64,000 bases of DNA, from positions 1 to 64,000 of the forward strand of contig JBNKBE010000026.1 of assembly GCA_050287085.1 (NCBI GenBank), written 5' to 3'. Every line of letters begins with the position of its first letter. The first letter of the stretch is position 1. The notes below the pieces were generated by a model that saw only the letters and a program-made list of their open reading frames with translations, was not told the origin of the DNA and ran no database searches. The translations under genes were made by a program, and so were the position numbers. This document shows, piece after piece, positions 1-64,000 of this stretch. This stretch comes from Polyangiaceae bacterium (lineage in GTDB: Bacteria > Myxococcota_A > Polyangia > Polyangiales > Polyangiaceae).

Positions 1-1
1 T

Positions 2-1360
2 ACTGGGAGCGGGGGAGCTACCTCGAGCGGGGGAGCTGCTTCGAGCGGGGGAGCTGCTTCGAGCGGGGGGAACGCCTCGACGGGACAGAATCCGGGACCC
101 ATGCCCGAGTTTCACAGCAAGCTACTTGCCCCACCCCCCGTCGACGTCACCGACACGGTAGAGTACGACGGCTTCGGCCAAGCCCTGGCGATGTCCGGCA
201 ATCTGCTCGTCATTGGCGTCGGCGACGACGAGTTGGGCAATGGCGCTGGCGCGGCCTACGCCTACGTGATGGCGGATGGCAGCTGGCAGTTGGAGGCGAA
301 GATCCTCCCACAGCTCGCCGATGGCATGCTGGACGGCCAGAGCAACGCGTTCTTCGGAACCCGTGTGGTGCTCGATGGCAATCGGCTGGTGGTCTCGGCT
401 CCTGCACGTGAGTCCTCCATGGGGGCCGCCTACGCCTACGAACGGATCGCTGGGGTTTGGGAGCCTCGCGGCAAGTTGGTGGCGAGCGCACCCAGCGGCG
501 AGGAAGCGCGCCAGGAGTCGGCACGCTTCGGAAGCACGATGGCGATCTCGGGGGACACGCTCGTCATCAGCTCACCTCAGTTCCGCCACGAAGACGGAAC
601 CGAGGGCATCGTTCACGTCTTCGTCAATCAAAGTGGCAACTGGGTGCCCCAGGCCAACCTGGTCGCCCAATTCCCCGACGGCACCCCCGCTGGCCTCACT
701 GACAGTGCCTTCGGATCGGCGCTGAGCGTCTCCGGCGACACGATTGCCGTCGGGGACTACTACGTCGATAGCGACTTCTTCAACACGGGTTGCGTCTACA
801 CCTACGTGCGGAGCGGCACCACCTGGAGCCCCGAGGCCCGACTCGTAGCCCGCACGCCCGTGGGCGCCCTCGTCGACGTCGAGAATCAACACTTCGGCAT
901 CGGTACGCACCTCTCGGGTGACTGGCTCTTCGTGAGCACCGAAGAAGACTACAACGACATCTACCGCGCCGGCTCCGTGCGCGTATTCAAGCGCAGTGGT
1001 GGCACCTGGTCGCCCAACGCCACCTTGTGGCCCCGCTTCGGTGACGGCTCCCTGGACGCCAACCGATTCGGCCAGTTTGGCGTAGTGGCTGCTTCTGGTG
1101 ATCAGCTTGCTATCGGAGCCATCGGCGACGACGAACGGGGCGACAACTATGGAGCTGTCTACCTCTACGAGCTCGATGCCGGTAACTGGTTAGCGCGCGG
1201 CAAGCTCGTCGCTCAGACCAGCGTCGGACCGGACGGCAGTCGTGGCGATACCTTCGGCGGAGAGGTGGCCCTCGGCGGTGGCTACCTCATTGTAGGCGCT
1301 CGCGGTGACGATGAGGTGCGCACCGATTCCGGCTCCGTCTACGTGTTCACCATGCCGTGA
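2..1360 (+). CDS. FG-GAP repeat (integrin-like beta-propeller) secreted protein, 5'-partial
   Basis: Repeated FGxxxAxSGdxLxxGA / GAAYxY motifs. The frame is open from base 2 (TGSGGATSSGGAASSGG linker), so the true start lies upstream of the window. Confidence 0.85.
   Translation, partial: TGSGGATSSGGAASSGGAASSGGNASTGQNPGPMPEFHSKLLAPPPVDVTDTVEYDGFGQALAMSGNLLVIGVGDDELGNGAGAAYAYVMADGSWQLEAKILPQLADGMLDGQSNAFFGTRVVLDGNRLVVSAPARESSMGAAYAYERIAGVWEPRGKLVASAPSGEEARQESARFGSTMAISGDTLVISSPQFRHEDGTEGIVHVFVNQSGNWVPQANLVAQFPDGTPAGLTDSAFGSALSVSGDTIAVGDYYVDSDFFNTGCVYTYVRSGTTWSPEARLVARTPVGALVDVENQHFGIGTHLSGDWLFVSTEEDYNDIYRAGSVRVFKRSGGTWSPNATLWPRFGDGSLDANRFGQFGVVAASGDQLAIGAIGDDERGDNYGAVYLYELDAGNWLARGKLVAQTSVGPDGSRGDTFGGEVALGGGYLIVGARGDDEVRTDSGSVYVFTMP
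7..69 (+). repeat. 18-bp tandem repeat (gagcgggggagctgcttc-like, about 3.5 copies) encoding an SGGAAS linker
   Basis: Directly visible and in frame with the FG-GAP CDS. Confidence 0.85.
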
Positions 1361-1802
1361 GTCACCCGGAGCCGCCTGACTGCCCGTCCGCGGGCCGTGG
1401 CTAGCCTGCGTCGGCCCCTCCGTCCACGCTGAGCGGCTGCGGCAGGTAGGCTGCTCAGCGACTCTGAGCGCAGTTGCCCGGCCCAACAGAAGCTCATGTC
1501 GTCGCCGTCCAAATGGGCCAGTCGGAGCTCGCCGCCCAGTCGCTCCATGTCGCCTGGTGTTTGACATTGCTGGCGGGTGTCGGTGATGCACTCGCCATCG
1601 CAGGCGTCGTCGATTTCATTGTCAACACGACCCGCACCTCGCTCGTCTAGCTCCAGTCCGCAGCGGCGCTCAGCACATTCACAGGTCGCGTTGGCGCGCC
1701 GCTTGGGCCGGTAGAGGGTGCCGGTCATGGCTGAAGAATATGCGAAGGCCCAGGCTGCCAAGGAACTCGCCAGGAATCAGCCCTGGACGGAGGCCATGCC
1801 CT

Positions 1803-3542
1803 TCAGTTCGTCGTCGGAGTCAACGGCGTCACGGGGACGGGCTCTCCGGCGGCGTCTATCCAGTGCATGTTGCTGAGGCAAAAGGCGTAGTTGTCACTTC
1901 GCTCGATGGCGTTGTTGGCCTGGAAGAGCAGGGAGATGATCTGGCTGGTGTCGAACGGGAGGTTCGTGGGGATGTCGAAGTTCCAACCCGGCTGCTTGAA
2001 CTCCGAGAACTCGACGACAACGCCGGTTTCCGGAGTGGTCAGCGGCCGCGGCGCGTTGCCGCCGCGCACAAAGGGATTGGCCGGGAGATCGTAGGTGCCG
2101 TCTCCCTCCGTCGACACCTGTATCCACACGGGGCGCGTGAACTTCCCCTGGTCGTTCAAGCAAGGGCTTTCCACGTCGAACATGATGCCGGTGATGCCGA
2201 GGGCGGAGGCGTTCCACGGAGTGTCCCCCGCGGACATCTGGAGGCCGAGGAGCGCGCCCCACTGGCTGTAGGTGGCGTCGGAAGCGTCCGCGGCCACTCC
2301 GTACATACACACCGTCCCAGGCTCCGGCGAGGTCACGCAGCGTGTGGTTTCGGGATCGGCGGCAGCGAAGATATGGGTCACCCCGACGCTGGTACCCAGC
2401 GCATTCGCAGCGACGGTGAGTTCCTCCGAGGAGTCACCCGCGCAGTTCGCGTAGTCGAAGGTGGGCCGGCACCCTGGACTGGGGTCCGCGCCGCCCTCGT
2501 TGGCTCCTCCCTCGTTGGCTCCTCCCGCGCTGCCGCCGCTGTTGTCCGCGCTACCCCCGTCGCGTGCGTCATCGCCCGCTGGCGTGGCGTCTAGCGAAGG
2601 AATGCCGTCGCTCGCGGGGGCGCCGAAGAGTACGTCGAGCGCTTCTTCGAGCCCCGCGTGATCACCGGCGTCCAGGGTTGCTTGTAGCGTTGTGGCCCGG
2701 CCGTGAACAGTGAGAGCGACTTGCAGCACGTCAGGGTTGAAGGCCAAGGCGCCCGCGTCGGCCAAGCGAAAGAGCAAGACGTCGTCGTAGTCGATGTGGC
2801 CGTCGCCGTTGACGTCATCGTTCAGCAGGGTCGCTGCCAGGTCGTCCAGGTAGGCCTGGACGCGCTTGGGGCTGGGCGCGTCGTTCTCGAGCAACGAGGA
2901 GCCCGGCACTGCGAGCTGGCGCGTCAGGTAGCTATAAATGATCTCGCCCAGGAAGGTCATAGAGAGGTCACCTGCGAGCAGGTGGCGACCCGCCGCCGCG
3001 AGGTGAAAGACACGCGAGCTTGTCATGTCCGCGAGGTCGGCGGCCACGAAGCGGCCGGCAGAAACGACTACGACGTACAGGGCGCTCGGCTCGAGCGCCG
3101 CCACCGAATCAGCGGCCGCGCGGATGTCACCCCGCGCGTCGGTCGCAGCTTCGAGCACCACGTCGTTCGCGCGCAGGTGGGTCACCGTGACGCGGGCCTC
3201 GCGTACGGGTTCGTCGGTAGCGCCTAGGGTGACGGCGTTCGCTTCTGGAGCATCGCTGGAGCTCCGCGCGTCCGCCTCTTGTCCACGTGCGGAAGGGTCT
3301 CGCTCCGCGCCGTCCCCCGCGGCGCACGCCGCGCATTCCGCATCCGCGCAGCCACCGTCCTCAAGGCAGCGATCTGCGCAGCGGCCATCGCTGGTACAGA
3401 CCTCGGCCGCGGCGCAGTCGCGGTCCCGTTTGCACCCGGTCTTGGCGCTGCTATCGCTGCCCGCGCCGTGCCGCGCCGGCGTGCAGGCCGCCGCTAGCAG
3501 CGCCCCCAAGAACCAAACCCTCCACCGCTTCGAGCGTACCAT
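1803..3542 (-). CDS. Lipoprotein with Cys-rich repeat, EF-hand/dockerin-like motif and C-terminal carbohydrate-binding-like beta-sandwich
   Basis: Start moved to MVRSKRW, giving lipobox LAAAC. Contains DVNGDGHIDYDD, a G/A-rich linker and an aromatic-rich C-terminal domain (WGALLG...WNASALG...FKQPGW). Confidence 0.65.
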   Translation of the reverse strand: MVRSKRWRVWFLGALLAAACTPARHGAGSDSSAKTGCKRDRDCAAAEVCTSDGRCADRCLEDGGCADAECAACAAGDGAERDPSARGQEADARSSSDAPEANAVTLGATDEPVREARVTVTHLRANDVVLEAATDARGDIRAAADSVAALEPSALYVVVVSAGRFVAADLADMTSSRVFHLAAAGRHLLAGDLSMTFLGEIIYSYLTRQLAVPGSSLLENDAPSPKRVQAYLDDLAATLLNDDVNGDGHIDYDDVLLFRLADAGALAFNPDVLQVALTVHGRATTLQATLDAGDHAGLEEALDVLFGAPASDGIPSLDATPAGDDARDGGSADNSGGSAGGANEGGANEGGADPSPGCRPTFDYANCAGDSSEELTVAANALGTSVGVTHIFAAADPETTRCVTSPEPGTVCMYGVAADASDATYSQWGALLGLQMSAGDTPWNASALGITGIMFDVESPCLNDQGKFTRPVWIQVSTEGDGTYDLPANPFVRGGNAPRPLTTPETGVVVEFSEFKQPGWNFDIPTNLPFDTSQIISLLFQANNAIERSDNYAFCLSNMHWIDAAGEPVPVTPLTPTTN

Positions 3543-3901
3543 GGCAGGCAGGTAGCCACCTTGCGCTGATGTCGTCAAGCTGTCGTGGCGAAAGCGCAGG
3601 CTTGATCGGAGAAGCAGGGAGCGCTTGTTCCCTGCGGTTTCGGCCTCGGGGTGCCGACGGCAGGGTTGCCTTGCTGAAACCTGCGCGGACAGCGGGGGCA
3701 ACGGTTTCGGGACCGGGGAATTCAATAGCGGGCAGGATGGCCCGTGTAGAACAGCGCAAGCTCTAGCGCGCCGACACCAGGTACCCATGGCCTCATTGAA
3801 GCTGAGGCCATGAGAGCCGCGACGCCAAGCAGGAGCGCGCCAGCCAAGGCAAACGAGAACGCGGCGACGCCAACGGCAGCACGGTCAAGTCCAACGGCGC
3901 T

Positions 3902-5203
3902 CTATCGAATCCAGGCAATGTATTCCTGTTGTAGAGCTGCGTAGTTGAAGAAGAGGGCGACGTCATCGAGCACTGCGACCTCGGCGGGTTGGTCTCCCGT
4001 GATGTCCGTCTTGGCGCCGCACACACCAAGCGGCTGGTGTGTCGTGAGCGCACCAGTGGCGGGGTTCACCTCGTTGAGGCTCGCGTTGACGCCTCCGTAG
4101 GTCATGTAGAGCTTTCCGTCTGCGGAAAACAGCGAATAGATACGACCTGGTGGCCGCTTCGGCAGCAGGGTGAAGGTGCTGTCCTGGGGATCAAATACGG
4201 CGACGTGTCGACTGTGCAGGCCGTAGAAGAGCTTGCCGTCATGCACGGTGGCAGCCCATGCGACGGGCATATTGTCGTTGAAATTCGGCAGAGGGTTTGC
4301 GAATCCTTCTATCTGCGTCCATTCCTGTTTCTTGATGTCATATTCATACAAGAAGGTGCTCGGCTGTCCGAGGGAGAAGGGCCCAAAGTAGAGCTTGCCG
4401 TTGAGATGCAGCAGCTTTGGCGATTCTTGTTTCGGTCCTTGGTCAAAGGGGATCGCTGGCATCGTTTCCCCTTTGTCGCAGGTTAGCGAGTCCATGTCGC
4501 AAGCCCACATCTTGGTCCAGTTGGACAGATACAAGGTGTCACCCGCGAGTGCGCCAATCAGCAAGCGCTCGTTCTGGAGCTCCGCGGGAAGCTCGCCCGC
4601 CACCGTGTATTCAAGGGTCTTCGCGTCCACACGAAGGATCTGCGTGGCCGCTGAGGGGCGATCGTGCTCAAGGCTTCTTCCGCCAAAGACCCATGCGGCC
4701 TCCTTCCATGCGATTGCAACGCCCGTGGCCAGGGGGCCGCTGATTTCGCCGGTGACGTCGTGCCAGCTCGCGTAACGCCCTTCTGGAAGACTATCAACGA
4801 CGCCCGTGACATCATTGCGCACGACTTCAAAGGTGCGACACTTGTGCGGTGACTGGCTGCATTCGTTCTGTGTGTAGCCACATACCTCGAATCGATCTGC
4901 CACTGCAGGTGTGAGGCGAAAAGAAGCCAAAGCTTGGCGCTGTTCGGTTTGACCGATCTGGACGACGCCTTTGGGCAATTCCCAAACGACCTCGTCATAC
5001 CTCTCACCTGCGGTGGGATAGTATGAATACTCGAGTCTGAAAGCCTGCAAAGCGGTCAGCACGTCGCAATGGTCTACCGCTTTCGTTGTGAACAAATCTG
5101 CGGTTCCCGTAAGCTCCGTGCAGTCGTCATCAGTTCCGAAGAAGAAGCAGCCTGATCCGAACAACGGCGTCAGGCAAAGGATAGAAAGCAGGCGTGACTT
5201 CAT
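3902..5203 (-). CDS. Kelch-like beta-propeller lipoprotein
   Basis: Lipobox FGSGC; WVFGG, YEYDIKKQEW and VFDPQDSTF Kelch-type segments. Confidence 0.65.
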   Translation of the reverse strand: MKSRLLSILCLTPLFGSGCFFFGTDDDCTELTGTADLFTTKAVDHCDVLTALQAFRLEYSYYPTAGERYDEVVWELPKGVVQIGQTEQRQALASFRLTPAVADRFEVCGYTQNECSQSPHKCRTFEVVRNDVTGVVDSLPEGRYASWHDVTGEISGPLATGVAIAWKEAAWVFGGRSLEHDRPSAATQILRVDAKTLEYTVAGELPAELQNERLLIGALAGDTLYLSNWTKMWACDMDSLTCDKGETMPAIPFDQGPKQESPKLLHLNGKLYFGPFSLGQPSTFLYEYDIKKQEWTQIEGFANPLPNFNDNMPVAWAATVHDGKLFYGLHSRHVAVFDPQDSTFTLLPKRPPGRIYSLFSADGKLYMTYGGVNASLNEVNPATGALTTHQPLGVCGAKTDITGDQPAEVAVLDDVALFFNYAALQQEYIAWIR

Positions 5204-5591
5204 CGAAACTCATCATAGATAGAAGTGCAACCCAAACGAAATACGAATGTTGCTGATGTCAATCGCCGCCATGAGTCGAGTGGAGTTCGCGTACAAATGG
5301 CTCACATCGAGCATCGATGTGCCTCTTCGTGGGCTACGGGCCGCATTCGTGGGCTAGATGTCCCGAGACAGCCAACGCTGTGTTGCTCGAGACGGAACCG
5401 AGCGTTCCGCCAAGGATGCCGCCAGTCACGCGCATGGCTTTGGATCGATTGATGTCGGGAAGGATAGGACCGACGCTATGCCTACCAGCTCAGGACGGCG
5501 CACGGCTCACTCCAGTCGGGCTTCCTCATGCATTCAGGCGTGACGCTGGGTCCAGGAAATGGGGCGCTTGCCGCCAGCGGGGCTTGCGGCC

Positions 5592-5891
5592 TCAGCGATT
5601 GGAGGACGCCGGAGCCGTTGCCCCAAAGAGCAAGTGCAACATGGCTACGACCAAGCCCGAGCCTGCAACAGACCACGCCAGAGGAAAGCGATGACCATCG
5701 ATGGAGACGGTCAGCAAGTCCGGCAGGTTCAAACGTTCCGCTATGAAGGCTCCGAGCAACCCGCCTACGAAGCCCAACGCCACCGAGGCGAGAAAGCCCC
5801 GTCCCGTACCGCCGAAGAGCGCCCTGCCTATCCCGCCGCAGACCCCTGCGACGGCGACGAGAACGACAACGCTGATGAGTGAGATAGTCAT
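5592..5891 (-). CDS. GlsB/YeaQ/YmgE (transglycosylase-associated) small membrane protein
   Basis: About 99 aa with three Gly-rich hydrophobic helices (GFVGGLLG ... WSVAGS). Confidence 0.8.
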   Translation of the reverse strand: MTISLISVVVLVAVAGVCGGIGRALFGGTGRGFLASVALGFVGGLLGAFIAERLNLPDLLTVSIDGHRFPLAWSVAGSGLVVAMLHLLFGATAPASSNR

Positions 5892-6081
5892 GGCTCCGCT
5901 GGCTGCAAGAAGCGCGCCCCGAATCACGACCGCCCGCGGCGCTCTCCTACGGGGACGCTAGCTCGCTCGAAGTGAGCGATCAATCGCTCACATTGATGGA
6001 TACGTGGAAGCGATGCGGAGGCCCAGGTTTCGTGCGCAGCACGAAAGATCCGGAACGCGCCCCAGGAAGTGCCTCGCGCTC

Positions 6082-6366
6082 CTACCGACTCCGCATGATG
6101 TCGCGCACGTAGTCGGCAAGCAACACGAGCGCTTCCGCACGGTCGACACCTCGACGCGCCGACAGATATTTCAAGAAGTCGGTCGTGTCGGCAAACGTGG
6201 TGCCTCCGGGCCCCGGTTGCCCGCCGGTCAAACGACGCCGTCCCGCGAGGCTCGGCGAGGGGTTTGGCAATGGCGTGCGGGGACCACGCGACTCCTCCTG
6301 CCCGGAGTTGCTCGTAAGGGCGACACTCGGTGCCGCGCCCGGCATGACATGGTTCTGCTTGTGCAC
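6082..6366 (-). CDS. Small hypothetical protein
   Basis: 94-aa ORF with a purine-rich RBS-like sequence upstream and a helical C-terminus; no family recognised. Confidence 0.4.
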   Translation of the reverse strand: MHKQNHVMPGAAPSVALTSNSGQEESRGPRTPLPNPSPSLAGRRRLTGGQPGPGGTTFADTTDFLKYLSARRGVDRAEALVLLADYVRDIMRSR

Positions 6367-6830
6367 GTTCTTATTCCTTCCCTTCCGCTCGTTGGCCCTC
6401 GCTGAAGCAACTAGCGCGCCACCACCTGAGCAACGCGCACGGGGCCAACGCCGAGTTTCTCACTACGCTCGCATCGCGAGCTGTTGGAGCGAATGCCGGA
6501 AGCGCAGGCGCTGATCGACTGGACCTCGCCCGCAATCTTGGGCGCAGAGCACTTATGCACATGGCTCAGCCAAGCTACCCTGCCGCGCTGATTAGCCATC
6601 CGGTAAAATGCCCCTGGGCGCGCGAATGGCACTCAACCTTGCGGAAGTGCAGAGGATGCAGATCAGCGCCTATCCCTCCGCTTCACCCACACGCACCCAT
6701 GAGAAAGGCGTGATCTGGTGAGGGTCGCTCGACGCGTCGCGACCCCGCCCCTACCTTGCCGAACCCCTGGGGGCTGAGGGCGACGGTAAATACGTTGCTC
6801 ATGTTTCCCTGGGTTTAACCAGAAGGGGAA

Positions 6831-8549
6831 ATGATGAAGTACTCAAGTAGAACCTCGCTCTTGTCCATGACGGCCGTCCTCGCATGCTTTGCCACCACGA
6901 GCAGGGCGAATGCGGGCCACGGCTACGAGGTCTGGGCGGCAGATCAGTCGAACACGGTCAGTGGCGTCGCTCTCGGCAGCAAAGGTAGCCAGATCTGGAT
7001 CTGGGACTCCGTCGACATCGAAGCACAGATCGCGGGGGGGCCGCTTGCCGTCCCGGTCGGCTGCGACGGGGGGATCAGCGTTGGCCCCTGTGACATGCTC
7101 GACGTCTTCCCCCAGACGTTGGCCGAATACGATGCCTCAGGAAACGCTACGGGCAACACGCTCGGCATGCTGCCGGCGTTCGGGCGCCTGCACGGTTTGA
7201 TCCCCGACCCCCAGAACGAGTACTTCACGGTCAACATCTTCGCTCCGAGCGGCGGGTACGTTGGGATCATCGACGCTAAGAAGAAAGAGGCGACGGCGCT
7301 GTTTCGCGTCACCGATACGAATGTCGGGCGCTCCGTTCACATGTCGTTCTGGCGGGCGGACGGCTCGGGGATCATCGTCGCGAACCTGAACGGCAAGACG
7401 CTCGAACGCATCGACATCGACCGCAACTCGTCCGGCAAGATCACGGGAGCGCACTTCAACCGCAGTGCCTCTCTCGGCTTGGGCAAAGGTATGGTACCCA
7501 CCGCCAGCGCCACGGTGTTTTTGGGCAAGAACGCGCACCACCGTGACCTTATAGGCGACGTGGTCGGGGACTACGCCAACGCCGACTTCGGAGATCTGAC
7601 GGCCAATGGGGAATGCAAGGAAAACGGCTGCGGGTCGGGACCGGACGCAGCCAACGGCGGGCGCCCCAACAACTTGGTGATCTGCCCCATTCCTTCTTCG
7701 GGCGACAAGGGCTACGTCACGTTAGGCGGCGGCGGTCTCGTCATCGCCGACCTCGCTGCCACGCCGATGACGATCGTGGGCGAGTACGGTAATCAGATCT
7801 TCAACGGCGCGGGCTGCGCGGGGGCCCAGTCTGGCAACCAAGTATGGCTGAACGCGGGCGTCTCCGCCTCTGGTGCCGGCTTCAATCAGTCCTCGTTCAC
7901 CCTGTACGTCCTGGAGGACAACCAGTACGACTCCGTGCCAAACCTGCCGGACTTTCCTCTGCCGAGCATCCCCTTCAAGGACGCGACGAATACGACCCAC
8001 TTGGGCAACCTGCAGGGAGCCGCTGCCACCAACGACACTGGGCAGATCCCCGGTGTTACGACGCGGCGTGATGCCCACGGAGCAGCAACCACGGTGGATG
8101 GTGTCTACGTGCACAACGTCGACCGCATCCAGAACATCGTCGAGGTGTTTGATACCCGTACACTCGGCACGCGCTACACCTACGACCTAACCAGCGCAGA
8201 TGGTCAAGGCAACGGTGATGGTCCTTGTCTCGGCGCCTCTGTGGGCGACGACATCGGCTTGCCTCTGAACGATCCGGCACCTGACCTGCTGCAAGCGACG
8301 CCCGACGGCAAGTTCCTCGCCGTGGCTCTCCGCGGTCCTGCCCCAGTGACGGTACAGCACGGCGCGCAGGGCAGCTGCCCGGGCGTAGGCATCATCGAGC
8401 TGAGCCCCGACGGCAGTAGCGGTAAGCTCAAGACGGTGCTTCGCACGACGAATACGCTCGACAACGCTCCCATGTCGGCCCCGGGGGGCCACGCGTACAC
8501 GGGCGCTGAGCGAAGCGACATACACGGCGCTTCAGTCATCGCCAAGTGA
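6831..8549 (+). CDS. Secreted beta-propeller-like protein with His and Cys motifs
   Basis: RBS agaagggg, signal peptide ending ANA, YVTN-like strands (YEVWAADQ, TPDGKFLAV) and His motifs RLHG, SVHM, DAHG, DIHG. Confidence 0.75.
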   Translation: MMKYSSRTSLLSMTAVLACFATTSRANAGHGYEVWAADQSNTVSGVALGSKGSQIWIWDSVDIEAQIAGGPLAVPVGCDGGISVGPCDMLDVFPQTLAEYDASGNATGNTLGMLPAFGRLHGLIPDPQNEYFTVNIFAPSGGYVGIIDAKKKEATALFRVTDTNVGRSVHMSFWRADGSGIIVANLNGKTLERIDIDRNSSGKITGAHFNRSASLGLGKGMVPTASATVFLGKNAHHRDLIGDVVGDYANADFGDLTANGECKENGCGSGPDAANGGRPNNLVICPIPSSGDKGYVTLGGGGLVIADLAATPMTIVGEYGNQIFNGAGCAGAQSGNQVWLNAGVSASGAGFNQSSFTLYVLEDNQYDSVPNLPDFPLPSIPFKDATNTTHLGNLQGAAATNDTGQIPGVTTRRDAHGAATTVDGVYVHNVDRIQNIVEVFDTRTLGTRYTYDLTSADGQGNGDGPCLGASVGDDIGLPLNDPAPDLLQATPDGKFLAVALRGPAPVTVQHGAQGSCPGVGIIELSPDGSSGKLKTVLRTTNTLDNAPMSAPGGHAYTGAERSDIHGASVIAK

Positions 8550-9035
8550 GACGTCTCGCGGGGGGCCTTCTGGGCGCCCCCGTGATGACTCAGCGGGTCG
8601 GCGAAGCCGGCCCGCGCTCCGTCGGTGGATGCTGGGCAGTAGTCTCTGCGGCCCCTCGCTGCCGATGAAGACCCGCACCCTGACCAACGCGCTCTGCGAT
8701 CTCCTTGAGCGCATCCAGCTCTCGCAACCGATGCGGACCGGTTGCTCCTGCTTCGTCCCTGCGGTGTTCGCGAGCGGCCGAGGCCGCGCTGCGGGTGCGC
8801 CGGTGAGTCGATGAGTGCGAATTGTGCCTGCATGTCCCCAGCGCAGTCCCGAGCCACGGGCGGGTGCGTTCCCGCCGCCTCGGTCAGAGAAGATTCCGCT
8901 CCTGGTTAAAGGTGAGTGCCGCCAAGGGTCAGCGGAGCGGTTGCCCTTGGAGCAAGCCACTCGAAGCTCGCGTCCAACCTGATAGGGTGCCCGCCGCTTA
9001 CTGGCGCCCAGCGTCGGGGCTGGAGACAACACGTG

Positions 9036-9674
9036 ATGGCATTGAATCAGCTTGTGACCCGGCTAGACCCCCGGCGGATACTCTCCGCGCCCTGGGTCTA
9101 CAGCACCTACCGCGCGCTCATGACCGGCACGCGCGAACACGAAGTGTTCGCGTCCGAGTATGTGCGCGCCGAGCCCGGGCATAAGATCCTCGATGTGGGC
9201 TGCGGCCCCGCCGACCTCCTCGCCGACTTGCCCGAAGGCGTGGACTACACGGGCTTTGACATGAGCGCGGCGTACATCGCGCAGGCGACCCGCCGCTTTG
9301 GCAAGCGCGGCAAGTTCCTGTGTCACAAGGTCGATCGCGAGGTCATCGCAGAGCTCGGCGCTAACAGTTTCGACCGTGTGTTGGCGCACGGGCTGCTCCA
9401 CCACCTGCCTGATGAAGACGTGGTCGAGTTCTTCGAGCTGGCTCGCCTGGCCCTGAAGCCCGGCGGGCAGTTGGTGACCCTGGACGGCTGCTTCGTGGCT
9501 GGCCAATCGAAGGTAGCAAAGTACCTACTCGAGAAAGACCGTGGTCGGTTCGTGCGGGACGAGCCCGGCTACCGAAGGCTAGCCGAGCAGGTGTTCCCGA
9601 AGGTAGATACGTCCATCCGCGACGACATGTACCGCATCCCTTACACGTTGGTCTTGCTGCAATGCATGGCCTAG
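9036..9674 (+). CDS. Class I SAM-dependent methyltransferase
   Basis: ILDVGCGP motif I, GFDMS, LLHHL and LKPGG; ggag RBS before the ATG at 9036. Confidence 0.9.
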   Translation: MALNQLVTRLDPRRILSAPWVYSTYRALMTGTREHEVFASEYVRAEPGHKILDVGCGPADLLADLPEGVDYTGFDMSAAYIAQATRRFGKRGKFLCHKVDREVIAELGANSFDRVLAHGLLHHLPDEDVVEFFELARLALKPGGQLVTLDGCFVAGQSKVAKYLLEKDRGRFVRDEPGYRRLAEQVFPKVDTSIRDDMYRIPYTLVLLQCMA

Positions 9675-9698
9675 ACGTCGGGTCCTGCCGCCAGAGCC

Positions 9699-11741
9699 TT
9701 GCGGTGGTGCCTTCAAAGCAAGCCGCGGAAGAAAGAGCTTCAGTTGACTAGTGACTTCGGGGCACGGCCGAGCGAGGGGTGGTTTTGGCCCGCCCTGCCA
9801 ACGCTCGTCCGATCGTTTTTCGTCCTGCTTGCGGTGGGTGCGTCTCTGTGGGCCTTTGGCTACCTCTGCGTTCATCACGATTTGATCGCCACGTTTGCGA
9901 GTGCCAACAAGCTCGCGCTTCCCATGCGGCGCTGGCTCATCGGGGGGATGGCCGGCAGCGGCCTCGCAGTGTGTCTGGTCGCGCTGACGTATCTGCTCCT
10001 GCACCGTAGTGTAGCCGCGGTAGGCACGGTCGCGCGAGCGGCGCACTTGCTCGGCCCCTTGATGCTGACCTTTCCGTTGCCCCTATTGCTGTCCCCCACG
10101 GCCTTCAGCGGGCGCGAGCTTCACTTCTCGCTGATTGCGCTTGGGTACGGACTGCTGCTCGAGCGACTCCTGCGCCCCTCCTTTCGCGCCGCCCAGGGGC
10201 TCCGCTGTACGCAGCGTTGGTCCCTGCGGGTGCCGGAGCGACTTCCGTTTGCTCTGGCTGTCGCGTTCGCGGTCTTCTTCGGCTGCTACTTCAGCTACTA
10301 CACGGTGCTCAATCACCTGCGGCTGCAGACCACGAGTTGGGATCTCGCGATCTTCGACAACATGATGTGGAACCTCATCCGCGGGGAGTGGTTCAAGGCT
10401 GCGCCTGACCTGGGGCGCACCGGATCACATATCCAATACCACGCGACCTTCGACGCGTACCTGTTTGCGCCATTCTACGCCCTGCGCCAGCGCGCGGACA
10501 CGCTGCTGGTGATTCAGGGCGTTCTGGTCGGCCTCGCGGCTGTTCCCATCTTTCTGCTGGTCAAGGCGCGCACTCAAAGCGCGGGACTGGGCCTACTGCT
10601 GGCCGTCGCCTACGGGTTCCACGCGCCGCTGCACGGGCCGATATTCTACGACTTTCACTTCCTGACGCTGGCGCCCTTTTTCATCTCGTGGGTGCTCTAC
10701 TTTTACGAGACGGAGCGCAAGTGGCCGCTGCTGATTGCGTGGATCGCGGCTGTGTTGCTGCGCGAAGATCAGAGCGCGACGCTGTCCGCCGCGATGTTCT
10801 TCTTCCTGCTCTCGGGTAAACGTCCCCGAGTCGCGCTCCTACTGGGCGTAGTGTCTGCGCTCTACTTCGTGCTGATGAAGTTTGCGATTATGCCTTTGCA
10901 TCGCACGGGGCACGACAAGGCGACCTTCTCCTGGATGTTCACGGGGCTCATCGCGGAGGGGACCCGCGACTTTGGCGGCGTGCTCGCAACCTTGATCAGC
11001 AACCCCATATTCGTGCTGGAGTCGCTGATCGACGAAGAGAAACTGCTCTACCTGCTGAAGACCTTCGGGCCTGTGCTGCTGCTGCCGCTTCGCAGCGCCC
11101 GTACGTGGATCCTGTTCGTGCCGGCGGCGATCTTCACATTGCTTTCTTCTGGCTACAAGCCGCTGTACCAGACCTACTTTCAGTATACGTCCAACTGGAC
11201 GCCCTACGTCTTCTTCGGAACGGCGGTCGCTCTCGCCAAGCTGCGAGCCATGCCCGACGCGGTCGTGCGTGTTCGCGCTGCCGCAACGGCCCTACTCGTC
11301 TCTGTCACGCTCTTTACGATCAACCAAGGCGCGCTCGTGGGCCGCCACAACTTCCGCGGCGGTTTCCGCCAGGTGCAGTTTCATCGAAGCGAAGCAGATA
11401 AGGCCAAGTACGAGGAGCTGATGAGTCTGGTGCGCCAGATTCCGAAAGAGGCCTCCGTCGCTGCCACCGAGGCGGAGGCGCCCCACGTGTCGAACCGTGA
11501 AGACTGCTTCACGATGCGCTTCGGCCACGACGACGCCGACTATCTGTTGCTGTCGATCGCCGAGGCCCGCGGCGGAAGCACCAAGGCCCACGCGCAGACT
11601 GCCCTCGGCGCCGGCGAGTATGGACTGGTGGAGAAGACGAAGCACTTCATGCTCTGGCAGAAGGGGCTCGAGACGCCGAAGGACGCCCAGGCCCTGCGCC
11701 AGCTCGGCGTGCGAAAGACCAGACCCAAGGCCACGCCGTGA
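9699..11741 (+). CDS. DUF2079 family polytopic membrane protein (GT-C-like putative glycosyltransferase); start uncertain
   Basis: WDLAIFDNMMWN, YDFH and LRED motifs typical of DUF2079; many transmembrane segments. Confidence 0.8.
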   Translation: MRWCLQSKPRKKELQLTSDFGARPSEGWFWPALPTLVRSFFVLLAVGASLWAFGYLCVHHDLIATFASANKLALPMRRWLIGGMAGSGLAVCLVALTYLLLHRSVAAVGTVARAAHLLGPLMLTFPLPLLLSPTAFSGRELHFSLIALGYGLLLERLLRPSFRAAQGLRCTQRWSLRVPERLPFALAVAFAVFFGCYFSYYTVLNHLRLQTTSWDLAIFDNMMWNLIRGEWFKAAPDLGRTGSHIQYHATFDAYLFAPFYALRQRADTLLVIQGVLVGLAAVPIFLLVKARTQSAGLGLLLAVAYGFHAPLHGPIFYDFHFLTLAPFFISWVLYFYETERKWPLLIAWIAAVLLREDQSATLSAAMFFFLLSGKRPRVALLLGVVSALYFVLMKFAIMPLHRTGHDKATFSWMFTGLIAEGTRDFGGVLATLISNPIFVLESLIDEEKLLYLLKTFGPVLLLPLRSARTWILFVPAAIFTLLSSGYKPLYQTYFQYTSNWTPYVFFGTAVALAKLRAMPDAVVRVRAAATALLVSVTLFTINQGALVGRHNFRGGFRQVQFHRSEADKAKYEELMSLVRQIPKEASVAATEAEAPHVSNREDCFTMRFGHDDADYLLLSIAEARGGSTKAHAQTALGAGEYGLVEKTKHFMLWQKGLETPKDAQALRQLGVRKTRPKATP

Positions 11742-11829
11742 GCCTCCGCCCGGTGAAGCGGGCTTCGCATTGGGCTATCGGCGCGGGACCTATGGCAGGC
11801 GGCGGCAGCCGCCCCCTAGGCCGCGCTCG

Positions 11830-11971
11830 CAGGGCACAGCGACGCCAGGGCAGAGCGACGCCAGGGCAGAGCGACGCCAGGGCAGAGCGACGCCAGGGCA
11901 GAGCGACGCCAGGGCAGAGCGACGCCAGGGCAGAGCGACGCCAGGACACAGCGACGCCAGGACACAGCGAC
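11830..11971. repeat. 16-bp tandem repeat cagggcagagcgacgc, about 9 copies
   Basis: Six identical copies flanked by slightly variant ones, between two convergent genes, with no spacers. Confidence 0.95.
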
Positions 11972-11977
11972 TCTGGG

Positions 11978-13090
11978 TCAGAACTGCGTGATGAAGTCCC
12001 ACACTTCTTGCGGGACCCAAGACCCGTTCGCTCCTGAGTCGACATGCGATGGGGTGTGACCGCCGTCGTAGTCGCACCAGCGGGTGGGAAAACCCTCGTC
12101 GCAATCGGCGTAGTTGGTGCAGGCGTGACCCCCACCGGGTGGCATCGCGAGAGCCTCCACGGTGCAGCCGTTGACTCTGCCGAAGTAGTCGCTGCTCATG
12201 TCCTGCCCGCTGCCATCATCGCCCAGCGCAGACCAGAAGGGGATGGGTTCGCAATTGGTGGGCATTGGCAGCCCACCCCCCGAATGCACGACGGCCGCGC
12301 TGAACACTCCTGGTAGCGCGCACGCCAGCGTCCAAGTCATGGCACCACCATGGCTGAAGCCCTCGATCACGATGCGTGAGGTATCGATGCAGAGCTCATC
12401 ACCTAGCTGAGCTATCATGTCGCTCGTCAGCGGGGTATCGATCTCAGGTTTCCAGACCCCCCCGGTGGCGTCGGGCGCAGCGAAGATGGTGCTGTCGTCT
12501 GCAAGGTCCCAAAGTCCGAAAAAGGAAGGGGCGACGTCATTGCTACTGCCGCCTGCGCCATGAAATCCAAGGATCAGCCGATACGGTTGATCCGGGTCGT
12601 AATTCGCGGGAACCCGCAAACGGTAGCTGCGATCCATCCCCCCGCTTTGCAGCCTTTGCACACCATCTTCGAGTGTGCGCATCTTTCCGCAACCCGCCGA
12701 CCTGTGATCGTCGCCGCCTCCAGCCGCGCCCGCAGCGCCGCTGCTACCCGCGGCGCCCCCCGCAGCAGCACCGGCAGCGCCGCCGCCAGCCGCGCCAGCC
12801 GCGCCGCCGTTGCCCGCAGCGCCGCCGTCGGTGGCTCCCCCTGCGCCTCCGCCCGTACCTGAAGCGCCGCTCGCTCCGCCAAGCATGGAGCCACCCGCGC
12901 CAGAAGAGCCTGCTTCACCCCCTGAACCTCCGCCTGGTACTACGTCGTTTGGGGTCGATTCTCCACTGCAGGCGAAGCACAGCAGGCCGAAACCGAGCGC
13001 ACTGGCCGCACTGCGCAAGCCAACCCGGCAAGAGCGAGGGCGGAGCGATGAAGAGCTGGAAGAACGGGACGAAGTAGATCGGAATGACAT
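11978..13090 (-). CDS. Lipoprotein alpha/beta-hydrolase (feruloyl esterase / PHB-depolymerase-like, CE1-type)
   Basis: Lipobox CFAC, Gly/Ala linker, LILGFHG oxyanion segment, GFSHGG nucleophile elbow and GGH catalytic His. Confidence 0.85.
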   Translation of the reverse strand: MSFRSTSSRSSSSSSLRPRSCRVGLRSAASALGFGLLCFACSGESTPNDVVPGGGSGGEAGSSGAGGSMLGGASGASGTGGGAGGATDGGAAGNGGAAGAAGGGAAGAAAGGAAGSSGAAGAAGGGDDHRSAGCGKMRTLEDGVQRLQSGGMDRSYRLRVPANYDPDQPYRLILGFHGAGGSSNDVAPSFFGLWDLADDSTIFAAPDATGGVWKPEIDTPLTSDMIAQLGDELCIDTSRIVIEGFSHGGAMTWTLACALPGVFSAAVVHSGGGLPMPTNCEPIPFWSALGDDGSGQDMSSDYFGRVNGCTVEALAMPPGGGHACTNYADCDEGFPTRWCDYDGGHTPSHVDSGANGSWVPQEVWDFITQF

Positions 13091-13364
13091 AGCAATAGCT
13101 CCGGTGTTTAGCCGGGAGTGCATATTAGCCCCAGCAGACACCAAAAGGCGAGGACGTTTCCAGGAGCGGGAATTGACGCGCCGTTTGTGCCGTATTGGGC
13201 TGCTGGTAGGGACCCTATCGTCGCCCTTCGCGGGTTCCAGTTTAAGGCCGGCTGTGGTATCGGCAGAACCCGGCCTAGCCACAACGCCGGCTTTGGTCCA
13301 GGGGGTGGCATGGCATTGAGCGTCGCTTGGCATAGAGTCGTCGCTTGGCATATAGAGTCGTCGC

Positions 13365-15737
13365 ATGACGCCGACACGAAGCATTGCCTCAACTCGCCCC
13401 CTTGCCGCGTCGAGGTCAGGGACTGCTCAGAACCGCGCGCTGTACGGCGTGGCGATGACGCTGACATGCGCTTGCGTCGCGACCGGCGTGTTTGCCTGCC
13501 GACCCGCGGACGCACCTGTCGTCAGGGTGCCTCTCGACCGAAGCACGGCGCCGGCAGCGGAGACCGCGCCAGCGCCGATCGCAGCGCGGTCCGAATCGAC
13601 GACGTCGACGACGCCCGCGTTTCCTTTTCGCGATCCGTCGCTGCCATTGGCGCAGCGCATTGGCGATCTGGTTTCACGCCTTACCCTGCAAGAGAAGGTC
13701 GCGCAGATGCTGCACGACACGCCGGCGATCGAGCGGCTTGGTGTTCCTGCCTACAGCTGGTGGAACGAGGCGTTGCACGGCGTCGCTCGCACCGGCAAAG
13801 CAACGGTCTTCCCGCAGGCCATCGGCATGGCGGCGACCTTCGACGATGAACTCGTGCACCGGGTTGCTTCGGCCATCTCTGACGAGGCGAGAGCGAAGTT
13901 CAACGCCGCTCAGAAGCTGGGGAATTCGGGGCGCTACGCTGGGCTGACGTTTTGGTCGCCCAACATCAACATCTTCAGGGATCCGCGCTGGGGTCGGGGG
14001 CAGGAAACCTACGGTGAGGATCCGTACCTCACAAGCCGCATGGGCGTGGCCTTCGTGCGCGGACTTCAGGGCGACGACCCGAAGCATCTGAAGACCGCCG
14101 CATGCGCCAAACACTACGCTGTGCATAGCGGCCCTGAGGGGCAGCGGCACGAGTTCGACGCTCGCCCCAGCAGGCAAGACTTGTACGAAACCTACCTGCC
14201 GGCGTTCAAGGCTCTGGTCGAGGAAGCTCACGTCGAGGGCGTGATGGCAGCGTACAATCGCGTGTACGGTGAACCTGCTGCGGGAAGTGCCTTCCTGCTC
14301 CAGCAACTCCTGCGCGAGCAGTGGGGCTTTCAGGGCTACATCGTCTCCGACTGCTGGGCAGTCGAGGACTTCCACCAGCACCATAAGGTGACCAAGACGC
14401 GGGCGCAATCTGCCGCCAAGGCGCTCAAGGCAGGCGTCAACCTCGACTGCGGCGAGAGCTACACAGCGATTGAGCAAGCGGTCCAGGATGGGCTCATCAC
14501 GGAGGCGGACATCGACGCTGCACTCAGCGATCTGCTGCGGACCCGTTTCCGGCTGGGTTTGTTCGATCCGGCGACGCGCTACGACGACCTTTCCGATGCC
14601 GACGTCGCTTCCGAGGCTCACGCAGCCCTGGCGCGCAGCACGGCTGCGAAGTCATTTGTGCTCTTGCGGAACGACAAGCATGTCCTGCCTCTGAACAAAG
14701 ACATCCGAAGCATGATGCTGATCGGTCCCTACGTCGCGGACTCCTACGTGTTGCTCGGCAACTACTACGGCTCACCGACGAACACGACCACGCTCTTGGA
14801 GGGGGTACTGCAAAAAGTTAACCCCGGTGCGACAGTCGAGTTCAAGTACGGGTTTCTCGAAGACCGCGCCAACGACAACCCAATCGACTGGACCACTGCT
14901 GATGCTCAGTCCACGGATGCAATCGTCGTAACCCTAGGGCTGTCGGGATTGATCGAAGGCGAAGAAGGGGCAGCCCACGCCTCTCCATTCAAGGGCGATC
15001 GCAGCGAGCTCGGACTCCCGCCGCACCAGGTGCAGTTCTTGAAGACGCTGCGCGCAGCAGGCAACAAGCCCATCATCGTCGTGCTCTTTGCCGGCAGCCC
15101 GATCGCGCTCGACGAGATTCGTGACCTTGCCGACGCCGTCTTGCTTGCCTGGTATCCGGGGCAGGAAGGCGGCCACGCCCTCGCCGACGTGCTGTTCGGC
15201 GATCTGTCGCCAAGCGGCCGCCTGCCGATCACCTTTCCTCGCTCCACCAAGCAGCTCCCAAGCTACAACGACTACTCGATGGAAAACCGCGGTTACCGCT
15301 TCATGAAAGCAGAGCCCGAGTACCCCTTCGGCTTCGGTCTGAGCTACGGCTCCGTCAGCTACGAGTCTCTCCAACTCTCGGCGACGGAGCTAGCAAGTCC
15401 CACGTCCCTCACCGCAACAGTTGTCGTCAACAATAGCAGCGACCGCGAGCTGGAAGAGGTCGTGCAGCTTTATGTTAGCGATGTGCAGGCTTCCACTCGA
15501 GTGCCCAGGGCAAAACTGGTGGGCTTTCGACGCGTGCGCTTGACGCCAGGTGAAACTCAGAGCGTCGCCTTCGAGGTCGCGGCTGACGCATTGAGTCTGA
15601 TCGACGGAGACGGCAAGCGCGTGTTCGAAGCGGGCGAGTTCCGCTTCACGGCAGGTGGTGCCTCGCCGGGACCGCGGGCTGAGGCCCTTGGCAGTCCGAA
15701 ACCCGTCACGGCGATGCTCCGGCTCAATGGCCCTTGA
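13365..15737 (+). CDS. Glycoside hydrolase family 3 (beta-xylosidase/beta-glucosidase) lipoprotein with Fn3-like C-terminus
   Basis: WWNEALHG, WSPNINIFRDPRWGRGQETYGEDP, KHY, VSDCWA nucleophile, EGEE, WYPGQEGG, FGFGLSY and EVVQLY. Confidence 0.95.
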   Translation: MTPTRSIASTRPLAASRSGTAQNRALYGVAMTLTCACVATGVFACRPADAPVVRVPLDRSTAPAAETAPAPIAARSESTTSTTPAFPFRDPSLPLAQRIGDLVSRLTLQEKVAQMLHDTPAIERLGVPAYSWWNEALHGVARTGKATVFPQAIGMAATFDDELVHRVASAISDEARAKFNAAQKLGNSGRYAGLTFWSPNINIFRDPRWGRGQETYGEDPYLTSRMGVAFVRGLQGDDPKHLKTAACAKHYAVHSGPEGQRHEFDARPSRQDLYETYLPAFKALVEEAHVEGVMAAYNRVYGEPAAGSAFLLQQLLREQWGFQGYIVSDCWAVEDFHQHHKVTKTRAQSAAKALKAGVNLDCGESYTAIEQAVQDGLITEADIDAALSDLLRTRFRLGLFDPATRYDDLSDADVASEAHAALARSTAAKSFVLLRNDKHVLPLNKDIRSMMLIGPYVADSYVLLGNYYGSPTNTTTLLEGVLQKVNPGATVEFKYGFLEDRANDNPIDWTTADAQSTDAIVVTLGLSGLIEGEEGAAHASPFKGDRSELGLPPHQVQFLKTLRAAGNKPIIVVLFAGSPIALDEIRDLADAVLLAWYPGQEGGHALADVLFGDLSPSGRLPITFPRSTKQLPSYNDYSMENRGYRFMKAEPEYPFGFGLSYGSVSYESLQLSATELASPTSLTATVVVNNSSDRELEEVVQLYVSDVQASTRVPRAKLVGFRRVRLTPGETQSVAFEVAADALSLIDGDGKRVFEAGEFRFTAGGASPGPRAEALGSPKPVTAMLRLNGP

Positions 15738-15805
15738 CTCTGCCAAGCCCGCGAGCGGCCGAAAGCGACAAGCCGAAGCCTGGCGCTGACGGCCGCTCCG
15801 GGAAC

Positions 15806-16321
15806 TCAGATGGGGGGCCCATGCGTCGTCGGACGCAGGCTGCCGTCGTTGAATGCTCCGAACAATCTGGACAGTACTTGCGACTTTCGTGCCTGATCGA
15901 GGGAGCTCCATAAGGCGCGAACGTCCTGACTCTCGTCCGCCGTCCAGTCGCCCCCTGCGATGGCGCTGTCGACGATTCCGAGTGCCGTGTTCAGCGCAAC
16001 GTCCTGTTCGACCTCGAGAGCCTCATCGGCTTTCCCAGCTTTGGGCTGTTCGTTGCTCTCGCCGGTCTCGTGCTCACAAGCGCTGTCGAGCTCGAGGTTG
16101 GAGAGCTCTTCACGCACTAGCAGGCGCATTTGCGCTGTGAGTTGCGCCATGTCCACGCTGGACGAACTTTGAGGCCGGTCATGCTCCACCACCACCTCTC
16201 TCCGCAAGGTGGCTTTCTGCTCCCGGGGACCCGAGTGTATGACCGTGCTTGCGCCCCATCCGGCGCCGGCACCCGCCGCTAGCAGCCCAACCACACCGAG
16301 CACGACGGCGCTGGGTCTCAC
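15806..16321 (-). CDS. Hypothetical N-terminally membrane-anchored protein
   Basis: Hydrophobic N-terminus and helical C-domain; 4-bp overlap with the upstream gene. Confidence 0.7.
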   Translation of the reverse strand: MRPSAVVLGVVGLLAAGAGAGWGASTVIHSGPREQKATLRREVVVEHDRPQSSSSVDMAQLTAQMRLLVREELSNLELDSACEHETGESNEQPKAGKADEALEVEQDVALNTALGIVDSAIAGGDWTADESQDVRALWSSLDQARKSQVLSRLFGAFNDGSLRPTTHGPPI

Positions 16322-16722
16322 GGAGCGAACCTCGAGCTATTGTTCACGTAGACCTGTCCGCAAGTTTGGTCCGAATTGACGGTGAACTGGACATAGCTCA
16401 CCGGGTTGATGCCCTCCATGGCATGCAAATGACTGTCGTTGTATGTGTAGCAATATTTCGCTGTGCCGTCGCGGCTGACAGCGTAGCAGCTGCCGTAGCT
16501 ACTACCACCGGTGGAAACAGCGCAGCCGATGCTTTGAGTCCTGTCCGATGAACGGCGTGCCGCGCCGATCACTCCGGCCGCAAAATTGTCCGAGATATAG
16601 ACCTCGAACTCGACGGTTTCCCCGGCCGTCGCGAAGGTCGCGAGCGCCCCCAATGCGACGAACACTCCGAGCGCACTAAGCCGAACTCTGCTTGCTCTTT
16701 TACTATTGTTCATGTTGCCCAT
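16318..16722 (-). CDS. Small secreted Cys-containing beta-rich protein
   Basis: Start moved to MGNMNNSK; signal peptide ending ATA; four Cys in the mature part. Confidence 0.75.
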   Translation of the reverse strand: MGNMNNSKRASRVRLSALGVFVALGALATFATAGETVEFEVYISDNFAAGVIGAARRSSDRTQSIGCAVSTGGSSYGSCYAVSRDGTAKYCYTYNDSHLHAMEGINPVSYVQFTVNSDQTCGQVYVNNSSRFAP

Positions 16723-17339
16723 CCCTTCGGTCGAGTTGACCGTTGTTGTGTCCGACACGGCGGCAGAGGCCGCTAGCCGGGCAAAGACCCCGCATCCGGC
16801 GACGTGGGGTCTGGTCCATGTGGTACTCCGCGCGCTTGATATTGGCAATCGGAGAGGGCTTGGTTCCGAGCGCATTAAGCCGCGCCGGTGAGACAGTCTG
16901 GAGCTCCACCAGAGGGCGCTTGCCTCGAAGCGGCTCCTTTCACCGTGCAGATGCGGTCCAGCCTCGAGCTCATCGTGGACTGAGCTAGAGGTGTACACCA
17001 GTGACCAGTTGTGGTCACTGGAGGAAGAAGGAGACTGTTCATCTGTAGCCAACAGGTGTCGCGTCACTCATGGTCGGTTCATGAACAGGCGACGCGACGC
17101 ACTCGGCTCACCTCCAGCGGTGCAGCTCGCCACCCTAGGCCCCGGACAAGCACGGCCCGTCATGGACAACTGAGCTTGCCACGAGCGTGGCCTTGCTGAA
17201 AGCCCACCCGCCGGTGCTCGACTGGATACGGTGTGCCTCGATGCGGTGGGGGCCCCTTGCTCGGGGAACCGATCCTGCGAACGTCGCAGCGGGATCGGCA
17301 CCCACGACGGCCCTCGTATGGGGCTCTCTGGCGCCGGGA

Positions 17340-18677
17340 CTACAAGTCGTAGCCGAGCTCTTCGTGCTCGCTGAGATCGAGCCCTTCACGCTCTTGCTGA
17401 TCGGTGACGCGCAGGCCCATCGTGGCGCGGAGGAGCAGGAGGATAGCCAGCGAGGCGATGGCCGAATAGCCCGCCGTCACGCAGGCGGCGAGGCACTGCA
17501 CTCCAAACTGATGCGCGATGTCCAGGTCGGCTACGGCCCCGCCAAAGTGCTTTGAAGCGAAGACCGCCACGAGCAGCGTGCCGACGAACCCGCCAACACC
17601 GTGAACGCCGAAGACGTCGAGCGAGTCATCGTACCCGAGCCGAGTCTTGAGATTCACGGACGCCCAATAACACACGAGACCGGAAGCAATGCCGATGCCG
17701 AGCGCCCCGAGGGGCCCCACACTGCCCGAAGCGGGAGTGATGGCGGCGAGTCCTGCGATGCTCCCTGTGGCTGCCCCGAGCACGCTTGCTTTGCCGTTCT
17801 TGAGCCACTCGACGACCATCCATACGAGCGCGCCAACAGACGCCGAGATGTGGGTGACCACGATGGCCATGGCGGCGTTCCCGTCTGCGGCCAGGGCGCT
17901 TCCGCCATTGAAACCAAACCAACCCACCCACAACATGGCCGTACCCGTCACGGTCATCGTCAAGTTGTGGGGGCGTCGAACGGCTTCCGGGTACCCCTGC
18001 CGCTTGCCGACCATGAGACAAGCGACAAGCGCCCCCACGCCCGCCGTGATGTGAACGACGATGCCTCCCGCAAAATCGATCACACCCATGTCACCGAAGA
18101 AGGATCCGGCGCCGCCCCAAACCATGTGCGTGATGGGCAGGTACACCAGGACTAGCCAAATCAGCGAGAAGGCTAGCACCGCCGTGAACTTCATGCGCTC
18201 CGGAAAGGCGCCGATCATGAGCGCAGGCGTGATGATGGCAAACGTGAGCTGGTAGACGAAAAACAGCGGCTCGGGGATCGTGCCCCACAGCGAGTCTCTG
18301 GCCACGCCCGCCAACATGGCCTTACCGCCAGCGCCGATGAACGAGTGCAGCCCGGTCTCGTTTGCGACCATGCCCGCGGGATCGAACGCCAGGCTGTAAC
18401 CAAAACACAACCAAACGATCGTCACTGTCGCCGTGAGCGCCAGACACTGCATCATCAGGGACAAGACGTTTTTGCGCGCAACGAGGCCCGCGTAGAACAG
18501 GAACAACCCCGGCATGGTCATGAACAAGACCAGCGCGGTCGAGGTCATCACCCACGCCGTGTCGGCCCCGCTCAGCGCCGCAGAGGCGTCACGAGGGATC
18601 AAGAAGAGGGCGAGTGCTGGCGCACCCCAAAGACCCAGTCTGCGAGCGGACCTGTTTTGAACGTTTCTCAATGACAT
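17340..18677 (-). CDS. amtB: Ammonium transporter
   Basis: DTAW, LFYAGLV, DFAGGIVVH, LWVGWFGFNGGS and DDSLDVFGVHG (twin His conserved). Confidence 0.97.
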   Translation of the reverse strand: MSLRNVQNRSARRLGLWGAPALALFLIPRDASAALSGADTAWVMTSTALVLFMTMPGLFLFYAGLVARKNVLSLMMQCLALTATVTIVWLCFGYSLAFDPAGMVANETGLHSFIGAGGKAMLAGVARDSLWGTIPEPLFFVYQLTFAIITPALMIGAFPERMKFTAVLAFSLIWLVLVYLPITHMVWGGAGSFFGDMGVIDFAGGIVVHITAGVGALVACLMVGKRQGYPEAVRRPHNLTMTVTGTAMLWVGWFGFNGGSALAADGNAAMAIVVTHISASVGALVWMVVEWLKNGKASVLGAATGSIAGLAAITPASGSVGPLGALGIGIASGLVCYWASVNLKTRLGYDDSLDVFGVHGVGGFVGTLLVAVFASKHFGGAVADLDIAHQFGVQCLAACVTAGYSAIASLAILLLLRATMGLRVTDQQEREGLDLSEHEELGYDL

Positions 18678-18725
18678 CACTCGGGTTTCCGACGGGCGAC
18701 ACATCAACGAAAAGAAGTTTCTCGT

Positions 18726-18762
18726 ATGTTTCGAAACAGTTTCGAAACATGTCCTTTGTCAA
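18726..18762 (-). promoter_or_regulatory. Perfect inverted repeat next to a TTGACA hexamer upstream of amtB (candidate operator)
   Basis: atgtttcgaaac-a-gtttcgaaacat at 18726-18750; TTGACA on the minus strand at 18762-18757. Confidence 0.55.
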
Positions 18763-18970
18763 CCATCTCACTCCCGCTGTAACTTTCGGCGCTGCCACTC
18801 CCAGCTCAACCCCTCGAGAAGCCGCGCAAAGCGAAACCCAGCGGGATGAATCGTTCACGGCCGCGGCGGGTGGTAAGCCACCGTGCAGCCCGGTGTCCGG
18901 CCCAGTGCCGAGCAAAGTCCCGACGCCAGCTGAACGGGCAACGTTTCGAGCAGCGCGAGCGCCCGCACCG

Positions 18971-20278
18971 TCATCGTTCCGAGGTCGGCTCGCAGGAGCC
19001 CAACTGGCCGTTTCGTAGGGAGATAACTTGGTCGCAGAATCGACCGCGGACTTGCACCGCGTGCTCCTCCGGGCGCATCCGAAGGCTCACGTCGGAATCG
19101 AGGCCCTCGATTGTAAACGTTCGGTTCAGATCTGCGTCATGAAGGGTCACGGTCAGGATGTTGGCCAGTTTCGCGCAGGCCGAGATGTCGAGCTTCGCTT
19201 GCGGTGGGAAGGGCATCGTGTCCATTTCGGAAAGAACTAGGAGCGCTCCGACGCGAGAGGCCTCGCTGTGGGCGGCTTCGTCGCACGCGGTCCCTTGGGT
19301 GCCGATCTGGGTGCGCGAGGCGTAGCCCACTTTCCCGCCTTTGAGCGGCCACAGCTGGTGAAAGGTTTGTCCGCGGGGTCCGTAGTCCGTGAACAGACTC
19401 CACGCGCTGCCAATCTCGCAAGGGGTGCCGCTCCGCTCGCCGTTGGAAGCACGAGGTGAGGATTCGACCTTCTGGCAGAGCTGCGCGCGTGCCTCCTCTT
19501 CGGTTCCCGGCGGCAGGCCCCACTCCTGCTGTTGGTCTTGTACCACGGCGCGATATACAGAACGCCAGTCGAGGAATGAAATCGGTGGATCCGGCTGCAC
19601 GGTGATCACGACAGGACACGCGTTGTGCGCTCGGGAGTTGTTAGCCGCGGCCGAATCTGACGCGGGCTCGGCTCTGAGTCTTTGCGCACGGTGTTTCGCG
19701 CGTTCGGCGAGCAGGGGTTGTCTCGTCATCTCGTAACCTCGCGCGAGATTGTGAACAATCTGGGCGCGCACGCGATCGGACGCGGCCAACGTTTCGGCGC
19801 TGCGTAAGAGGTGGGCCGCGTCGTCGCCCAGCTGCTGCAGGGCGTAGCCGAGCTCACCCCGCGCGGTGGCATCCTCAGGGTGGGTCGCCACAGCCTCTTC
19901 GAACGCAGAAGCCGCTGCTTTCCAGTCCCCCTTGGCCGCCTTTCTCCGCCCCTTCACCAATGCTGATTGGCTGCGCTGGGGGTCGCGAGTCACGCCGAAC
20001 GCTAGCGGCACCTTTTCGAAGGAGAGCTCGTTGGGTGTCGGTTGGTCTTTCGACGCGGCCAGGAGGGAAGGCTCTTCTTGCGGAGCCGCTGGCTTGGCCG
20101 CGTGGTAGCTTGCCGATTGTTGCGATGACGTTGGCTGGGACGAGCCGTTGGGCACAGGCGTTTCGCGAGCGTCGCAGCCAGTGAGAGCGACGAAAGTCGC
20201 CATGATGAGCCGAGCTCGAATACGGCTCGTGGAAAACGTACGCGTCGTCGCGCCAGGGCATCTCATCCAGTGCCGCAT
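18971..20278 (-). CDS. TPR-containing lipoprotein (start uncertain)
   Basis: Lipobox LTGC; TPR-like GDWKAAASAFEEAVATHPEDATARGELGYAL. Confidence 0.7.
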   Translation of the reverse strand: MRHWMRCPGATTRTFSTSRIRARLIMATFVALTGCDARETPVPNGSSQPTSSQQSASYHAAKPAAPQEEPSLLAASKDQPTPNELSFEKVPLAFGVTRDPQRSQSALVKGRRKAAKGDWKAAASAFEEAVATHPEDATARGELGYALQQLGDDAAHLLRSAETLAASDRVRAQIVHNLARGYEMTRQPLLAERAKHRAQRLRAEPASDSAAANNSRAHNACPVVITVQPDPPISFLDWRSVYRAVVQDQQQEWGLPPGTEEEARAQLCQKVESSPRASNGERSGTPCEIGSAWSLFTDYGPRGQTFHQLWPLKGGKVGYASRTQIGTQGTACDEAAHSEASRVGALLVLSEMDTMPFPPQAKLDISACAKLANILTVTLHDADLNRTFTIEGLDSDVSLRMRPEEHAVQVRGRFCDQVISLRNGQLGSCEPTSER

Positions 20279-20386
20279 AGCCGAGGAGGGGGAGGGGGCG
20301 AAAGTGGTGCCGGCACGGTCGCGCTCGGTCGGCCAAGCGGAGCTCGTCCTGGGCGGCGGGGGCGAGGGGGGCGCGACGGAGGCGCT

Positions 20387-23300
20387 CTACGGACAACCTG
20401 GCAGACTCGGGGTGATCCCATCGGGGTTCAGACCGGTGACCGCGAGGCCATCATCGATAGCGTCTAGTACTTCGCCCGCAAGCTCACCGGCAGGTATGTT
20501 CCCGAGGATCGCGCCCGCTGCGGCACCGCAAGGGGGGTCGAGGAAGGGCTCGCTCCAATCCCCCGGATCGCCGCCCAACAGCGTGATCGTGGCTCGCGCG
20601 ACGAGCTCGGCTTCGATCTCGGCGATGTGCGCCCACACGCCGATGAAGCCGCCCGCGCGCTGAACTTGATGTAAGACGACTTTGGTGCGCGCAAGCTCCG
20701 CTTCCACTTCTCCAATCGAGCCACCGGAGCCGTCCGATAAGATGCCGACGACACTACCCGTCGCGTCGTCGATGGCCCAAAAGGCGAAGGGCTCGCCGCT
20801 CTCACTGACGACGAGGGTGTACTCCGAACGAAAGGGTTCTGCCAGCAGTCCCCAGCGAGAGCGCTGAGTATCGTCCAGATCGGGCAGTTCACTTGTGACC
20901 GCACCGCTGCCGACCGCGACGAGGGACGCGTCTTCGAGCAGCGACAGGGTGCTTGTGGCGCGTCGTGCAGCTTCAGCGATGCCGAAGTACGCCGTACGCT
21001 CGAGGGTGAGACGCCACGCCTCCTCCGCGTCGGGGCTTGCGGTGCGATAGCGAGTGAGCGGGAATACATCAATGGCTTCGATGAAACCGTGGTCCCAGTG
21101 CGGACGTCGCGTGAACGCCGTGATCCGCGGACCGGTCTCGAAGGTGAGCGGCGTTTCGACGGCTTCCTCCGTGAGCGGTGTGTTCATCAGCAACAAGTCC
21201 GGCGGCGTTAGGAACGCGCCCTTGGCAGCGATGGATGCGGTCAGCAGCTCGTCCCCGTCGAGCGCGGCATCGTAGACTGCCTCGTAGCGCAGCTTCTCGT
21301 GCAGATAGTCGGCAATGCGCGTGGACAGACCGGGGGCCGCCCCCTCCACCGAGAAGACGACTCGACCAAACAGCATCTCGTCTACCTCGGCGAGCATTTC
21401 CGGAGTGGGTTCGACGTAGGCAGTTGTGTAGCCGCGATTTAGGCCGGCGAGGGTCCGCGTGGCAACGCGACCGTCGAGTTCGACGGTCAGGTAGAGACCG
21501 CTGAGCTGCGGAACGGCCGCAGGCGCCTCCACGACTTCGTAGCTGCCGGTGGTCGACACGCGTCCGCCGTCCAGCGATATCTCGACTTCACGGAGCTGTT
21601 CACCCTCCAGCGGGGCCGTGTAGCTCAGAATGTAGTCTTGAGCCGAGCGGATGCGGATGTACTCGAAGGCGCTGTCGATGGCTTCTGTCTGGTCCTCGAG
21701 GGTCACGGCATCGCCCCCGGAGAGTTGTGCGAAGGCGTCTAGAGTATCTTCTATGACGGGACCGACGCCGATGGCGTAAACCGGAGCCCCGCCTGCGATG
21801 CCGGCTCGGTACTTCGCTTCTTCCTCGTCCGTCGAGTCTCCATCGGTGACCAGCACAATGACCGTCGGACCCTCGGCGTTGGCGTCACTTAGGGCCTGCC
21901 ACAGTTCGGAGCCATAGGCCTGAGTCTCCACCCAACCGACCTGGACGCTGGCGTCGGCGTGATCCAGGGCCCACTGTTCTTCGGCGAACTCGACGCCGAA
22001 GTTGACGACCCCCACACGGACCTGAGCGTTTGGAAACTCCTCATACAGGCGGTCCACAATTTCATTGCCCAGGGTGACCGCGCCCGCGCCGCGGAAGTCT
22101 TCCGGCAAACTCGTTGACGTATCGAATAGGAGCATCACCCGCGGGGGAGGGGCGGAGTTTTGCCGGACCGAGAACGCCATCGCCTCTCCGTCCTCGGACA
22201 AGCTGAACGCATCGGCTCCCAACCCGGTGACTCGCTGAGCATCCTCATCCCGGACGGAGACGCGAACGCTGACGCGCGGAAACCCGCTGGCGCTGATCGC
22301 CGACGTCGCACTGTCGATGCGCTCCAGGTCCTCGGCGGACGTGCTGCCGCCCCCGAGCGGGCTCTCGCCGTTGACCAATACCGCCCCGTCGGACACCTCG
22401 AAGCGGTCGCCGCCCCGAGAGAACGCCGTGCCGACGAAGTGCATCGCTTCCCGCTCCTTGTCGGTCAAGTCCGGGGCGTGTACCGCCAACGTGGGGACGA
22501 ACACTTCGACGTCCCCCGGGTGCATGGTGAGTTGTTGCGCGAAGGGCGCAGCTGGTGAGAAGGCGAGTTGGACGCGGCGCCCTGCCACTTCATCGGCGAA
22601 GAACTCGTGCTCGATGATCGGAAAGCGCTCGAAGGGCGCGTCCGAGCGAGCACCCTCCACGGCAATTCGGATGCGTTGGGTTGGCCCGGCTTCGGCCGCA
22701 TCCCTGGGCTTGGAAGCCAGCAGACTCTCACCGAACTCCGCGCTGGCCACCAACGGGTTGGCGTAGGTGGTCTCCCCATCCACCACCACTTCCACGATCG
22801 GGATCTGCTCCAGCGCAGCATCGAACGCGACGCTGCGCTCCGGCGACGCTAGCTCAGCTAGCGTTTCAGCCAGTGCCCGCGTCTGCGACCGGTCTTCGTC
22901 GACGATGCCGGCCTCGGTATGACCTCGCAAGCCGAGTACCTCATCATACCTCTCGAGTTGACGCTCATCGAGGCCGAGCTCGAAGGGTTGTGGCTGGGCG
23001 CGCACGAGGATGTCCTCAGCGCTGAGCCCTTCTGCCGCGGGTCCCCGCACGACTTTGGCTTCGAAGCCCGCAGCGGCGTAGAGCTCGGCGAGCAGCTCGG
23101 CTTTTTCTCGGGGCGTTCCAGCGCCGCCGCGAAGCGTGGCGCGCGTGCCCCAACGCATTCGCGATTCGCTGTCGAACATGTCGTTCGTGCTGGGGGGATA
23201 GGTGGTGATGTTGTCCCGTACGAATTCGAAAATCTTCTCCGGATCGCCCTCTTCCACCAGCCGTGCCGCCTGGGCAGGGAGGTTATCCGGGCTCTGCTCC

Positions 23301-23539
23301 AGCGCTCGGGCTGCAGATTCCCAGATGCGCCAAGGTGTTAATCGGACGCCGGTTCCAGCGTCGGGCTCTCCAGCGTCGGGCTCTCCAGCGTCGGGCTCGG
23401 TGCTCGCGTCGGGCTTTGGCTGTTCGGTCTTTGCGTCCGCGTCCGAGCAGCCGTTACACGTCGTTTTGCCCTCGTCCTGACAACTGCACCCGAAGGTGAA
23501 GCTGCCCAGGAGAATCCCCACCACAACCGCCCTGCGCAT
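20387..23539 (-). CDS. Large lipoprotein with degenerate transglutaminase-like domain and vWA domain
   Basis: Lipobox TFGC; IFEFVRDNI...GTPREKAELLAELY...GFEAKVVRG; vWA motifs LLFDTSTS, VLVTDGD, YAIGVG and LSGG. Confidence 0.75.
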   Translation of the reverse strand: MRRAVVVGILLGSFTFGCSCQDEGKTTCNGCSDADAKTEQPKPDASTEPDAGEPDAGEPDAGTGVRLTPWRIWESAARALEQSPDNLPAQAARLVEEGDPEKIFEFVRDNITTYPPSTNDMFDSESRMRWGTRATLRGGAGTPREKAELLAELYAAAGFEAKVVRGPAAEGLSAEDILVRAQPQPFELGLDERQLERYDEVLGLRGHTEAGIVDEDRSQTRALAETLAELASPERSVAFDAALEQIPIVEVVVDGETTYANPLVASAEFGESLLASKPRDAAEAGPTQRIRIAVEGARSDAPFERFPIIEHEFFADEVAGRRVQLAFSPAAPFAQQLTMHPGDVEVFVPTLAVHAPDLTDKEREAMHFVGTAFSRGGDRFEVSDGAVLVNGESPLGGGSTSAEDLERIDSATSAISASGFPRVSVRVSVRDEDAQRVTGLGADAFSLSEDGEAMAFSVRQNSAPPPRVMLLFDTSTSLPEDFRGAGAVTLGNEIVDRLYEEFPNAQVRVGVVNFGVEFAEEQWALDHADASVQVGWVETQAYGSELWQALSDANAEGPTVIVLVTDGDSTDEEEAKYRAGIAGGAPVYAIGVGPVIEDTLDAFAQLSGGDAVTLEDQTEAIDSAFEYIRIRSAQDYILSYTAPLEGEQLREVEISLDGGRVSTTGSYEVVEAPAAVPQLSGLYLTVELDGRVATRTLAGLNRGYTTAYVEPTPEMLAEVDEMLFGRVVFSVEGAAPGLSTRIADYLHEKLRYEAVYDAALDGDELLTASIAAKGAFLTPPDLLLMNTPLTEEAVETPLTFETGPRITAFTRRPHWDHGFIEAIDVFPLTRYRTASPDAEEAWRLTLERTAYFGIAEAARRATSTLSLLEDASLVAVGSGAVTSELPDLDDTQRSRWGLLAEPFRSEYTLVVSESGEPFAFWAIDDATGSVVGILSDGSGGSIGEVEAELARTKVVLHQVQRAGGFIGVWAHIAEIEAELVARATITLLGGDPGDWSEPFLDPPCGAAAGAILGNIPAGELAGEVLDAIDDGLAVTGLNPDGITPSLPGCP

Positions 23540-23762
23540 GGCTCTGAGCTTGCCAGAACTCAATTCCCGCAGCAAGGCACAGCTACAACTCAAGCTCAAC
23601 ATGCGTAGTAGTCGTTGGCCCCAAGTGCACGATGTGCCGCGACAAGCTGAAGCGCCTTACCAATCCGACGAAGGGCAAGATGGCCTTGCGTGCTGAGGCT
23701 TGAGTCGCCTGCTACTCGATAGTCCGGTTGACGCGGTCGGTTTCCCGTGGTCTCATGGGGTC

Positions 23763-25409
23763 ATGTCGACGTGTTCGAAGCGGGGGGCTTCGCTTCTACT
23801 TTCACTGGCTGTCCTCATCGCCTGCGAGACGGGTGTTCCGGCGGTCGTCGGACGCAAGACCGAGGCGATCACGTGTGCAGAATCGGACGGACTGGTGTCC
23901 ACGGCCGAGTGCGATGACAACATGGACGGCTGCTGTGACTCCCTCGAGTTGCTCGAAGCGGTGCCTCTCTGTGGCGGCACCAACGATACGATAGGTGTGG
24001 AGGATGACCTGACGCTGTGCGGGTGGGACACCTATTACCGACCTTTCGAGATCAAGGATACGGGCGGCACGTCGACCGACCCGCTGGTGCTCGACTGCCA
24101 AGGGGCCCAGGTCGTCGGAGGCTCGAGCCGCCTCGCGAGCACCAATGGCATCTGGGTCCACGCCGAGAGCCAAACGGCGTCGGTCGACAACGTCGAGATT
24201 CAGAACTGTGTGGTCACCCAATGGCGAACGGGCATCCGGGTCGCCCAGCGTCGCCCTGCCTACTCGGGCGGCGCGTCACCGGAACACGTCGTTGCTACTG
24301 ACGAACGGACGGTCACCCTGTTCGATCATCGCGACCTCCCGCTGCCTCGTGTTCCCGCTGCCGTGAATCTCACGAACAACACCCTCCACCGCAACGCCAC
24401 GGGGCTCGACTACATGGGGCGCGCGTCCCACATCTCAGGGCTTCGCGTCTACCGGAATCGGGCCCATGGTGTGCACATCGAGGCGCACACCCGGGATGTC
24501 GTGTTCGAGCCCAACGGGTCGTTCACCCTTCACATTTACGAGAACGGGCACCCCGACGTCCCATCCTGCCCGTTGAATCCCAGCCAGGAGGACTTCTGCG
24601 ACGACCTCGATGCCGTCTACCGTCAGTACTTCTCTGGCGTCGCGATCGACTCGGGTCACAACATCACCTTCCGAGACGGCATCGTCCGTGACAACGGTCG
24701 TCACGGGTTCGAGATCTATCGCAATTGCGGCGAGAACGTGCTCGACGGGAAGATGTTCCACCGCCGATCGCTCATCGATCGAAACATCGACATCACGAAT
24801 ATGGCGATCCACGGTCACCTGAACGACTGGACGATGAGTGGGTTTACGCCGAGCTGGCAGAACGTCGTCTCCGCTGGCGTAGCAATTGCTTCACGACAAG
24901 GCTTGTCGCTGGATACGCAGAACGGATGCTCCGATATCGCGAGCTATGTGTATCGAGACCGGGGCGAGCCGTGGAAGGCGATCAACAAGGACAACATCTT
25001 GCAGTTCCGCCACTGGGACTACGCGCAGGGGGTAACGGTCTCTGGAGGCACCATCAACGACAATGTGATCGGCGTGCACGTAGCCGACTCCAACGCTCGG
25101 CTCCTGAACGGCGGTGCCGGCCCCATCGATCTCCACGACAACGCCATCGACGTTTTCGTGGGGAACTTCGAGCGCGAGTTTTCCGGCAATCTGATCCTCG
25201 ACGGCGGCGACAACCCGGTGACCCCTCCTCCGGTCAAGGGCGTAGAGCTATCCGGCGTGGCGTCGGCCGCGAACGTGACGTGCACCTATGGTACTGCCAA
25301 CCATCCGGATGGAGTGCGGCTGCGCTCGTGCGACCACACCGCTCACTGCTACGAGGCGGCCGTTGGCTACTTCTCCTGGTGGCCCTACCTGGAGTGTAGG
25401 TTCCGCTAG
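23763..25409 (+). CDS. Right-handed parallel beta-helix lipoprotein (pectin-lyase-like fold)
   Basis: Lipobox LIAC; repeats such as LDCQG, NVEIQNCVV, NNTLHRN and NITFRDGIVRDNGRHG. Confidence 0.75.
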   Translation: MSTCSKRGASLLLSLAVLIACETGVPAVVGRKTEAITCAESDGLVSTAECDDNMDGCCDSLELLEAVPLCGGTNDTIGVEDDLTLCGWDTYYRPFEIKDTGGTSTDPLVLDCQGAQVVGGSSRLASTNGIWVHAESQTASVDNVEIQNCVVTQWRTGIRVAQRRPAYSGGASPEHVVATDERTVTLFDHRDLPLPRVPAAVNLTNNTLHRNATGLDYMGRASHISGLRVYRNRAHGVHIEAHTRDVVFEPNGSFTLHIYENGHPDVPSCPLNPSQEDFCDDLDAVYRQYFSGVAIDSGHNITFRDGIVRDNGRHGFEIYRNCGENVLDGKMFHRRSLIDRNIDITNMAIHGHLNDWTMSGFTPSWQNVVSAGVAIASRQGLSLDTQNGCSDIASYVYRDRGEPWKAINKDNILQFRHWDYAQGVTVSGGTINDNVIGVHVADSNARLLNGGAGPIDLHDNAIDVFVGNFEREFSGNLILDGGDNPVTPPPVKGVELSGVASAANVTCTYGTANHPDGVRLRSCDHTAHCYEAAVGYFSWWPYLECRFR

Positions 25410-25501
25410 GAGGTACCGGAGAGCCGCGGCTGGGCCGCTTCGAGCTCCTAGCTCAACGTCGGGGCTCGGACGCAGCGTCGCTACTCAAGCGGCAATCCGC
25501 G

Positions 25502-26002
25502 TTACCGCTCCGGGTGGCAGAGCTCAGCGTAGGCGTCGGGAAAACGCCGGTTGAGAGGGCCTTCCGGGTGCCGCAGAGCTTGCACTGCTTTCTGAATGAC
25601 CTCTGCGTGATCGAACGCCAAGGGTGGCAAGGTTGATAGCAAATGCCACCGGACCGCGGTGGCGTCATCAGCCGCCACCGGCTGCGCCGCGGCCTGCTCC
25701 ACGACGCCATAGCAGGCCACGCTCACGGTACGCCCGCGTGGGTCACGCCCCTTGCGGGAAAACGTGTGCAACTGCTCGAGCGAGACGCCTCTCAGCCCCG
25801 TCTCCTCTTGTAGCTCGCGTACTGCAGCGTGCTCCACACTTTCATCCTCCATGTCAAAAAAGCCTCCAGGAAGCGCCCAACATCCCGCAAAGGGCTCACG
25901 GAGCCGCTGGATCAGCAACACGGACAGCTCCACCCCCGCTACGCCAATGACGACAGCGTCCGCCGTCAGCGCCGCGCGCGGATACTCGTACACGTAGCTC
26001 AT
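25502..26002 (-). CDS. Nudix hydrolase, probable ADP-ribose pyrophosphatase
   Basis: WALPGGF...E...AAVRELQEETGL Nudix box, RDPR and LAFDH; last gene of the nadV operon. Confidence 0.9.
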   Translation of the reverse strand: MSYVYEYPRAALTADAVVIGVAGVELSVLLIQRLREPFAGCWALPGGFFDMEDESVEHAAVRELQEETGLRGVSLEQLHTFSRKGRDPRGRTVSVACYGVVEQAAAQPVAADDATAVRWHLLSTLPPLAFDHAEVIQKAVQALRHPEGPLNRRFPDAYAELCHPER

Positions 26003-27120
26003 GCCTGCTTCGCCGCTCTGAGCTCAGCAGAGCTCACGTCCAGGCGCCCTTCCAGCGGTTGGAATAGGGCCTGGTAGGGCCAGGGCACGGCGACATCCCG
26101 GCATCCCAACACCTCACCCTCCACGTTTCTTTCCATCACCCAGAAGTGAACATCCAGATTTCTCATTTCAGTCAGCATGTCGGTCACGTCGAGGCCCCAG
26201 GCGGGGTCCAACATGCGCCGCATTGTGTCTGCACCGATCAAGAAGACCGAGCCAGGGCGCTTGCGCGCCTTGTCGAGGAAAAGCGGTTCGTCGCGCGTGA
26301 ACTCGACCACGCGCGACTCATCGCGCCAGCGCTCCGCGCGCAGCATTCCAGCCTTCACCAGCATTTCTTGGACGCTCATTCGCCCCTTGTGCGGCGAGCT
26401 GGATGATACCAGGTAGCGGGCGAATCGAATGGGGCCTGGTGCCCAGTGCATGCGCGCTTCAGCGGCACGGCACATCAAGCGGTGACCATCGTGAATGGGG
26501 TTGAGCGTTGCGGGCAGGTAGACCCCGGCGTTCTGCGGCTGGGCAGGGTACCTTCGCCCATTCGTGTCAAAAACCGGGTAGCGATAGAATCGTTCCAGTG
26601 CCAATTCCTCGCATGCGGCGGAGCTAGCAGTCTTGGCCAGGACCACGGCCTGCAGCTCCTTCAACACCCGATCCCTCAAGAACACGTCGTGAGCCACACG
26701 CGCTGCCGCACCGACGCCACGCTCCAGCTCCACGTTGAAGCAGTGAATGCAGCTTTTGGTGATCAGCGCTACGTGCGCCCGGTGCTCACCCCTAGGAAGC
26801 CGCTCCGACGCCACAGAAGCTGTCACTCCGACGCCGATGGGGTTGGGGCTGACGCCCTCCATGACGGCGTGCTCCCCTGCGCGCAGATAGGACGCCATGG
26901 CCAGGTCCAGCGCGACCTCGGGCGCACAGTAGGAAGCCTCTGGAGGATGCCCCAAGAACCCTTGAAGCTGTGATCTAGCATAGGGCGTGAAGAACCCGAC
27001 CAGGTATTGCGATGCCCCGGGGACATCCCACAGCTGAGTCTGCATGCGCAGACCCGCTCCCGTTGTGGAAACGTGAAGTTGGACCTGCTGTTGCACCAGG
27101 GCTTTGTGAAGGTCACTCAC
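25999..27120 (-). CDS. Fusion of a CinA/PncC-like domain and a NadD-like (HxGH) nucleotidyltransferase; putative NMN adenylyltransferase
   Basis: N-terminal TGAG...VPGAS...IGVGVTA segment; C-terminal LNPIHDGH, LFLDKA, IGADT and DVSSAELR. GTG start lies just after the nadV stop. Confidence 0.75.
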   Translation of the reverse strand: MSDLHKALVQQQVQLHVSTTGAGLRMQTQLWDVPGASQYLVGFFTPYARSQLQGFLGHPPEASYCAPEVALDLAMASYLRAGEHAVMEGVSPNPIGVGVTASVASERLPRGEHRAHVALITKSCIHCFNVELERGVGAAARVAHDVFLRDRVLKELQAVVLAKTASSAACEELALERFYRYPVFDTNGRRYPAQPQNAGVYLPATLNPIHDGHRLMCRAAEARMHWAPGPIRFARYLVSSSSPHKGRMSVQEMLVKAGMLRAERWRDESRVVEFTRDEPLFLDKARKRPGSVFLIGADTMRRMLDPAWGLDVTDMLTEMRNLDVHFWVMERNVEGEVLGCRDVAVPWPYQALFQPLEGRLDVSSAELRAAKQA

Positions 27121-27121
27121 G

Positions 27122-28555
27122 CTACACCTCCATCCGGCGCCGGCATTCGTCCAGCGTGGTGCTCGTGAGTATTTCACCGTTATCAAAAACGGTCCGCATG
27201 ACCGTGTCGGGGTGCGCGTCCAGTTCGGGTCGTAGCGCGACGGTTTCGAAGCCAGTCTTCGTTCGGACTAGATCCAAGCGGCCCGACTTGCTGCGCTTGC
27301 CCCGATCCGTAACGGGATCTTTGCGAACGTCCACAGGTGCGCCATCCACCTCCGCGAAGCAGCACTTGAAGGCCCATTTCTGGGTGTCGCGGTTGACCTT
27401 CTGCAGCAAGCCACCACCGGAACCAAACGCTATGTTGGAAGCCGACCATCCCAGGCCCACCAATTTGACGAGGATCTGTTCCATGGAACGCATGTCGATG
27501 CCATCCCCTTGAATCAAGCGTAGGTACGGAGGCAGCAACTTGTACCCCTTGGTGTTCTTTACGACCTCGTCGGCCAAGTTGCCCTCGAGGATCTGGAACA
27601 GACGCGGCAGAACCTCCAATGGGTCTCCCGAATCAGGACGAATGACCAACGTGCCCCCGCTCTCTTGGACCTTGCGCTTGAGCGTGCCAGTAGACCAGGC
27701 GTTGGTCGCGGCAAAGATGTCGTACGTGTCCGAAACACACGCGGCGAGTTTGGGCACTCCCGGGGGCGTCTGCCTGTTGGTCAAGTAGGTTTCGACGTAG
27801 CGCTCGAACATCTCGTACTCACGCTCACGACCCCACATAGATACGGTGGAGTGCTCCGTTGCCGGGATGGAGAAGCCGGCCATGGGACAAGCGTAGTAGT
27901 GATTCGCCATACGGATGCCCTCTAGCGTGTCGGACCCCATGAACGAAAGCAGGTGCGCCGCGCCCCCCAAGCGAGCTTGTTCCAATGTCGCCACCCCGCG
28001 ACCACCAAAGTCGTGCAGCTTGAACGCGATTTCCGCCGCTGGGTCGTCCGCGCTGAGCTCCAAGTAGCGCTTGAGAATCTTCTTCGACTCCCGGCTCGTA
28101 GTGGCGATGGTGGACGGGTACCACAACCGCACCAGCATCGTCTCCAGCCAAGAGGCGATCCAGAAGCACCGTGGATCGGCACATTCGATGGTCAAGAGGG
28201 CGTTGCCCGTCGGCACGACTGTGCCCTCCTCAATAGCGCGAACACGAACCGGAAGGCGCCCTCTGTACTGCTCTACTATGTAGCGCCAGCCCGCCTCGTT
28301 GAAGGGCTCCCCGTGCACCTCCGCAAACGCCATGGCCTCACCGAGCGCGGCGGCGGTCAGGGGGCGGGCGACGTACTTGTGCAGGAGGTACTGCAGCCCG
28401 AACAAGGTGCAGTCCGCGAATTCGCCGCCGCGCGCCTCGAGGTAGGACATCATGCGGCCGGTGCCCGTTGGGTACTGATTCCAGTGGCTCCACTTGTAGG
28501 AATCCCCGTCGGTGGCGAGATTGTAGGTCATGTCAGCGATGCGTTCTATTGCCAT
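27122..28555 (-). CDS. nadV: Nicotinamide phosphoribosyltransferase (NAMPT)
   Basis: DSYKWSH, LHDFGGRG, SIPATEHS, VSDTYD, IRPDSGDP, IQGDG, FGSGGGLLQ and RDTQKWAFK. Confidence 0.93.
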   Translation of the reverse strand: MAIERIADMTYNLATDGDSYKWSHWNQYPTGTGRMMSYLEARGGEFADCTLFGLQYLLHKYVARPLTAAALGEAMAFAEVHGEPFNEAGWRYIVEQYRGRLPVRVRAIEEGTVVPTGNALLTIECADPRCFWIASWLETMLVRLWYPSTIATTSRESKKILKRYLELSADDPAAEIAFKLHDFGGRGVATLEQARLGGAAHLLSFMGSDTLEGIRMANHYYACPMAGFSIPATEHSTVSMWGREREYEMFERYVETYLTNRQTPPGVPKLAACVSDTYDIFAATNAWSTGTLKRKVQESGGTLVIRPDSGDPLEVLPRLFQILEGNLADEVVKNTKGYKLLPPYLRLIQGDGIDMRSMEQILVKLVGLGWSASNIAFGSGGGLLQKVNRDTQKWAFKCCFAEVDGAPVDVRKDPVTDRGKRSKSGRLDLVRTKTGFETVALRPELDAHPDTVMRTVFDNGEILTSTTLDECRRRMEV

Positions 28556-28576
28556 AAGGTCTCCGTCGTTCGGAAC

Positions 28577-28620
28577 TTATTGTAAATACGACACGAACCT
28601 TAGTGTTTATCAAACAATAA
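28577..28620. promoter_or_regulatory. Two tandem NrtR boxes (21 bp, GT-N7-AC core)
   Basis: ttattGTaaatacgACacgaa at 28577-28597 and ttagtGTttatcaaACaataa at 28600-28620, between nadV and nrtR. Confidence 0.85.
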
Positions 28621-28809
28621 GTTCGGATTTTAACTCAGCGTTATTGATTTCAACTAGTTACGAGCTAATACGGGTCCCGCTTCGGCGTCATTGAACCAGA
28701 ACTTGCGCCAGTCGGCGCGCCTTCCGCTACGGTGGCAATTGGACCCGGAGGTCCGGCTTCCGACCTGCGGGTCTGTCTGGCAACACTTCTCCTGCTTCCT
28801 CCCGCTGCC

Positions 28810-29493
28810 TTGGCCCACACCTACAAACACCCCCGGCCCGCCCTGGCGGTCGACTGCGTCGTCTTCGCCGTATTCGATGATGTGTTGGAGGTGCTCCTGA
28901 TTCAGCGAAAGGAGCCGCCCTTCAAAGACGGTTGGGCGCTCCCTGGTGGCTTCGTTCGCATGAACGAAACGGCCGAAGACGCAGCGCGACGGGAGCTGTG
29001 GGAGGAAACACACTTGCGGGAGCCCTACTTAGAGCAACTCTACACCTTCACGGCGCCGGACCGCGACCCGCGTGAACGGGTGGTGTCTGTTGCGTACACC
29101 GCTCTGGTAAAGCCCGCAGCCGTACAGGGCGGCACGGACGCTGTGGTGGCCAAGTGGTCGCCCATTGCGGCGGTAGGGTCGCTGGCGTTCGACCACCAGG
29201 ACATTCTCAACATGGCGCTCCAGCGGCTGCGTTCCAAGGTCCGGTATCAGCCCTTGGGCTTCGAGCTGCTGCCTACCAAGTTCACCCTGGGCCAGTTGCA
29301 GCGCCTCTACGAAGCCATCCTAGGCAAGCCTCTGGACGCGCGCAACTTCCGACGCACAATCCTCAAGATGGGCATCCTATTGGAGTTGGATGAACAGGAG
29401 ACAGGTGTCGCCCACCGTCCGTCGCGCCTGTATCAGTTTGACAAACAAGCCTACGACCGCTTGTTGAAGGCCGGCTTCAACTTCGAGGTGTGA
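28810..29493 (+). CDS. nrtR: NrtR transcriptional regulator (Nudix plus winged helix-turn-helix)
   Basis: Nudix domain followed by [22 protein letters not shown]...RNFRR...HRPSRLY. The TTG start is inferred. Confidence 0.9.
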
Positions 29494-29573
29494 GGGGCGG
29501 AACCAGAAATCGATTCGTCGGTTGCCATTGGCGCGGCTCCAAAGAGCGCAGCCTCGCGCGGACCTTGCAAGTT

Positions 29574-29603
29574 TAGGACAAGTGTCCTAGGACGTCTGTC
29601 CTA
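29574..29603. promoter_or_regulatory. Two overlapping TAGGAC-N4-GTCCTA palindromes, probable TetR operator
   Basis: Located at 29574-29589 and 29588-29603, ending 16 bp before the tetR ATG. Confidence 0.8.
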
Positions 29604-29619
29604 AGCTCTGTTGTTGCCT

Positions 29620-30207
29620 ATGATGTCGACTCGCGACCGCATTATCGAATCCGCCGATCAGCTGTTCTACGAACAGGGCTTCGGCGCGACCTCGTTCGGT
29701 GACATTGCGGCCGAGGTCCGACTCTCGCGCGGCAACTTCTATCATCACTTCAAGACGAAAGACGAAATCCTCGACGCGGTCATCGAGCGCCGGCTAGCGG
29801 CTACGAGCGTGATGTTGGAGAAGTGGGAGGCGGGGTCGCCGGAGCCGCTGCAGCGCATCGAAAGCTTCGTTCGCATTCTGCTCGTGAACCAGACCAAGAT
29901 CATGCGCTTCGGCTGTCCTGTCGGCTCGCTGTGCTCCGAGCTTGCGCGGCACGGTCACCCCTTGCAGCCCGACGCCAACCGCTTGTTCGTGCTGTTTCGT
30001 ACCTGGCTCGGACGGCAGTTCGAGCTGCTCGGCGTGCGTACCGACTCGGACGAGCTGGCGATGCACGTGCTGGCGCGAAGCCAAGGCATCGCCGCCCTTG
30101 CCCAATCGTTCGGAGACCGCGCTTTCGTCGACCGCGAGGTTCGAGCGTTGAACACATGGGTCAAGTCCCAGGTCCGTGGCGGTCGGCGTCGCCGTTCTTC
30201 CGCTTGA
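29620..30207 (+). CDS. TetR/AcrR family regulator (NemR/LmrA-like)
   Basis: LFYEQGFGATSFGDIA...RGNFYHHFKTKDEI HTH and GCPVGSL C-terminal motif. Confidence 0.92.
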   Translation: MMSTRDRIIESADQLFYEQGFGATSFGDIAAEVRLSRGNFYHHFKTKDEILDAVIERRLAATSVMLEKWEAGSPEPLQRIESFVRILLVNQTKIMRFGCPVGSLCSELARHGHPLQPDANRLFVLFRTWLGRQFELLGVRTDSDELAMHVLARSQGIAALAQSFGDRAFVDREVRALNTWVKSQVRGGRRRRSSA

Positions 30208-30242
30208 TACGAGCCTTTAACCAAGAGAGATAGGAACCTACC

Positions 30243-30536
30243 ATGTTCGTCGTATTGTTGCGTTTCGCCTCGAACCGTAGTCTTGCCGGGGAGTATATGA
30301 GCGAGCACAACGCTTGGCTTTCCCGCGGCTTCGACGACGGCGTTTTTCTGGTGTCCGGTAACTTGCAGCCAGCAGCTGGTGGCGCCATTCTGACCTCGAA
30401 CCTCACCCGCGAACAGCTCGAAGCACGCTTGGCCGAAGACCCCTTCGTTGAGCACGGCATCGTCGATGCCGATGTGCTGCAGATCGATGCCAAGCGCGTC
30501 GACGCGCGCCTGAGTTTTCTGAAGGAGCCTTCGTGA
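30243..30536 (+). CDS. YciI family protein
   Basis: EHNAWL...G..L.SG...GGAIL...EDPF pattern, 97 aa. Confidence 0.85.
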   Translation: MFVVLLRFASNRSLAGEYMSEHNAWLSRGFDDGVFLVSGNLQPAAGGAILTSNLTREQLEARLAEDPFVEHGIVDADVLQIDAKRVDARLSFLKEPS

Positions 30537-30866
30537 CGGCCCGCGAAGTCTACGTCGGTCCGGACAGTAAGCCCAGGTGCCGGTGGTGCGGAGCCGCTCC
30601 GGAGTTCTTGGCCTACCACGACTCGGAATGGGGGTTTCCGGTGGCCAGCGACCAAACGTTGTTCGAGAAGCTTTGCCTCGAGGGTTCTCAAGTTCGTCGG
30701 CCCAACCACGGTGTACGCCTTCATGCAAGCGATGGGGCTGGTCAACGATTACGGACCCGAGTGCATCGTGCGGGCAAAGGTCCAGAACGCGCGACGTCGC
30801 TTCACCCCGCCGCGCCATCACCCCGCGTCGAGCGGGCCCGAGGGGCTCAGTTGCGGGGCGCCATAG
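30533..30866 (+). pseudogene. tag: DNA-3-methyladenine glycosylase I with internal deletion and frameshift
   Basis: N-terminal RCRW...YHDSEWG...LFEKLCLEG is joined at about 30688 to the C-terminal KFVGPTTVYAFMQAMGLVND in another frame; the middle of the gene is absent. Confidence 0.85.
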
Positions 30867-32121
30867 CGCTTGGCTCCGGCGTGAACGTCGCGCAAATATA
30901 CTGCTCCAGCTCCCTGGCCTGGGTTGCCGATAGTTCGACCTTCCCCGGATGCGCGGCACGGCCTGGCGCTCCCATCAACCAGTGCGCCACTCCAACGTCG
31001 TACGCCGCGTGGGACAGACGACGCTCGCAAGCGAAGGCTAGAGCCGGAACGCGGTAGCCACCGCTGCCGCGTTCCGGCGACAGCGCCGCTAGTGCGTCGA
31101 CCTCGAGCTGCTCAAGGGAGGCCCAATCCCCCTCCCCGTATTCCCCCCGATGACATCCGCGACACTTCGCGTTGAAGGATTCCGCACCGCGACGCGTCGC
31201 GGCATCTGAAGGCTCCGGCCTCAAGAGGGACGAGCTGCTGAGATGCCAGATGAAGTAGGCGAGGGCAAAAGCCACGGTTCGAGGGGGACGGACCGTCTGA
31301 TGGGCGCTGGTGATGAGCAGCGTCTCGATGCGAACGGCCAGTTCGCCCAGACCGTTCTTTAGATTGCCGGTGTGGTGCAAGCGGGTTTGCAAGCGTGTCG
31401 CGCGGAGGTCCGCTATGGCCACAGGGTTATCCACCCCGTCTGGAGTTGTGTCGACGCGCCCCGGCCCCCAAATGGGACCGCGACCGAGCGCTGTGAGGTC
31501 CAGGTCCGAAGGAGCCCCCAGCCGGTATATGCCCGCATCGACCCGCGCGTGGCAGGTGGCGCAAGTGAGCGCGACGCCCTCTGTACCATCCGCATAACGC
31601 GCGACGACCAGCCCACCGAGCCAGCCCGTCGGATCCGACCAAAGACCGTACCTTTGAGCCAAGTCGACATCGAGCGCGCGGCCTGGCGCAAACACATGAC
31701 CCAACTCGAAGTGACGTTGCGCCGGGTAGCGTTCGAAAGCCCACCGCCCCAGAGCCATGAGCGCAGCATGAGACCAAGCTTCGAGTTCGGGTGCCGATTG
31801 AAAGACACCTGGCTGCAAGGTGCCGCCAACATCCGAAAGTGCAGCCACTTCGGGGTCAAACTCCGGAAGCTGGTCCCAGCCTGCTTCAGTCGCATAATTG
31901 TCCAGACGCAAACGTGCGTAGGTGTTGTCGGCAACCAGCAAACTGGACTCGAGCAGCCCCCGTCGGAAGGCGCCGCTTTCAGGGGTGCTGAACGCACGCC
32001 CTAGGGCCAGGGCGGACTCTTCATCTGTTGTCCTCTCAGCATCGTCTACGAGGAGCCCGTCCGGCGCGTTGCAGGCAATCGTCAGTCCAACTGCAAGCCG
32101 GGAGCCGATGTTGCGCCACAC
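30847..32121 (-). CDS. Di-heme c-type cytochrome lipoprotein
   Basis: Lipobox TIAC; two CxxCH motifs (CATCH, CRGCH); WGPGRVD and YRVPAL. Confidence 0.8.
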   Translation of the reverse strand: MWRNIGSRLAVGLTIACNAPDGLLVDDAERTTDEESALALGRAFSTPESGAFRRGLLESSLLVADNTYARLRLDNYATEAGWDQLPEFDPEVAALSDVGGTLQPGVFQSAPELEAWSHAALMALGRWAFERYPAQRHFELGHVFAPGRALDVDLAQRYGLWSDPTGWLGGLVVARYADGTEGVALTCATCHARVDAGIYRLGAPSDLDLTALGRGPIWGPGRVDTTPDGVDNPVAIADLRATRLQTRLHHTGNLKNGLGELAVRIETLLITSAHQTVRPPRTVAFALAYFIWHLSSSSLLRPEPSDAATRRGAESFNAKCRGCHRGEYGEGDWASLEQLEVDALAALSPERGSGGYRVPALAFACERRLSHAAYDVGVAHWLMGAPGRAAHPGKVELSATQARELEQYICATFTPEPSAMAPRN

Positions 32122-32155
32122 GATAACCCGCTCCCAGAAACGAACCGACAGGGCC

Positions 32156-32905
32156 TCAACCCACGCACTGAGAGTAACTACACCGCCAATGTCCGACTTC
32201 AGAGGTGAACATGCAATAGCCCGAGCCCATTTGGGGATCCCGGCACTCGTCGTCGTTGGTGCACTCGTCTTCAGGCGTGTGACACCAGTAGCCCACTATG
32301 CCGGAGTAGCTTCCACAGCTTCCCATGGAGGGGCTACAATAGCCGCCGGCGCCACAGTCGGTGTCGATGCGACAGTTGCCGTCCAAGCACACGTTGGAGT
32401 CTGACCAGAAGCCGCTTTCGCAGCCACAAGGTCCTCCGCGAGTGCACTCCGAATCGGCGGTACACTCGTCGTAGGTACAGACGAGCCCTCTATGGTCCTC
32501 GCAGCGCCCTCGTATGCCCTCCGTGCAGTCGGTGTCCGATCTGCAAACTGCGTTCGCGTAGGAGATGCCTCCCGCGTTCGTCGGGATGCCAGCGTTGTAG
32601 TCGGGGCGGACCTCGTCGCAGGGGACCGCCTCGGGCCGATGCTCATGGGGTTCGGGCAGGTCGTCGTCGGTCTGCGTGTCGTCGTCGGTCTGCGTGTCGT
32701 CGTCGGTCTGCGCGTCGTCGTCGGTCTGCGTATCGTCGTCAGGAACACCGTTCGGCTCGGAGTCGCTGACGCGCGAGCCGCAGCCGATGAGTACAGTGAG
32801 TAGCAGGCACGCCGACAGGTGTTGCATCCCTTGAATATGGCGCAAATGCATATGTCCGTCATGCACAATTCGAGCCGCGCCATCGGTGAAATTTCGTCGC
32901 ACCAC
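32156..32905 (-). CDS. Cys-rich lipoprotein with DDD(T/A)QT repeats (start likely further downstream)
   Basis: Lipobox LIGC, four 18-bp repeats at about 32661-32740 and multiple CxxDxDC repeats. Confidence 0.75.
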   Translation of the reverse strand: MVRRNFTDGAARIVHDGHMHLRHIQGMQHLSACLLLTVLIGCGSRVSDSEPNGVPDDDTQTDDDAQTDDDTQTDDDTQTDDDLPEPHEHRPEAVPCDEVRPDYNAGIPTNAGGISYANAVCRSDTDCTEGIRGRCEDHRGLVCTYDECTADSECTRGGPCGCESGFWSDSNVCLDGNCRIDTDCGAGGYCSPSMGSCGSYSGIVGYWCHTPEDECTNDDECRDPQMGSGYCMFTSEVGHWRCSYSQCVG

Positions 32906-33379
32906 CGCGACCGACTCTTAGACTCGTCGAGCGCTTCTCGCGAATCGCAGCTGTCACCTGGGACTCATGGCGGCAAATTGTGAACGTTCCCGACCGGTAG
33001 CCGCAAAGCTGCTTGCGTCCGAGCCGCAGCGATACAAGCGCCCCAGTTTTCCGTTGATCCGGAACGAACTTGAACGTGGAGTGCTCGAAGGTCATCGAGA
33101 GTAGTAGATGCTTCGTCTTCGTCTTCGTCTTCGTCTTCGATTTGCCAGAGCACGTGTCGCTGCGGGATGCTGTCAGCAAGTCAGCCAAACGTCGCACGCG
33201 CCAGCGTCGACAGGATCACCGTGCTGTCGTGGTTGCGCTTCGATGCGTGCCGTGGGGTGGTCGAGGGGTACGCAGTCGATGCAAACCACGGTCTCCCCCG
33301 TTGCTTCTCCATGGACAGCATCAGGGCGCGGAACCACGCAAACGTCCGCACCTTTGGCTGAGCGGCCTTCGAGGGGCGC

Positions 33380-33880
33380 TCAGTGCGGCTGTCGCGCCAT
33401 GAGCGGCATCAACCGGAATTCCCCCGTTGCGACGATGATACCAGCCCCGCCCACTTCCACGTTCCGTGTGAATCCGTCGGAAGCGGGGCTGAAGCGCACC
33501 TGCAATCGCGATGCGCGGTTCATTGCATCGCCCTGCTGGATTAGGAGTGTCCGCTTGGGATCGAAGCCAGCGTGTTCGACTAGGTGACACAAGAGCGGCG
33601 CGGCGGCAGAGCCGGTGCCGGGGTCTTCAGGAACACCATGCGCGGGCGCGAAGACGCGGAGATGAGCGCCGGAGCCTTCTGCGTGGAACACATCGATGGT
33701 GTCCGCCGGCTGCTGAGCGAGAGCCGCCAAGTCTGGGGTCAGACGCTCCAGTGTTGCTCGGTCCGCTAGCTGCACCACGACATGACGCATTCCGTTGTCG
33801 TATTGCACAACGGGACTCGCGGTTTTTTCCACCCCGAGAGCGTCGAGCAAAGGCCGGCAGTCGGCGAAGGCGCCGGGCAA
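33380..33880 (-). pseudogene. PhzF family protein, C-terminal half only
   Basis: VFAPAHGVPEDPGTGSAA, QGDAMNRAS and VGG are present; no N-terminal PhzF domain is recognisable upstream. Confidence 0.65.
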
Positions 33881-34103
33881 AGGCGCGCTTCGCGCAAACC
33901 AACCGTGCGGTTCGGCTTTGCCAGAAGCCCGGTGTGTGGTTCGGGTTTACACTCGGCGACCCGAGACCTGACATGAAGCGCCGGTTTCGCGACGGGTTCG
34001 CGCGGGCGCGCCGCTACCAGGCTGGGTGATGAACAGGCTCAGGGACGCCGTGCGCGACCTTCACTCCACTCGGGGGCCGCGTGATGGGCCCCGCACGGAA
34101 GGT

Positions 34104-34179
34104 GTGTAGCTCACGCGCCCGGTGTAGCCCACGCGCCCGGTGTAGCTCACGCGCCCGGTGTAGCCCACGCGCCCGGTGT
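34104..34179. repeat. 18-bp tandem repeat gtgtagcYcacgcgcccg x4 with alternating T/C
   Basis: Directly visible, upstream of the MotAB operon. Confidence 0.9.
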
Positions 34180-34346
34180 TGCACCATGACGCGCGGGCCG
34201 CGTGTCCAGGCGAACAAGTGGTGGCGCTCGCCGCGCGGGGTTGCTAGCGTGGCGCGATGTCGTCCAGCAGCTCCGCGCGTGCGGCGAGGTGCCCACGCGA
34301 GCGTCCGAGAAGGGCCGGCAGGGCGACGAGCCCCTGGTCTACCCGC

Positions 34347-35000
34347 ATGGGCGGACGCCCTCGAGCGCTGCTCGTAGGAGTTCTATTCGGCCTGGGCCAA
34401 ACGGGCTGTTCCACCGTGTACCGACCGCTGGCCGGTTTGAATCGCCCAGTGGTGGTGGACATCGAGACAGAGAACTTCAAGGGGGTTACGCTCCGGCTCC
34501 AATGCCTACCGGGCGACGTCGTCGATGAGGCGGAGGCCCGCACCCTGTGTACGAAGCTTCAGCACCTGTTCGAGAACCAGGGCGCCAAAGTGACCGTGAG
34601 CACTTCCCTGTCGGAGGCGGAGCCTGATGAGCTCGGGGATGATGATGAGCTCGGGGATGAAGAGACCGCAGGGTCGCCAGCGCCTAACAAGAAAGCGGGC
34701 AACAGGCCGCAGCTGACCCTGCGTCTCGCCTCGCACCTGATTCACGAAGACGTCAGCAGCTACCTCTTCTTTGACGTCCGGACGGGCTACTCCTTCGCCC
34801 AAGAGGTCACGCTGACCGACGAGACAGGGTTTCTCCTTGTGCGGGAGCGCCTGACTGCCCAGTTCGAGGACCGGTTCATGGGCAGCCGGAACGGCGAGGA
34901 ATTTTCGCAAGACTTCTACCGACAACTGAGCCAGCTGGCGGTGAATGCGCACGTGCGCCGTCAGGTGCTCGTAGAGTCGGCCATCAACCGCAGCAAGTGA
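34347..35000 (+). CDS. Lipoprotein, gene 1 of the MotAB-linked operon
   Basis: Lipobox QTGC after MGGRPRALLVGVLFGL; alpha/beta pattern with an acidic loop. Confidence 0.75.
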   Translation: MGGRPRALLVGVLFGLGQTGCSTVYRPLAGLNRPVVVDIETENFKGVTLRLQCLPGDVVDEAEARTLCTKLQHLFENQGAKVTVSTSLSEAEPDELGDDDELGDEETAGSPAPNKKAGNRPQLTLRLASHLIHEDVSSYLFFDVRTGYSFAQEVTLTDETGFLLVRERLTAQFEDRFMGSRNGEEFSQDFYRQLSQLAVNAHVRRQVLVESAINRSK

Positions 35001-35006
35001 GAGACC

Positions 35007-35681
35007 GTGGCATTCTGGCTATTCGTCATCCTGTTCATGACTCCCGACCTGATGGAGGGCACGGAAAGCCCCCTAGAGGAAACCGTAGGGGAGGAGCGTC
35101 GCGCTCTGGATTGCGAGCCCTTGAGCATGGACGGAGCTCGCCACTATGCGCCCGGTGAGCTCGGGGAAAGCAGCCCACGCGGTGATTTCTTCGATCGCCG
35201 GGCCGTCGTCTGCCGGGAACGCATCATGAGCTCCTCCGTGCGGCGCTCCGACGACGACGCGGGCCAAGGCCTCCGGGGCCCGCAGGACGACGCAGTGATG
35301 TTGGGTTTGCGTCATACGGCGCGGGAGCTGGCGAGCCTCGTGGGACAGCTGACGCCGTTCGAGCAGCAGCGCACATGGCTGGTCGAAGCGCACTATCCGG
35401 GCACGGCCGTGAGCCAGAAGATCACTTTTGCCGTCAAGAACGAACTGCTCGACCGTGGTTTTCGCGTGACCGATCGGGCGCCGACCCTCGCCGTGGGTGA
35501 CATCGAGGTGCTGGGTCAGCTCGACCCAGCGCGTGCATATCCGCTCGCGTGCGAGCGCTACGTTGCGACCGGGTCATTGCGGCCGGGGGATGTGCTCCTG
35601 GCCGTAGTCCTCAGAGATCCGCGGGAGACGGCCCTACACGCCGGACTCTGCGTCGATGGCAAGTGGCGTTGGCTTCGATGA
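35007..35681 (+). CDS. Hypothetical exported or membrane-anchored protein (operon gene 2)
   Basis: Short hydrophobic N-terminus, four Cys, ATGA overlap with the next gene. Confidence 0.75.
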   Translation: MAFWLFVILFMTPDLMEGTESPLEETVGEERRALDCEPLSMDGARHYAPGELGESSPRGDFFDRRAVVCRERIMSSSVRRSDDDAGQGLRGPQDDAVMLGLRHTARELASLVGQLTPFEQQRTWLVEAHYPGTAVSQKITFAVKNELLDRGFRVTDRAPTLAVGDIEVLGQLDPARAYPLACERYVATGSLRPGDVLLAVVLRDPRETALHAGLCVDGKWRWLR

Positions 35682-36919
35682 GCGCACCCCAGTTTCCACC
35701 CGCCCTGCGCGACTTGCAGCGCCTCGGACTCGTCGCTTGGCGCTGGGTGCAACGGGTTGCGCTTGCGCTCGCGGTCCTGCTCCACAATGGGCCGGCCGCG
35801 GCGGAGCCCGCCACCGAGGCGCAAGAGTGGGAGCTCGCCAAGCTGCGCGCCCAGATTGCTGATCAGGTACAGCTCTCCGCCTACGACTTGCTCGACGAGC
35901 TGGTCTATCAATGGTCGCAGGCGCCCCCTTTCACGACGCCGACGCCCGTTTTCATCGCGGACGTGTCGGTGCCGGTGGGGCTCGGCACGGGCCTGCAAGC
36001 GCTGCTCGAGAATCATCTCGCGAACCTGCTGCTCGCCAACCCCACGACCCACGTGACCCTTTCACACTGCCCGGCGTGCACGGCCGTGGTGGTGCACAGC
36101 GGCAAGAGCGGAACGGTCATCTCTCGCGGCTTGGACAACCCGGAAGCGCTGGCCAAAGTGGGCGGGGCGGGGGGGCGTCACGGGCTGTACATCGACATTT
36201 CTGCCGAAGGTGCGTGGCTGGTGCTCCGCGCGCGCATCACCCAGCTCACGCCCGACCTGCCCGTGGTGTGGAGCCGCACGCTGACAACCACGGCTGGCAC
36301 GCCGCCGCTCCTTCGCAGCCCCGCTGAACTCAAGTCGGCCGAGGACGCGCGGGCAGAGTATCTGGACGCGTTGCAGGGTACGGGTCCGCTGACGTTCTTG
36401 ACCACGTTTGCCATGCGCAGCTACGAGGGCAACCCCTTCAGAGCTATTCCGCCGCCCATCTTGTGGCTGCAGACGGGCCTCGAGCTCGACCTCACCCAGG
36501 CTCGGGCCTGGAAAGGTAGCTTCGTATTGGGCGGTGCGTGGTTGCCCGACGCGTATATCGGCATGATGGCGCAGGCTCGCGTGAGCCGCTTGATCAGCGG
36601 CCAAGCTCGATCGCTGACTCACCCCAACCTCTACTTGTTTCTCGGTGGCGCTATCATGACGTTGGACGGTCCGGCGATGGCGGCGTTCAGGGTGGAGAAC
36701 GCAGAGCAGTTGCTCCGCGATGCGCAAGGCAACACCAGCACCCGGGCGAGCTTTGGCGCCTTGCACCTGGGCCTCGAGGCACGCGTCGGCAACCGCATTG
36801 GCGCCGCCGTGTTCTTGGAGAACATGCCGTACTACCAGAACTCGGGAGAACTCGGTGCCGTGTTGGATTTGGGCATCGAGCTGCACAGCCTGGGTTTCGA
36901 GGTGTCGCTGTGCTTCTAA
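35678..36919 (+). CDS. Exported protein with CxxC alpha/beta N-domain and probable beta-barrel (operon gene 3)
   Basis: Signal peptide, HCPAC, amphipathic strands and C-terminal LGFEVSLCF. Confidence 0.75.
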   Translation: MSAPQFPPALRDLQRLGLVAWRWVQRVALALAVLLHNGPAAAEPATEAQEWELAKLRAQIADQVQLSAYDLLDELVYQWSQAPPFTTPTPVFIADVSVPVGLGTGLQALLENHLANLLLANPTTHVTLSHCPACTAVVVHSGKSGTVISRGLDNPEALAKVGGAGGRHGLYIDISAEGAWLVLRARITQLTPDLPVVWSRTLTTTAGTPPLLRSPAELKSAEDARAEYLDALQGTGPLTFLTTFAMRSYEGNPFRAIPPPILWLQTGLELDLTQARAWKGSFVLGGAWLPDAYIGMMAQARVSRLISGQARSLTHPNLYLFLGGAIMTLDGPAMAAFRVENAEQLLRDAQGNTSTRASFGALHLGLEARVGNRIGAAVFLENMPYYQNSGELGAVLDLGIELHSLGFEVSLCF

Positions 36920-37989
36920 GCGTCGCTGTGCTTCTAGTGATTCGAGCCCGCGGTGCTTTGCTGCAGGCGCGTGCTTTGCTGCGGGCGCGTGCTTTGCTGC
37001 GGGCGCCTGTCTCTGGGGCGGGGCGCGTTGCGTTTCTGGTGCTTGGGTTGGTGCTCAGCTGGTCTCTACGCGTCGGCGCCGCCCCCGCCGCGACGAGCGA
37101 CGCGTTCGAGCGCCTGGAGGAGCTCTTGGAAGTGCGCCAAGAGGAGGGGTTGCTCGACGCGCGCGAAGTCGCACCGATCATCCTGGTCCGGGCCCAACCC
37201 CGCTACAGTGAGTCCCAGGGGTGGTTTCAGACGCGCGCAGCGGCCGTGCTCGTTCGTGTGTTCGGGGCGGGGAGCGTACGCTTCTGCGAAGCGTGTATGG
37301 CGCCGCGCACGGAAGTGCAGGGGGGGCGTCTCGAACAGCATACGGGACCCGTGAGCCTGGATGAAGTCGTAGCGCTGGATGACCGCTATCGCGGAGACTC
37401 TGAGCGCGCACGTACCGCGGTGTGGTTGGAAGAAACGGCCACGGGCATCTCGATCCGCATCACGGATCTGCGTTCTGCGCGGATCGTGTTCGCCCAAAAC
37501 GTCGACCCGTTGCTCGAGGAATACGACGGCGCGGCGCGCAACTTCCGGCTGAGTGAGGAGCTGGAGCGCCGCACCCGCGGGGAGAGCCTGACTCACGCCA
37601 TCTTCGACTTTGGCATCTTGCCCGCGCAGCACGTGGCCTTCGAGTGGGTCGAGCAGTGGGGGGAGAGCAACAACAACCTGACCGGGGTCGTGCTGTCAGC
37701 GTTCGACCCGGCGGCTGGGATAGGGGCTGCCTACCACCGGGTCCTGCAGTGGCAGAACATCACGGTTGGCGTAGAAGGTATCGTCAGCATCCCTACCGCG
37801 ATCGCGCAATCTGCCAGCGACACGGACGTGACTTTATTAGATCCTCTGTTCACGGCCGTCGGCGTCGTGCGCTGGCCGCTCTTCTCGAAGCACTCGAACT
37901 ATGGTGCCGTCTTGTCCCTCTCGACCAATGGTCGCTTGGCGATCGGCCTGTCTTTTCTCAACACCAGCTTCATCCCCATCCTGCCATGA
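36910..37989 (+). CDS. Exported protein with CxxC N-domain and probable beta-barrel (operon gene 4); start uncertain
   Basis: Signal peptide, FCEAC and strands GIGAAYHR, YGAVLSLS, LAIGLSF. Confidence 0.72.
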   Translation: MLLSVAVLLVIRARGALLQARALLRARALLRAPVSGAGRVAFLVLGLVLSWSLRVGAAPAATSDAFERLEELLEVRQEEGLLDAREVAPIILVRAQPRYSESQGWFQTRAAAVLVRVFGAGSVRFCEACMAPRTEVQGGRLEQHTGPVSLDEVVALDDRYRGDSERARTAVWLEETATGISIRITDLRSARIVFAQNVDPLLEEYDGAARNFRLSEELERRTRGESLTHAIFDFGILPAQHVAFEWVEQWGESNNNLTGVVLSAFDPAAGIGAAYHRVLQWQNITVGVEGIVSIPTAIAQSASDTDVTLLDPLFTAVGVVRWPLFSKHSNYGAVLSLSTNGRLAIGLSFLNTSFIPILP

Positions 37990-38777
37990 CGAACAGCCAG
38001 AGCATGAACCTAAAACCACCCAAGGTCGCGCGAGCGGTTGCCCTCAGCGCGTTTGCCCTCGCCATTGGCTCGGGGTGCGCCGCTCGCAACTACACGCACT
38101 ACTTGATCGAGCCGGCTCCGAAGAAGCCGAAGCCCTTGGAGGAGGAGCAGGGCACGCTGCAGCGGCCGTTCGGCTTCGGCTCGACCACGACGATGAAGAT
38201 CGCTTGGAACGACGGCGAGATGCTGACGGAGGTCGAGGTACCGATGTTGGCCAGCGGGCAGCGCATTGTCGTCGAGCACACGGGTCAAGCATCGGACGTC
38301 AAGACCATACCCGCCACGCGTCTCGTGCCGCCGGTGCCGACGGCGGCGGACAAGTCCCTGGAAGAGGCGTATCGAGCGCGTGGCTTGAAGGTGAAGGAGG
38401 ACGCGACCGCCGTCAGCATTTCGGGGTCACACACGCTGATGGTGCAGGCGCTCAAAGAAGGCAACTACCAGCTCGCTCTCGAACGGTGTGAGATGGTTCT
38501 GGCTCGCTACCCGTCACACCCGCAGTTCATGCGAGCCAAGGCGTCGATCTTGTTGCTCATGGGTGAACGTGACAAGGCGATCGAGCTATACGAAGCCGCC
38601 GAAGAGATCGAGAGCGATCCAGAGGTGCGCGCCACGCTTGAGCGGCTGCGGCAAGAGGAGGGTGCAAGTATCGGTGGAGCGGCCCCGGCGCCGTCGGCGC
38701 CTGCAGCACCCTCAGCGCCAGCGGCGCCAGCAGCGCCCCCCGCTCTCCCGGGCCGCGCAGCTGAGGAGGGGCGCTGA
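37986..38777 (+). CDS. TPR lipoprotein (operon gene 5)
   Basis: Lipobox GSGC; TPR GNYQLALERCEMVLARYP...GERDKAIELYEAA; ATGA overlap with the upstream gene. Confidence 0.8.
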   Translation: MTNSQSMNLKPPKVARAVALSAFALAIGSGCAARNYTHYLIEPAPKKPKPLEEEQGTLQRPFGFGSTTTMKIAWNDGEMLTEVEVPMLASGQRIVVEHTGQASDVKTIPATRLVPPVPTAADKSLEEAYRARGLKVKEDATAVSISGSHTLMVQALKEGNYQLALERCEMVLARYPSHPQFMRAKASILLLMGERDKAIELYEAAEEIESDPEVRATLERLRQEEGASIGGAAPAPSAPAAPSAPAAPAAPPALPGRAAEEGR

Positions 38778-39511
38778 TGCAACTGTTCGGCATAGCGCTA
38801 CTCGGCCTCGTCGTCTGGTTCTCCTTTCTCGAGCTTCCGCCGGGGCCGATCAAGGCGCTGGACTTGCACGCGCTCGTCATCGTGCTCGGCGGCTCGTTTG
38901 CGACCATGATCACCAGCTCGAGCGCCCGGGCGGCGCTGCAAACGGTGGTCTGCATTCGAGAGCTCATCCCTTTTGCAGGGAGCTTGCACGGCACCAGCCA
39001 GCGACTGGAGCAGGAGCGCGAGCGCTTCTCCCAGCTGTGGCGGGAAGGCAAGCGCGCCCAGGCTGTCGAACTGGCTGAGGGCAGCGAGCTCGTGCCCATT
39101 CGCAAGATGCTCGAGCTCGTGTTGGCGCGTGCGCCCAGGGAGATGACGGAGACTGAGTTTCTCAAGTTGCGTCACCAGGAGGTCAGCCGATGGCAGCCCG
39201 CCACGTCCAATTGGGAGGGCCTGGCCAAGCTCGGCCCCTCTTTCGGCTTGCTCGGTACGGTCAGCGGCATCGTGCAGCTCTTCGGACAGATGGGCAACGA
39301 TGACTTCGAGATCGGCACTTCGATGTCGCTTGCCCTGCTCTCGACCCTGTACGGCATTGTCCTCGGGACCGGTATCGCGGGTCCCGTCGGTCAGTACTTG
39401 AGAAATCTACTCGATGAACGCCTCGGGGCGCTCAGCCGTTGCCGGCAGAGCGTCGTGGAACTGGCAGAAACTCGAGGCCACGAGCCAGGTGGGCTGGAGC
39501 TGAGAGGCTAG
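38777..39511 (+). CDS. motA: MotA-type stator A subunit (MotA/TolQ/ExbB family)
   Basis: Four TM segments; VIVLGGS, GPSFGLLGTVSGIV and MSLALLSTLYG; 244 aa. Confidence 0.85.
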   Translation: MQLFGIALLGLVVWFSFLELPPGPIKALDLHALVIVLGGSFATMITSSSARAALQTVVCIRELIPFAGSLHGTSQRLEQERERFSQLWREGKRAQAVELAEGSELVPIRKMLELVLARAPREMTETEFLKLRHQEVSRWQPATSNWEGLAKLGPSFGLLGTVSGIVQLFGQMGNDDFEIGTSMSLALLSTLYGIVLGTGIAGPVGQYLRNLLDERLGALSRCRQSVVELAETRGHEPGGLELRG

Positions 39512-39513
39512 TT

Positions 39514-40140
39514 GTGGAATACCGGCGCCCCCCCGAAGACGAGCCGTGGCTACTGTCGTTTGCGGACCTGATGACGAACTTGCTGATCTTCTTCGTGATG
39601 TTGCTATCGGTTTCCGAGGTGAGCCAAACGCGCATGCAACAACTGACCCAGAGCCTCTCCGGAAAGACCAGCGAGACCAGTTTGGAAGCTATCCAAAAGG
39701 AGGTGGAGCAGGGCATCCGCGAGCGCAAGCTGGAAGAGCTGGTGTCGACTGAACTCAGTGATCGGGGCCTGGAACTGCGCCTGAACTCGGGCGTCGTTTT
39801 CGACTCCGGGCAAGCCGTCATTCGAGAGGAGTGGGTGACTACGATGGATTCGATGCTGCAGGCCCTGGTCCCCTATGCCGGTCGCTACCGCTTTGCGGTA
39901 GAGGGGCACACGGATACTCGTCCCATAGCGCCAGGTGGGCGATACGCCTCCAACTGGGAGCTCTCCTCTGCGCGTGCTCACGCCGTGCGTCAGCGCCTGG
40001 CAGCGCTCGGGATCGCGCCCGGTCGCACGAAGGTCGAAGGCTACGCGGATACGGTTTCGCTGCCGGCGGCTGAACTCGAGGGGCTTTCTGAAGCCGAGCG
40101 ACTCGCGCGTCACCGACGTGTCGTCGTGAGGGTGTACTGA
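39514..40140 (+). CDS. motB: MotB-type stator B subunit with OmpA-like peptidoglycan-binding domain
   Basis: WLLSFADLMTNLLIFFVMLL with the conserved Asp; VEGHTD, NWELSSARA, GYAD and RRV. Confidence 0.92.
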   Translation: MEYRRPPEDEPWLLSFADLMTNLLIFFVMLLSVSEVSQTRMQQLTQSLSGKTSETSLEAIQKEVEQGIRERKLEELVSTELSDRGLELRLNSGVVFDSGQAVIREEWVTTMDSMLQALVPYAGRYRFAVEGHTDTRPIAPGGRYASNWELSSARAHAVRQRLAALGIAPGRTKVEGYADTVSLPAAELEGLSEAERLARHRRVVVRVY

Positions 40141-41975
40141 TGAAGACGTTTGGAACTCTGCTGCTCGCGTGCGGCGCGCTGCTTTGTGCCGGAGCCGCCG
40201 CTGCCCAGTCACGATCCACCGCCGAACGACCCGTACCACAAGCGGTGCTGGCGCAGGTCCGGCAGGTAGAAAACGACTTTCGCCGCGCGCTGGCGCAAGA
40301 TTGCGCTCCCGAGCGGTGCTTCGCCAAAGTGTGCGTGCATGTTGCACACACCGTTGTCAACGCCCAGGAGTCGCACTCCTTGCCCGGGCTCAACCTGGAG
40401 CCGCCCCCCGGGCTGGGTGATACGCCAGGGCAAGTGCACCTGACGAGCGTCGAGTGCAGCTTTGCGCACGACCCCTCGGTGCGCGCCAAAGACGCCGCCG
40501 CGCTGGCCATGCGCTTGAAAGCCAAGCTCTCCCGCGCTTGGACGGACGTGGACGTCGTCTATGAAGAGCTGCCAGCGGTGCGCGCGGAGCTCAGCAAGTC
40601 GCCCTTGCCGGACCCCCAAGTGCCGTATCCGTACTCGCCGGCGCCTGCGCCGCCCGAGCCGGAGCTGAAGCCGGAGCCAGCGGCGGAGCCTCCGGCGCCC
40701 GAGCCGCCGCCATTGCCGGCATGGGACAACGCTCAGCCCAGTCGGGAGCTGTGGCTCAGTCTGCTCCCGCACTTCTCGTGGATGTTGGGGTTGGTACTTC
40801 TCACGTTTGCAGCATTGATCCTCATCTGGGCGGCCAGGCGCCTCGGACGCATGTCACCCGAAGAACAATTGCTCCTGTCGCAATTGGCTCAGGAAGGCGC
40901 TGGCACGTCGCCCTCTTCGGACGCGGCGGCGGCTGCCGAGGTGACCGAAAGCGAGCCGATGAAGCGCTGGCGTGCGCGCATGGAGGCGAGCGGCCAGAGC
41001 GGCAAAGCGGATCCGGCGCTGCAAGCATTGGTCAAAGATCTGCTGCGCCATCGCGAGTACGCCATGCTCGCCAAAGCGGCGTTGTTGTTCCCGGAGCAGC
41101 TCCCGAAGGCTTTCCCCGCTGACGGTGAGCTGGCCAACGCCCGGTTGGCGCTCGCCGAGTACCTAAAGGAGGCGGACACCGACCGCCTGCCCTCGGACGA
41201 GGCGTTTTTTGCCAAACTGGACCGCCACGCGGTGTCCGCGCAGCTGACGGCGGACGCCGATGCGGACCTGCTCCGCGGCTTGCACGACGACTTCGGAGCG
41301 CGGGCGCTGGTTCAGGCTCTCGACGTGGTGCCGGCCCGTCACGGGGCGCTACTGTTCGCCCATGCCGCAGTAGAGATGCAGCACGAGGCGGCTGAGCTGA
41401 TGAAGCCCGAGCGAGTCGCGAGCGTGGTCGACTCGCTCATGCGCTCCAATCGTGTCGATCCAGCCGAGACCGCTTATCTGTTGCGACTATTGGGTGCGCT
41501 CCGCACCGGGTCGGAGCTGCCCGCGGCGCCTGCCGTCGATGCCGTGTCCGACCGCGGTGAAGTGTTCAACGCGACGGCTGCGCTCTCCATACTGCTACCG
41601 CGACTCGCTCCCGAGCGGCGAAACCAACTGGTCGAAGCCGTGCGAACGCAACACAACGGCAAGCTCCCGAGTTGGCTGCGCGGCATCCTCTACGGGAAGA
41701 TGCTGCTGGAATTGAGTCCCAGCCAGCGCACGGACATCTTGCTCGAGGTGGAGGCTACCCAGCTGGCGTCCTGGCTGCAGGTGCAGGCCCAAGACAGCCG
41801 GGCCGCGTTGCTTTCCGAGGCGCCCGCCTCGCTTCAGGCCGCGCTGTCGGGCGCACGCGTGCCGAGCGCACTTCGCGAGCGCTACGCGCTCGCCGAAGCC
41901 GGCCGCGCGGCGCTGTCGGCCAGCTTGTTGCGTCGCATCGGACCCGATTTCGCTTTCCACACCCTGCTCGGCTGA
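40140..41975 (+). CDS. Single-pass membrane protein: periplasmic domain, Pro-rich linker, TM helix and FliG-like cytoplasmic domains
   Basis: Signal peptide and TM at about aa 205-232. Segments from about aa 376 and aa 517 follow FliG middle and C-terminal hydrophobic patterns (judged by eye). Confidence 0.6.
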   Translation: MKTFGTLLLACGALLCAGAAAAQSRSTAERPVPQAVLAQVRQVENDFRRALAQDCAPERCFAKVCVHVAHTVVNAQESHSLPGLNLEPPPGLGDTPGQVHLTSVECSFAHDPSVRAKDAAALAMRLKAKLSRAWTDVDVVYEELPAVRAELSKSPLPDPQVPYPYSPAPAPPEPELKPEPAAEPPAPEPPPLPAWDNAQPSRELWLSLLPHFSWMLGLVLLTFAALILIWAARRLGRMSPEEQLLLSQLAQEGAGTSPSSDAAAAAEVTESEPMKRWRARMEASGQSGKADPALQALVKDLLRHREYAMLAKAALLFPEQLPKAFPADGELANARLALAEYLKEADTDRLPSDEAFFAKLDRHAVSAQLTADADADLLRGLHDDFGARALVQALDVVPARHGALLFAHAAVEMQHEAAELMKPERVASVVDSLMRSNRVDPAETAYLLRLLGALRTGSELPAAPAVDAVSDRGEVFNATAALSILLPRLAPERRNQLVEAVRTQHNGKLPSWLRGILYGKMLLELSPSQRTDILLEVEATQLASWLQVQAQDSRAALLSEAPASLQAALSGARVPSALRERYALAEAGRAALSASLLRRIGPDFAFHTLLG

Positions 41976-41981
41976 TCTCTC

Positions 41982-44195
41982 GTGGCCTCTCGTGCGCTTT
42001 TCACACCCTGGTCGAAGTGGTTGCTGGCTCTTGCAACGCTCGCGGCTACGGCGTGCAAGGTGCCCATCAGTCAACTGAATGCCGAGTTCTCGTTGGCTGA
42101 CGCCTCGTGGTTCGAGGAGGAAGAGACGCTGTTTGTGTTCTACCAGGTGCAAGCAGAGCATGAGCTTGGCGCAGAGAGCGTAGTCGAGCTCCGCTACACG
42201 ACGGACGACGGGGTCACCCGCTGGCAGGAGCTGTCCAGTCTACCCCAGGTGCACCGTCACCTCGCGGTAGACTGCGGCGCTCGCACATTGTGTGGCAGCG
42301 GGAGCCTTCACGTGCCGCTCGAGCCCCGAGAAGTCCACCTGCGGCTGCGTTATCATCGGGACGGTGAGCTCGCGCTGCTACCCACCACCGCGTTCAACGT
42401 GGTGGGGCCCGGCGCGCCGCATACGAGTCGCAGCGTCTTGATCTACGGCGTTTTCGACAAACACAACCGCGCGCTGCAGTGGTGCGCGCGCCACGTCTTT
42501 CCCACCGTCCGCAATGAGCAGGCGGAGCGCCTAGGCCTCCGCCGCTGGTTCAAGGTCGAAGCACAGTGGGGTGACGACACGGTCGAGCCACGCGCCCAGG
42601 CGTCGTCGGTAGCGGATATCCCTGGGGCTCTCGGCCTCGGAGGGGACAGCGAGGCGCTCGACCCTGGGGCGAGCGGCGGGCCCGGCTCTCTCTTTCCGCT
42701 GGGGGGTACACCCGCGACGGCAAAGGACGACAATCCCTATCGTTATGGTGTGGACTGCGTCGCGCCGGAGACGACGCTGGAGCTAGTGCCCCCGGAAAGC
42801 GACGAACGAGCTGTCTTCAACGAGGAAGATCTTCCGAGCGCGGCGTCGGCGGCTACGCGCATCTGTGCCGAGGCCGTGGTGCAGACTGCCATCGGTCCTT
42901 TTAAGACCATTGCGGTGGCCCGAAAGAACCCGGAAGTGCGTCCGGCCTTTCCGGTCCTCCGCAGCCCCATCCAGGAAGCTACGCAGATCAAGTATCTGCT
43001 GTCCGTGTGCGAGCGCACCATCTCGGCGAAGCACCTGGCCATGCAGCGGCAGCGCCTCCAGTTGGAAGACGTCGTCCCAATTTGCATCGACGATTGGAAC
43101 GAGACGTTGTCCGACGCACTTGTCGAGAGACTGGCCAGCGACCTAGAGCGCGTCCGCGCGGAGGGCCACGACATGGTGCTCAGTATCGCATTGCATCATG
43201 ACACACCCGGGTTGCGCGCGGAAGTGGAGGAAGCGCTTGCGCTGGTACTCGCGCCGGAGCGTCAACGTACGACGCCCCGGCTGGCGGGCGCCTTCGTGTT
43301 CGATAGTGTGCCCTTTGCGGTAGATGATGCGACGGTGGGGCAGACTACGCTCTGGTGTCCGGCAAGCATCGTGCCGTCCACGGGTTCGGGGGGGGCGGGG
43401 GCGATGGACGGTGCGGCAGGCGGGGGCGGGACGGGGGGCGCGGGAAGCGAAGAGACATCTCCGCTTCAGGGCAACACCTCCATCGCTAGCCTGGCCTGCG
43501 TTGTCGTGCCGGATACGAGCCTGAGCTTGGGCCCTTTCTCCATCGCCGGTTTACCCATCTTGCCGTCGCGAACACAGTACCTGAAGTTCCTGGAGACCTA
43601 CTCCGACGACGAAGCGGGTCACGTCGAGTCGCTCGCTTTTCTGACGCCCGAGCTACCGCCCACGTCTGACGCGGTACCCATACCGCCCATCGGCATGGCG
43701 TCATTTCTCAATGATGAGTCGATCGAAGCAATCGCAACCGATGCTTTCTCCTTCTGCGGCTCTGCCGGCGAGTATCAGGGTTTCGTCTTCCGCTCGGCCA
43801 CCAGTCCTCAGCCCGTGCCGCTCGCCGCGTTGCCCGCGTGGCACAACGCGCTCAGCGAGACGAGTTACGATCTGGGCTTGGTCTGGGAGTTCCCATTCTT
43901 GTTGCGCCTCGAGTACGAAACGGCGATTGCAGCGGCGGTGAGCGCGTTTTCGGTGAGTGTGCCGTTTGGTTATCCCATCGATTCAGCCCAAGAGTTTGGC
44001 AGCAGCTTGTGGCTGTCCAACACGTTTCCGCTCGCAGAGAGCCTGACTCAGTGTCGGCGCTTCTGCGACCACCCCGCGTTCGACTCAGCGGGGGTCTACC
44101 AGGTCGGCGCGGGCTTCCGCACGCTCTACGCCAACAACTGCTACAAGCCTCGCTATCCGGAGCGAGGGGACTCGGGGTTTCCCAGTGATCCTTGA
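41982..44195 (+). CDS. Large Cys-containing lipoprotein (operon gene 9)
   Basis: Lipobox ATAC; 737 aa with Gly-rich linkers; no family recognised. Confidence 0.8.
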   Translation: MASRALFTPWSKWLLALATLAATACKVPISQLNAEFSLADASWFEEEETLFVFYQVQAEHELGAESVVELRYTTDDGVTRWQELSSLPQVHRHLAVDCGARTLCGSGSLHVPLEPREVHLRLRYHRDGELALLPTTAFNVVGPGAPHTSRSVLIYGVFDKHNRALQWCARHVFPTVRNEQAERLGLRRWFKVEAQWGDDTVEPRAQASSVADIPGALGLGGDSEALDPGASGGPGSLFPLGGTPATAKDDNPYRYGVDCVAPETTLELVPPESDERAVFNEEDLPSAASAATRICAEAVVQTAIGPFKTIAVARKNPEVRPAFPVLRSPIQEATQIKYLLSVCERTISAKHLAMQRQRLQLEDVVPICIDDWNETLSDALVERLASDLERVRAEGHDMVLSIALHHDTPGLRAEVEEALALVLAPERQRTTPRLAGAFVFDSVPFAVDDATVGQTTLWCPASIVPSTGSGGAGAMDGAAGGGGTGGAGSEETSPLQGNTSIASLACVVVPDTSLSLGPFSIAGLPILPSRTQYLKFLETYSDDEAGHVESLAFLTPELPPTSDAVPIPPIGMASFLNDESIEAIATDAFSFCGSAGEYQGFVFRSATSPQPVPLAALPAWHNALSETSYDLGLVWEFPFLLRLEYETAIAAAVSAFSVSVPFGYPIDSAQEFGSSLWLSNTFPLAESLTQCRRFCDHPAFDSAGVYQVGAGFRTLYANNCYKPRYPERGDSGFPSDP

Positions 44196-44232
44196 GCGCG
44201 GGACTTCTGAGCGCGGGACTTCTGAGCGCGGG

Positions 44233-45330
44233 ATGCTGGCGCTCCGGGGCTTGGCAGGCGGGAGCCCCCGGCGCAGCGGGCTCTGGGTGCTTCTGCTCGC
44301 CACTTTGGGAGCCGCTACGCCCGCATGGGCCGCGCTGAGCGAGCCTGCCGCGGGGGCACAACCGCTAGCCGCTGCCGAGCCCGAAGCCGCTATCGATACC
44401 GAAACGTCCGAGTCGGCTGGGGTGAACGTCGCTTCAGAGGCGTCCGGGCGCACCGGGGCGGCTGAAGGCGGAGCCAGCGCAGCGGAACCGGGCGCAGCGG
44501 AGCCAGGCGCAGCGGAGCCAGGCGCAGCGGAACCAGGCGCAGCGGAACCGGGCGCAGCACCCGAAACAACGCAGCCGCCGCCTCCGCTTGCGGCCGAAGG
44601 CCCCGAGCTGGAACACGAACCCGATGCGCGCGTGGACGCATACCGCACTCCGTTCGATGCCCTGATGCAGCGGTCAATCGGGAGCACGTCGCGGCGCGTG
44701 CTCTACGATTGGCGGCGCGCGAACTTGCAGCTGCGGGCCGTCTTCGCCATCCCTGCAGAGCTCAACAACTTCGAAAGCCGGCGCGCAGGTTTGGGGATCC
44801 GCGTGCCCACCGACGGCGTGTTGCTGGCGTTCGACGTTTCTTACGTGGCGGTCAGCGGCAGCGTCAGCAGCCGACAGCTGGCTCTGACGCCCTACCGTCA
44901 ACCGGGACGACCAACTCGTCTCCAAGTGGACGCGAGCTTGCTCTACCCTCTAGCCGAAGGGATCATGACGGCCGCCCGCGACTTCGTGCCCGACTCGGAG
45001 CTCGTCTTCAGCGCTGCCGGACGGCTCAGCTACCACTTCTATCCGTCGGCGTATCGCGACATGACGTGGACGCAGGCGCTGGCATCAACGGTTGCTCCCA
45101 GCCTTTCCGACAAGGCGCTTAGAAACTTGGCGCGCGCGGGGCTGCCCGGCATGGAAGTCGACAGGGCGCGCTACTCGCTCATGCTGGGGGTTGTGACGGA
45201 CGTGTACTTCCGTCGGGGTGCGTTCTTTGGGGTGGAGAGCTTGGTGGGGTTGCCGCTGCTCGGCTTTGTGACGAACACGAAGATGGACTACGGGTTCGAA
45301 CTCGGCATTTCGCTGGGGTTGTCCCTCTGA
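44233..45330 (+). CDS. Probable outer-membrane beta-barrel protein (operon gene 10)
   Basis: Signal peptide ending AWA, five AAEPG repeats, amphipathic strands and terminal YGFELGISLGLSL. Confidence 0.7.
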   Translation: MLALRGLAGGSPRRSGLWVLLLATLGAATPAWAALSEPAAGAQPLAAAEPEAAIDTETSESAGVNVASEASGRTGAAEGGASAAEPGAAEPGAAEPGAAEPGAAEPGAAPETTQPPPPLAAEGPELEHEPDARVDAYRTPFDALMQRSIGSTSRRVLYDWRRANLQLRAVFAIPAELNNFESRRAGLGIRVPTDGVLLAFDVSYVAVSGSVSSRQLALTPYRQPGRPTRLQVDASLLYPLAEGIMTAARDFVPDSELVFSAAGRLSYHFYPSAYRDMTWTQALASTVAPSLSDKALRNLARAGLPGMEVDRARYSLMLGVVTDVYFRRGAFFGVESLVGLPLLGFVTNTKMDYGFELGISLGLSL

Positions 45331-47384
45331 TGACCCCGCTCGCGGGAGCCTCGTACCCGGGCGACGAGGGCGCGAAGCGCAGCTGGGCGAAGCGCGCAGC
45401 TGGGACACGCGCAGCTGGGACACGCGCTGCCGGGACACGCGCTGCTGGGACACTTCTCGTGTTGGGGCTGCTGTCATGCGCCCACGCGCCGGGTGTTGGC
45501 ACTGCGCCGGATGTGGACACTGCCCCCAGCCCGCAAGCACTGACCTACTACAACGCGCGCCTAGCGCTGCGCGAAGAGCGTCCCTCGGAGGCACTGCGGT
45601 TTTGGTTGCTGCGCAACGCCATCGAAAGCGAAACGCGCAGGGTGAGTGCCCACGATGCGGATTTCCGGTCCGCCGTGTGGGTGGCGCTGGGTGATTCGGC
45701 GTTATGTCCGGACGGATTCCCCCGCGACTCGGCGGCGGAGGGGGGCGCCGGGCTCTGGCCGCTGGCGGTCCACAACTGGGTGGTGCACACGCGACTTCGT
45801 CCCGCGCCGGCAAGTGATAGGGCCCCCTTCGATGCCTTTGCGCACGGCTACCAGCGGCGCGACGTGCAGCTAGAAGACGTGCTTTCGGCGAAGGAGCTCG
45901 AAGCGCTTCGTTTCTCCCGCGGAGACTGCTGGCAACACCTTCTCATCCAGCAAGCGGCCGGCGTCTGGAGCACCAGTTTGCGCGAGCCAGATGCGGCTGC
46001 ACACGTCCTCCGTCAGTTGCTGCGCAGTGCCCTGGCAACGGTGCCGAAGGACCGCGTGGTGGGCCGGGCGGTCGTGGCCGCCCGGATCTTCGACTTGAAC
46101 CTCAAGCTCGCGCAGCTGGCCGCTCGCAAGCAGCGCAAGCAACAGCGCGAGGCGCGTCTTCGTGCCGGCGTCGTGGCAACGAGCACCCACGACGTGCAAG
46201 CCGTCCCCCTTGCTTCTGAAGAAGGCGCCATCCTGATGCAGAGCTTGAAGTGGTCGGCCGAAGAGTGGATGACGCTCTCGACCGAGCGACGACTGTTTCT
46301 CTTCGCCCACGCCGTCCGCGCGGCGCCCCACGCAAATACCGAGCGTCTGAGGCTGGCCATCATGGACGCTTTGATCAAACGTCGCCGAGGAGCGGAGCTG
46401 GAAGGCTGGCTGGCGTGGTGGGTGTCCGGCCCCGCCGAGCAGTCTGCGTCCTCCGGCGAGAGACTCGAAGCGCTGGAACGCGCCGTGTGGTCCGGTGAAC
46501 GCGGTGCCCAGCTGCTCGCCCTCGACCTGGAAAGCGGGTTCCGGGAGCGCGCCGTGATCGCCTTGCACCGCGGTATCGACGCGCTGACTCGCGGTGACCA
46601 GGCGGAGGCACTGCGTCTCTTGGCACATGCTCTGCGCTGGGCTGACGACTCGCGAGACGGAAACACGGTGAGGAACTTGGCTCGGCGCTGGTTGTCCTTC
46701 GTTGCGGCCCAGTTCCAGGTCACGGACGAGTTGTTGCTGATGCTGCGCAACGTTGCTCCACGGTCGGAGCTCTCGGCCATCTTGGAAGATCAAGTGTGGC
46801 ATGCCGCGTTCGCGGGCGACGCGGCATCTTTCGAGCGGTGTGCGCTTCATCTCGGTACGCGTGGTGCGCTGGCGCAGCGCGTGCAGCTTCTTCGGCCCCT
46901 AGCGCAAGACGACGCCGTCGCTTTCGTCACCACGCTGCGGACGGCAGACGAGAAGTCGCCCCAGCTTACGACGGCGCTCTCGAAACAACTGCTCGACCGG
47001 CTGCAGGCCGAGCCCGAACCAGTGCGCGTGCGCGAGCTCCCGCTGCTTCGTGAACTCGAGTCCTTGCTCGGGGAAAGCCTGGAGCGAGCTCAGGGCCGCG
47101 GGCGTAGCCAGCGCAAGAGGGAAGCAGTCCTGCTACAGATCCGCGCCCTCATCGAGGGCACGGCAGGGGTGGCAGACGACGAAGCCTCGCGCGCCCGCGC
47201 GTTGTCACCGGAGCGAGAGGTCTTCGTGGGCAGTCTGCGGCTTGCGCCGAGCGATCCGGTACCCTGGCCGTTCGTCGAACCCGAGCTCGAGGCTCCACCG
47301 GTATTTACTCCACTCCGGCTGCGGCCCGAGGAGTGGGCGGCTGCGAGCGGTGAGCTCGTCTTTGGCTGGAGGGTGAGCGACTGA
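45330..47384 (+). CDS. Alpha-helical (TPR-like) lipoprotein (operon gene 11)
   Basis: Lipobox LLSC after RAAGT repeats; long Ala/Leu/Arg helical repeats; 1-bp overlap with the upstream stop. Confidence 0.78.
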   Translation: MTPLAGASYPGDEGAKRSWAKRAAGTRAAGTRAAGTRAAGTLLVLGLLSCAHAPGVGTAPDVDTAPSPQALTYYNARLALREERPSEALRFWLLRNAIESETRRVSAHDADFRSAVWVALGDSALCPDGFPRDSAAEGGAGLWPLAVHNWVVHTRLRPAPASDRAPFDAFAHGYQRRDVQLEDVLSAKELEALRFSRGDCWQHLLIQQAAGVWSTSLREPDAAAHVLRQLLRSALATVPKDRVVGRAVVAARIFDLNLKLAQLAARKQRKQQREARLRAGVVATSTHDVQAVPLASEEGAILMQSLKWSAEEWMTLSTERRLFLFAHAVRAAPHANTERLRLAIMDALIKRRRGAELEGWLAWWVSGPAEQSASSGERLEALERAVWSGERGAQLLALDLESGFRERAVIALHRGIDALTRGDQAEALRLLAHALRWADDSRDGNTVRNLARRWLSFVAAQFQVTDELLLMLRNVAPRSELSAILEDQVWHAAFAGDAASFERCALHLGTRGALAQRVQLLRPLAQDDAVAFVTTLRTADEKSPQLTTALSKQLLDRLQAEPEPVRVRELPLLRELESLLGESLERAQGRGRSQRKREAVLLQIRALIEGTAGVADDEASRARALSPEREVFVGSLRLAPSDPVPWPFVEPELEAPPVFTPLRLRPEEWAAASGELVFGWRVSD

Positions 47385-47401
47385 AGCGCCCCAATTCCCC
47401 C

Positions 47402-48094
47402 GTGACGCTCCGCGGAAAGGCCCTCCGCTTGGAGCGCAAAGCGGCGCTCCAAGCGCGTCGCGCGGCGCTCGCTCAACGTCTTGCTGCCGTCCGGGCCGAC
47501 GTGCGCGACAAGAAGGCCCGCTTGCGTGCACGCGGTCCAGGGCAAGACGCGCGGCTACGTCGGCTCTGGCGCAAGTGGCTGCTGCTACTGCTGCTGGTCA
47601 TTCTCTTCTTCTGTTTGCGGCGTTGCCAAAGCTGTGAGCCAATGCCTCCCGCACCAGCGCCTGCTGACGCGGGATTGGACGCTGGCGCTCCGGCGTCGGC
47701 CTCCGTGTCATCGCCCGCGGCGCCCACTCGCGTCGCGAGGCCGAGCCCGCGGCGACCTACCCAGCCCGAGCCGCGTCCGACCTACGAGAGCAGCCCCCCT
47801 GGGCCCGAGCGCTGGCTGACCGATCTGCGCCTTCAAGTCGCTGCTCGCAGCCCGCGGCTTTCACGCTGTTTCCGCGGTGCCGAGCACCCCGGCGCCTTGC
47901 GTTGGACCGCGGTGGTCGATCTCACCCGCGGCGTAGCGTCCGATGCGCACATCGAGCTGCTTGGCAGCGCCCCGCCCTTGCCGAAGGCCATGCGGACTTG
48001 CCTCTTGGAGGTGCTGTCGGCCCCGTCGTACCGCTTGCCCCCACCGACCACCAATACGCCACCGCCGCGCGTGTCGCTGGTGGTGGAGTTCTAG
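47402..48094 (+). CDS. TonB/TolA/AgmX-like protein: basic cytoplasmic helix, TM, Pro-rich linker and TonB-C-like domain (operon gene 12)
   Basis: WLLLLLLVILFF TM and Pro-rich spacer, then LSRCF...LRWTAVVD..G...TCLLEVL...YRLP...VSLVVEF. Confidence 0.7.
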   Translation: MTLRGKALRLERKAALQARRAALAQRLAAVRADVRDKKARLRARGPGQDARLRRLWRKWLLLLLLVILFFCLRRCQSCEPMPPAPAPADAGLDAGAPASASVSSPAAPTRVARPSPRRPTQPEPRPTYESSPPGPERWLTDLRLQVAARSPRLSRCFRGAEHPGALRWTAVVDLTRGVASDAHIELLGSAPPLPKAMRTCLLEVLSAPSYRLPPPTTNTPPPRVSLVVEF

Positions 48095-48270
48095 GGGCCA
48101 GGGAGCTGCTCCTCGAGCAGCATGGGCCCGGTGCGCTGCGTGTTGGCGCCTCCCGCTAAGCGAGCGCCGAGTTCGCGCTCCGCCCGGAGCACGCGCTCGG
48201 CGCCGTCCGCTGGGGTCGTCCCAGCCACGGGCCGCGCAACGTCCACCTAGCGTAGCGCGGCCCAGGCTCG

Positions 48271-49269
48271 TCAGAGCGAAGCGCTCGTTGGCTCGCGGCG
48301 AGCGTACAAGTAGAAGTCGCCCTCCACCTCTCCGCTCAGAAGCTGAACTTGGAGCAGCAGACTGCCCGGAAACACGGAGCGATGACTCACGCTGAGGCAT
48401 TCCTCCGTGGGAGCCGTCTTGTCTTCCTCGACCACGTCACTCATGAGCCATCCGGCGGGCGGCGTTTCCGCGCGATCGAGCTCGGCTCCGTTGAAAGCAT
48501 CCGTGAGGCTCAAAGCCAGCGCGCGGTCGTAACAGTCGGAGAGTGTAAAAGTGTAGCTAGCGCCGGCAGGAATGTCGACCTGGAACCACCAACTGCGCGG
48601 CGTGTCAGCCTCACTGAAGAGCCCGTGGCCACACGCGGACTCGAGCGGCAAGGGCACCGGCTCGGCCGCCCTGGAAGCGTCGTAGCTCTTCGATTGAAGG
48701 CACTGCGCGGCGCCCGTCACGGCCAGCACATCAGCATAAGGCAACAGGTCGTCGCCTGCCGCGCAGTCGCCGTCGACGGCGCGGTACTCCGCGGACGTAC
48801 CGTCCTCCTCGCGGACGCTAACCTGAGCCACCACGGCGTCCTCTGGGCAACTCCCAGCGTCGCTGGCTGGCAGCAGGTCGAGCGCCGAGAGTTTGCTGCT
48901 TTGTTCGAGGGTCAGTTCAGCCCGGGACAAACGGACGCGGAAGGTCCCATCTTCGAGCGAGCCGACCGTTACATCGAAGCGGTCGCTCGTGTACCGCCAT
49001 ACCCCGTCCGCGGGCGCACTTTTGCAGCCGCCCAGCCCGCCGCTGACCAGGGTGCAGGCGACAAGTGCCGCGGCGCTCAGCCCGCTTCGCGCGCAGGCCC
49101 GGTGGCTCGCGCACCGCAGTGTGCCCGCGCACCGCAGTATGCCCGCGCTGGTCGATTGAATCGGGCCCCGCGCCCCGCTTTCTGCTGCAGCCCTGGGCCT
49201 ATGCGGCGTGGTCATGCCGTGGGCTATACCACCTCGCGGGGCGCACCCAAAACGGTTCATTCGAGACAC
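48271..49269 (-). CDS. Hypothetical Cys-containing lipoprotein (start uncertain)
   Basis: Lipobox LGGC and a beta-rich acidic mature region. Confidence 0.65.
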   Translation of the reverse strand: MSRMNRFGCAPRGGIAHGMTTPHRPRAAAESGARGPIQSTSAGILRCAGTLRCASHRACARSGLSAAALVACTLVSGGLGGCKSAPADGVWRYTSDRFDVTVGSLEDGTFRVRLSRAELTLEQSSKLSALDLLPASDAGSCPEDAVVAQVSVREEDGTSAEYRAVDGDCAAGDDLLPYADVLAVTGAAQCLQSKSYDASRAAEPVPLPLESACGHGLFSEADTPRSWWFQVDIPAGASYTFTLSDCYDRALALSLTDAFNGAELDRAETPPAGWLMSDVVEEDKTAPTEECLSVSHRSVFPGSLLLQVQLLSGEVEGDFYLYARREPTSASL

Positions 49270-49757
49270 GGCCTAGCGGGGCTCGAAACGTGTCTCACCT
49301 AGCGCCGTCGATGCTGTCGCGTGAGGTCCGGGCGGCAGCAGAGCCGCCAAAGGCATGGCCAACACGAGCCCGCGAGTATAAGCGCGCGTCATGGGGTCCG
49401 TGCGATGGCAAGAGCGCGAGCTCTGAGCACGTGGGGTGCGGCGCGCCTGCTCTGGCAGGGCAAGTCCCCGTACTCGCCGGAGAGCCTGCGTGCGATCGGC
49501 GTCCGCGGCTTCGGCCATCCGCCGACAGCGTCGTTTGAGTTTCTTCCGCTGCGGAACTCACTCCGAGGCAAGCGCGCTCTGGCTACCTGACCTACACACG
49601 CCTACGCACAGCCGCGCTCCCGAGCTCATCCGACGCTCGTATACCGCCGCGGCAAGAAGTCGCCACGCCCAGTCACGGTCGCGTGCATGTACACCTCGAG
49701 CGCTCCTGACCGTTCTCGGCTCCTTGCGCCGCGGCCAAGAATTCTTGCCGCTGGAAA

Positions 49758-49809
49758 AACGAAAACGCCTATCGTTTTCAATGTGTCATTAATGAAAATG
49801 ACTTGCAAG
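49758..49809 (+). promoter_or_regulatory. Candidate Fur boxes
   Basis: AT-rich aacgaaaacgcctatcgtt (49758-49776) and aatgaaaatgacttgcaag (49791-49809) upstream of an imelysin/TonB-receptor operon. Confidence 0.6.
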
Positions 49810-49920
49810 AGCATCTAGGGAGGCGTAAGAGACACAGGTACGCCTCAAACGGCCCACTTCTGCTTGTGGAGCGCGTTGATAGGAGGCCCTGGTCAAGTGA
49901 TGAAGGGAAATTGACAATCA

Positions 49921-51648
49921 ATGGCTATTACGGCGAAAGATCGTGGACTCTGGCTCCTCCTGGCGATGGGCCTCACCAGCGCCTGCGGGAACAAGGACTC
50001 CGACGCGGAAGCGCCGACTGAAGACGCTGGTGTGCGGGGAGATGACGACGGGGACGATGCCATCGACGGCGCTGGCGCTGGCGCTGGCGCTGGTGACGAT
50101 GGCGCCGGTGACGCTGGCGCTGGCGACGCTGGCGCTGGCGACGATGCGGCTGGTGACGCTGGCGCTGGCGACGATGCGGCTGGTGACGCTGGCGCTGGCG
50201 ACGATGCGGCTGGTGACGATGCCGGCCCAGACGATGCCGGCCCTGACGAGCCACGGCCCACCGCGTTCGCTCCCGTTATCGAGCTGAGCTCCGCGGTCTT
50301 CGACGTCGTTCACGACCTGCGCGGAGTGGCGTTTGCGAGCAGTGGCCAGATCTATGCATCGGGTCACGTCGGCGTCGACGTGTCGGCGGTCGATCGCGAG
50401 TTGGCGGTTGTGCGTTTCAACGACGACGGCACTCTGGACGAGACCTTCGGCGTCGATGGCGTCGCACGCCACAACCTGGTGGTACAGGAAGTGGAGGACG
50501 AAGCCGTCGTCAACGCGGGCGACGAGCAGTCAATGGCGATTGTGGAGTTGAGCAGTGGCGATCTCATCGTGCACGCCAACGTCACGGCCCCGTCAGGACT
50601 CGGTCAAGACGTCGTCCTGCTCAAGCTGAACGCCGATGGTGAGATCGTGAGCGAGTTCGGAGACGATGGCATCGTGCGCGTCGACTTTGGCTGGACACCC
50701 GCCGACGATGCGGGGTGGCCGGACGCTGCCAGTGGTCCCACGGACAACGGTTGGGACGTCATCCTCGACCGCAGCTCGGGTGAAGAGAAGCTGGTCGTGT
50801 TCGGCTACGGTCCCGCCAAAGCTGGCGCACTGGTCGATCCGAATGACGTGGCCACCCAGCGTACAGACAACGATCGCTACGTCGTTCGACTGCTGAGCGA
50901 TGGCTCCACGGACCCCGCGTTCAACGCTGGCATGCCCTATGCGTTGCACAGCGGTGGCGACTTCTCGGACGGTGGGCGTCGAGGCTACGTTGCCGAAGAT
51001 GGCGCAATCGTCAGCGCGGGCTACACGAACTTCGGCGAGAACTTCGGCAACCACATCCTGTTGGCGCGCCTGCAGCCCGATGGGACCCCAGATACGAGCT
51101 TTGGATTTGGCATCGGGTTGCCGGGTGTGGTTCGCTCCAATCCGTTCATCGACGACGGCGGTGTGGCCGAGTGTTATGCCGTAGGTGTTCAATCGACGGG
51201 GCGCTACGTGACAACGGGTTATGGTCGGGCAACGGGTGCCTCGATGACCTCACGCTACGGCTATGCGACCACGGACGGCGTAGACCTGGTCTCGTTCGGG
51301 TTTACGGAGTCGGGCCTCGACGCGACGTTCGGCAACAGCGGCACGATGGCGATCCAGAGCGAAGAGCACGGGTTGGCTGAGTCGGAAGATCGAGGCCGGG
51401 ACCTTGTCGTCCTGCCCGACGATCGGGTTGTCCACGTGGGTCGCTTCGGGGCTGGGCCTGCCATTCTGGTAACGCTCCCCGATGGGGGCATGGACTTGGA
51501 GTCGGGTCTCGACGGGCGCTTCGAGTACCCAGCGGATACCGAGCACTTCTTCAAGGTTGCGCTCTCTGCGGACGGTACGCGCATCGCGGCCACGACTCGC
51601 AACCATGCTGCGGGCGTGCGGTTGACGCTGCTCGGCGTAGGAGAGTGA
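49921..51648 (+). CDS. Delta-60 repeat lipoprotein with acidic DAGAGD repeat linker
   Basis: Lipobox TSAC; repeated VVRFNDDGTLDETFG and ARLQPDGTPDTSFG. Confidence 0.85.
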   Translation: MAITAKDRGLWLLLAMGLTSACGNKDSDAEAPTEDAGVRGDDDGDDAIDGAGAGAGAGDDGAGDAGAGDAGAGDDAAGDAGAGDDAAGDAGAGDDAAGDDAGPDDAGPDEPRPTAFAPVIELSSAVFDVVHDLRGVAFASSGQIYASGHVGVDVSAVDRELAVVRFNDDGTLDETFGVDGVARHNLVVQEVEDEAVVNAGDEQSMAIVELSSGDLIVHANVTAPSGLGQDVVLLKLNADGEIVSEFGDDGIVRVDFGWTPADDAGWPDAASGPTDNGWDVILDRSSGEEKLVVFGYGPAKAGALVDPNDVATQRTDNDRYVVRLLSDGSTDPAFNAGMPYALHSGGDFSDGGRRGYVAEDGAIVSAGYTNFGENFGNHILLARLQPDGTPDTSFGFGIGLPGVVRSNPFIDDGGVAECYAVGVQSTGRYVTTGYGRATGASMTSRYGYATTDGVDLVSFGFTESGLDATFGNSGTMAIQSEEHGLAESEDRGRDLVVLPDDRVVHVGRFGAGPAILVTLPDGGMDLESGLDGRFEYPADTEHFFKVALSADGTRIAATTRNHAAGVRLTLLGVGE

Positions 51649-51742
51649 GCGGAGCGGACTGGCTGACGAGAGGCGGGGAGTCCCGGGCCGCTGGACGCAT
51701 TGTCCGCCACGGGCTCCTCTGCGGAAGCAACGCAATCAGGCG

Positions 51743-53134
51743 ATGTTCAGAAATCGATTCAAAGAAGCAGCGGTCTGGGCGTGTGGTCTTTGGTGCCTGG
51801 CTTGCACCAAAGACCCGATGGAGTACTTCGCGCCAAGCTCCCCGCCGCCGGGTGCCGCGGGGGCGAACGGCGACTGGCCCGGGGAGTGCCGTGGCTGCGC
51901 GGACGATGGTGGACCTGGCCGCACGGCGGTTGAGGACGCATCGGTGGATGCGGCCACCGATGGAGCGGACGCTTCCGTTGCGGAGCCGACGTCGCCGTGG
52001 ATCTCCGAGCAGGCGTTGATGGCCGAGTGCGGGGCCGCACCCCAAGCCGATGAAGCTTTCAGCCGCGAGCGCTTGCGGGCAGCCGCTGCGGACTGCGCGA
52101 TGTGGCACTATTGCCGCTTCGCGACTGCAGCTGAAAACCTCGACCATCGACTGGAAGAACTCAGCGCATCAGCGCCCCCTGCCGCAACGGAACGGGCCCA
52201 GGCTGCGTGGCGTCAGAGCATGGCACTGTGGTCGACGGTCGAGTTGTTTCAGTTCGGGCCGCTCGGCAGTCGGGCGACGAGCGCCAGCAAGGATATGTAC
52301 GAGGGGCAGGGCGTTCGCGATCTCATCTATGCGTGGCCCACGACAAGTCGCTGTCGCGTCGAGGAGCAGCTTCTCAACCAGAACTATACGAAGCGCGGAC
52401 TGGACGGGGCTCTCATATCGGGTCGCGGTTTGGCCGCGTTGGAGTACCTGCTCTTCTACGCGGGCAGTGATACCGATTGCGCCCCTGTTTCGAGCACGGC
52501 CGTAGGATGGAGCGAAGTGTCCGCGAGCGAGCTAGCGGCGCGCAAGCGTGACTTCGCGAAGGCCATCGGCCGGGACGTGGTGGCTCGAGTCCGAGCGCTT
52601 CTACTTGCGTGGCACTCCGACGGCGGCGACTTTCGCACCACCCTGATCCGTGCTGGCGGTGCGTACCCGGATGAACAGGAGGTGCTCAAAGTCATCGCCT
52701 GGTCCCTGGTTTACGTCGAGCGTGAGGTTAAGGACTGGAAGGTCGGTGTTCCAGCGGGCGCGACGTTGTCCCACCCCGTGACAGTACCGGAGTCTCCCTA
52801 CGCGCGAATGGCCACGACGAACATCGAGTACAACCTTCTTGGTTTTCGTGGCCTGTTTCAGGGGTGCGGTGAGGGAGGGGAAGGGTTGGGCTTCGACGAC
52901 TGGCTCGTGGAGGTCGGACACGCGGAGCTTGCGAACGACATGGTTGCGGCGCTAGCCAATGCGTTGGCAGTCGTTCGTGACACGCCCGAGCTCGATGTCG
53001 CGACAGCTCCGGAGCTGGATGCCCTCTACCAAGCCCTTCGACGGCTTACGGCGTTGCTGAAGGGGGAGTTTTTCGGCGCAGGGAGTCCGCTCAACCTTGA
53101 GTTGCCAGGAGGGATCGAAGGTGACACCGACTGA
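51743..53134 (+). CDS. Imelysin (peptidase M75-like) family lipoprotein
   Basis: Lipobox CLAC; AQAAW...ELFQFGP, IYAWP, GLAALEYLLF, ESPYA and terminal EGDTD (GxxD type). Confidence 0.88.
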   Translation: MFRNRFKEAAVWACGLWCLACTKDPMEYFAPSSPPPGAAGANGDWPGECRGCADDGGPGRTAVEDASVDAATDGADASVAEPTSPWISEQALMAECGAAPQADEAFSRERLRAAAADCAMWHYCRFATAAENLDHRLEELSASAPPAATERAQAAWRQSMALWSTVELFQFGPLGSRATSASKDMYEGQGVRDLIYAWPTTSRCRVEEQLLNQNYTKRGLDGALISGRGLAALEYLLFYAGSDTDCAPVSSTAVGWSEVSASELAARKRDFAKAIGRDVVARVRALLLAWHSDGGDFRTTLIRAGGAYPDEQEVLKVIAWSLVYVEREVKDWKVGVPAGATLSHPVTVPESPYARMATTNIEYNLLGFRGLFQGCGEGGEGLGFDDWLVEVGHAELANDMVAALANALAVVRDTPELDVATAPELDALYQALRRLTALLKGEFFGAGSPLNLELPGGIEGDTD

Positions 53135-54560
53135 CCAGCAGCTGCCAGACGCGAGGGGATGCGTCCCGCTGACTTCCCGCGCGGTCGACGGCGCGTGGCT
53201 TGCGGCCTTCCGCGTGTTGTTCGGGGGCGCCATGGCCGTGAGCATGGCGCGTTTTGTCGCGTACGACTGGGTCCGGCGCCTCTTCGTCGAGCCCGAGTTT
53301 CGGTTCAAGTACTGGGGCTTCCATTGGGTTCACCCGCTACCGGAGCCGGGGATGACGCTGCTGTTCGTGGGGCTTGGGTTGGCCGCCCTCGCGACGGCCT
53401 GTGGGCTCTGGTTTCGAGGAGCCGCGCTCCTGCTCGCTGCCGGCCTTTCTTATTTCCAGCTGCTGGATGTCAGCACGTATCTCAATCACTACTACCTGGC
53501 CGCCCTGCTGGCGTGGTTGTTGGCTCTATCACCCGCGGGACGGGTACATTCTGTCGACGCTTGGCGACGTCCGGCGGCGCGCGCGTCGGGCGCGATGATC
53601 GCGGGGCGTTGGCTTCTGTTATTTCGGTTTCAGGTGGCGCTCGTCTACGTGTGCGCCGGGCTGGCCAAGGCCCAGCCCGATTGGCTCATTCACGCTCAGC
53701 CGCTGCGGATGTGGCTCGGTGCCAGTACGGAGCTACCGCTCATCGGTCCTTTGCTGCTGCTGCCCGGAGCCCCGCTCGTGATGAGTTGGGCAGGCTTCCT
53801 CTTCGACCTGACGATCGCATTGTGGCTTTCACTGCGGGCCACTCGCGCGTGGGCACTTGGAGCCGTCGTTGTGTTTCACGTGTTGACACGGATCCTATTT
53901 CCCATCGGTATGTTCCCGGTCATCATGGTCCTGTCGGCGCTCGTATTCCTCGAGCCGGATTGGCCGCGACGGGCGGCGCGTTGGATGACCAGTCGGTGGC
54001 GCCTGACCTCCCGTCGCTTACTCGCCTTTGGGGCTGACGCACCTGCCGCAGCGCACAAGGCCATAGGCTTGAATTCTGCTGGCCGCGTGGGGTGGGCGGC
54101 GCTGGGCGTCTATTGTGCACTTCAGGCCCTGATGCCGCTAAGGCACTGGGCGTACGGAGAGAACGTGCTCTGGCACGAGCAGGGGATGCGCTACTCGTGG
54201 CGCGTGATGGTGCGCGCCAAAGGGGGAAGCGCGATATTCCACGTGCGCAACCCGAAGACGGGGGTGAGCTGGCGCGTCGACCCGAGCCAATATCTGACGC
54301 CAATGCAAGAGAGCGAGATGGCAGCGCAGCCGGACCTCATCTTGCAGTTTGCTCACCACTTGCAGAGCGAGTTCGAACGGGTCGGCTCGGGTCCCGTTGA
54401 GGTGCGCGTTGATGCTCATGCGACGCTCAACGGTCGCCGCCGAGTGCGGCTGATAAACCCCGATACCGATCTCACAACCGTCCAAGATGGCCTGTCCCGC
54501 GCTCACTTCGTTCTGCCCGCGCCGCAGATGGCGCCGCCGCATACTCGCCTAGTCCCATGA
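53121..54560 (+). CDS. HTTM domain / vitamin K-dependent gamma-carboxylase-like membrane protein
   Basis: LAAFRVLFG, YLNHYYL, AGLAK..PDW, IGMFP, GMRYSWRVM, QPDLILQFAH and LNGR. Confidence 0.9.
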   Translation: MTPTDQQLPDARGCVPLTSRAVDGAWLAAFRVLFGGAMAVSMARFVAYDWVRRLFVEPEFRFKYWGFHWVHPLPEPGMTLLFVGLGLAALATACGLWFRGAALLLAAGLSYFQLLDVSTYLNHYYLAALLAWLLALSPAGRVHSVDAWRRPAARASGAMIAGRWLLLFRFQVALVYVCAGLAKAQPDWLIHAQPLRMWLGASTELPLIGPLLLLPGAPLVMSWAGFLFDLTIALWLSLRATRAWALGAVVVFHVLTRILFPIGMFPVIMVLSALVFLEPDWPRRAARWMTSRWRLTSRRLLAFGADAPAAAHKAIGLNSAGRVGWAALGVYCALQALMPLRHWAYGENVLWHEQGMRYSWRVMVRAKGGSAIFHVRNPKTGVSWRVDPSQYLTPMQESEMAAQPDLILQFAHHLQSEFERVGSGPVEVRVDAHATLNGRRRVRLINPDTDLTTVQDGLSRAHFVLPAPQMAPPHTRLVP

Positions 54561-56812
54561 GTCGACGTTGGTTCTCACTCGTCCGTTGTAAGCGCTTGCT
54601 CGCATTGGCGCCTCTTCTGACCGCGCTGCTAGGCTCTCGGGGCGAGCGTGTCGCTTTGGGCGCCCCCCCTGGCGCTCCGACAGCGTCCGCTGAACCGGCT
54701 GGGTCCGCGCCTTCCGCCGCGCCTCCGCTGGAGGTGCTGGTGGTCGGGGCGAGTCAGGACCGCGTTCCCGGTTCGGTTCACATTCTGCGCAGCGCGGAGC
54801 TGCAGCGCTTTCGGTACACCGACCCGGGGCAACTCCTACTTCAAGCGCCAGGTGTCTACGTGCGTCAAGAGGACGGGGTCGGGCTACGGCCAAACGTAGC
54901 GATTCGCGGAGGTAACTCTGACCGAAGCAAGAAGCTAACCCTGATGGAGGACGGTGTGCTGTTTGGCCCCGCCCCGTATTCCGCGCCGGCCGCCTACTAC
55001 TTTCCGCTGATGGCAAGGATGACGGAAGTGCACGTCGTCAAGGGACCTTCTGCGATCGCTCATGGCCCCCAGACCGTGGGTGGTGCCGTCGACTTCATCA
55101 GTCGCCCGATCCCCGAAGCGCCCTCCGGCGCGGCTGACCTGACCCTGGGGCGCTTCGGATTCGTGCAGACGCATGCGCACTTCGGCGCCAACACCGACGA
55201 CTTCGGAATGCTGATCGAGGGCGTAAGACTCCGCCACGGCGGCTTCAAGGTGCTCCCGGATGGCGCGGATACGGGTTCCACTCGCAACGACTGGCTCGTC
55301 AAGACACGCTACACGCCCAATCCCGCAGCGGCGAACCTTCACGAGTTTCAGCTCAAACTGTCCTACGCGGACGAGCTATCCAACGAGACCTACTTGGGGC
55401 TCACGGACGATGACTTCCGCCGCGACCCCGACCAGCGCTACGCCGCCAGCGCACTCGACCAGATGAAGAATCATCGGATCGGGATGACGCTGACCCATCG
55501 CCTCGACCTCCTCGAACCCCGGTTGGATGTCGTTACCGACCTGTATCGCTTCGACTATGCCCGGACTTGGCGCAAGGTAAATGCTTTCCGCGGAGCGCAT
55601 CTGAGCGACGTGCTGCGCAATCCGGAGGACCCGATCAACGCCGAGTACCTAGCTGTGCTGCGCGGTGATGCGGACAGCGCTGGCGGCGCCTCAACGCTGA
55701 TGATCGGTCCCAACGAGCGCGTTTTCGTGAGCCAGGGGGTCCAGACGCGCACCCACTGGCACGTGGAAGTGGGCGGCGTGGGCCACGTGGTCGAAGGCAG
55801 TCTGCGCGTTCACAACGACTCCATCACTCGTCGTCACAGTCAGACCGGTTTCGACATGACGGATGGGCACCTGCTCCCCGCCGCGTTGCCGGAAGACATG
55901 AACGCTGCGAACCGCGCCGAGACGACCGCTCTCGCCTTGCACGTTTCTGACGCGCTCAGCTGGGGCGTCATGACCGTCACGCCCGGCGTGCGCGTCGAGC
56001 TCATCTGGTCGAGCTTCGACGACCGCCTGGCGAACGCGAAACAAGCCGGCGCAGTGCACGCCGTCATGCCCGGCATCGGCAGCTACTTCGCCCTGAGCGA
56101 TTCGCTGGGCGCGCTCGGCGGCGTCTACCGTGGCTTCAGTCCACCCGCCCCCGGCAGCGGTGAAGAAGCGAGGCCGGAATATAGCGTCAACTACGAAGCG
56201 GGCCTGCGTTATAGCGCGCGGCCCCTACGCGTCGAAGCCATTGGTTTCCTGAACGACTATCAGAATCTGACAGACGTCTGCACCTTGTCTAGCGGTTGCC
56301 TGACGGAAAAGCTCGATCGTCAATTCGACGCTGGCAAAGCGCGCGTCGTCGGTGTGGAGGGCCATGCGGCTTTCGAGCCCAAGGTCGGCCCCGTCACGTT
56401 GCCGATGCGGCTCAGCTACACGCATACGCGAGCGCGCTTTCGCAATGCGTTCCAATCAGCAGATCCTATCTACGGCACGGTTCGGATCGGTGACTACTTG
56501 CCCTATGTCCCGCGGCACCAGCTTACGGGGGCCGTCGGAGTCGAAGGAGCCCGTAGCGGCGCTTCCCTCGCAGGGAACTACGTCAGCCGAATGCGAGAGG
56601 AGGCTGGTCGGGGGCCGCTGGCTCAGGCTTGGACCACGGACGAACAGATGTGGCTCGACGCCGTCGTGCACTACCGCCCCTGGCCGATGAGCACCTTCCA
56701 CGGCGCGCTCCGGAACCTGCTCGATGCTCGCTACCTCGTGGCGCGCCGGCCGTATGGCGCCCGTCCGAATGCGCCGCGTTGGCTGCAGGTAGGGGCCGAG
56801 GTGACGTTCTGA
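54557..56812 (+). CDS. TonB-dependent receptor (FecA-like)
   Basis: Plug PGVYVRQEDGVGLRPNVAIRG...LMEDGV, KGPSAI.GPQTVGG, NLLDARY and terminal AEVTF. Confidence 0.93.
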   Translation: MSRRWFSLVRCKRLLALAPLLTALLGSRGERVALGAPPGAPTASAEPAGSAPSAAPPLEVLVVGASQDRVPGSVHILRSAELQRFRYTDPGQLLLQAPGVYVRQEDGVGLRPNVAIRGGNSDRSKKLTLMEDGVLFGPAPYSAPAAYYFPLMARMTEVHVVKGPSAIAHGPQTVGGAVDFISRPIPEAPSGAADLTLGRFGFVQTHAHFGANTDDFGMLIEGVRLRHGGFKVLPDGADTGSTRNDWLVKTRYTPNPAAANLHEFQLKLSYADELSNETYLGLTDDDFRRDPDQRYAASALDQMKNHRIGMTLTHRLDLLEPRLDVVTDLYRFDYARTWRKVNAFRGAHLSDVLRNPEDPINAEYLAVLRGDADSAGGASTLMIGPNERVFVSQGVQTRTHWHVEVGGVGHVVEGSLRVHNDSITRRHSQTGFDMTDGHLLPAALPEDMNAANRAETTALALHVSDALSWGVMTVTPGVRVELIWSSFDDRLANAKQAGAVHAVMPGIGSYFALSDSLGALGGVYRGFSPPAPGSGEEARPEYSVNYEAGLRYSARPLRVEAIGFLNDYQNLTDVCTLSSGCLTEKLDRQFDAGKARVVGVEGHAAFEPKVGPVTLPMRLSYTHTRARFRNAFQSADPIYGTVRIGDYLPYVPRHQLTGAVGVEGARSGASLAGNYVSRMREEAGRGPLAQAWTTDEQMWLDAVVHYRPWPMSTFHGALRNLLDARYLVARRPYGARPNAPRWLQVGAEVTF

Positions 56813-57049
56813 CGGACAGCGGCGATTGGATACGGGCCGATGGTGATGGAAGCTATCCGTCGGCTTTGTTTAGCGATTTCAGCCGCACTGCCGCTACAGC
56901 TGTCAGTGAAGCCACCGCAGGCATGACGTGTTGTGCCCTTGCTGCTTTCGCTTTCCCATGGCAGACCCTTGTACATCGTCGGCGGGGTCATGTGCCTGGC
57001 CGGCAGCTATAGCAGCAGGTTCTTACCCGACATGTCCGACTGGCAGACG

Positions 57050-57247
57050 GCTCGAGCGTTGCCTCTGGACTTGGTCAGTCGTACGCAGACCAGCACTCGG
57101 CTTTGAGTTTCTCGAGCAGGTCGATGCCATTCTCCTGCGTATCCAAAGAACCCCAGGCAGTTTCGACTTTGCGAGGATTCCGTCCGAGTTGCTTACGTGC
57201 AGCGCTTCCCGTTCGGTGTATTCAACGAGCACGACGAACATCTTTAG
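57050..57247 (+). pseudogene. RelE/ParE family toxin remnant (frameshifted)
   Basis: RRPALGFEFLEQVDAILLRIQRTP in one frame, then RVAYVQRFPFGVF in another. Confidence 0.6.
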
Positions 57248-57250
57248 GGG

Positions 57251-57343
57251 AGGGTCTTCCGCGCCGACCTCGACACCTGCAGCTGCGGCGGTCCCATGCG
57301 CTGGCTCGAAGTTGCCAGCGAGCAGCACGCTATCGCGCGACTC
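57251..57343 (+). mobile_element. Remnant of an IS91-like (Y2) transposase C-terminus
   Basis: RVFRADLDTCSCGGPMRWLEVASEQHAIARL resembles the RVFxxD...CxxCGGxMR...AI tail of these transposases. Confidence 0.6.
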
Positions 57344-58919
57344 AGTCCGCCCGACCCGACAAGGTTGCATGGGCGTCGACGAATGTTTCCTCAACGGTTT
57401 CAACCTGGACCAAGTCGCCAGCGAATCGAAAGGTCATGGTACCAGCGTCGATACGGTCGATGGTATCAAACGCCACGCTGAACGTACCTTCGTCCACCCA
57501 GTGTCCCGATAGTGCAACGTTGACGTCGTGGTAGCGTTCCATCTCGGCCATCCGAACGCCATGCGTTACGCGAGGGACTCCGTCCAATCCCACCATGAGC
57601 TTTTGCGTCGATCCTGCCAGCGTCAGCGTCAAGGTTGCTTGGTCCATGCCGAACGCGATCGCAAGGCGCATCCAACCGAGGGTGTTGGTATCGATGGCGT
57701 AACTTCGACCGGAGACAAGACGGGCGGTATCTGGCATCGGTTCGGGAGCGCGGGGTGTTGGCGCCCGCTGCGCCGCGGCAATGGCTCGTTGCAGATGTGC
57801 GACCGCGGGCATGTTTTCCGGGAGTGCCTCCTCTGAGTGAATGGCCGGCAGCAACTGGTCGTGCAAGAGAGCCACGTACTCTGGGATTTGTCGTGGTCTC
57901 GCTCCGCCCAACGTGACGACAATCAAGTCTGCGGCGGGGTGCACGAACAAGAACTGCCCGCCGCGGCCGGAGGCGTAAAAAGCGCCGTCGTTGGTGGTCC
58001 ACCATTGGTAGCCATAGCCATCGCGGTCCGGTCCCTGCAAGCCGCTGTGATCTTCGAGCGCACTCTTCAGCCACGCTTCGTTCAGAATGCGAACCCCATC
58101 CCACTCGCCGTCGTGCAAGTACAAGAAGCCGATCCGCGCTAGGTCCTCGGCGTGCATGCGCAGGTCACCATAACCGATTGAGAGGCCTCGAGGGTCTTTG
58201 GGCCAAAGCACTTTGCCAATCCCGATCGGCTTGAACACGCTTTCGGTGAGTAGCGCTTCGGCGGTTGCGCCAGTCGAAGCGGTCACCACACCCGACAACA
58301 GGTGTGACACCGGGCTACAGTACTTCCATTCAGCGCCAGGTGAACCTTCCATGGGTAGGGCAAGTGTGAACACATTCCAGTTCTCCGAACGCTGCATCAG
58401 CAAGAGTGTTTGCTCCGTAGGGCTTGCCTCGCACGCGAGACCAGTCTTCATGGTCAGCGCGTGTTCTAAGGTCATTGCACGCTTTCTCGCGTCGGCGTCC
58501 TTCGGCGTCTCGCCGGGAAAGAACCCGAGCAGCGGGTCGGTCATGCTCGCGATTCGGTCCTCGCTGTAGGCTCGTCCTACCGCTGTGGAGACTATCGACT
58601 TGGTACACGAGGCAACGTCGTGAGGGGCGTTGCCGTCATGAGGAAAAAACGGCGTGTCGAGCACGACGTATCCGTGTCGCACCACGAAGAGGTGATGAAT
58701 GCCAATGTCACGCTCGCGCGCCGCGTCGACCAAGCGTGCCAGCTGCGCAGAGTCCATTCCCCGAAGCTCGGGTGTCGAGAGTGACCACTTCTGGGTGGGC
58801 CAAGGGGTATCCCGTGGCAACGAGGCTGGCTGGCACGCCACGTGGCAGCAGCACGCGACAAAGACCGCGTTCGAGGTCAGCCAGCTGAAAAGACTTCGCT
58901 CGGGGGCATGATTCCGCAT
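57342..58919 (-). CDS. Serine hydrolase, beta-lactamase class C / NylB-like
   Basis: SCTK (SxxK), LTMKTG, YCS, DLARIG, YGYQWW and GRGGQ. Confidence 0.9.
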   Translation of the reverse strand: MRNHAPERSLFSWLTSNAVFVACCCHVACQPASLPRDTPWPTQKWSLSTPELRGMDSAQLARLVDAARERDIGIHHLFVVRHGYVVLDTPFFPHDGNAPHDVASCTKSIVSTAVGRAYSEDRIASMTDPLLGFFPGETPKDADARKRAMTLEHALTMKTGLACEASPTEQTLLLMQRSENWNVFTLALPMEGSPGAEWKYCSPVSHLLSGVVTASTGATAEALLTESVFKPIGIGKVLWPKDPRGLSIGYGDLRMHAEDLARIGFLYLHDGEWDGVRILNEAWLKSALEDHSGLQGPDRDGYGYQWWTTNDGAFYASGRGGQFLFVHPAADLIVVTLGGARPRQIPEYVALLHDQLLPAIHSEEALPENMPAVAHLQRAIAAAQRAPTPRAPEPMPDTARLVSGRSYAIDTNTLGWMRLAIAFGMDQATLTLTLAGSTQKLMVGLDGVPRVTHGVRMAEMERYHDVNVALSGHWVDEGTFSVAFDTIDRIDAGTMTFRFAGDLVQVETVEETFVDAHATLSGRAD

Positions 58920-59055
58920 GCTTCGAGAATACGCAGCGACGTTGGGTTCGTCCTCGCGCTCCGCGCCGCTTCTCGTCCGTCTTGCGCCGCAGGTGTTGCG
59001 ACAGAGGCGGTCTTCTGAAACATTATCGGCTCGAGGAGCGGCTCACCTGTCCCTA

Positions 59056-60186
59056 ATGAGCGATATCCAGGCGAACGGAGCGACCGAGCGCGGTGCTAAC
59101 GCCTGGCGTTGGCCGCGCATTCGTTTGGCGACGGCGAGCATCTTCCTGTTGGTCTTCGGCGCCGTTGGGTTGGTGCAAGCCAGCGCCGTCCACGCGGCAC
59201 TGGCCGCCGAAGCCAGCGCCACGCCGTCATACGCGCCTTATGTTTGGCATCTCACCGGTGCCTTTGCCGCTTGGACTGCATTGCCGATAGTTCAGGGCGC
59301 CGTTCTCAACACCACCGCAGCCGGCCTGACATGGTCGCGTCGTTTTGCGTTGCACTCGTTCGGTTACTTGTCCTTCGTGACTGTCCACGTACTGGTCATG
59401 TTGGGACTGCGCTGGGGCGTGAGCTACGCGTGGAATATTTCCATTCCAGCACGTTCGTCGCTCGCGACGGTTCTCATCGAGGCGCAGAGTGATGTGCCCA
59501 TTTACGCCGGGCTTTCGGTATTGTGGACGCTCTTCGTCATTGCCGACAAACGTCGTCAAGTGCAAATACACGCCGCGTGGCTTGAAGCAAGGCTGGCGGA
59601 AGCGCGCCTGGAAGTCTTGTCTGGGCAGCTGAACCCTCATTTTCTCTTCAACGCCCTCAACACCGTCAGCGCGGTGATGTACGAAGACCAGCCGAAAGCT
59701 GACCGCCTCATCAGCGAACTCGCCGAGATGCTACGCGCCACGTTGGGAAGGGGCGGCGCGACGTGGCCACTGGCCGAAGAATGTAGCTATGCCCGACGCT
59801 ACGTTTCGCTTCTCGAGGCGCGCTTCGAGGATCGCCTCGAAGTGACGTGGGATGTCGCACCTGAAGCCGACACGGTTGACGTGCCCCGGTTTGCGATTCA
59901 ATGCCTGATCGAGAACGCTGCGAAGCACAATGCGGATCACCCCGCCCTCCTCGCCATTCACGTGCGCGTGAGCCTTGACCAACACGAATTGAGGATTGTC
60001 GTTGAAGACAGCGGCGTGGGGTTCGAGCCAGGCAAACAGACGTTGCCCCCCGGACACAGCCTTTCACGCCAAGAGGAGACGCTACGCATGTTGTACGGCG
60101 ACAAGGCCAGTCTTGGCCGCTTTCCATCGGCGCACGGAGGTGCGCGAGTGGAGCTTGCCATTCCAGCGCGAGCTGTGAATCCATGA
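59056..60186 (+). CDS. LytS/YehU family sensor histidine kinase
   Basis: TM segments, QLNPHFLFNALN, LIENAAKH and VEDSGVGF. Confidence 0.93.
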   Translation: MSDIQANGATERGANAWRWPRIRLATASIFLLVFGAVGLVQASAVHAALAAEASATPSYAPYVWHLTGAFAAWTALPIVQGAVLNTTAAGLTWSRRFALHSFGYLSFVTVHVLVMLGLRWGVSYAWNISIPARSSLATVLIEAQSDVPIYAGLSVLWTLFVIADKRRQVQIHAAWLEARLAEARLEVLSGQLNPHFLFNALNTVSAVMYEDQPKADRLISELAEMLRATLGRGGATWPLAEECSYARRYVSLLEARFEDRLEVTWDVAPEADTVDVPRFAIQCLIENAAKHNADHPALLAIHVRVSLDQHELRIVVEDSGVGFEPGKQTLPPGHSLSRQEETLRMLYGDKASLGRFPSAHGGARVELAIPARAVNP

Positions 60187-60956
60187 CCGGTCCGCGCTTA
60201 CGAGTTGTGGTGGTCGACGATGAACGGCCGGCTCGGGCCAAGATTTTGCGCCTGCTCGAAGGGGACGATCGGTTTGAAGTGGTGGGCGAGTCCGCGGATG
60301 GGCTTTCAGCATTGCAAACCATCGAGGCGTTTCGCCCTGATGTCGTCTTTCTCGACGTTCAGATGCCCGGTCTCAACGGTTTTCAAGTGTTGGATGCCCT
60401 TGCTGGGCATGGACGTTTCGCCGTCGTTTTTTCGACAGCGCACGACGAGCATGCGCTCCGTGCCTTTGATGTCCACGCCGTGGATTACTTGCTCAAACCG
60501 TACGACGCGCAGCGATTTGCTCATGCGCTTGACAAGGCCGTCGCACGTCTTTCCTTGCACGACAACCAAGGGCAGAGAGCCGTTGTCGACTTGCTGGGAA
60601 GCCAAATGGCAGCCACGCGCGAAAAACTCGTCGTGCGAAGCGCCTCGGGCTGGGTTGCGCTGAACTTCGAAGCGATACTTCGTGTCACGGCTGACAACAA
60701 ACACGTTTGGATTACTTGCGTGGGCGCTCGGCATCGCGTTCGCGCCAGACTCTCCGTCATCGAGGCCCGGCTCGACGCTGAGCGCTTCGTTCGTGTGCAT
60801 CGCAGCGAAATCGTCAATGTTGGAGCTGTCGTGCGGTTTGAATCGTGGGAACATGGTGATGGCATGTTGACCTTGGATGACGGATCGTGTGTCGTGCTGA
60901 CGCGCACGTTTCGTCAGGCCTTCGTCGAGCGCTACGGTCGCCCGCTGGGTGGTTGA
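60183..60956 (+). CDS. LytTR family response regulator
   Basis: VDDE, FLDVQMP, DYLLKP and FVRVHRSEIVN. Confidence 0.95.
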   Translation: MTGPRLRVVVVDDERPARAKILRLLEGDDRFEVVGESADGLSALQTIEAFRPDVVFLDVQMPGLNGFQVLDALAGHGRFAVVFSTAHDEHALRAFDVHAVDYLLKPYDAQRFAHALDKAVARLSLHDNQGQRAVVDLLGSQMAATREKLVVRSASGWVALNFEAILRVTADNKHVWITCVGARHRVRARLSVIEARLDAERFVRVHRSEIVNVGAVVRFESWEHGDGMLTLDDGSCVVLTRTFRQAFVERYGRPLGG

Positions 60957-61522
60957 ACGAAACTCGACCCAGTTCGATGGACACCCCACGCGGAGGTTGT
61001 CCTCGGAAGGCGTTCACGGAACGGCGGCACGCTGTGGACGCCGCCGGGCGAATAGGGCAACTGTGGACCGACGGACGCCGACGGTCACTCGTGCTCGGCA
61101 GACGTGCACCCGAGCCCAAACGACCTCCAATGCGGGGCGTCAGACGGCCACCCGAGCTCGCGAGCTCCCCTTGCCGGGCGCTCGAGCGTCCGCACCTTTC
61201 AGTCAAACGACACGGGTCCCGGGCTCGACCGGCGCTCACCCGGGCTCCAAGACGTGGGTGCCGGCGGGAAATCACATCGTTTGTGGCGCACCAGTATCGT
61301 TCGAGTCGTGCACCGATCGAGTTCGAGTAGCGCACCAGTATCGTTCGAGCCCGGGTTGTGACACTCCAGCGCGCTCGAGCTCTGAGACGATACGCTTTGG
61401 AGCGCTAAGGCCCGCACGCGCGGGCCAAGCCCCGGGCCCTGGACGCAGCTCTGCGCTCCGGGGCCGACAAGACACTGTGCTGGCAAACCCGCTGGTCTCA
61501 CGCGAGAGGCAGAGTCTCCCGC

Positions 61523-62221
61523 TTAGAACACTACGGTCGAACGTAGCATCAGCAGCCACGCCACGAGGTGAGAGTCGTCGAAGTTCGTCCCGTAGCGAAT
61601 CGCCGGCAAGCTCACCTCCAGTAGCAGATCACCGGTTCGATACGCGAAGCCGATCACATCCACGGATCCAAGAAACAGTGCGGGCTGTGGAGCATAGACG
61701 TGCTCGACGTTGAGCGCCGACACGCCTACGCCCAAACGCAACGGCCAGTACCAGTTGGCAGTCAGTGGTGCGTAGTACGCACCTGTGAATGATGCACTGA
61801 GCACCGGCTTGGTGCTGAAGTACCGGCTCGACTTGATGAGTGGCCTCCACGTGGCTGGAGCCAGCTCAGCCCCAAACTGAAACTGGTCCACCCGCACTCC
61901 TCCGTGGAGCGACAGCAGTGTCGACATCCCCGTCGCCGCCGCGTCCGCATCCACTATCCACCAGGCCGCCGGTCCCGCTCCGGTGCTTGCCCCGAAGAAA
62001 CCACCGACTCCGCTCAGCGTCGCGCCGCTCTGGATGCGGCCGCCATTTGCACCCGGCTCCGCCGCATCGGGTATTGGCTCCGCCGCGACCGCATTGACGA
62101 AGAGCACGGCGCTCACCAAGACCGCAGTTCCAATCCTCCAACGACCCACCCCCGTTGGGTTGGGCTCCGCGAACCATCGCGCCGCTGCCTCCTCACGTCG
62201 GGCGAAATCTCTGCAATTCAC
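61523..62221 (-). CDS. Hypothetical exported, probably outer-membrane beta-strand protein
   Basis: GTGA overlap with the upstream peptidase stop; signal-like segment, amphipathic strands and terminal Phe. Confidence 0.6.
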   Translation of the reverse strand: MNCRDFARREEAAARWFAEPNPTGVGRWRIGTAVLVSAVLFVNAVAAEPIPDAAEPGANGGRIQSGATLSGVGGFFGASTGAGPAAWWIVDADAAATGMSTLLSLHGGVRVDQFQFGAELAPATWRPLIKSSRYFSTKPVLSASFTGAYYAPLTANWYWPLRLGVGVSALNVEHVYAPQPALFLGSVDVIGFAYRTGDLLLEVSLPAIRYGTNFDDSHLVAWLLMLRSTVVF

Positions 62222-63576
62222 GGCTGCACCTCGTTCGTCAAAGCAGCTTCCAATGCTGGATCTCGGTCGGCGAAGAAGTCCGTAGACTTCAAGCCCACCC
62301 ATGCGTCGGGCTCGTGCCAAAGTCGGGTGTCGTTCGGTCCCGCCGTTTCCCAGAAGCGTGTTGCCACCTCGACCTCCACACATGACCGTGGCAACACGAC
62401 TACTTCCGCGTCACCGAAGGCATTGGGGCTACTACCAGTAGGTTCACCGACAAAGCGCGCGTGCGTTCGGTTTTCCAGCTCCGTGACGAAGTCGCCGGCG
62501 GCGGAGTAAGTAACCCGCCCCATCAGCACCCACAGCCGGCCAGGCTGATTGAAACGGCTGTGTTCCAACAGGCTCAGCAGATCACCGTATGTTTGGTTGT
62601 TTCCTCCGCCGTTGTGACGTAGGTCGACAATCAGCCGTTCCGCCGCGGACGCGTCCAGCGCGCGCCCGAGACGCTCGACAAACGCCCACATGGGCTCCCA
62701 CGGCTCATTGAGCTTCTGGACGCTGTTGTACTGAAAGTACATTGCCCGCCGGGATTCGAGCTCGGTGAACCAGAAGTGGTGTGAAAGATGCCGCTGCAGC
62801 GATAGCACCCGCCGCCGGACGGGAAGCTTCGCCGGTTTGGGAAAGAGGCGATGATACTCCGACACCGACAGCCCTTCCAGCTGATGTGTTGCAAGCGCGC
62901 CATCAGATCCCCGCGTGACCACGCGCACAGGCTCCCCCGCCTCGGCCACGCCCAACGCTGCAAGCACCTCAACCATCATGGCATAGAGCGGCATGTAGCG
63001 TTCTTGACCGTACTGATTGTCCTGTACGAACACCAGCGGCCGAACCAGCTCGAGCACCTTGTCAATACTCAGGCCCCCAATCTGCACTAGTTCGCGCCCC
63101 ACCAGCGTGGCCTCATCCGCATCCACGATGAACACCCCGTCATCGAAGAGGTACACGTGCAGCGGTAGCATGTGTACCTCCAACGCTGACTGAAAGGGCC
63201 ATAGCCCAGTGTGACCGTCACGGCCATCGCGACCGGGAAGGGAGGCCAAACGCATCAGCTCGACGAGTATCCCCTCCGTTCTCAGCTCGGGCAGGCGCGC
63301 CTGGAGTTTGTCGACCGCGCTAGCAAGCTCGGAACGTGTCACCGAATGATGAAGGTCTGGATGGACGCGCCGCATAGCCGCCAACATGTCGTCGATCTCC
63401 GCGCGCCATTGTTCCGCTGACAAGTCTTCTATCCGCTGCCCCGAGCAGACATCCTCCGAACAACCTAGGAGAAGCGAACCGACAATCGCCAACGCCCGGC
63501 TCCAACTACTCCCGAGTCGGGATAGTCGGACGCGCGAAGTCGGCGTTGTCGTGGGTCGCTCGAAGATGCTCGACAT
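62218..63576 (-). CDS. Peptidase S41-like lipoprotein
   Basis: Lipobox LLGC; DGHT, IVDLRHNGGG, TYSAA and VGEPTG. Confidence 0.85.
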   Translation of the reverse strand: MSSIFERPTTTPTSRVRLSRLGSSWSRALAIVGSLLLGCSEDVCSGQRIEDLSAEQWRAEIDDMLAAMRRVHPDLHHSVTRSELASAVDKLQARLPELRTEGILVELMRLASLPGRDGRDGHTGLWPFQSALEVHMLPLHVYLFDDGVFIVDADEATLVGRELVQIGGLSIDKVLELVRPLVFVQDNQYGQERYMPLYAMMVEVLAALGVAEAGEPVRVVTRGSDGALATHQLEGLSVSEYHRLFPKPAKLPVRRRVLSLQRHLSHHFWFTELESRRAMYFQYNSVQKLNEPWEPMWAFVERLGRALDASAAERLIVDLRHNGGGNNQTYGDLLSLLEHSRFNQPGRLWVLMGRVTYSAAGDFVTELENRTHARFVGEPTGSSPNAFGDAEVVVLPRSCVEVEVATRFWETAGPNDTRLWHEPDAWVGLKSTDFFADRDPALEAALTNEVQP

Positions 63577-63614
63577 AGAGGACGAGCATAGTGGTTGGCT
63601 CGACAGTCCGCGCA

Positions 63615-63810
63615 AGAAAACAAGCTGACCTGCGAGCGCTCGCCCAGCAGGACGGGGGGCTTCGCGGAGGTGGCTCCGGTAGAAACTCCGTGTTTGGTCA
63701 GGAGCTCGGCGATGTCTGGCGGGGCGCGGGCACGCTGGGCGCAGCCTTCGGCCCGCCACATTCTTGGCAAGTCTCCACCTCGGCACGGAAGGCATGGCGC
63801 CGGGTCATTG
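63615..63810 (-). mobile_element. Second degraded IS91-like transposase C-terminal remnant
   Basis: RHAFRAEVETCQECGGP, then in another frame DIAELLTKHG...QVSLF. Confidence 0.5.
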
Positions 63811-64000
63811 CGTCGAGGGCACCGGGGGCACCAGGGGTTCTGTAGAGCCAGTGACCCGAGGCTCGTCTTTGCCTGGCAGCGCCCCGCGCACCTTCTCCCA
63901 TAGCGCGTTGGGGGAGGCGGCGCTTTTAACTTCGTCGCCGAGTCGCGTCGTCGCGGTGATGAACCCGCGGACGGTTCGCACGAGTTCCGTTTCCTTGAGC

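Follow-up and report, generated by a model that had tools for sequence, protein, structure and literature searches.

A stretch of 64,000 nucleotides from a Polyangiaceae bacterium (assembly GCA_050287085.1, contig JBNKBE010000026.1; hereafter the window) was found to contain an operon of 12 co-oriented ORFs on the forward strand (34347..48094, g01 to g12), in which a MotA/MotB pair, a FliG-containing membrane protein and nine exported or membrane partners form a co-inherited unit. This operon very probably encodes one non-flagellar powered envelope machine. The conserved gene order, the carriers without a flagellum, and the combination of a stator, a FliG fusion and envelope proteins point together to an undescribed system of this kind, and our literature search found no description of one. 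Among all explanations considered, the best is a machine that spans the envelope, is driven by ions and descends from the flagellar motor core but needs no flagellum, a reading to which we give about an even chance.

The ORFs are real and tightly packed, as described in an earlier note on this DNA, with intergenic spacings of -11 to +17 bases (start codons as re-chosen in this analysis). All 74 related loci are collinear and 37 of them have the full 12-gene complement, so that the possibility that the genes are not conserved together can be set aside; the conservation of order far exceeds chance. In three of the 74 loci (L034, L094 and L084), one end of the operon is missing despite DNA being available there. 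Two genomes from a second phylum (G515 and G544) have an identical gene order, and additional types were also observed, including an 11-gene subtype 2 and a long form. At least 25 of 401 genomes of the phylum carry the operon (a floor), in a patchy distribution. Cultured carriers are Archangium gephyra, A. minus, A. lansingense, A. violaceum and Hyalangium versicolor.

As had been stated before, the window is free of flagellar and chemotaxis genes: a Pfam scan of 47 window ORFs (19 + 28) detected no flagellin, hook, rod, export or chemotaxis family, and the operon contains no FliM, FliN, export gate, rod, hook or filament gene. Genome-wide flagellin and FliG_C matches of the host are located on contigs C21 and C1 and none on C26. 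The earlier note had regarded nesting of these MotAB within the flagellar stators of a genome with a complete flagellum, next to unrelated neighbours, as one way in which its reading could fail; a separate flagellar cluster is indeed present in the host, but it has its own FliF, FliG and MotAB, and the operon MotA groups elsewhere. Moreover, flagellin is present in 30 of the 50 carriers tested and absent in 20, complete Archangium genomes included, and the operon is intact in these 20. In the five cultured carriers, flagellin and rod domain are absent, and every MotB lies within these operons. Together with the conserved order, the 20 carriers without flagellin uphold the core of the earlier proposal, namely a flagellar-type stator and a membrane FliG with a dedicated outer-membrane set in a non-flagellar system.

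The stator A subunit is encoded by g06 (38777..39511, 244 aa), whose MotA-type annotation agrees with its match to PF01618 (E = 2.9e-14, Pfam). Its best NCBIfam models are PomA, MotP and MotA, all under cut-off, and the tolQ model gave only E = 0.056. In a quick tree with long branches, g06 fell on the MotA side, apart from eight Exb/Tol-type paralogues, with a support of 98. By sequence, g06 belongs to the MotA lineage and is a flagellar-type A subunit. It does not group with MotA of the host flagellar cluster in our trees, which speaks against nesting within the flagellar stators of this genome. The MotA cytoplasmic region is kept; R93 is basic (Arg or Lys) in 30 of 30 aligned homologues and E101 is acidic in 28 of 30. 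These two residues lie eight apart, with a register relative to flagellar MotA that the alignment does not fix, and the same spacing is given for R90/E98 of E. coli MotA in the available text of PMC12505986. The B subunit g07 (39514..40140, 208 aa) is a MotB with Asp18, a plug, a short fixed linker and an OmpA-like domain. Pfam matches to MotB_plug (E = 5.6e-16) and OmpA (E = 1.2e-12), along with Asp18 being invariant in 28 of 28 aligned homologues, bear out the earlier claim of a MotB with the conserved Asp and an OmpA domain, and the membrane Asp, plug and OmpA-like domain make g07 a flagellar-type B subunit. The distance from this Asp to the GHTD motif is 112 residues in 68 of 68 loci, versus 135-211 residues in presumed flagellar MotB (37 measurable sequences).

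The rotor candidate is g08 (40140..41975, 611 aa), which was examined by AlphaFold modelling (mean pLDDT 84.9), Foldseek, VIA-align, profile-profile comparison and hydropathy. In order, it comprises a signal peptide (4-22), a ring-building-like domain (26-147), a Pro-rich linker, a membrane helix (214-232), a FliF C-terminal-like motif (275-308) and a FliG N/M/C-like region (305-606). The FliG-like region that had been proposed for this inner-membrane protein was confirmed by both structure and profile comparison: FliG accounts for the top seven Foldseek matches, the profile-profile match to FliG reaches 97.8% (E = 1e-12; the subtype-1 alignment alone is weak, with a probability of 12.2), and the FliG N, M and C domains are all kept in every subtype. 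The FliF C-terminal-like motif lies immediately ahead of the FliG part (probability 47.9, E = 1.9e-4). In the model, the periplasmic domain matches FliF S-ring chains with Z of 8.7 and 7.9 and the MamM C-terminal domain better, with Z of 9.9-10.0; the modelled fold matches unrelated cation-transporter C-terminal domains at least as well as FliF. No sequence match to FliF RBM3 was obtained from the g08 profile. The first membrane helix, RBM1 and RBM2 of a complete FliF are not found in g08, which begins with a signal-peptide-like sequence and has a single periplasmic domain. Overall, g08 looks like a natural FliF-FliG fusion. Its ring-building-like periplasmic domain and FliF-like C-terminal motif had been overlooked in the earlier note.

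Self-association of g08 was modelled with four copies of residues 26-156, which were placed head to tail with a score of 0.42, exactly at the mark (best control 0.02); the runs had at least 66% contact agreement and pLDDT of at least 72, and one of three scored 0.26. Among proteins solved as pairs, 20 of 30 reach the mark, and among those solved as single chains 1 of 23 does, counts that apply only roughly to g08, for which the model may remember solved FliF/EscJ rings. The torque-helix charges of FliG (R281, D288 and D289) are present in 31 of 31 flagellar FliG. At the g08 position aligned with R281 (564), 70 of 70 sequences have Ala, Ser or Thr, and at the positions aligned with D288/D289 (571-572) the five commonest residues include no acidic one. 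The loss of these charges argues against a canonical stator-rotor interface. In addition, a FliFG ring without FliM/FliN is described as flexible in the available text of PMC10941966, which counts against a canonical rotor.

Three outer-membrane beta-barrels had been predicted, an assignment that is good for g03, moderate for g10 and weak for g04. The core gene g03 (35678..36919, 413 aa) encodes an N-terminal LpoB/CsgG/TolB_N-like domain and a C-terminal outer-membrane beta-barrel ending in Phe in 34 of 34 homologues; its ESM Atlas neighbours carry OMP_b-brl, LpoB and CsgG (score 0.94-0.95, a lead only), and it has a homologue in subtype 2 (probability 96.5) and a weaker match in L214. The uncertain barrel g04 (36937..37989, 350 aa), with Pro as C-terminal residue in 36 of 37, is probably a distant paralogue of g03: it has LpoB, CsgG and OMP_b-brl as Atlas neighbours (0.91-0.93), the subtype-2 g03-like protein matches both, and the direct comparison of the two gives only E = 0.011. 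For g10 (44185..45330, 381 aa), a probable outer-membrane beta-barrel, the C-terminal residue is Phe or Leu in 39 of 42, and one of five members scanned matches NF049866 weakly (E = 0.01). None of g03, g04 and g10 matched TIGR04565, which we take to be the GltA/B/H-type barrel family; the subtype-2 gene at the relative place of g10 matches it with E = 4.8e-15, under cut-off, and this gene matches g10 itself with only E = 0.057. The bitopic inner-membrane protein g12 (47402..48094, 230 aa) has a basic N-terminus, a membrane helix (60-78), a Pro-rich stretch and a folded C-terminal domain. The TonB/AgmX-like label given to it previously goes back to this TonB/GltG-like layout. Neither g12 nor six homologues matched NF033768 (AgmX/PglI); one of six family members matched TonB weakly (E = 0.0057, on the Pro-rich part).

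Besides these, the operon encodes five other exported proteins. Three of the four lipoproteins claimed before, g01, g05 and g09, are conserved, whereas g11 is not, and of the two said to be TPR-like only g05 stands. The g01 protein (34347..35000, 217 aa), with no assigned fold, is a lipoprotein with an invariant Cys21 and a lipobox-like Cys in 25 of 33 homologues; searches gave neither a consistent Pfam family nor a sequence match in the PDB. The core gene g05 (37986..38777, 263 aa) encodes a TPR lipoprotein (TPR_19, E = 1.5e-7; lipobox-like Cys in 13 of 22 homologues) that ranks among the best conserved (49-70% identity), with a homologue in subtype 2 (probability 97.6). The large Cys-rich lipoprotein g09 (41982..44195, 737 aa; lipobox-like Cys in 36 of 48 homologues) is modelled (pLDDT 85.1) with Ig/FN3-like domains in tandem, one alpha/beta domain and a beta-structured C-terminal region, with generic Ig-fold structure matches only (Z at most 6.9), and is a candidate surface adhesin. 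The large exported protein g11 (45330..47384, 684 aa) is probably helical, with a lipobox-like Cys in only 3 of 37 homologues and no TPR match in the Pfam scan. Finally, g02 (35007..35681, 224 aa) is an exported protein with four invariant Cys and no match in family searches.

Compared to known systems, the operon resembles the flagellar motor core in its MotA, its MotB with Asp, plug and OmpA-like domain, and, in g08, a full FliG fold, a ring-building-like domain, a membrane helix, a FliF-like end motif and the FliF-then-FliG order. It differs in that the FliF part is one domain and one helix behind a signal peptide, fused to a FliG without torque charges, the MotB linker is fixed and at least 23 residues shorter, FliM/N, export gate, rod, hook and filament are absent from the locus, nine non-flagellar partners are present, and non-flagellated species carry it. 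With Myxococcus Agl-Glt it shares an ion-driven motor, several small outer-membrane barrels (the subtype-2 barrel resembling TIGR04565) and the phylum, as well as the kinds of parts given in the available portion of PMC11761067: barrels, proteins with TPRs, a bitopic protein resembling TonB and a lipoprotein at the surface. However, its motor is MotAB-type with plug and OmpA-like domain rather than TolQR-type AglRQS, it has a FliG-containing protein, subtype-1 proteins match neither TIGR04565 nor NF033768, and carriers have separate Glt-type barrels elsewhere in the genome. Natural FliF-FliG fusions of Chlamydiaceae and laboratory constructs of Salmonella and Vibrio also join a FliF-derived membrane protein to FliG, and those of Salmonella are reported to support rotation, according to the available text of 10.1101/023564 and PMC10941966. 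The Chlamydia fusion is about 330 aa, without RBM3, with only a FliG-M-like part and no described stator, and laboratory fusions operate within a whole flagellum, whereas g08 contains the complete FliG and comes with a stator and an outer-membrane set of its own. Zorya (ZorAB) likewise has a 5:2-type pair and a B subunit with an OmpA-like domain; here, MotA is 244 aa with no ZorA match or long tail, ZorC/D/E are absent, and the partners are a FliG-containing protein and outer-membrane proteins. ExbBD-TonB/TolQRA shares a channel of the MotA/TolQ/ExbB family that is accompanied by a bitopic TonB-like protein and by barrels of the outer membrane, but the operon has no TonB-dependent receptor, its A subunit lies on the MotA side of the quick tree (support 98), and its B subunit has the plug and OmpA-like domain; the ExbD/TolR-type subunit is defined as lacking the plug-linker and that domain in the available text of PMC12505986. 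The poor fit to AglRQS, ExbBD/TolQR and Zorya noted earlier is supported by the plug and OmpA domain of MotB and by the unmatched ZorA and ZorC/D/E.

In the proposed machine, MotA5B2 would conduct protons via Asp18 of MotB, with the OmpA-like domain holding the stator at a fixed short distance from the wall. Through lateral contacts of the ring-building-like domain, copies of g08 would assemble a small hoop similar to an MS ring, with the fused FliG lying below, an arrangement that would make the FliM/FliN switch and the export gate unnecessary. The turning MotA pentamer may engage the FliG ring through an altered interface; that the stator drives the g08 ring is slightly favoured. The TPR lipoprotein g05, together with g11 and the TonB-like g12, would transmit the work to a platform of g03, g04 and g10 in the outer membrane, which would display or move the Ig-domain lipoprotein g09. 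The most likely use would be in surface movement or prey contact, by moving or presenting an adhesin at the cell surface, and adhesin movement as the output is a tentative assignment, rather doubtful on present data. A second geared rotary machine built on the flagellar core, with flagellar-type stators turning a one-protein FliF-FliG rotor that has no switch complex, export gate or filament and whose torque works an outer-membrane adhesin platform, is plausible at somewhat less than even chances. Besides the lost torque charges and the missing FliM/FliN, the proposed machine is opposed by the loci with one missing operon end, by the long-form relative, which mostly occurs without MotAB, and by the Glt-type barrels that carriers already possess.

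A non-rotating scaffold with Ton/Tol/Agl-type pulling, in which the stator acts on g12, g12 pulls the barrels and g08 is a degenerate FliF-FliG ring that merely docks and positions stators, is unlikely but deserves the most attention among the alternatives. It would suit the lost torque-helix charges of g08, the missing FliM/FliN, the short fixed MotB linker, the TonB/GltG-like layout of g12 with its counterpart in subtype 2, and the long-form relative, which stands without MotAB in five of six loci examined. On the other hand, every subtype retains the three FliG domains, MotA keeps its cytoplasmic region and conserved Arg/Glu pair, and the g12 profile is unmatched in the rearranged clusters L215 and L217 and in the covered contig part of L214. 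Energised secretion or surface display of a type IX-like kind, in which lipoproteins such as g09 would be exported or released by the motor via CsgG-like components and barrels with no resulting movement, is improbable: the barrels are small (about 270-410 aa) with no large translocon, and the flanks are unconserved with no cargo genes accompanying the operon, even though g03 and g04 resemble LpoB/CsgG-plus-barrel proteins, three lipoproteins are conserved, and a rotary 5:2 motor powers secretion in Bacteroidota, according to the available text of PMC13104615.

Even less probable is an envelope or contact sensor or a Zorya-type anti-phage device, in which ion flow would signal surface contact or wall damage and perform no work. 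Its patchy distribution, the paralogous cluster pairs in two of the five cultured carriers and the match of MotB to ZorB models would be consistent with such a device; yet the other 11 operon proteins have no PADLOC match, MotA has neither a ZorA match nor a long tail, and the operon contains no cytoplasmic effector, kinase or regulator. We consider it highly improbable that the operon is an accessory to a flagellum or type III secretion system whose genes lie elsewhere in the genome. Such a role would suit the following: the host is flagellated, flagellin is present in 30 of 50 carriers, a FliG_C match is commoner in strong carriers (18 of 22) than in phylum genomes overall (174 of 401), kin not being independent in this comparison, two FliP/SctR genes occur in each of five non-flagellated carriers, and the Chlamydia FliF-FliG fusion has been linked to the type III system of Chlamydia. 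Nevertheless, the link to a flagellum is already weakened by the intact operon in the 20 carriers without flagellin, the flagellar cluster of the host comes with a separate FliF, FliG and MotAB, and the RBM1/RBM2 region, which encloses the export gate, is missing from g08.

In a 2025 phylogenetic study, the MotAB plug, OmpA-like domain and torque interface are treated as flagellum-specific traits (available text of PMC12505986). Here, such plug and OmpA-domain stator traits accompany a FliG membrane protein in genomes without flagellin, rod or any other MotB. If the stator drives g08, FliG-based torque gains a second use in a one-polypeptide rotor, which would provide a minimal system for stator-rotor gearing and a testable route in flagellar motor evolution. 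If these stators truly branch outside flagellar MotAB, they would offer a present-day model for a stator-rotor stage less complex than the flagellum. The machine could also represent an organelle, so far undescribed, that serves predatory Myxococcota and Oligoflexia-like bacteria in surface motility or prey contact. A g08 homologue was also detected in Pseudobacteriovorax antillogorgiicola.

The operon g01-g12 (plus strand, window positions 34347-48094) encodes a real and strictly conserved envelope machine: its genes are co-inherited, its stator has flagellar-type features, g08 is homologous to FliG, and the system is independent of flagella. It combines this stator with a one-protein FliF-FliG-like partner, with a proposed rotation and output, and is apparently undescribed as a system. 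The twelve ORFs are separated by intergenic spacings of -11 to +17 bases (start codons as chosen here). Above cut-off, Pfam matches within the operon were obtained only for g05 (TPR), g06 (MotA_ExbB) and g07 (MotB_plug and OmpA). The g08 protein matched MgtE_N slightly below cut-off, and the best NCBIfam models of g06 and g07 were flagellar PomA/MotP/MotA and MotD/MotB/MotS, all under cut-off. A search of 33800-34400 revealed no sigma-70-like promoter. Short tandem repeats occur at 34132-34180, 36960-37005, 44195-44235, 44470-44560 and 45375-45450, near or within the 5' ends of several operon genes, and give low-complexity N-terminal stretches in g04, g10 and g11.

The gene inventory proposed in the earlier note was mostly correct. 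Three of its four lipoproteins are conserved as such, with a lipobox-like Cys in 25/33 (g01), 13/22 (g05) and 36/48 (g09) homologues; the fourth, g11, loses this assignment, having the residue in only 3 of 37. Its description of g12 as TonB/AgmX-like stands for the layout (basic N-terminus, single membrane helix, Pro-rich stretch and C-terminal folded domain) and not for the family, as no AgmX/PglI match was found. Among homologues of the barrel candidates, the C-terminal residue is Phe in 34/34 for g03, Phe or Leu in 39/42 for g10, and Pro in 36/37 for g04; barrels could not be told apart from other proteins by an amphipathic-strand score. No Pfam family was consistently found when all members of g01, g03 and g04 were scanned, and no PDB sequence matched the profiles of g08, g01, g03, g04 and g09 below E 0.2. 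As leads only, LpoB, CsgG, TolB_N and OMP_b-brl domains occur among the ESM Atlas neighbours of g03 and g04, and the nearest clusters of g03 are unnamed proteins of Myxococcota and Bdellovibrionota. Structure prediction covered g08 and g09. The g09 model (pLDDT 85.1) shows tandem Ig/FN3-like domains, an alpha/beta domain and another beta region; its structure matches were generic Ig folds only (Z ≤6.9), in searches that gave little coverage to the alpha/beta and C-terminal parts.

A GTDB genome scan with the g08 alignment yielded 74 loci, almost all in Myxococcota; because it relied on subtype-specific peptide patterns, it sees one subfamily only, here called subtype 1. The view that these genes form one conserved cluster was borne out: all 74 loci are collinear with the window, and 37 contain all twelve genes. 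At 31 loci the absent genes can be put down to the end of the contig or locus, and six are exceptional: L034 and L094 lack g09-g12 and L084 lacks g01-g05 despite available DNA, L049 lacks g01-g04, L088 lacks g12, and g02 of L079 is under threshold. Flank comparison of the loci gave only scattered short matches among the first 30 listed. In an even sample of the phylum, g08 was matched in at least 25 of 401 genomes, which is a floor since this first look was stricter. Two records (L024 and L030) from the 1.8-Mb genome G094, which belongs to the family of the window's genome, contain a g08 homologue broken by several stops (contig C1, ~1786400-1788100), which suggests that the system is decaying in a reduced genome.

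No flagellar or chemotaxis family was detected in the 47 window ORFs scanned with Pfam, in agreement with the earlier note. The genome itself (6.2 Mb, 96.8% complete) has five flagellin-domain matches, one FliG and two MotB-plug matches, and a flagellar cluster is present, but on contig C21, away from the operon. Among the 46 of 56 listed ORFs scanned there, we found FliF, FliG, FliH, FliI, two FliM/N-domain genes, FliP, FliR, FlhA and FlhB, as well as genes for the hook, rod, P-ring, cap and flagellin, and a separate motAB; the stator in the window is therefore the second stator of this genome. In the genomes of 50 of the 74 carrier loci, flagellin was present in 30 and absent in 20. Among the latter are Archangium minus Cbm 6 and A. 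gephyra SDU49, both with complete genomes, as well as A. lansingense, A. violaceum and Hyalangium versicolor. All five lack the rod domain, and their MotB-plug genes are found only in the operon or, in two of the five, in a second related operon. Each also has two FliP/SctR genes and TIGR04565 barrels of its own. A FliG_C match was obtained in 18 of 22 strong carriers, among which kin are not independent, versus 174 of 401 genomes overall; carriers lean towards flagellated genomes.

In the AlphaFold model of g08 (70 sequences, mean pLDDT 84.9, pTM 0.55), an N-terminal hydrophobic helix is followed by a compact alpha-beta-beta-alpha-beta domain (34-143); a Pro-rich linker then leads to a membrane helix (214-232), beyond which the cytoplasmic region is helical. 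The top seven Foldseek hits were FliG chains (best E 1.5e-3, probability 0.99, 343 columns). VIA-align matched FliG-C to residues 515-604 (87 residues, Z 10.3, rmsd 2.6) and FliG-M to 374-456 (80 residues, Z 8.7, rmsd 2.2); full FliG aligned with 305-608 at Z 9.1, with an rmsd that domain motion made high. When alignments were compared, a 114-sequence family matched 31 flagellar FliG sequences over g08 305-606 and FliG 37-324 at probability 97.8 and E 1e-12; the subtype-1 alignment alone (70 sequences) reached just 12.2, and single-sequence comparisons of g08 with the FliG and FliF of its own genome were not significant. Directly before the FliG part, residues 275-308 match the C-terminal end of FliF (probability 47.9, E 1.9e-4). 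The order of ring domain, helix, FliF end motif and FliG equals the fliF, fliG order of flagellar operons. An ordinary flagellar cluster of G355 contains a natural, full-length FliF-FliG fusion (859 aa; L179:7994-10573, contig C12), followed by FliH- and FliI-like genes as read by eye; the fusion step thus has a precedent in the phylum. In G280, a genome of the same family, an 872-aa open frame on contig C60 spans FliG. A natural fusion is also said to exist in a Chlorobi genome, which was not used as evidence.

The periplasmic domain of g08 resembles the FliF S-ring (8z5v, Z 8.7, rmsd 4.3, 98 residues; 6scn, Z 7.9) and EscJ (Z 6.9), but C-terminal domains of cation transporters score higher (MamM, Z 9.9-10.0, rmsd ~2), and the fold alone is therefore not decisive. 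It carries an insert of 28-33 residues between strands 1 and 2, where, according to the available part of 10.1101/023564, the inserts of FliF RBM3 and SpoIIIAG are likewise located. Four copies of g08 26-156 were modelled head to tail, with one copy using both faces and the best contact formed by the conserved R125 and L144. The score was 0.42 (runs 0.50, 0.26 and 0.42; best control 0.02), and contacts agreed in at least 66%, with pLDDT of at least 72. Of 30 proteins with solved same-chain pairs, 20 attained this mark, as did 1 of 23 solved as single chains; these counts apply here only roughly, and the predictor may have memorised the solved FliF and EscJ rings. Insert position and head-to-tail model favour a ring-building domain.

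Beyond subtype 1, a weak match in G025 led to a related eleven-gene version, subtype 2; in family f20, 27 of 43 genomes have its g08-like gene. The order was the same in all six genomes examined: Ig-like lipoprotein, TIGR04565-like barrel, large helical protein, barrel-like protein, g03-like, g05-like, motA, motB, g08-like, lipoprotein and g12-like. Sequence comparison firmly supports homology between the subtypes for g03, g05 and g08 (probability 96.5-98.5) and also for motA and motB, and weakly suggests it for the remaining genes. Besides subtype 1, A. gephyra SDU49 and A. lansingense have a subtype-2-like cluster, and therefore two paralogous machines exist in these non-flagellated genomes; these second clusters lie at L281:4591-14602 and L282:4375-14048. 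Conservation also extends beyond Myxococcota. In the phylum of G432 (Silvanigrellaceae), g08 orthologues were found in 22 of 104 genomes, with the exact twelve-gene order in G515 and G544 and a rearranged one in G489 and G506. A distant g08 homologue is WP_132324293.1 of Pseudobacteriovorax antillogorgiicola. In 62 of the same 104 genomes the g08 profile detected a long form, mostly as open frames of 740-1000 aa, which appears to comprise two periplasmic repeats, a helix and FliG. In a six-row alignment it matched FliG at probability 98.3 and subtype-1 g08 at 52.5; a homologue search with it returned 10 proteins. Further profile matches, with E 1e-14 to 1e-17, were frames of 330-350 aa that most likely encode ordinary FliG. 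The long form is downstream of g03-like, g05-like, motA and motB genes at one of six loci examined, and no stator was found within 20 kb at the other five. The former, L214:4864-11141 (contig C70 of G432), is a five-gene version in which g03-like, g05-like, MotA and MotB genes accompany a long form of 922 aa; G432 carries the twelve-gene subtype as well. The latter (L211, L213, L216, L218 and L219) have a stand-alone membrane-anchored long-form FliG of ~740-850 aa beside housekeeping genes, with a gene that we presume to be PilM-like, judging from its motif, within a few genes at L213, L216 and L218.

In the stator, MotB Asp18, which we take to be equivalent to E. coli D32, is conserved in 28 of 28 aligned homologues, and the OmpA-like domain retains the GHTD, N-x-x-LS-x-x-RA and RRV motifs. 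From Asp18 to GHTD the distance is 112 residues in all 68 complete GTDB copies, 5/5 subtype-2 copies and 4/4 second-phylum copies, 111 in L214 and 110 in L281. It is 141 in the flagellar MotB of the window's genome, and of 49 presumed flagellar MotBs the 37 in which it could be measured span 135-211. The short linker of the operon MotBs has no insertions, which suggests that the geometry is fixed and that the subtypes share an origin. MotA R93 is basic in 30/30 homologues and E101 acidic in 28/30, in a register against flagellar MotA that is not proven; their spacing is like that of E. coli R90 and E98 (numbering as in the available part of PMC12505986). In all 31 flagellar FliG sequences, the R281 site is Arg and D288/D289 are acidic. 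In g08, position 564 is Ala, Ser or Thr in 70/70 and 571-572 are small residues; the rotor-side charges matching the MotA pair are gone. In quick IQ-TREE and FastTree trees with long branches and two phyla, operon MotAs were on the MotA side versus eight Exb/Tol-type paralogues (support 98) and outside reference MotAs presumed flagellar from MotA_N matches (support 82 with 54 rows, 85 with 33 rows). In neither tree were they beside the flagellar MotA of the window's genome. The trees exclude a recent duplicate and do not establish a sister-group position.

The operon works like a flagellar motor core, yet it belongs to none of the flagellum, Agl-Glt, Zorya and Ton/Tol; the last three had already been judged not to fit, and this judgement holds. 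It has no FliM/FliN, export gate, rod, hook or filament. A TolQR-type motor as in Agl-Glt is missing, and the plug and OmpA-like domain of the B subunit separate it from both Agl-Glt and Ton/Tol. As for Zorya, PADLOC matches MotB only, and neither the long tail of ZorA nor ZorC/D/E is present. In print, the nearest precedent is the FliF-FliG fusion of Chlamydia, which, in the available part of 10.1101/023564, differs in being without RBM3, having a FliG-M-like part only and no described stator. Our literature search, with supplements and most subscription papers outside its scope, found no description of the twelve-gene operon; the term myxococc* is absent from the available parts of PMC12505986 and PMC13277936, and the supplement of the former could list operon MotA proteins.

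In the proposed mechanism, MotA5B2 would conduct ions while anchored at a fixed height, and g08 would assemble into a small hoop, its FliG part lying below the membrane, that the stator engages via an altered interface. Work would then pass through g05, g11 and g12 to an outer-membrane platform that may display or move g09. An adhesin-moving output ranks first by analogy, because the part list parallels the Agl-Glt machinery as described in the available parts of PMC11761067 and PMC13104615. The main rival is a g08 scaffold that does not rotate, with TonB-like pulling via g12; it would account for the lost charges of g08, the missing FliM/FliN (PMC10941966, available part) and the long forms that lack a stator. 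Less likely readings are secretion, sensing or defence, and an accessory role to type III systems.

Several other loci were observed in the window. A von Willebrand A domain protein of 1071 aa (20387-23602) lies 11 kb upstream of the operon, and a cytochrome c-like protein of ~424 aa is also upstream, on the minus strand (30847-32121). An NAD salvage locus (25502-29493) consists of nicotinamide phosphoribosyltransferase, a Nudix hydrolase and a divergent NrtR regulator. Finally, 49921-56812 encodes a DUF5122 beta-propeller protein, an imelysin, an HTTM/VKGC-domain protein and a TonB-dependent receptor, likely an iron or metal uptake cluster.
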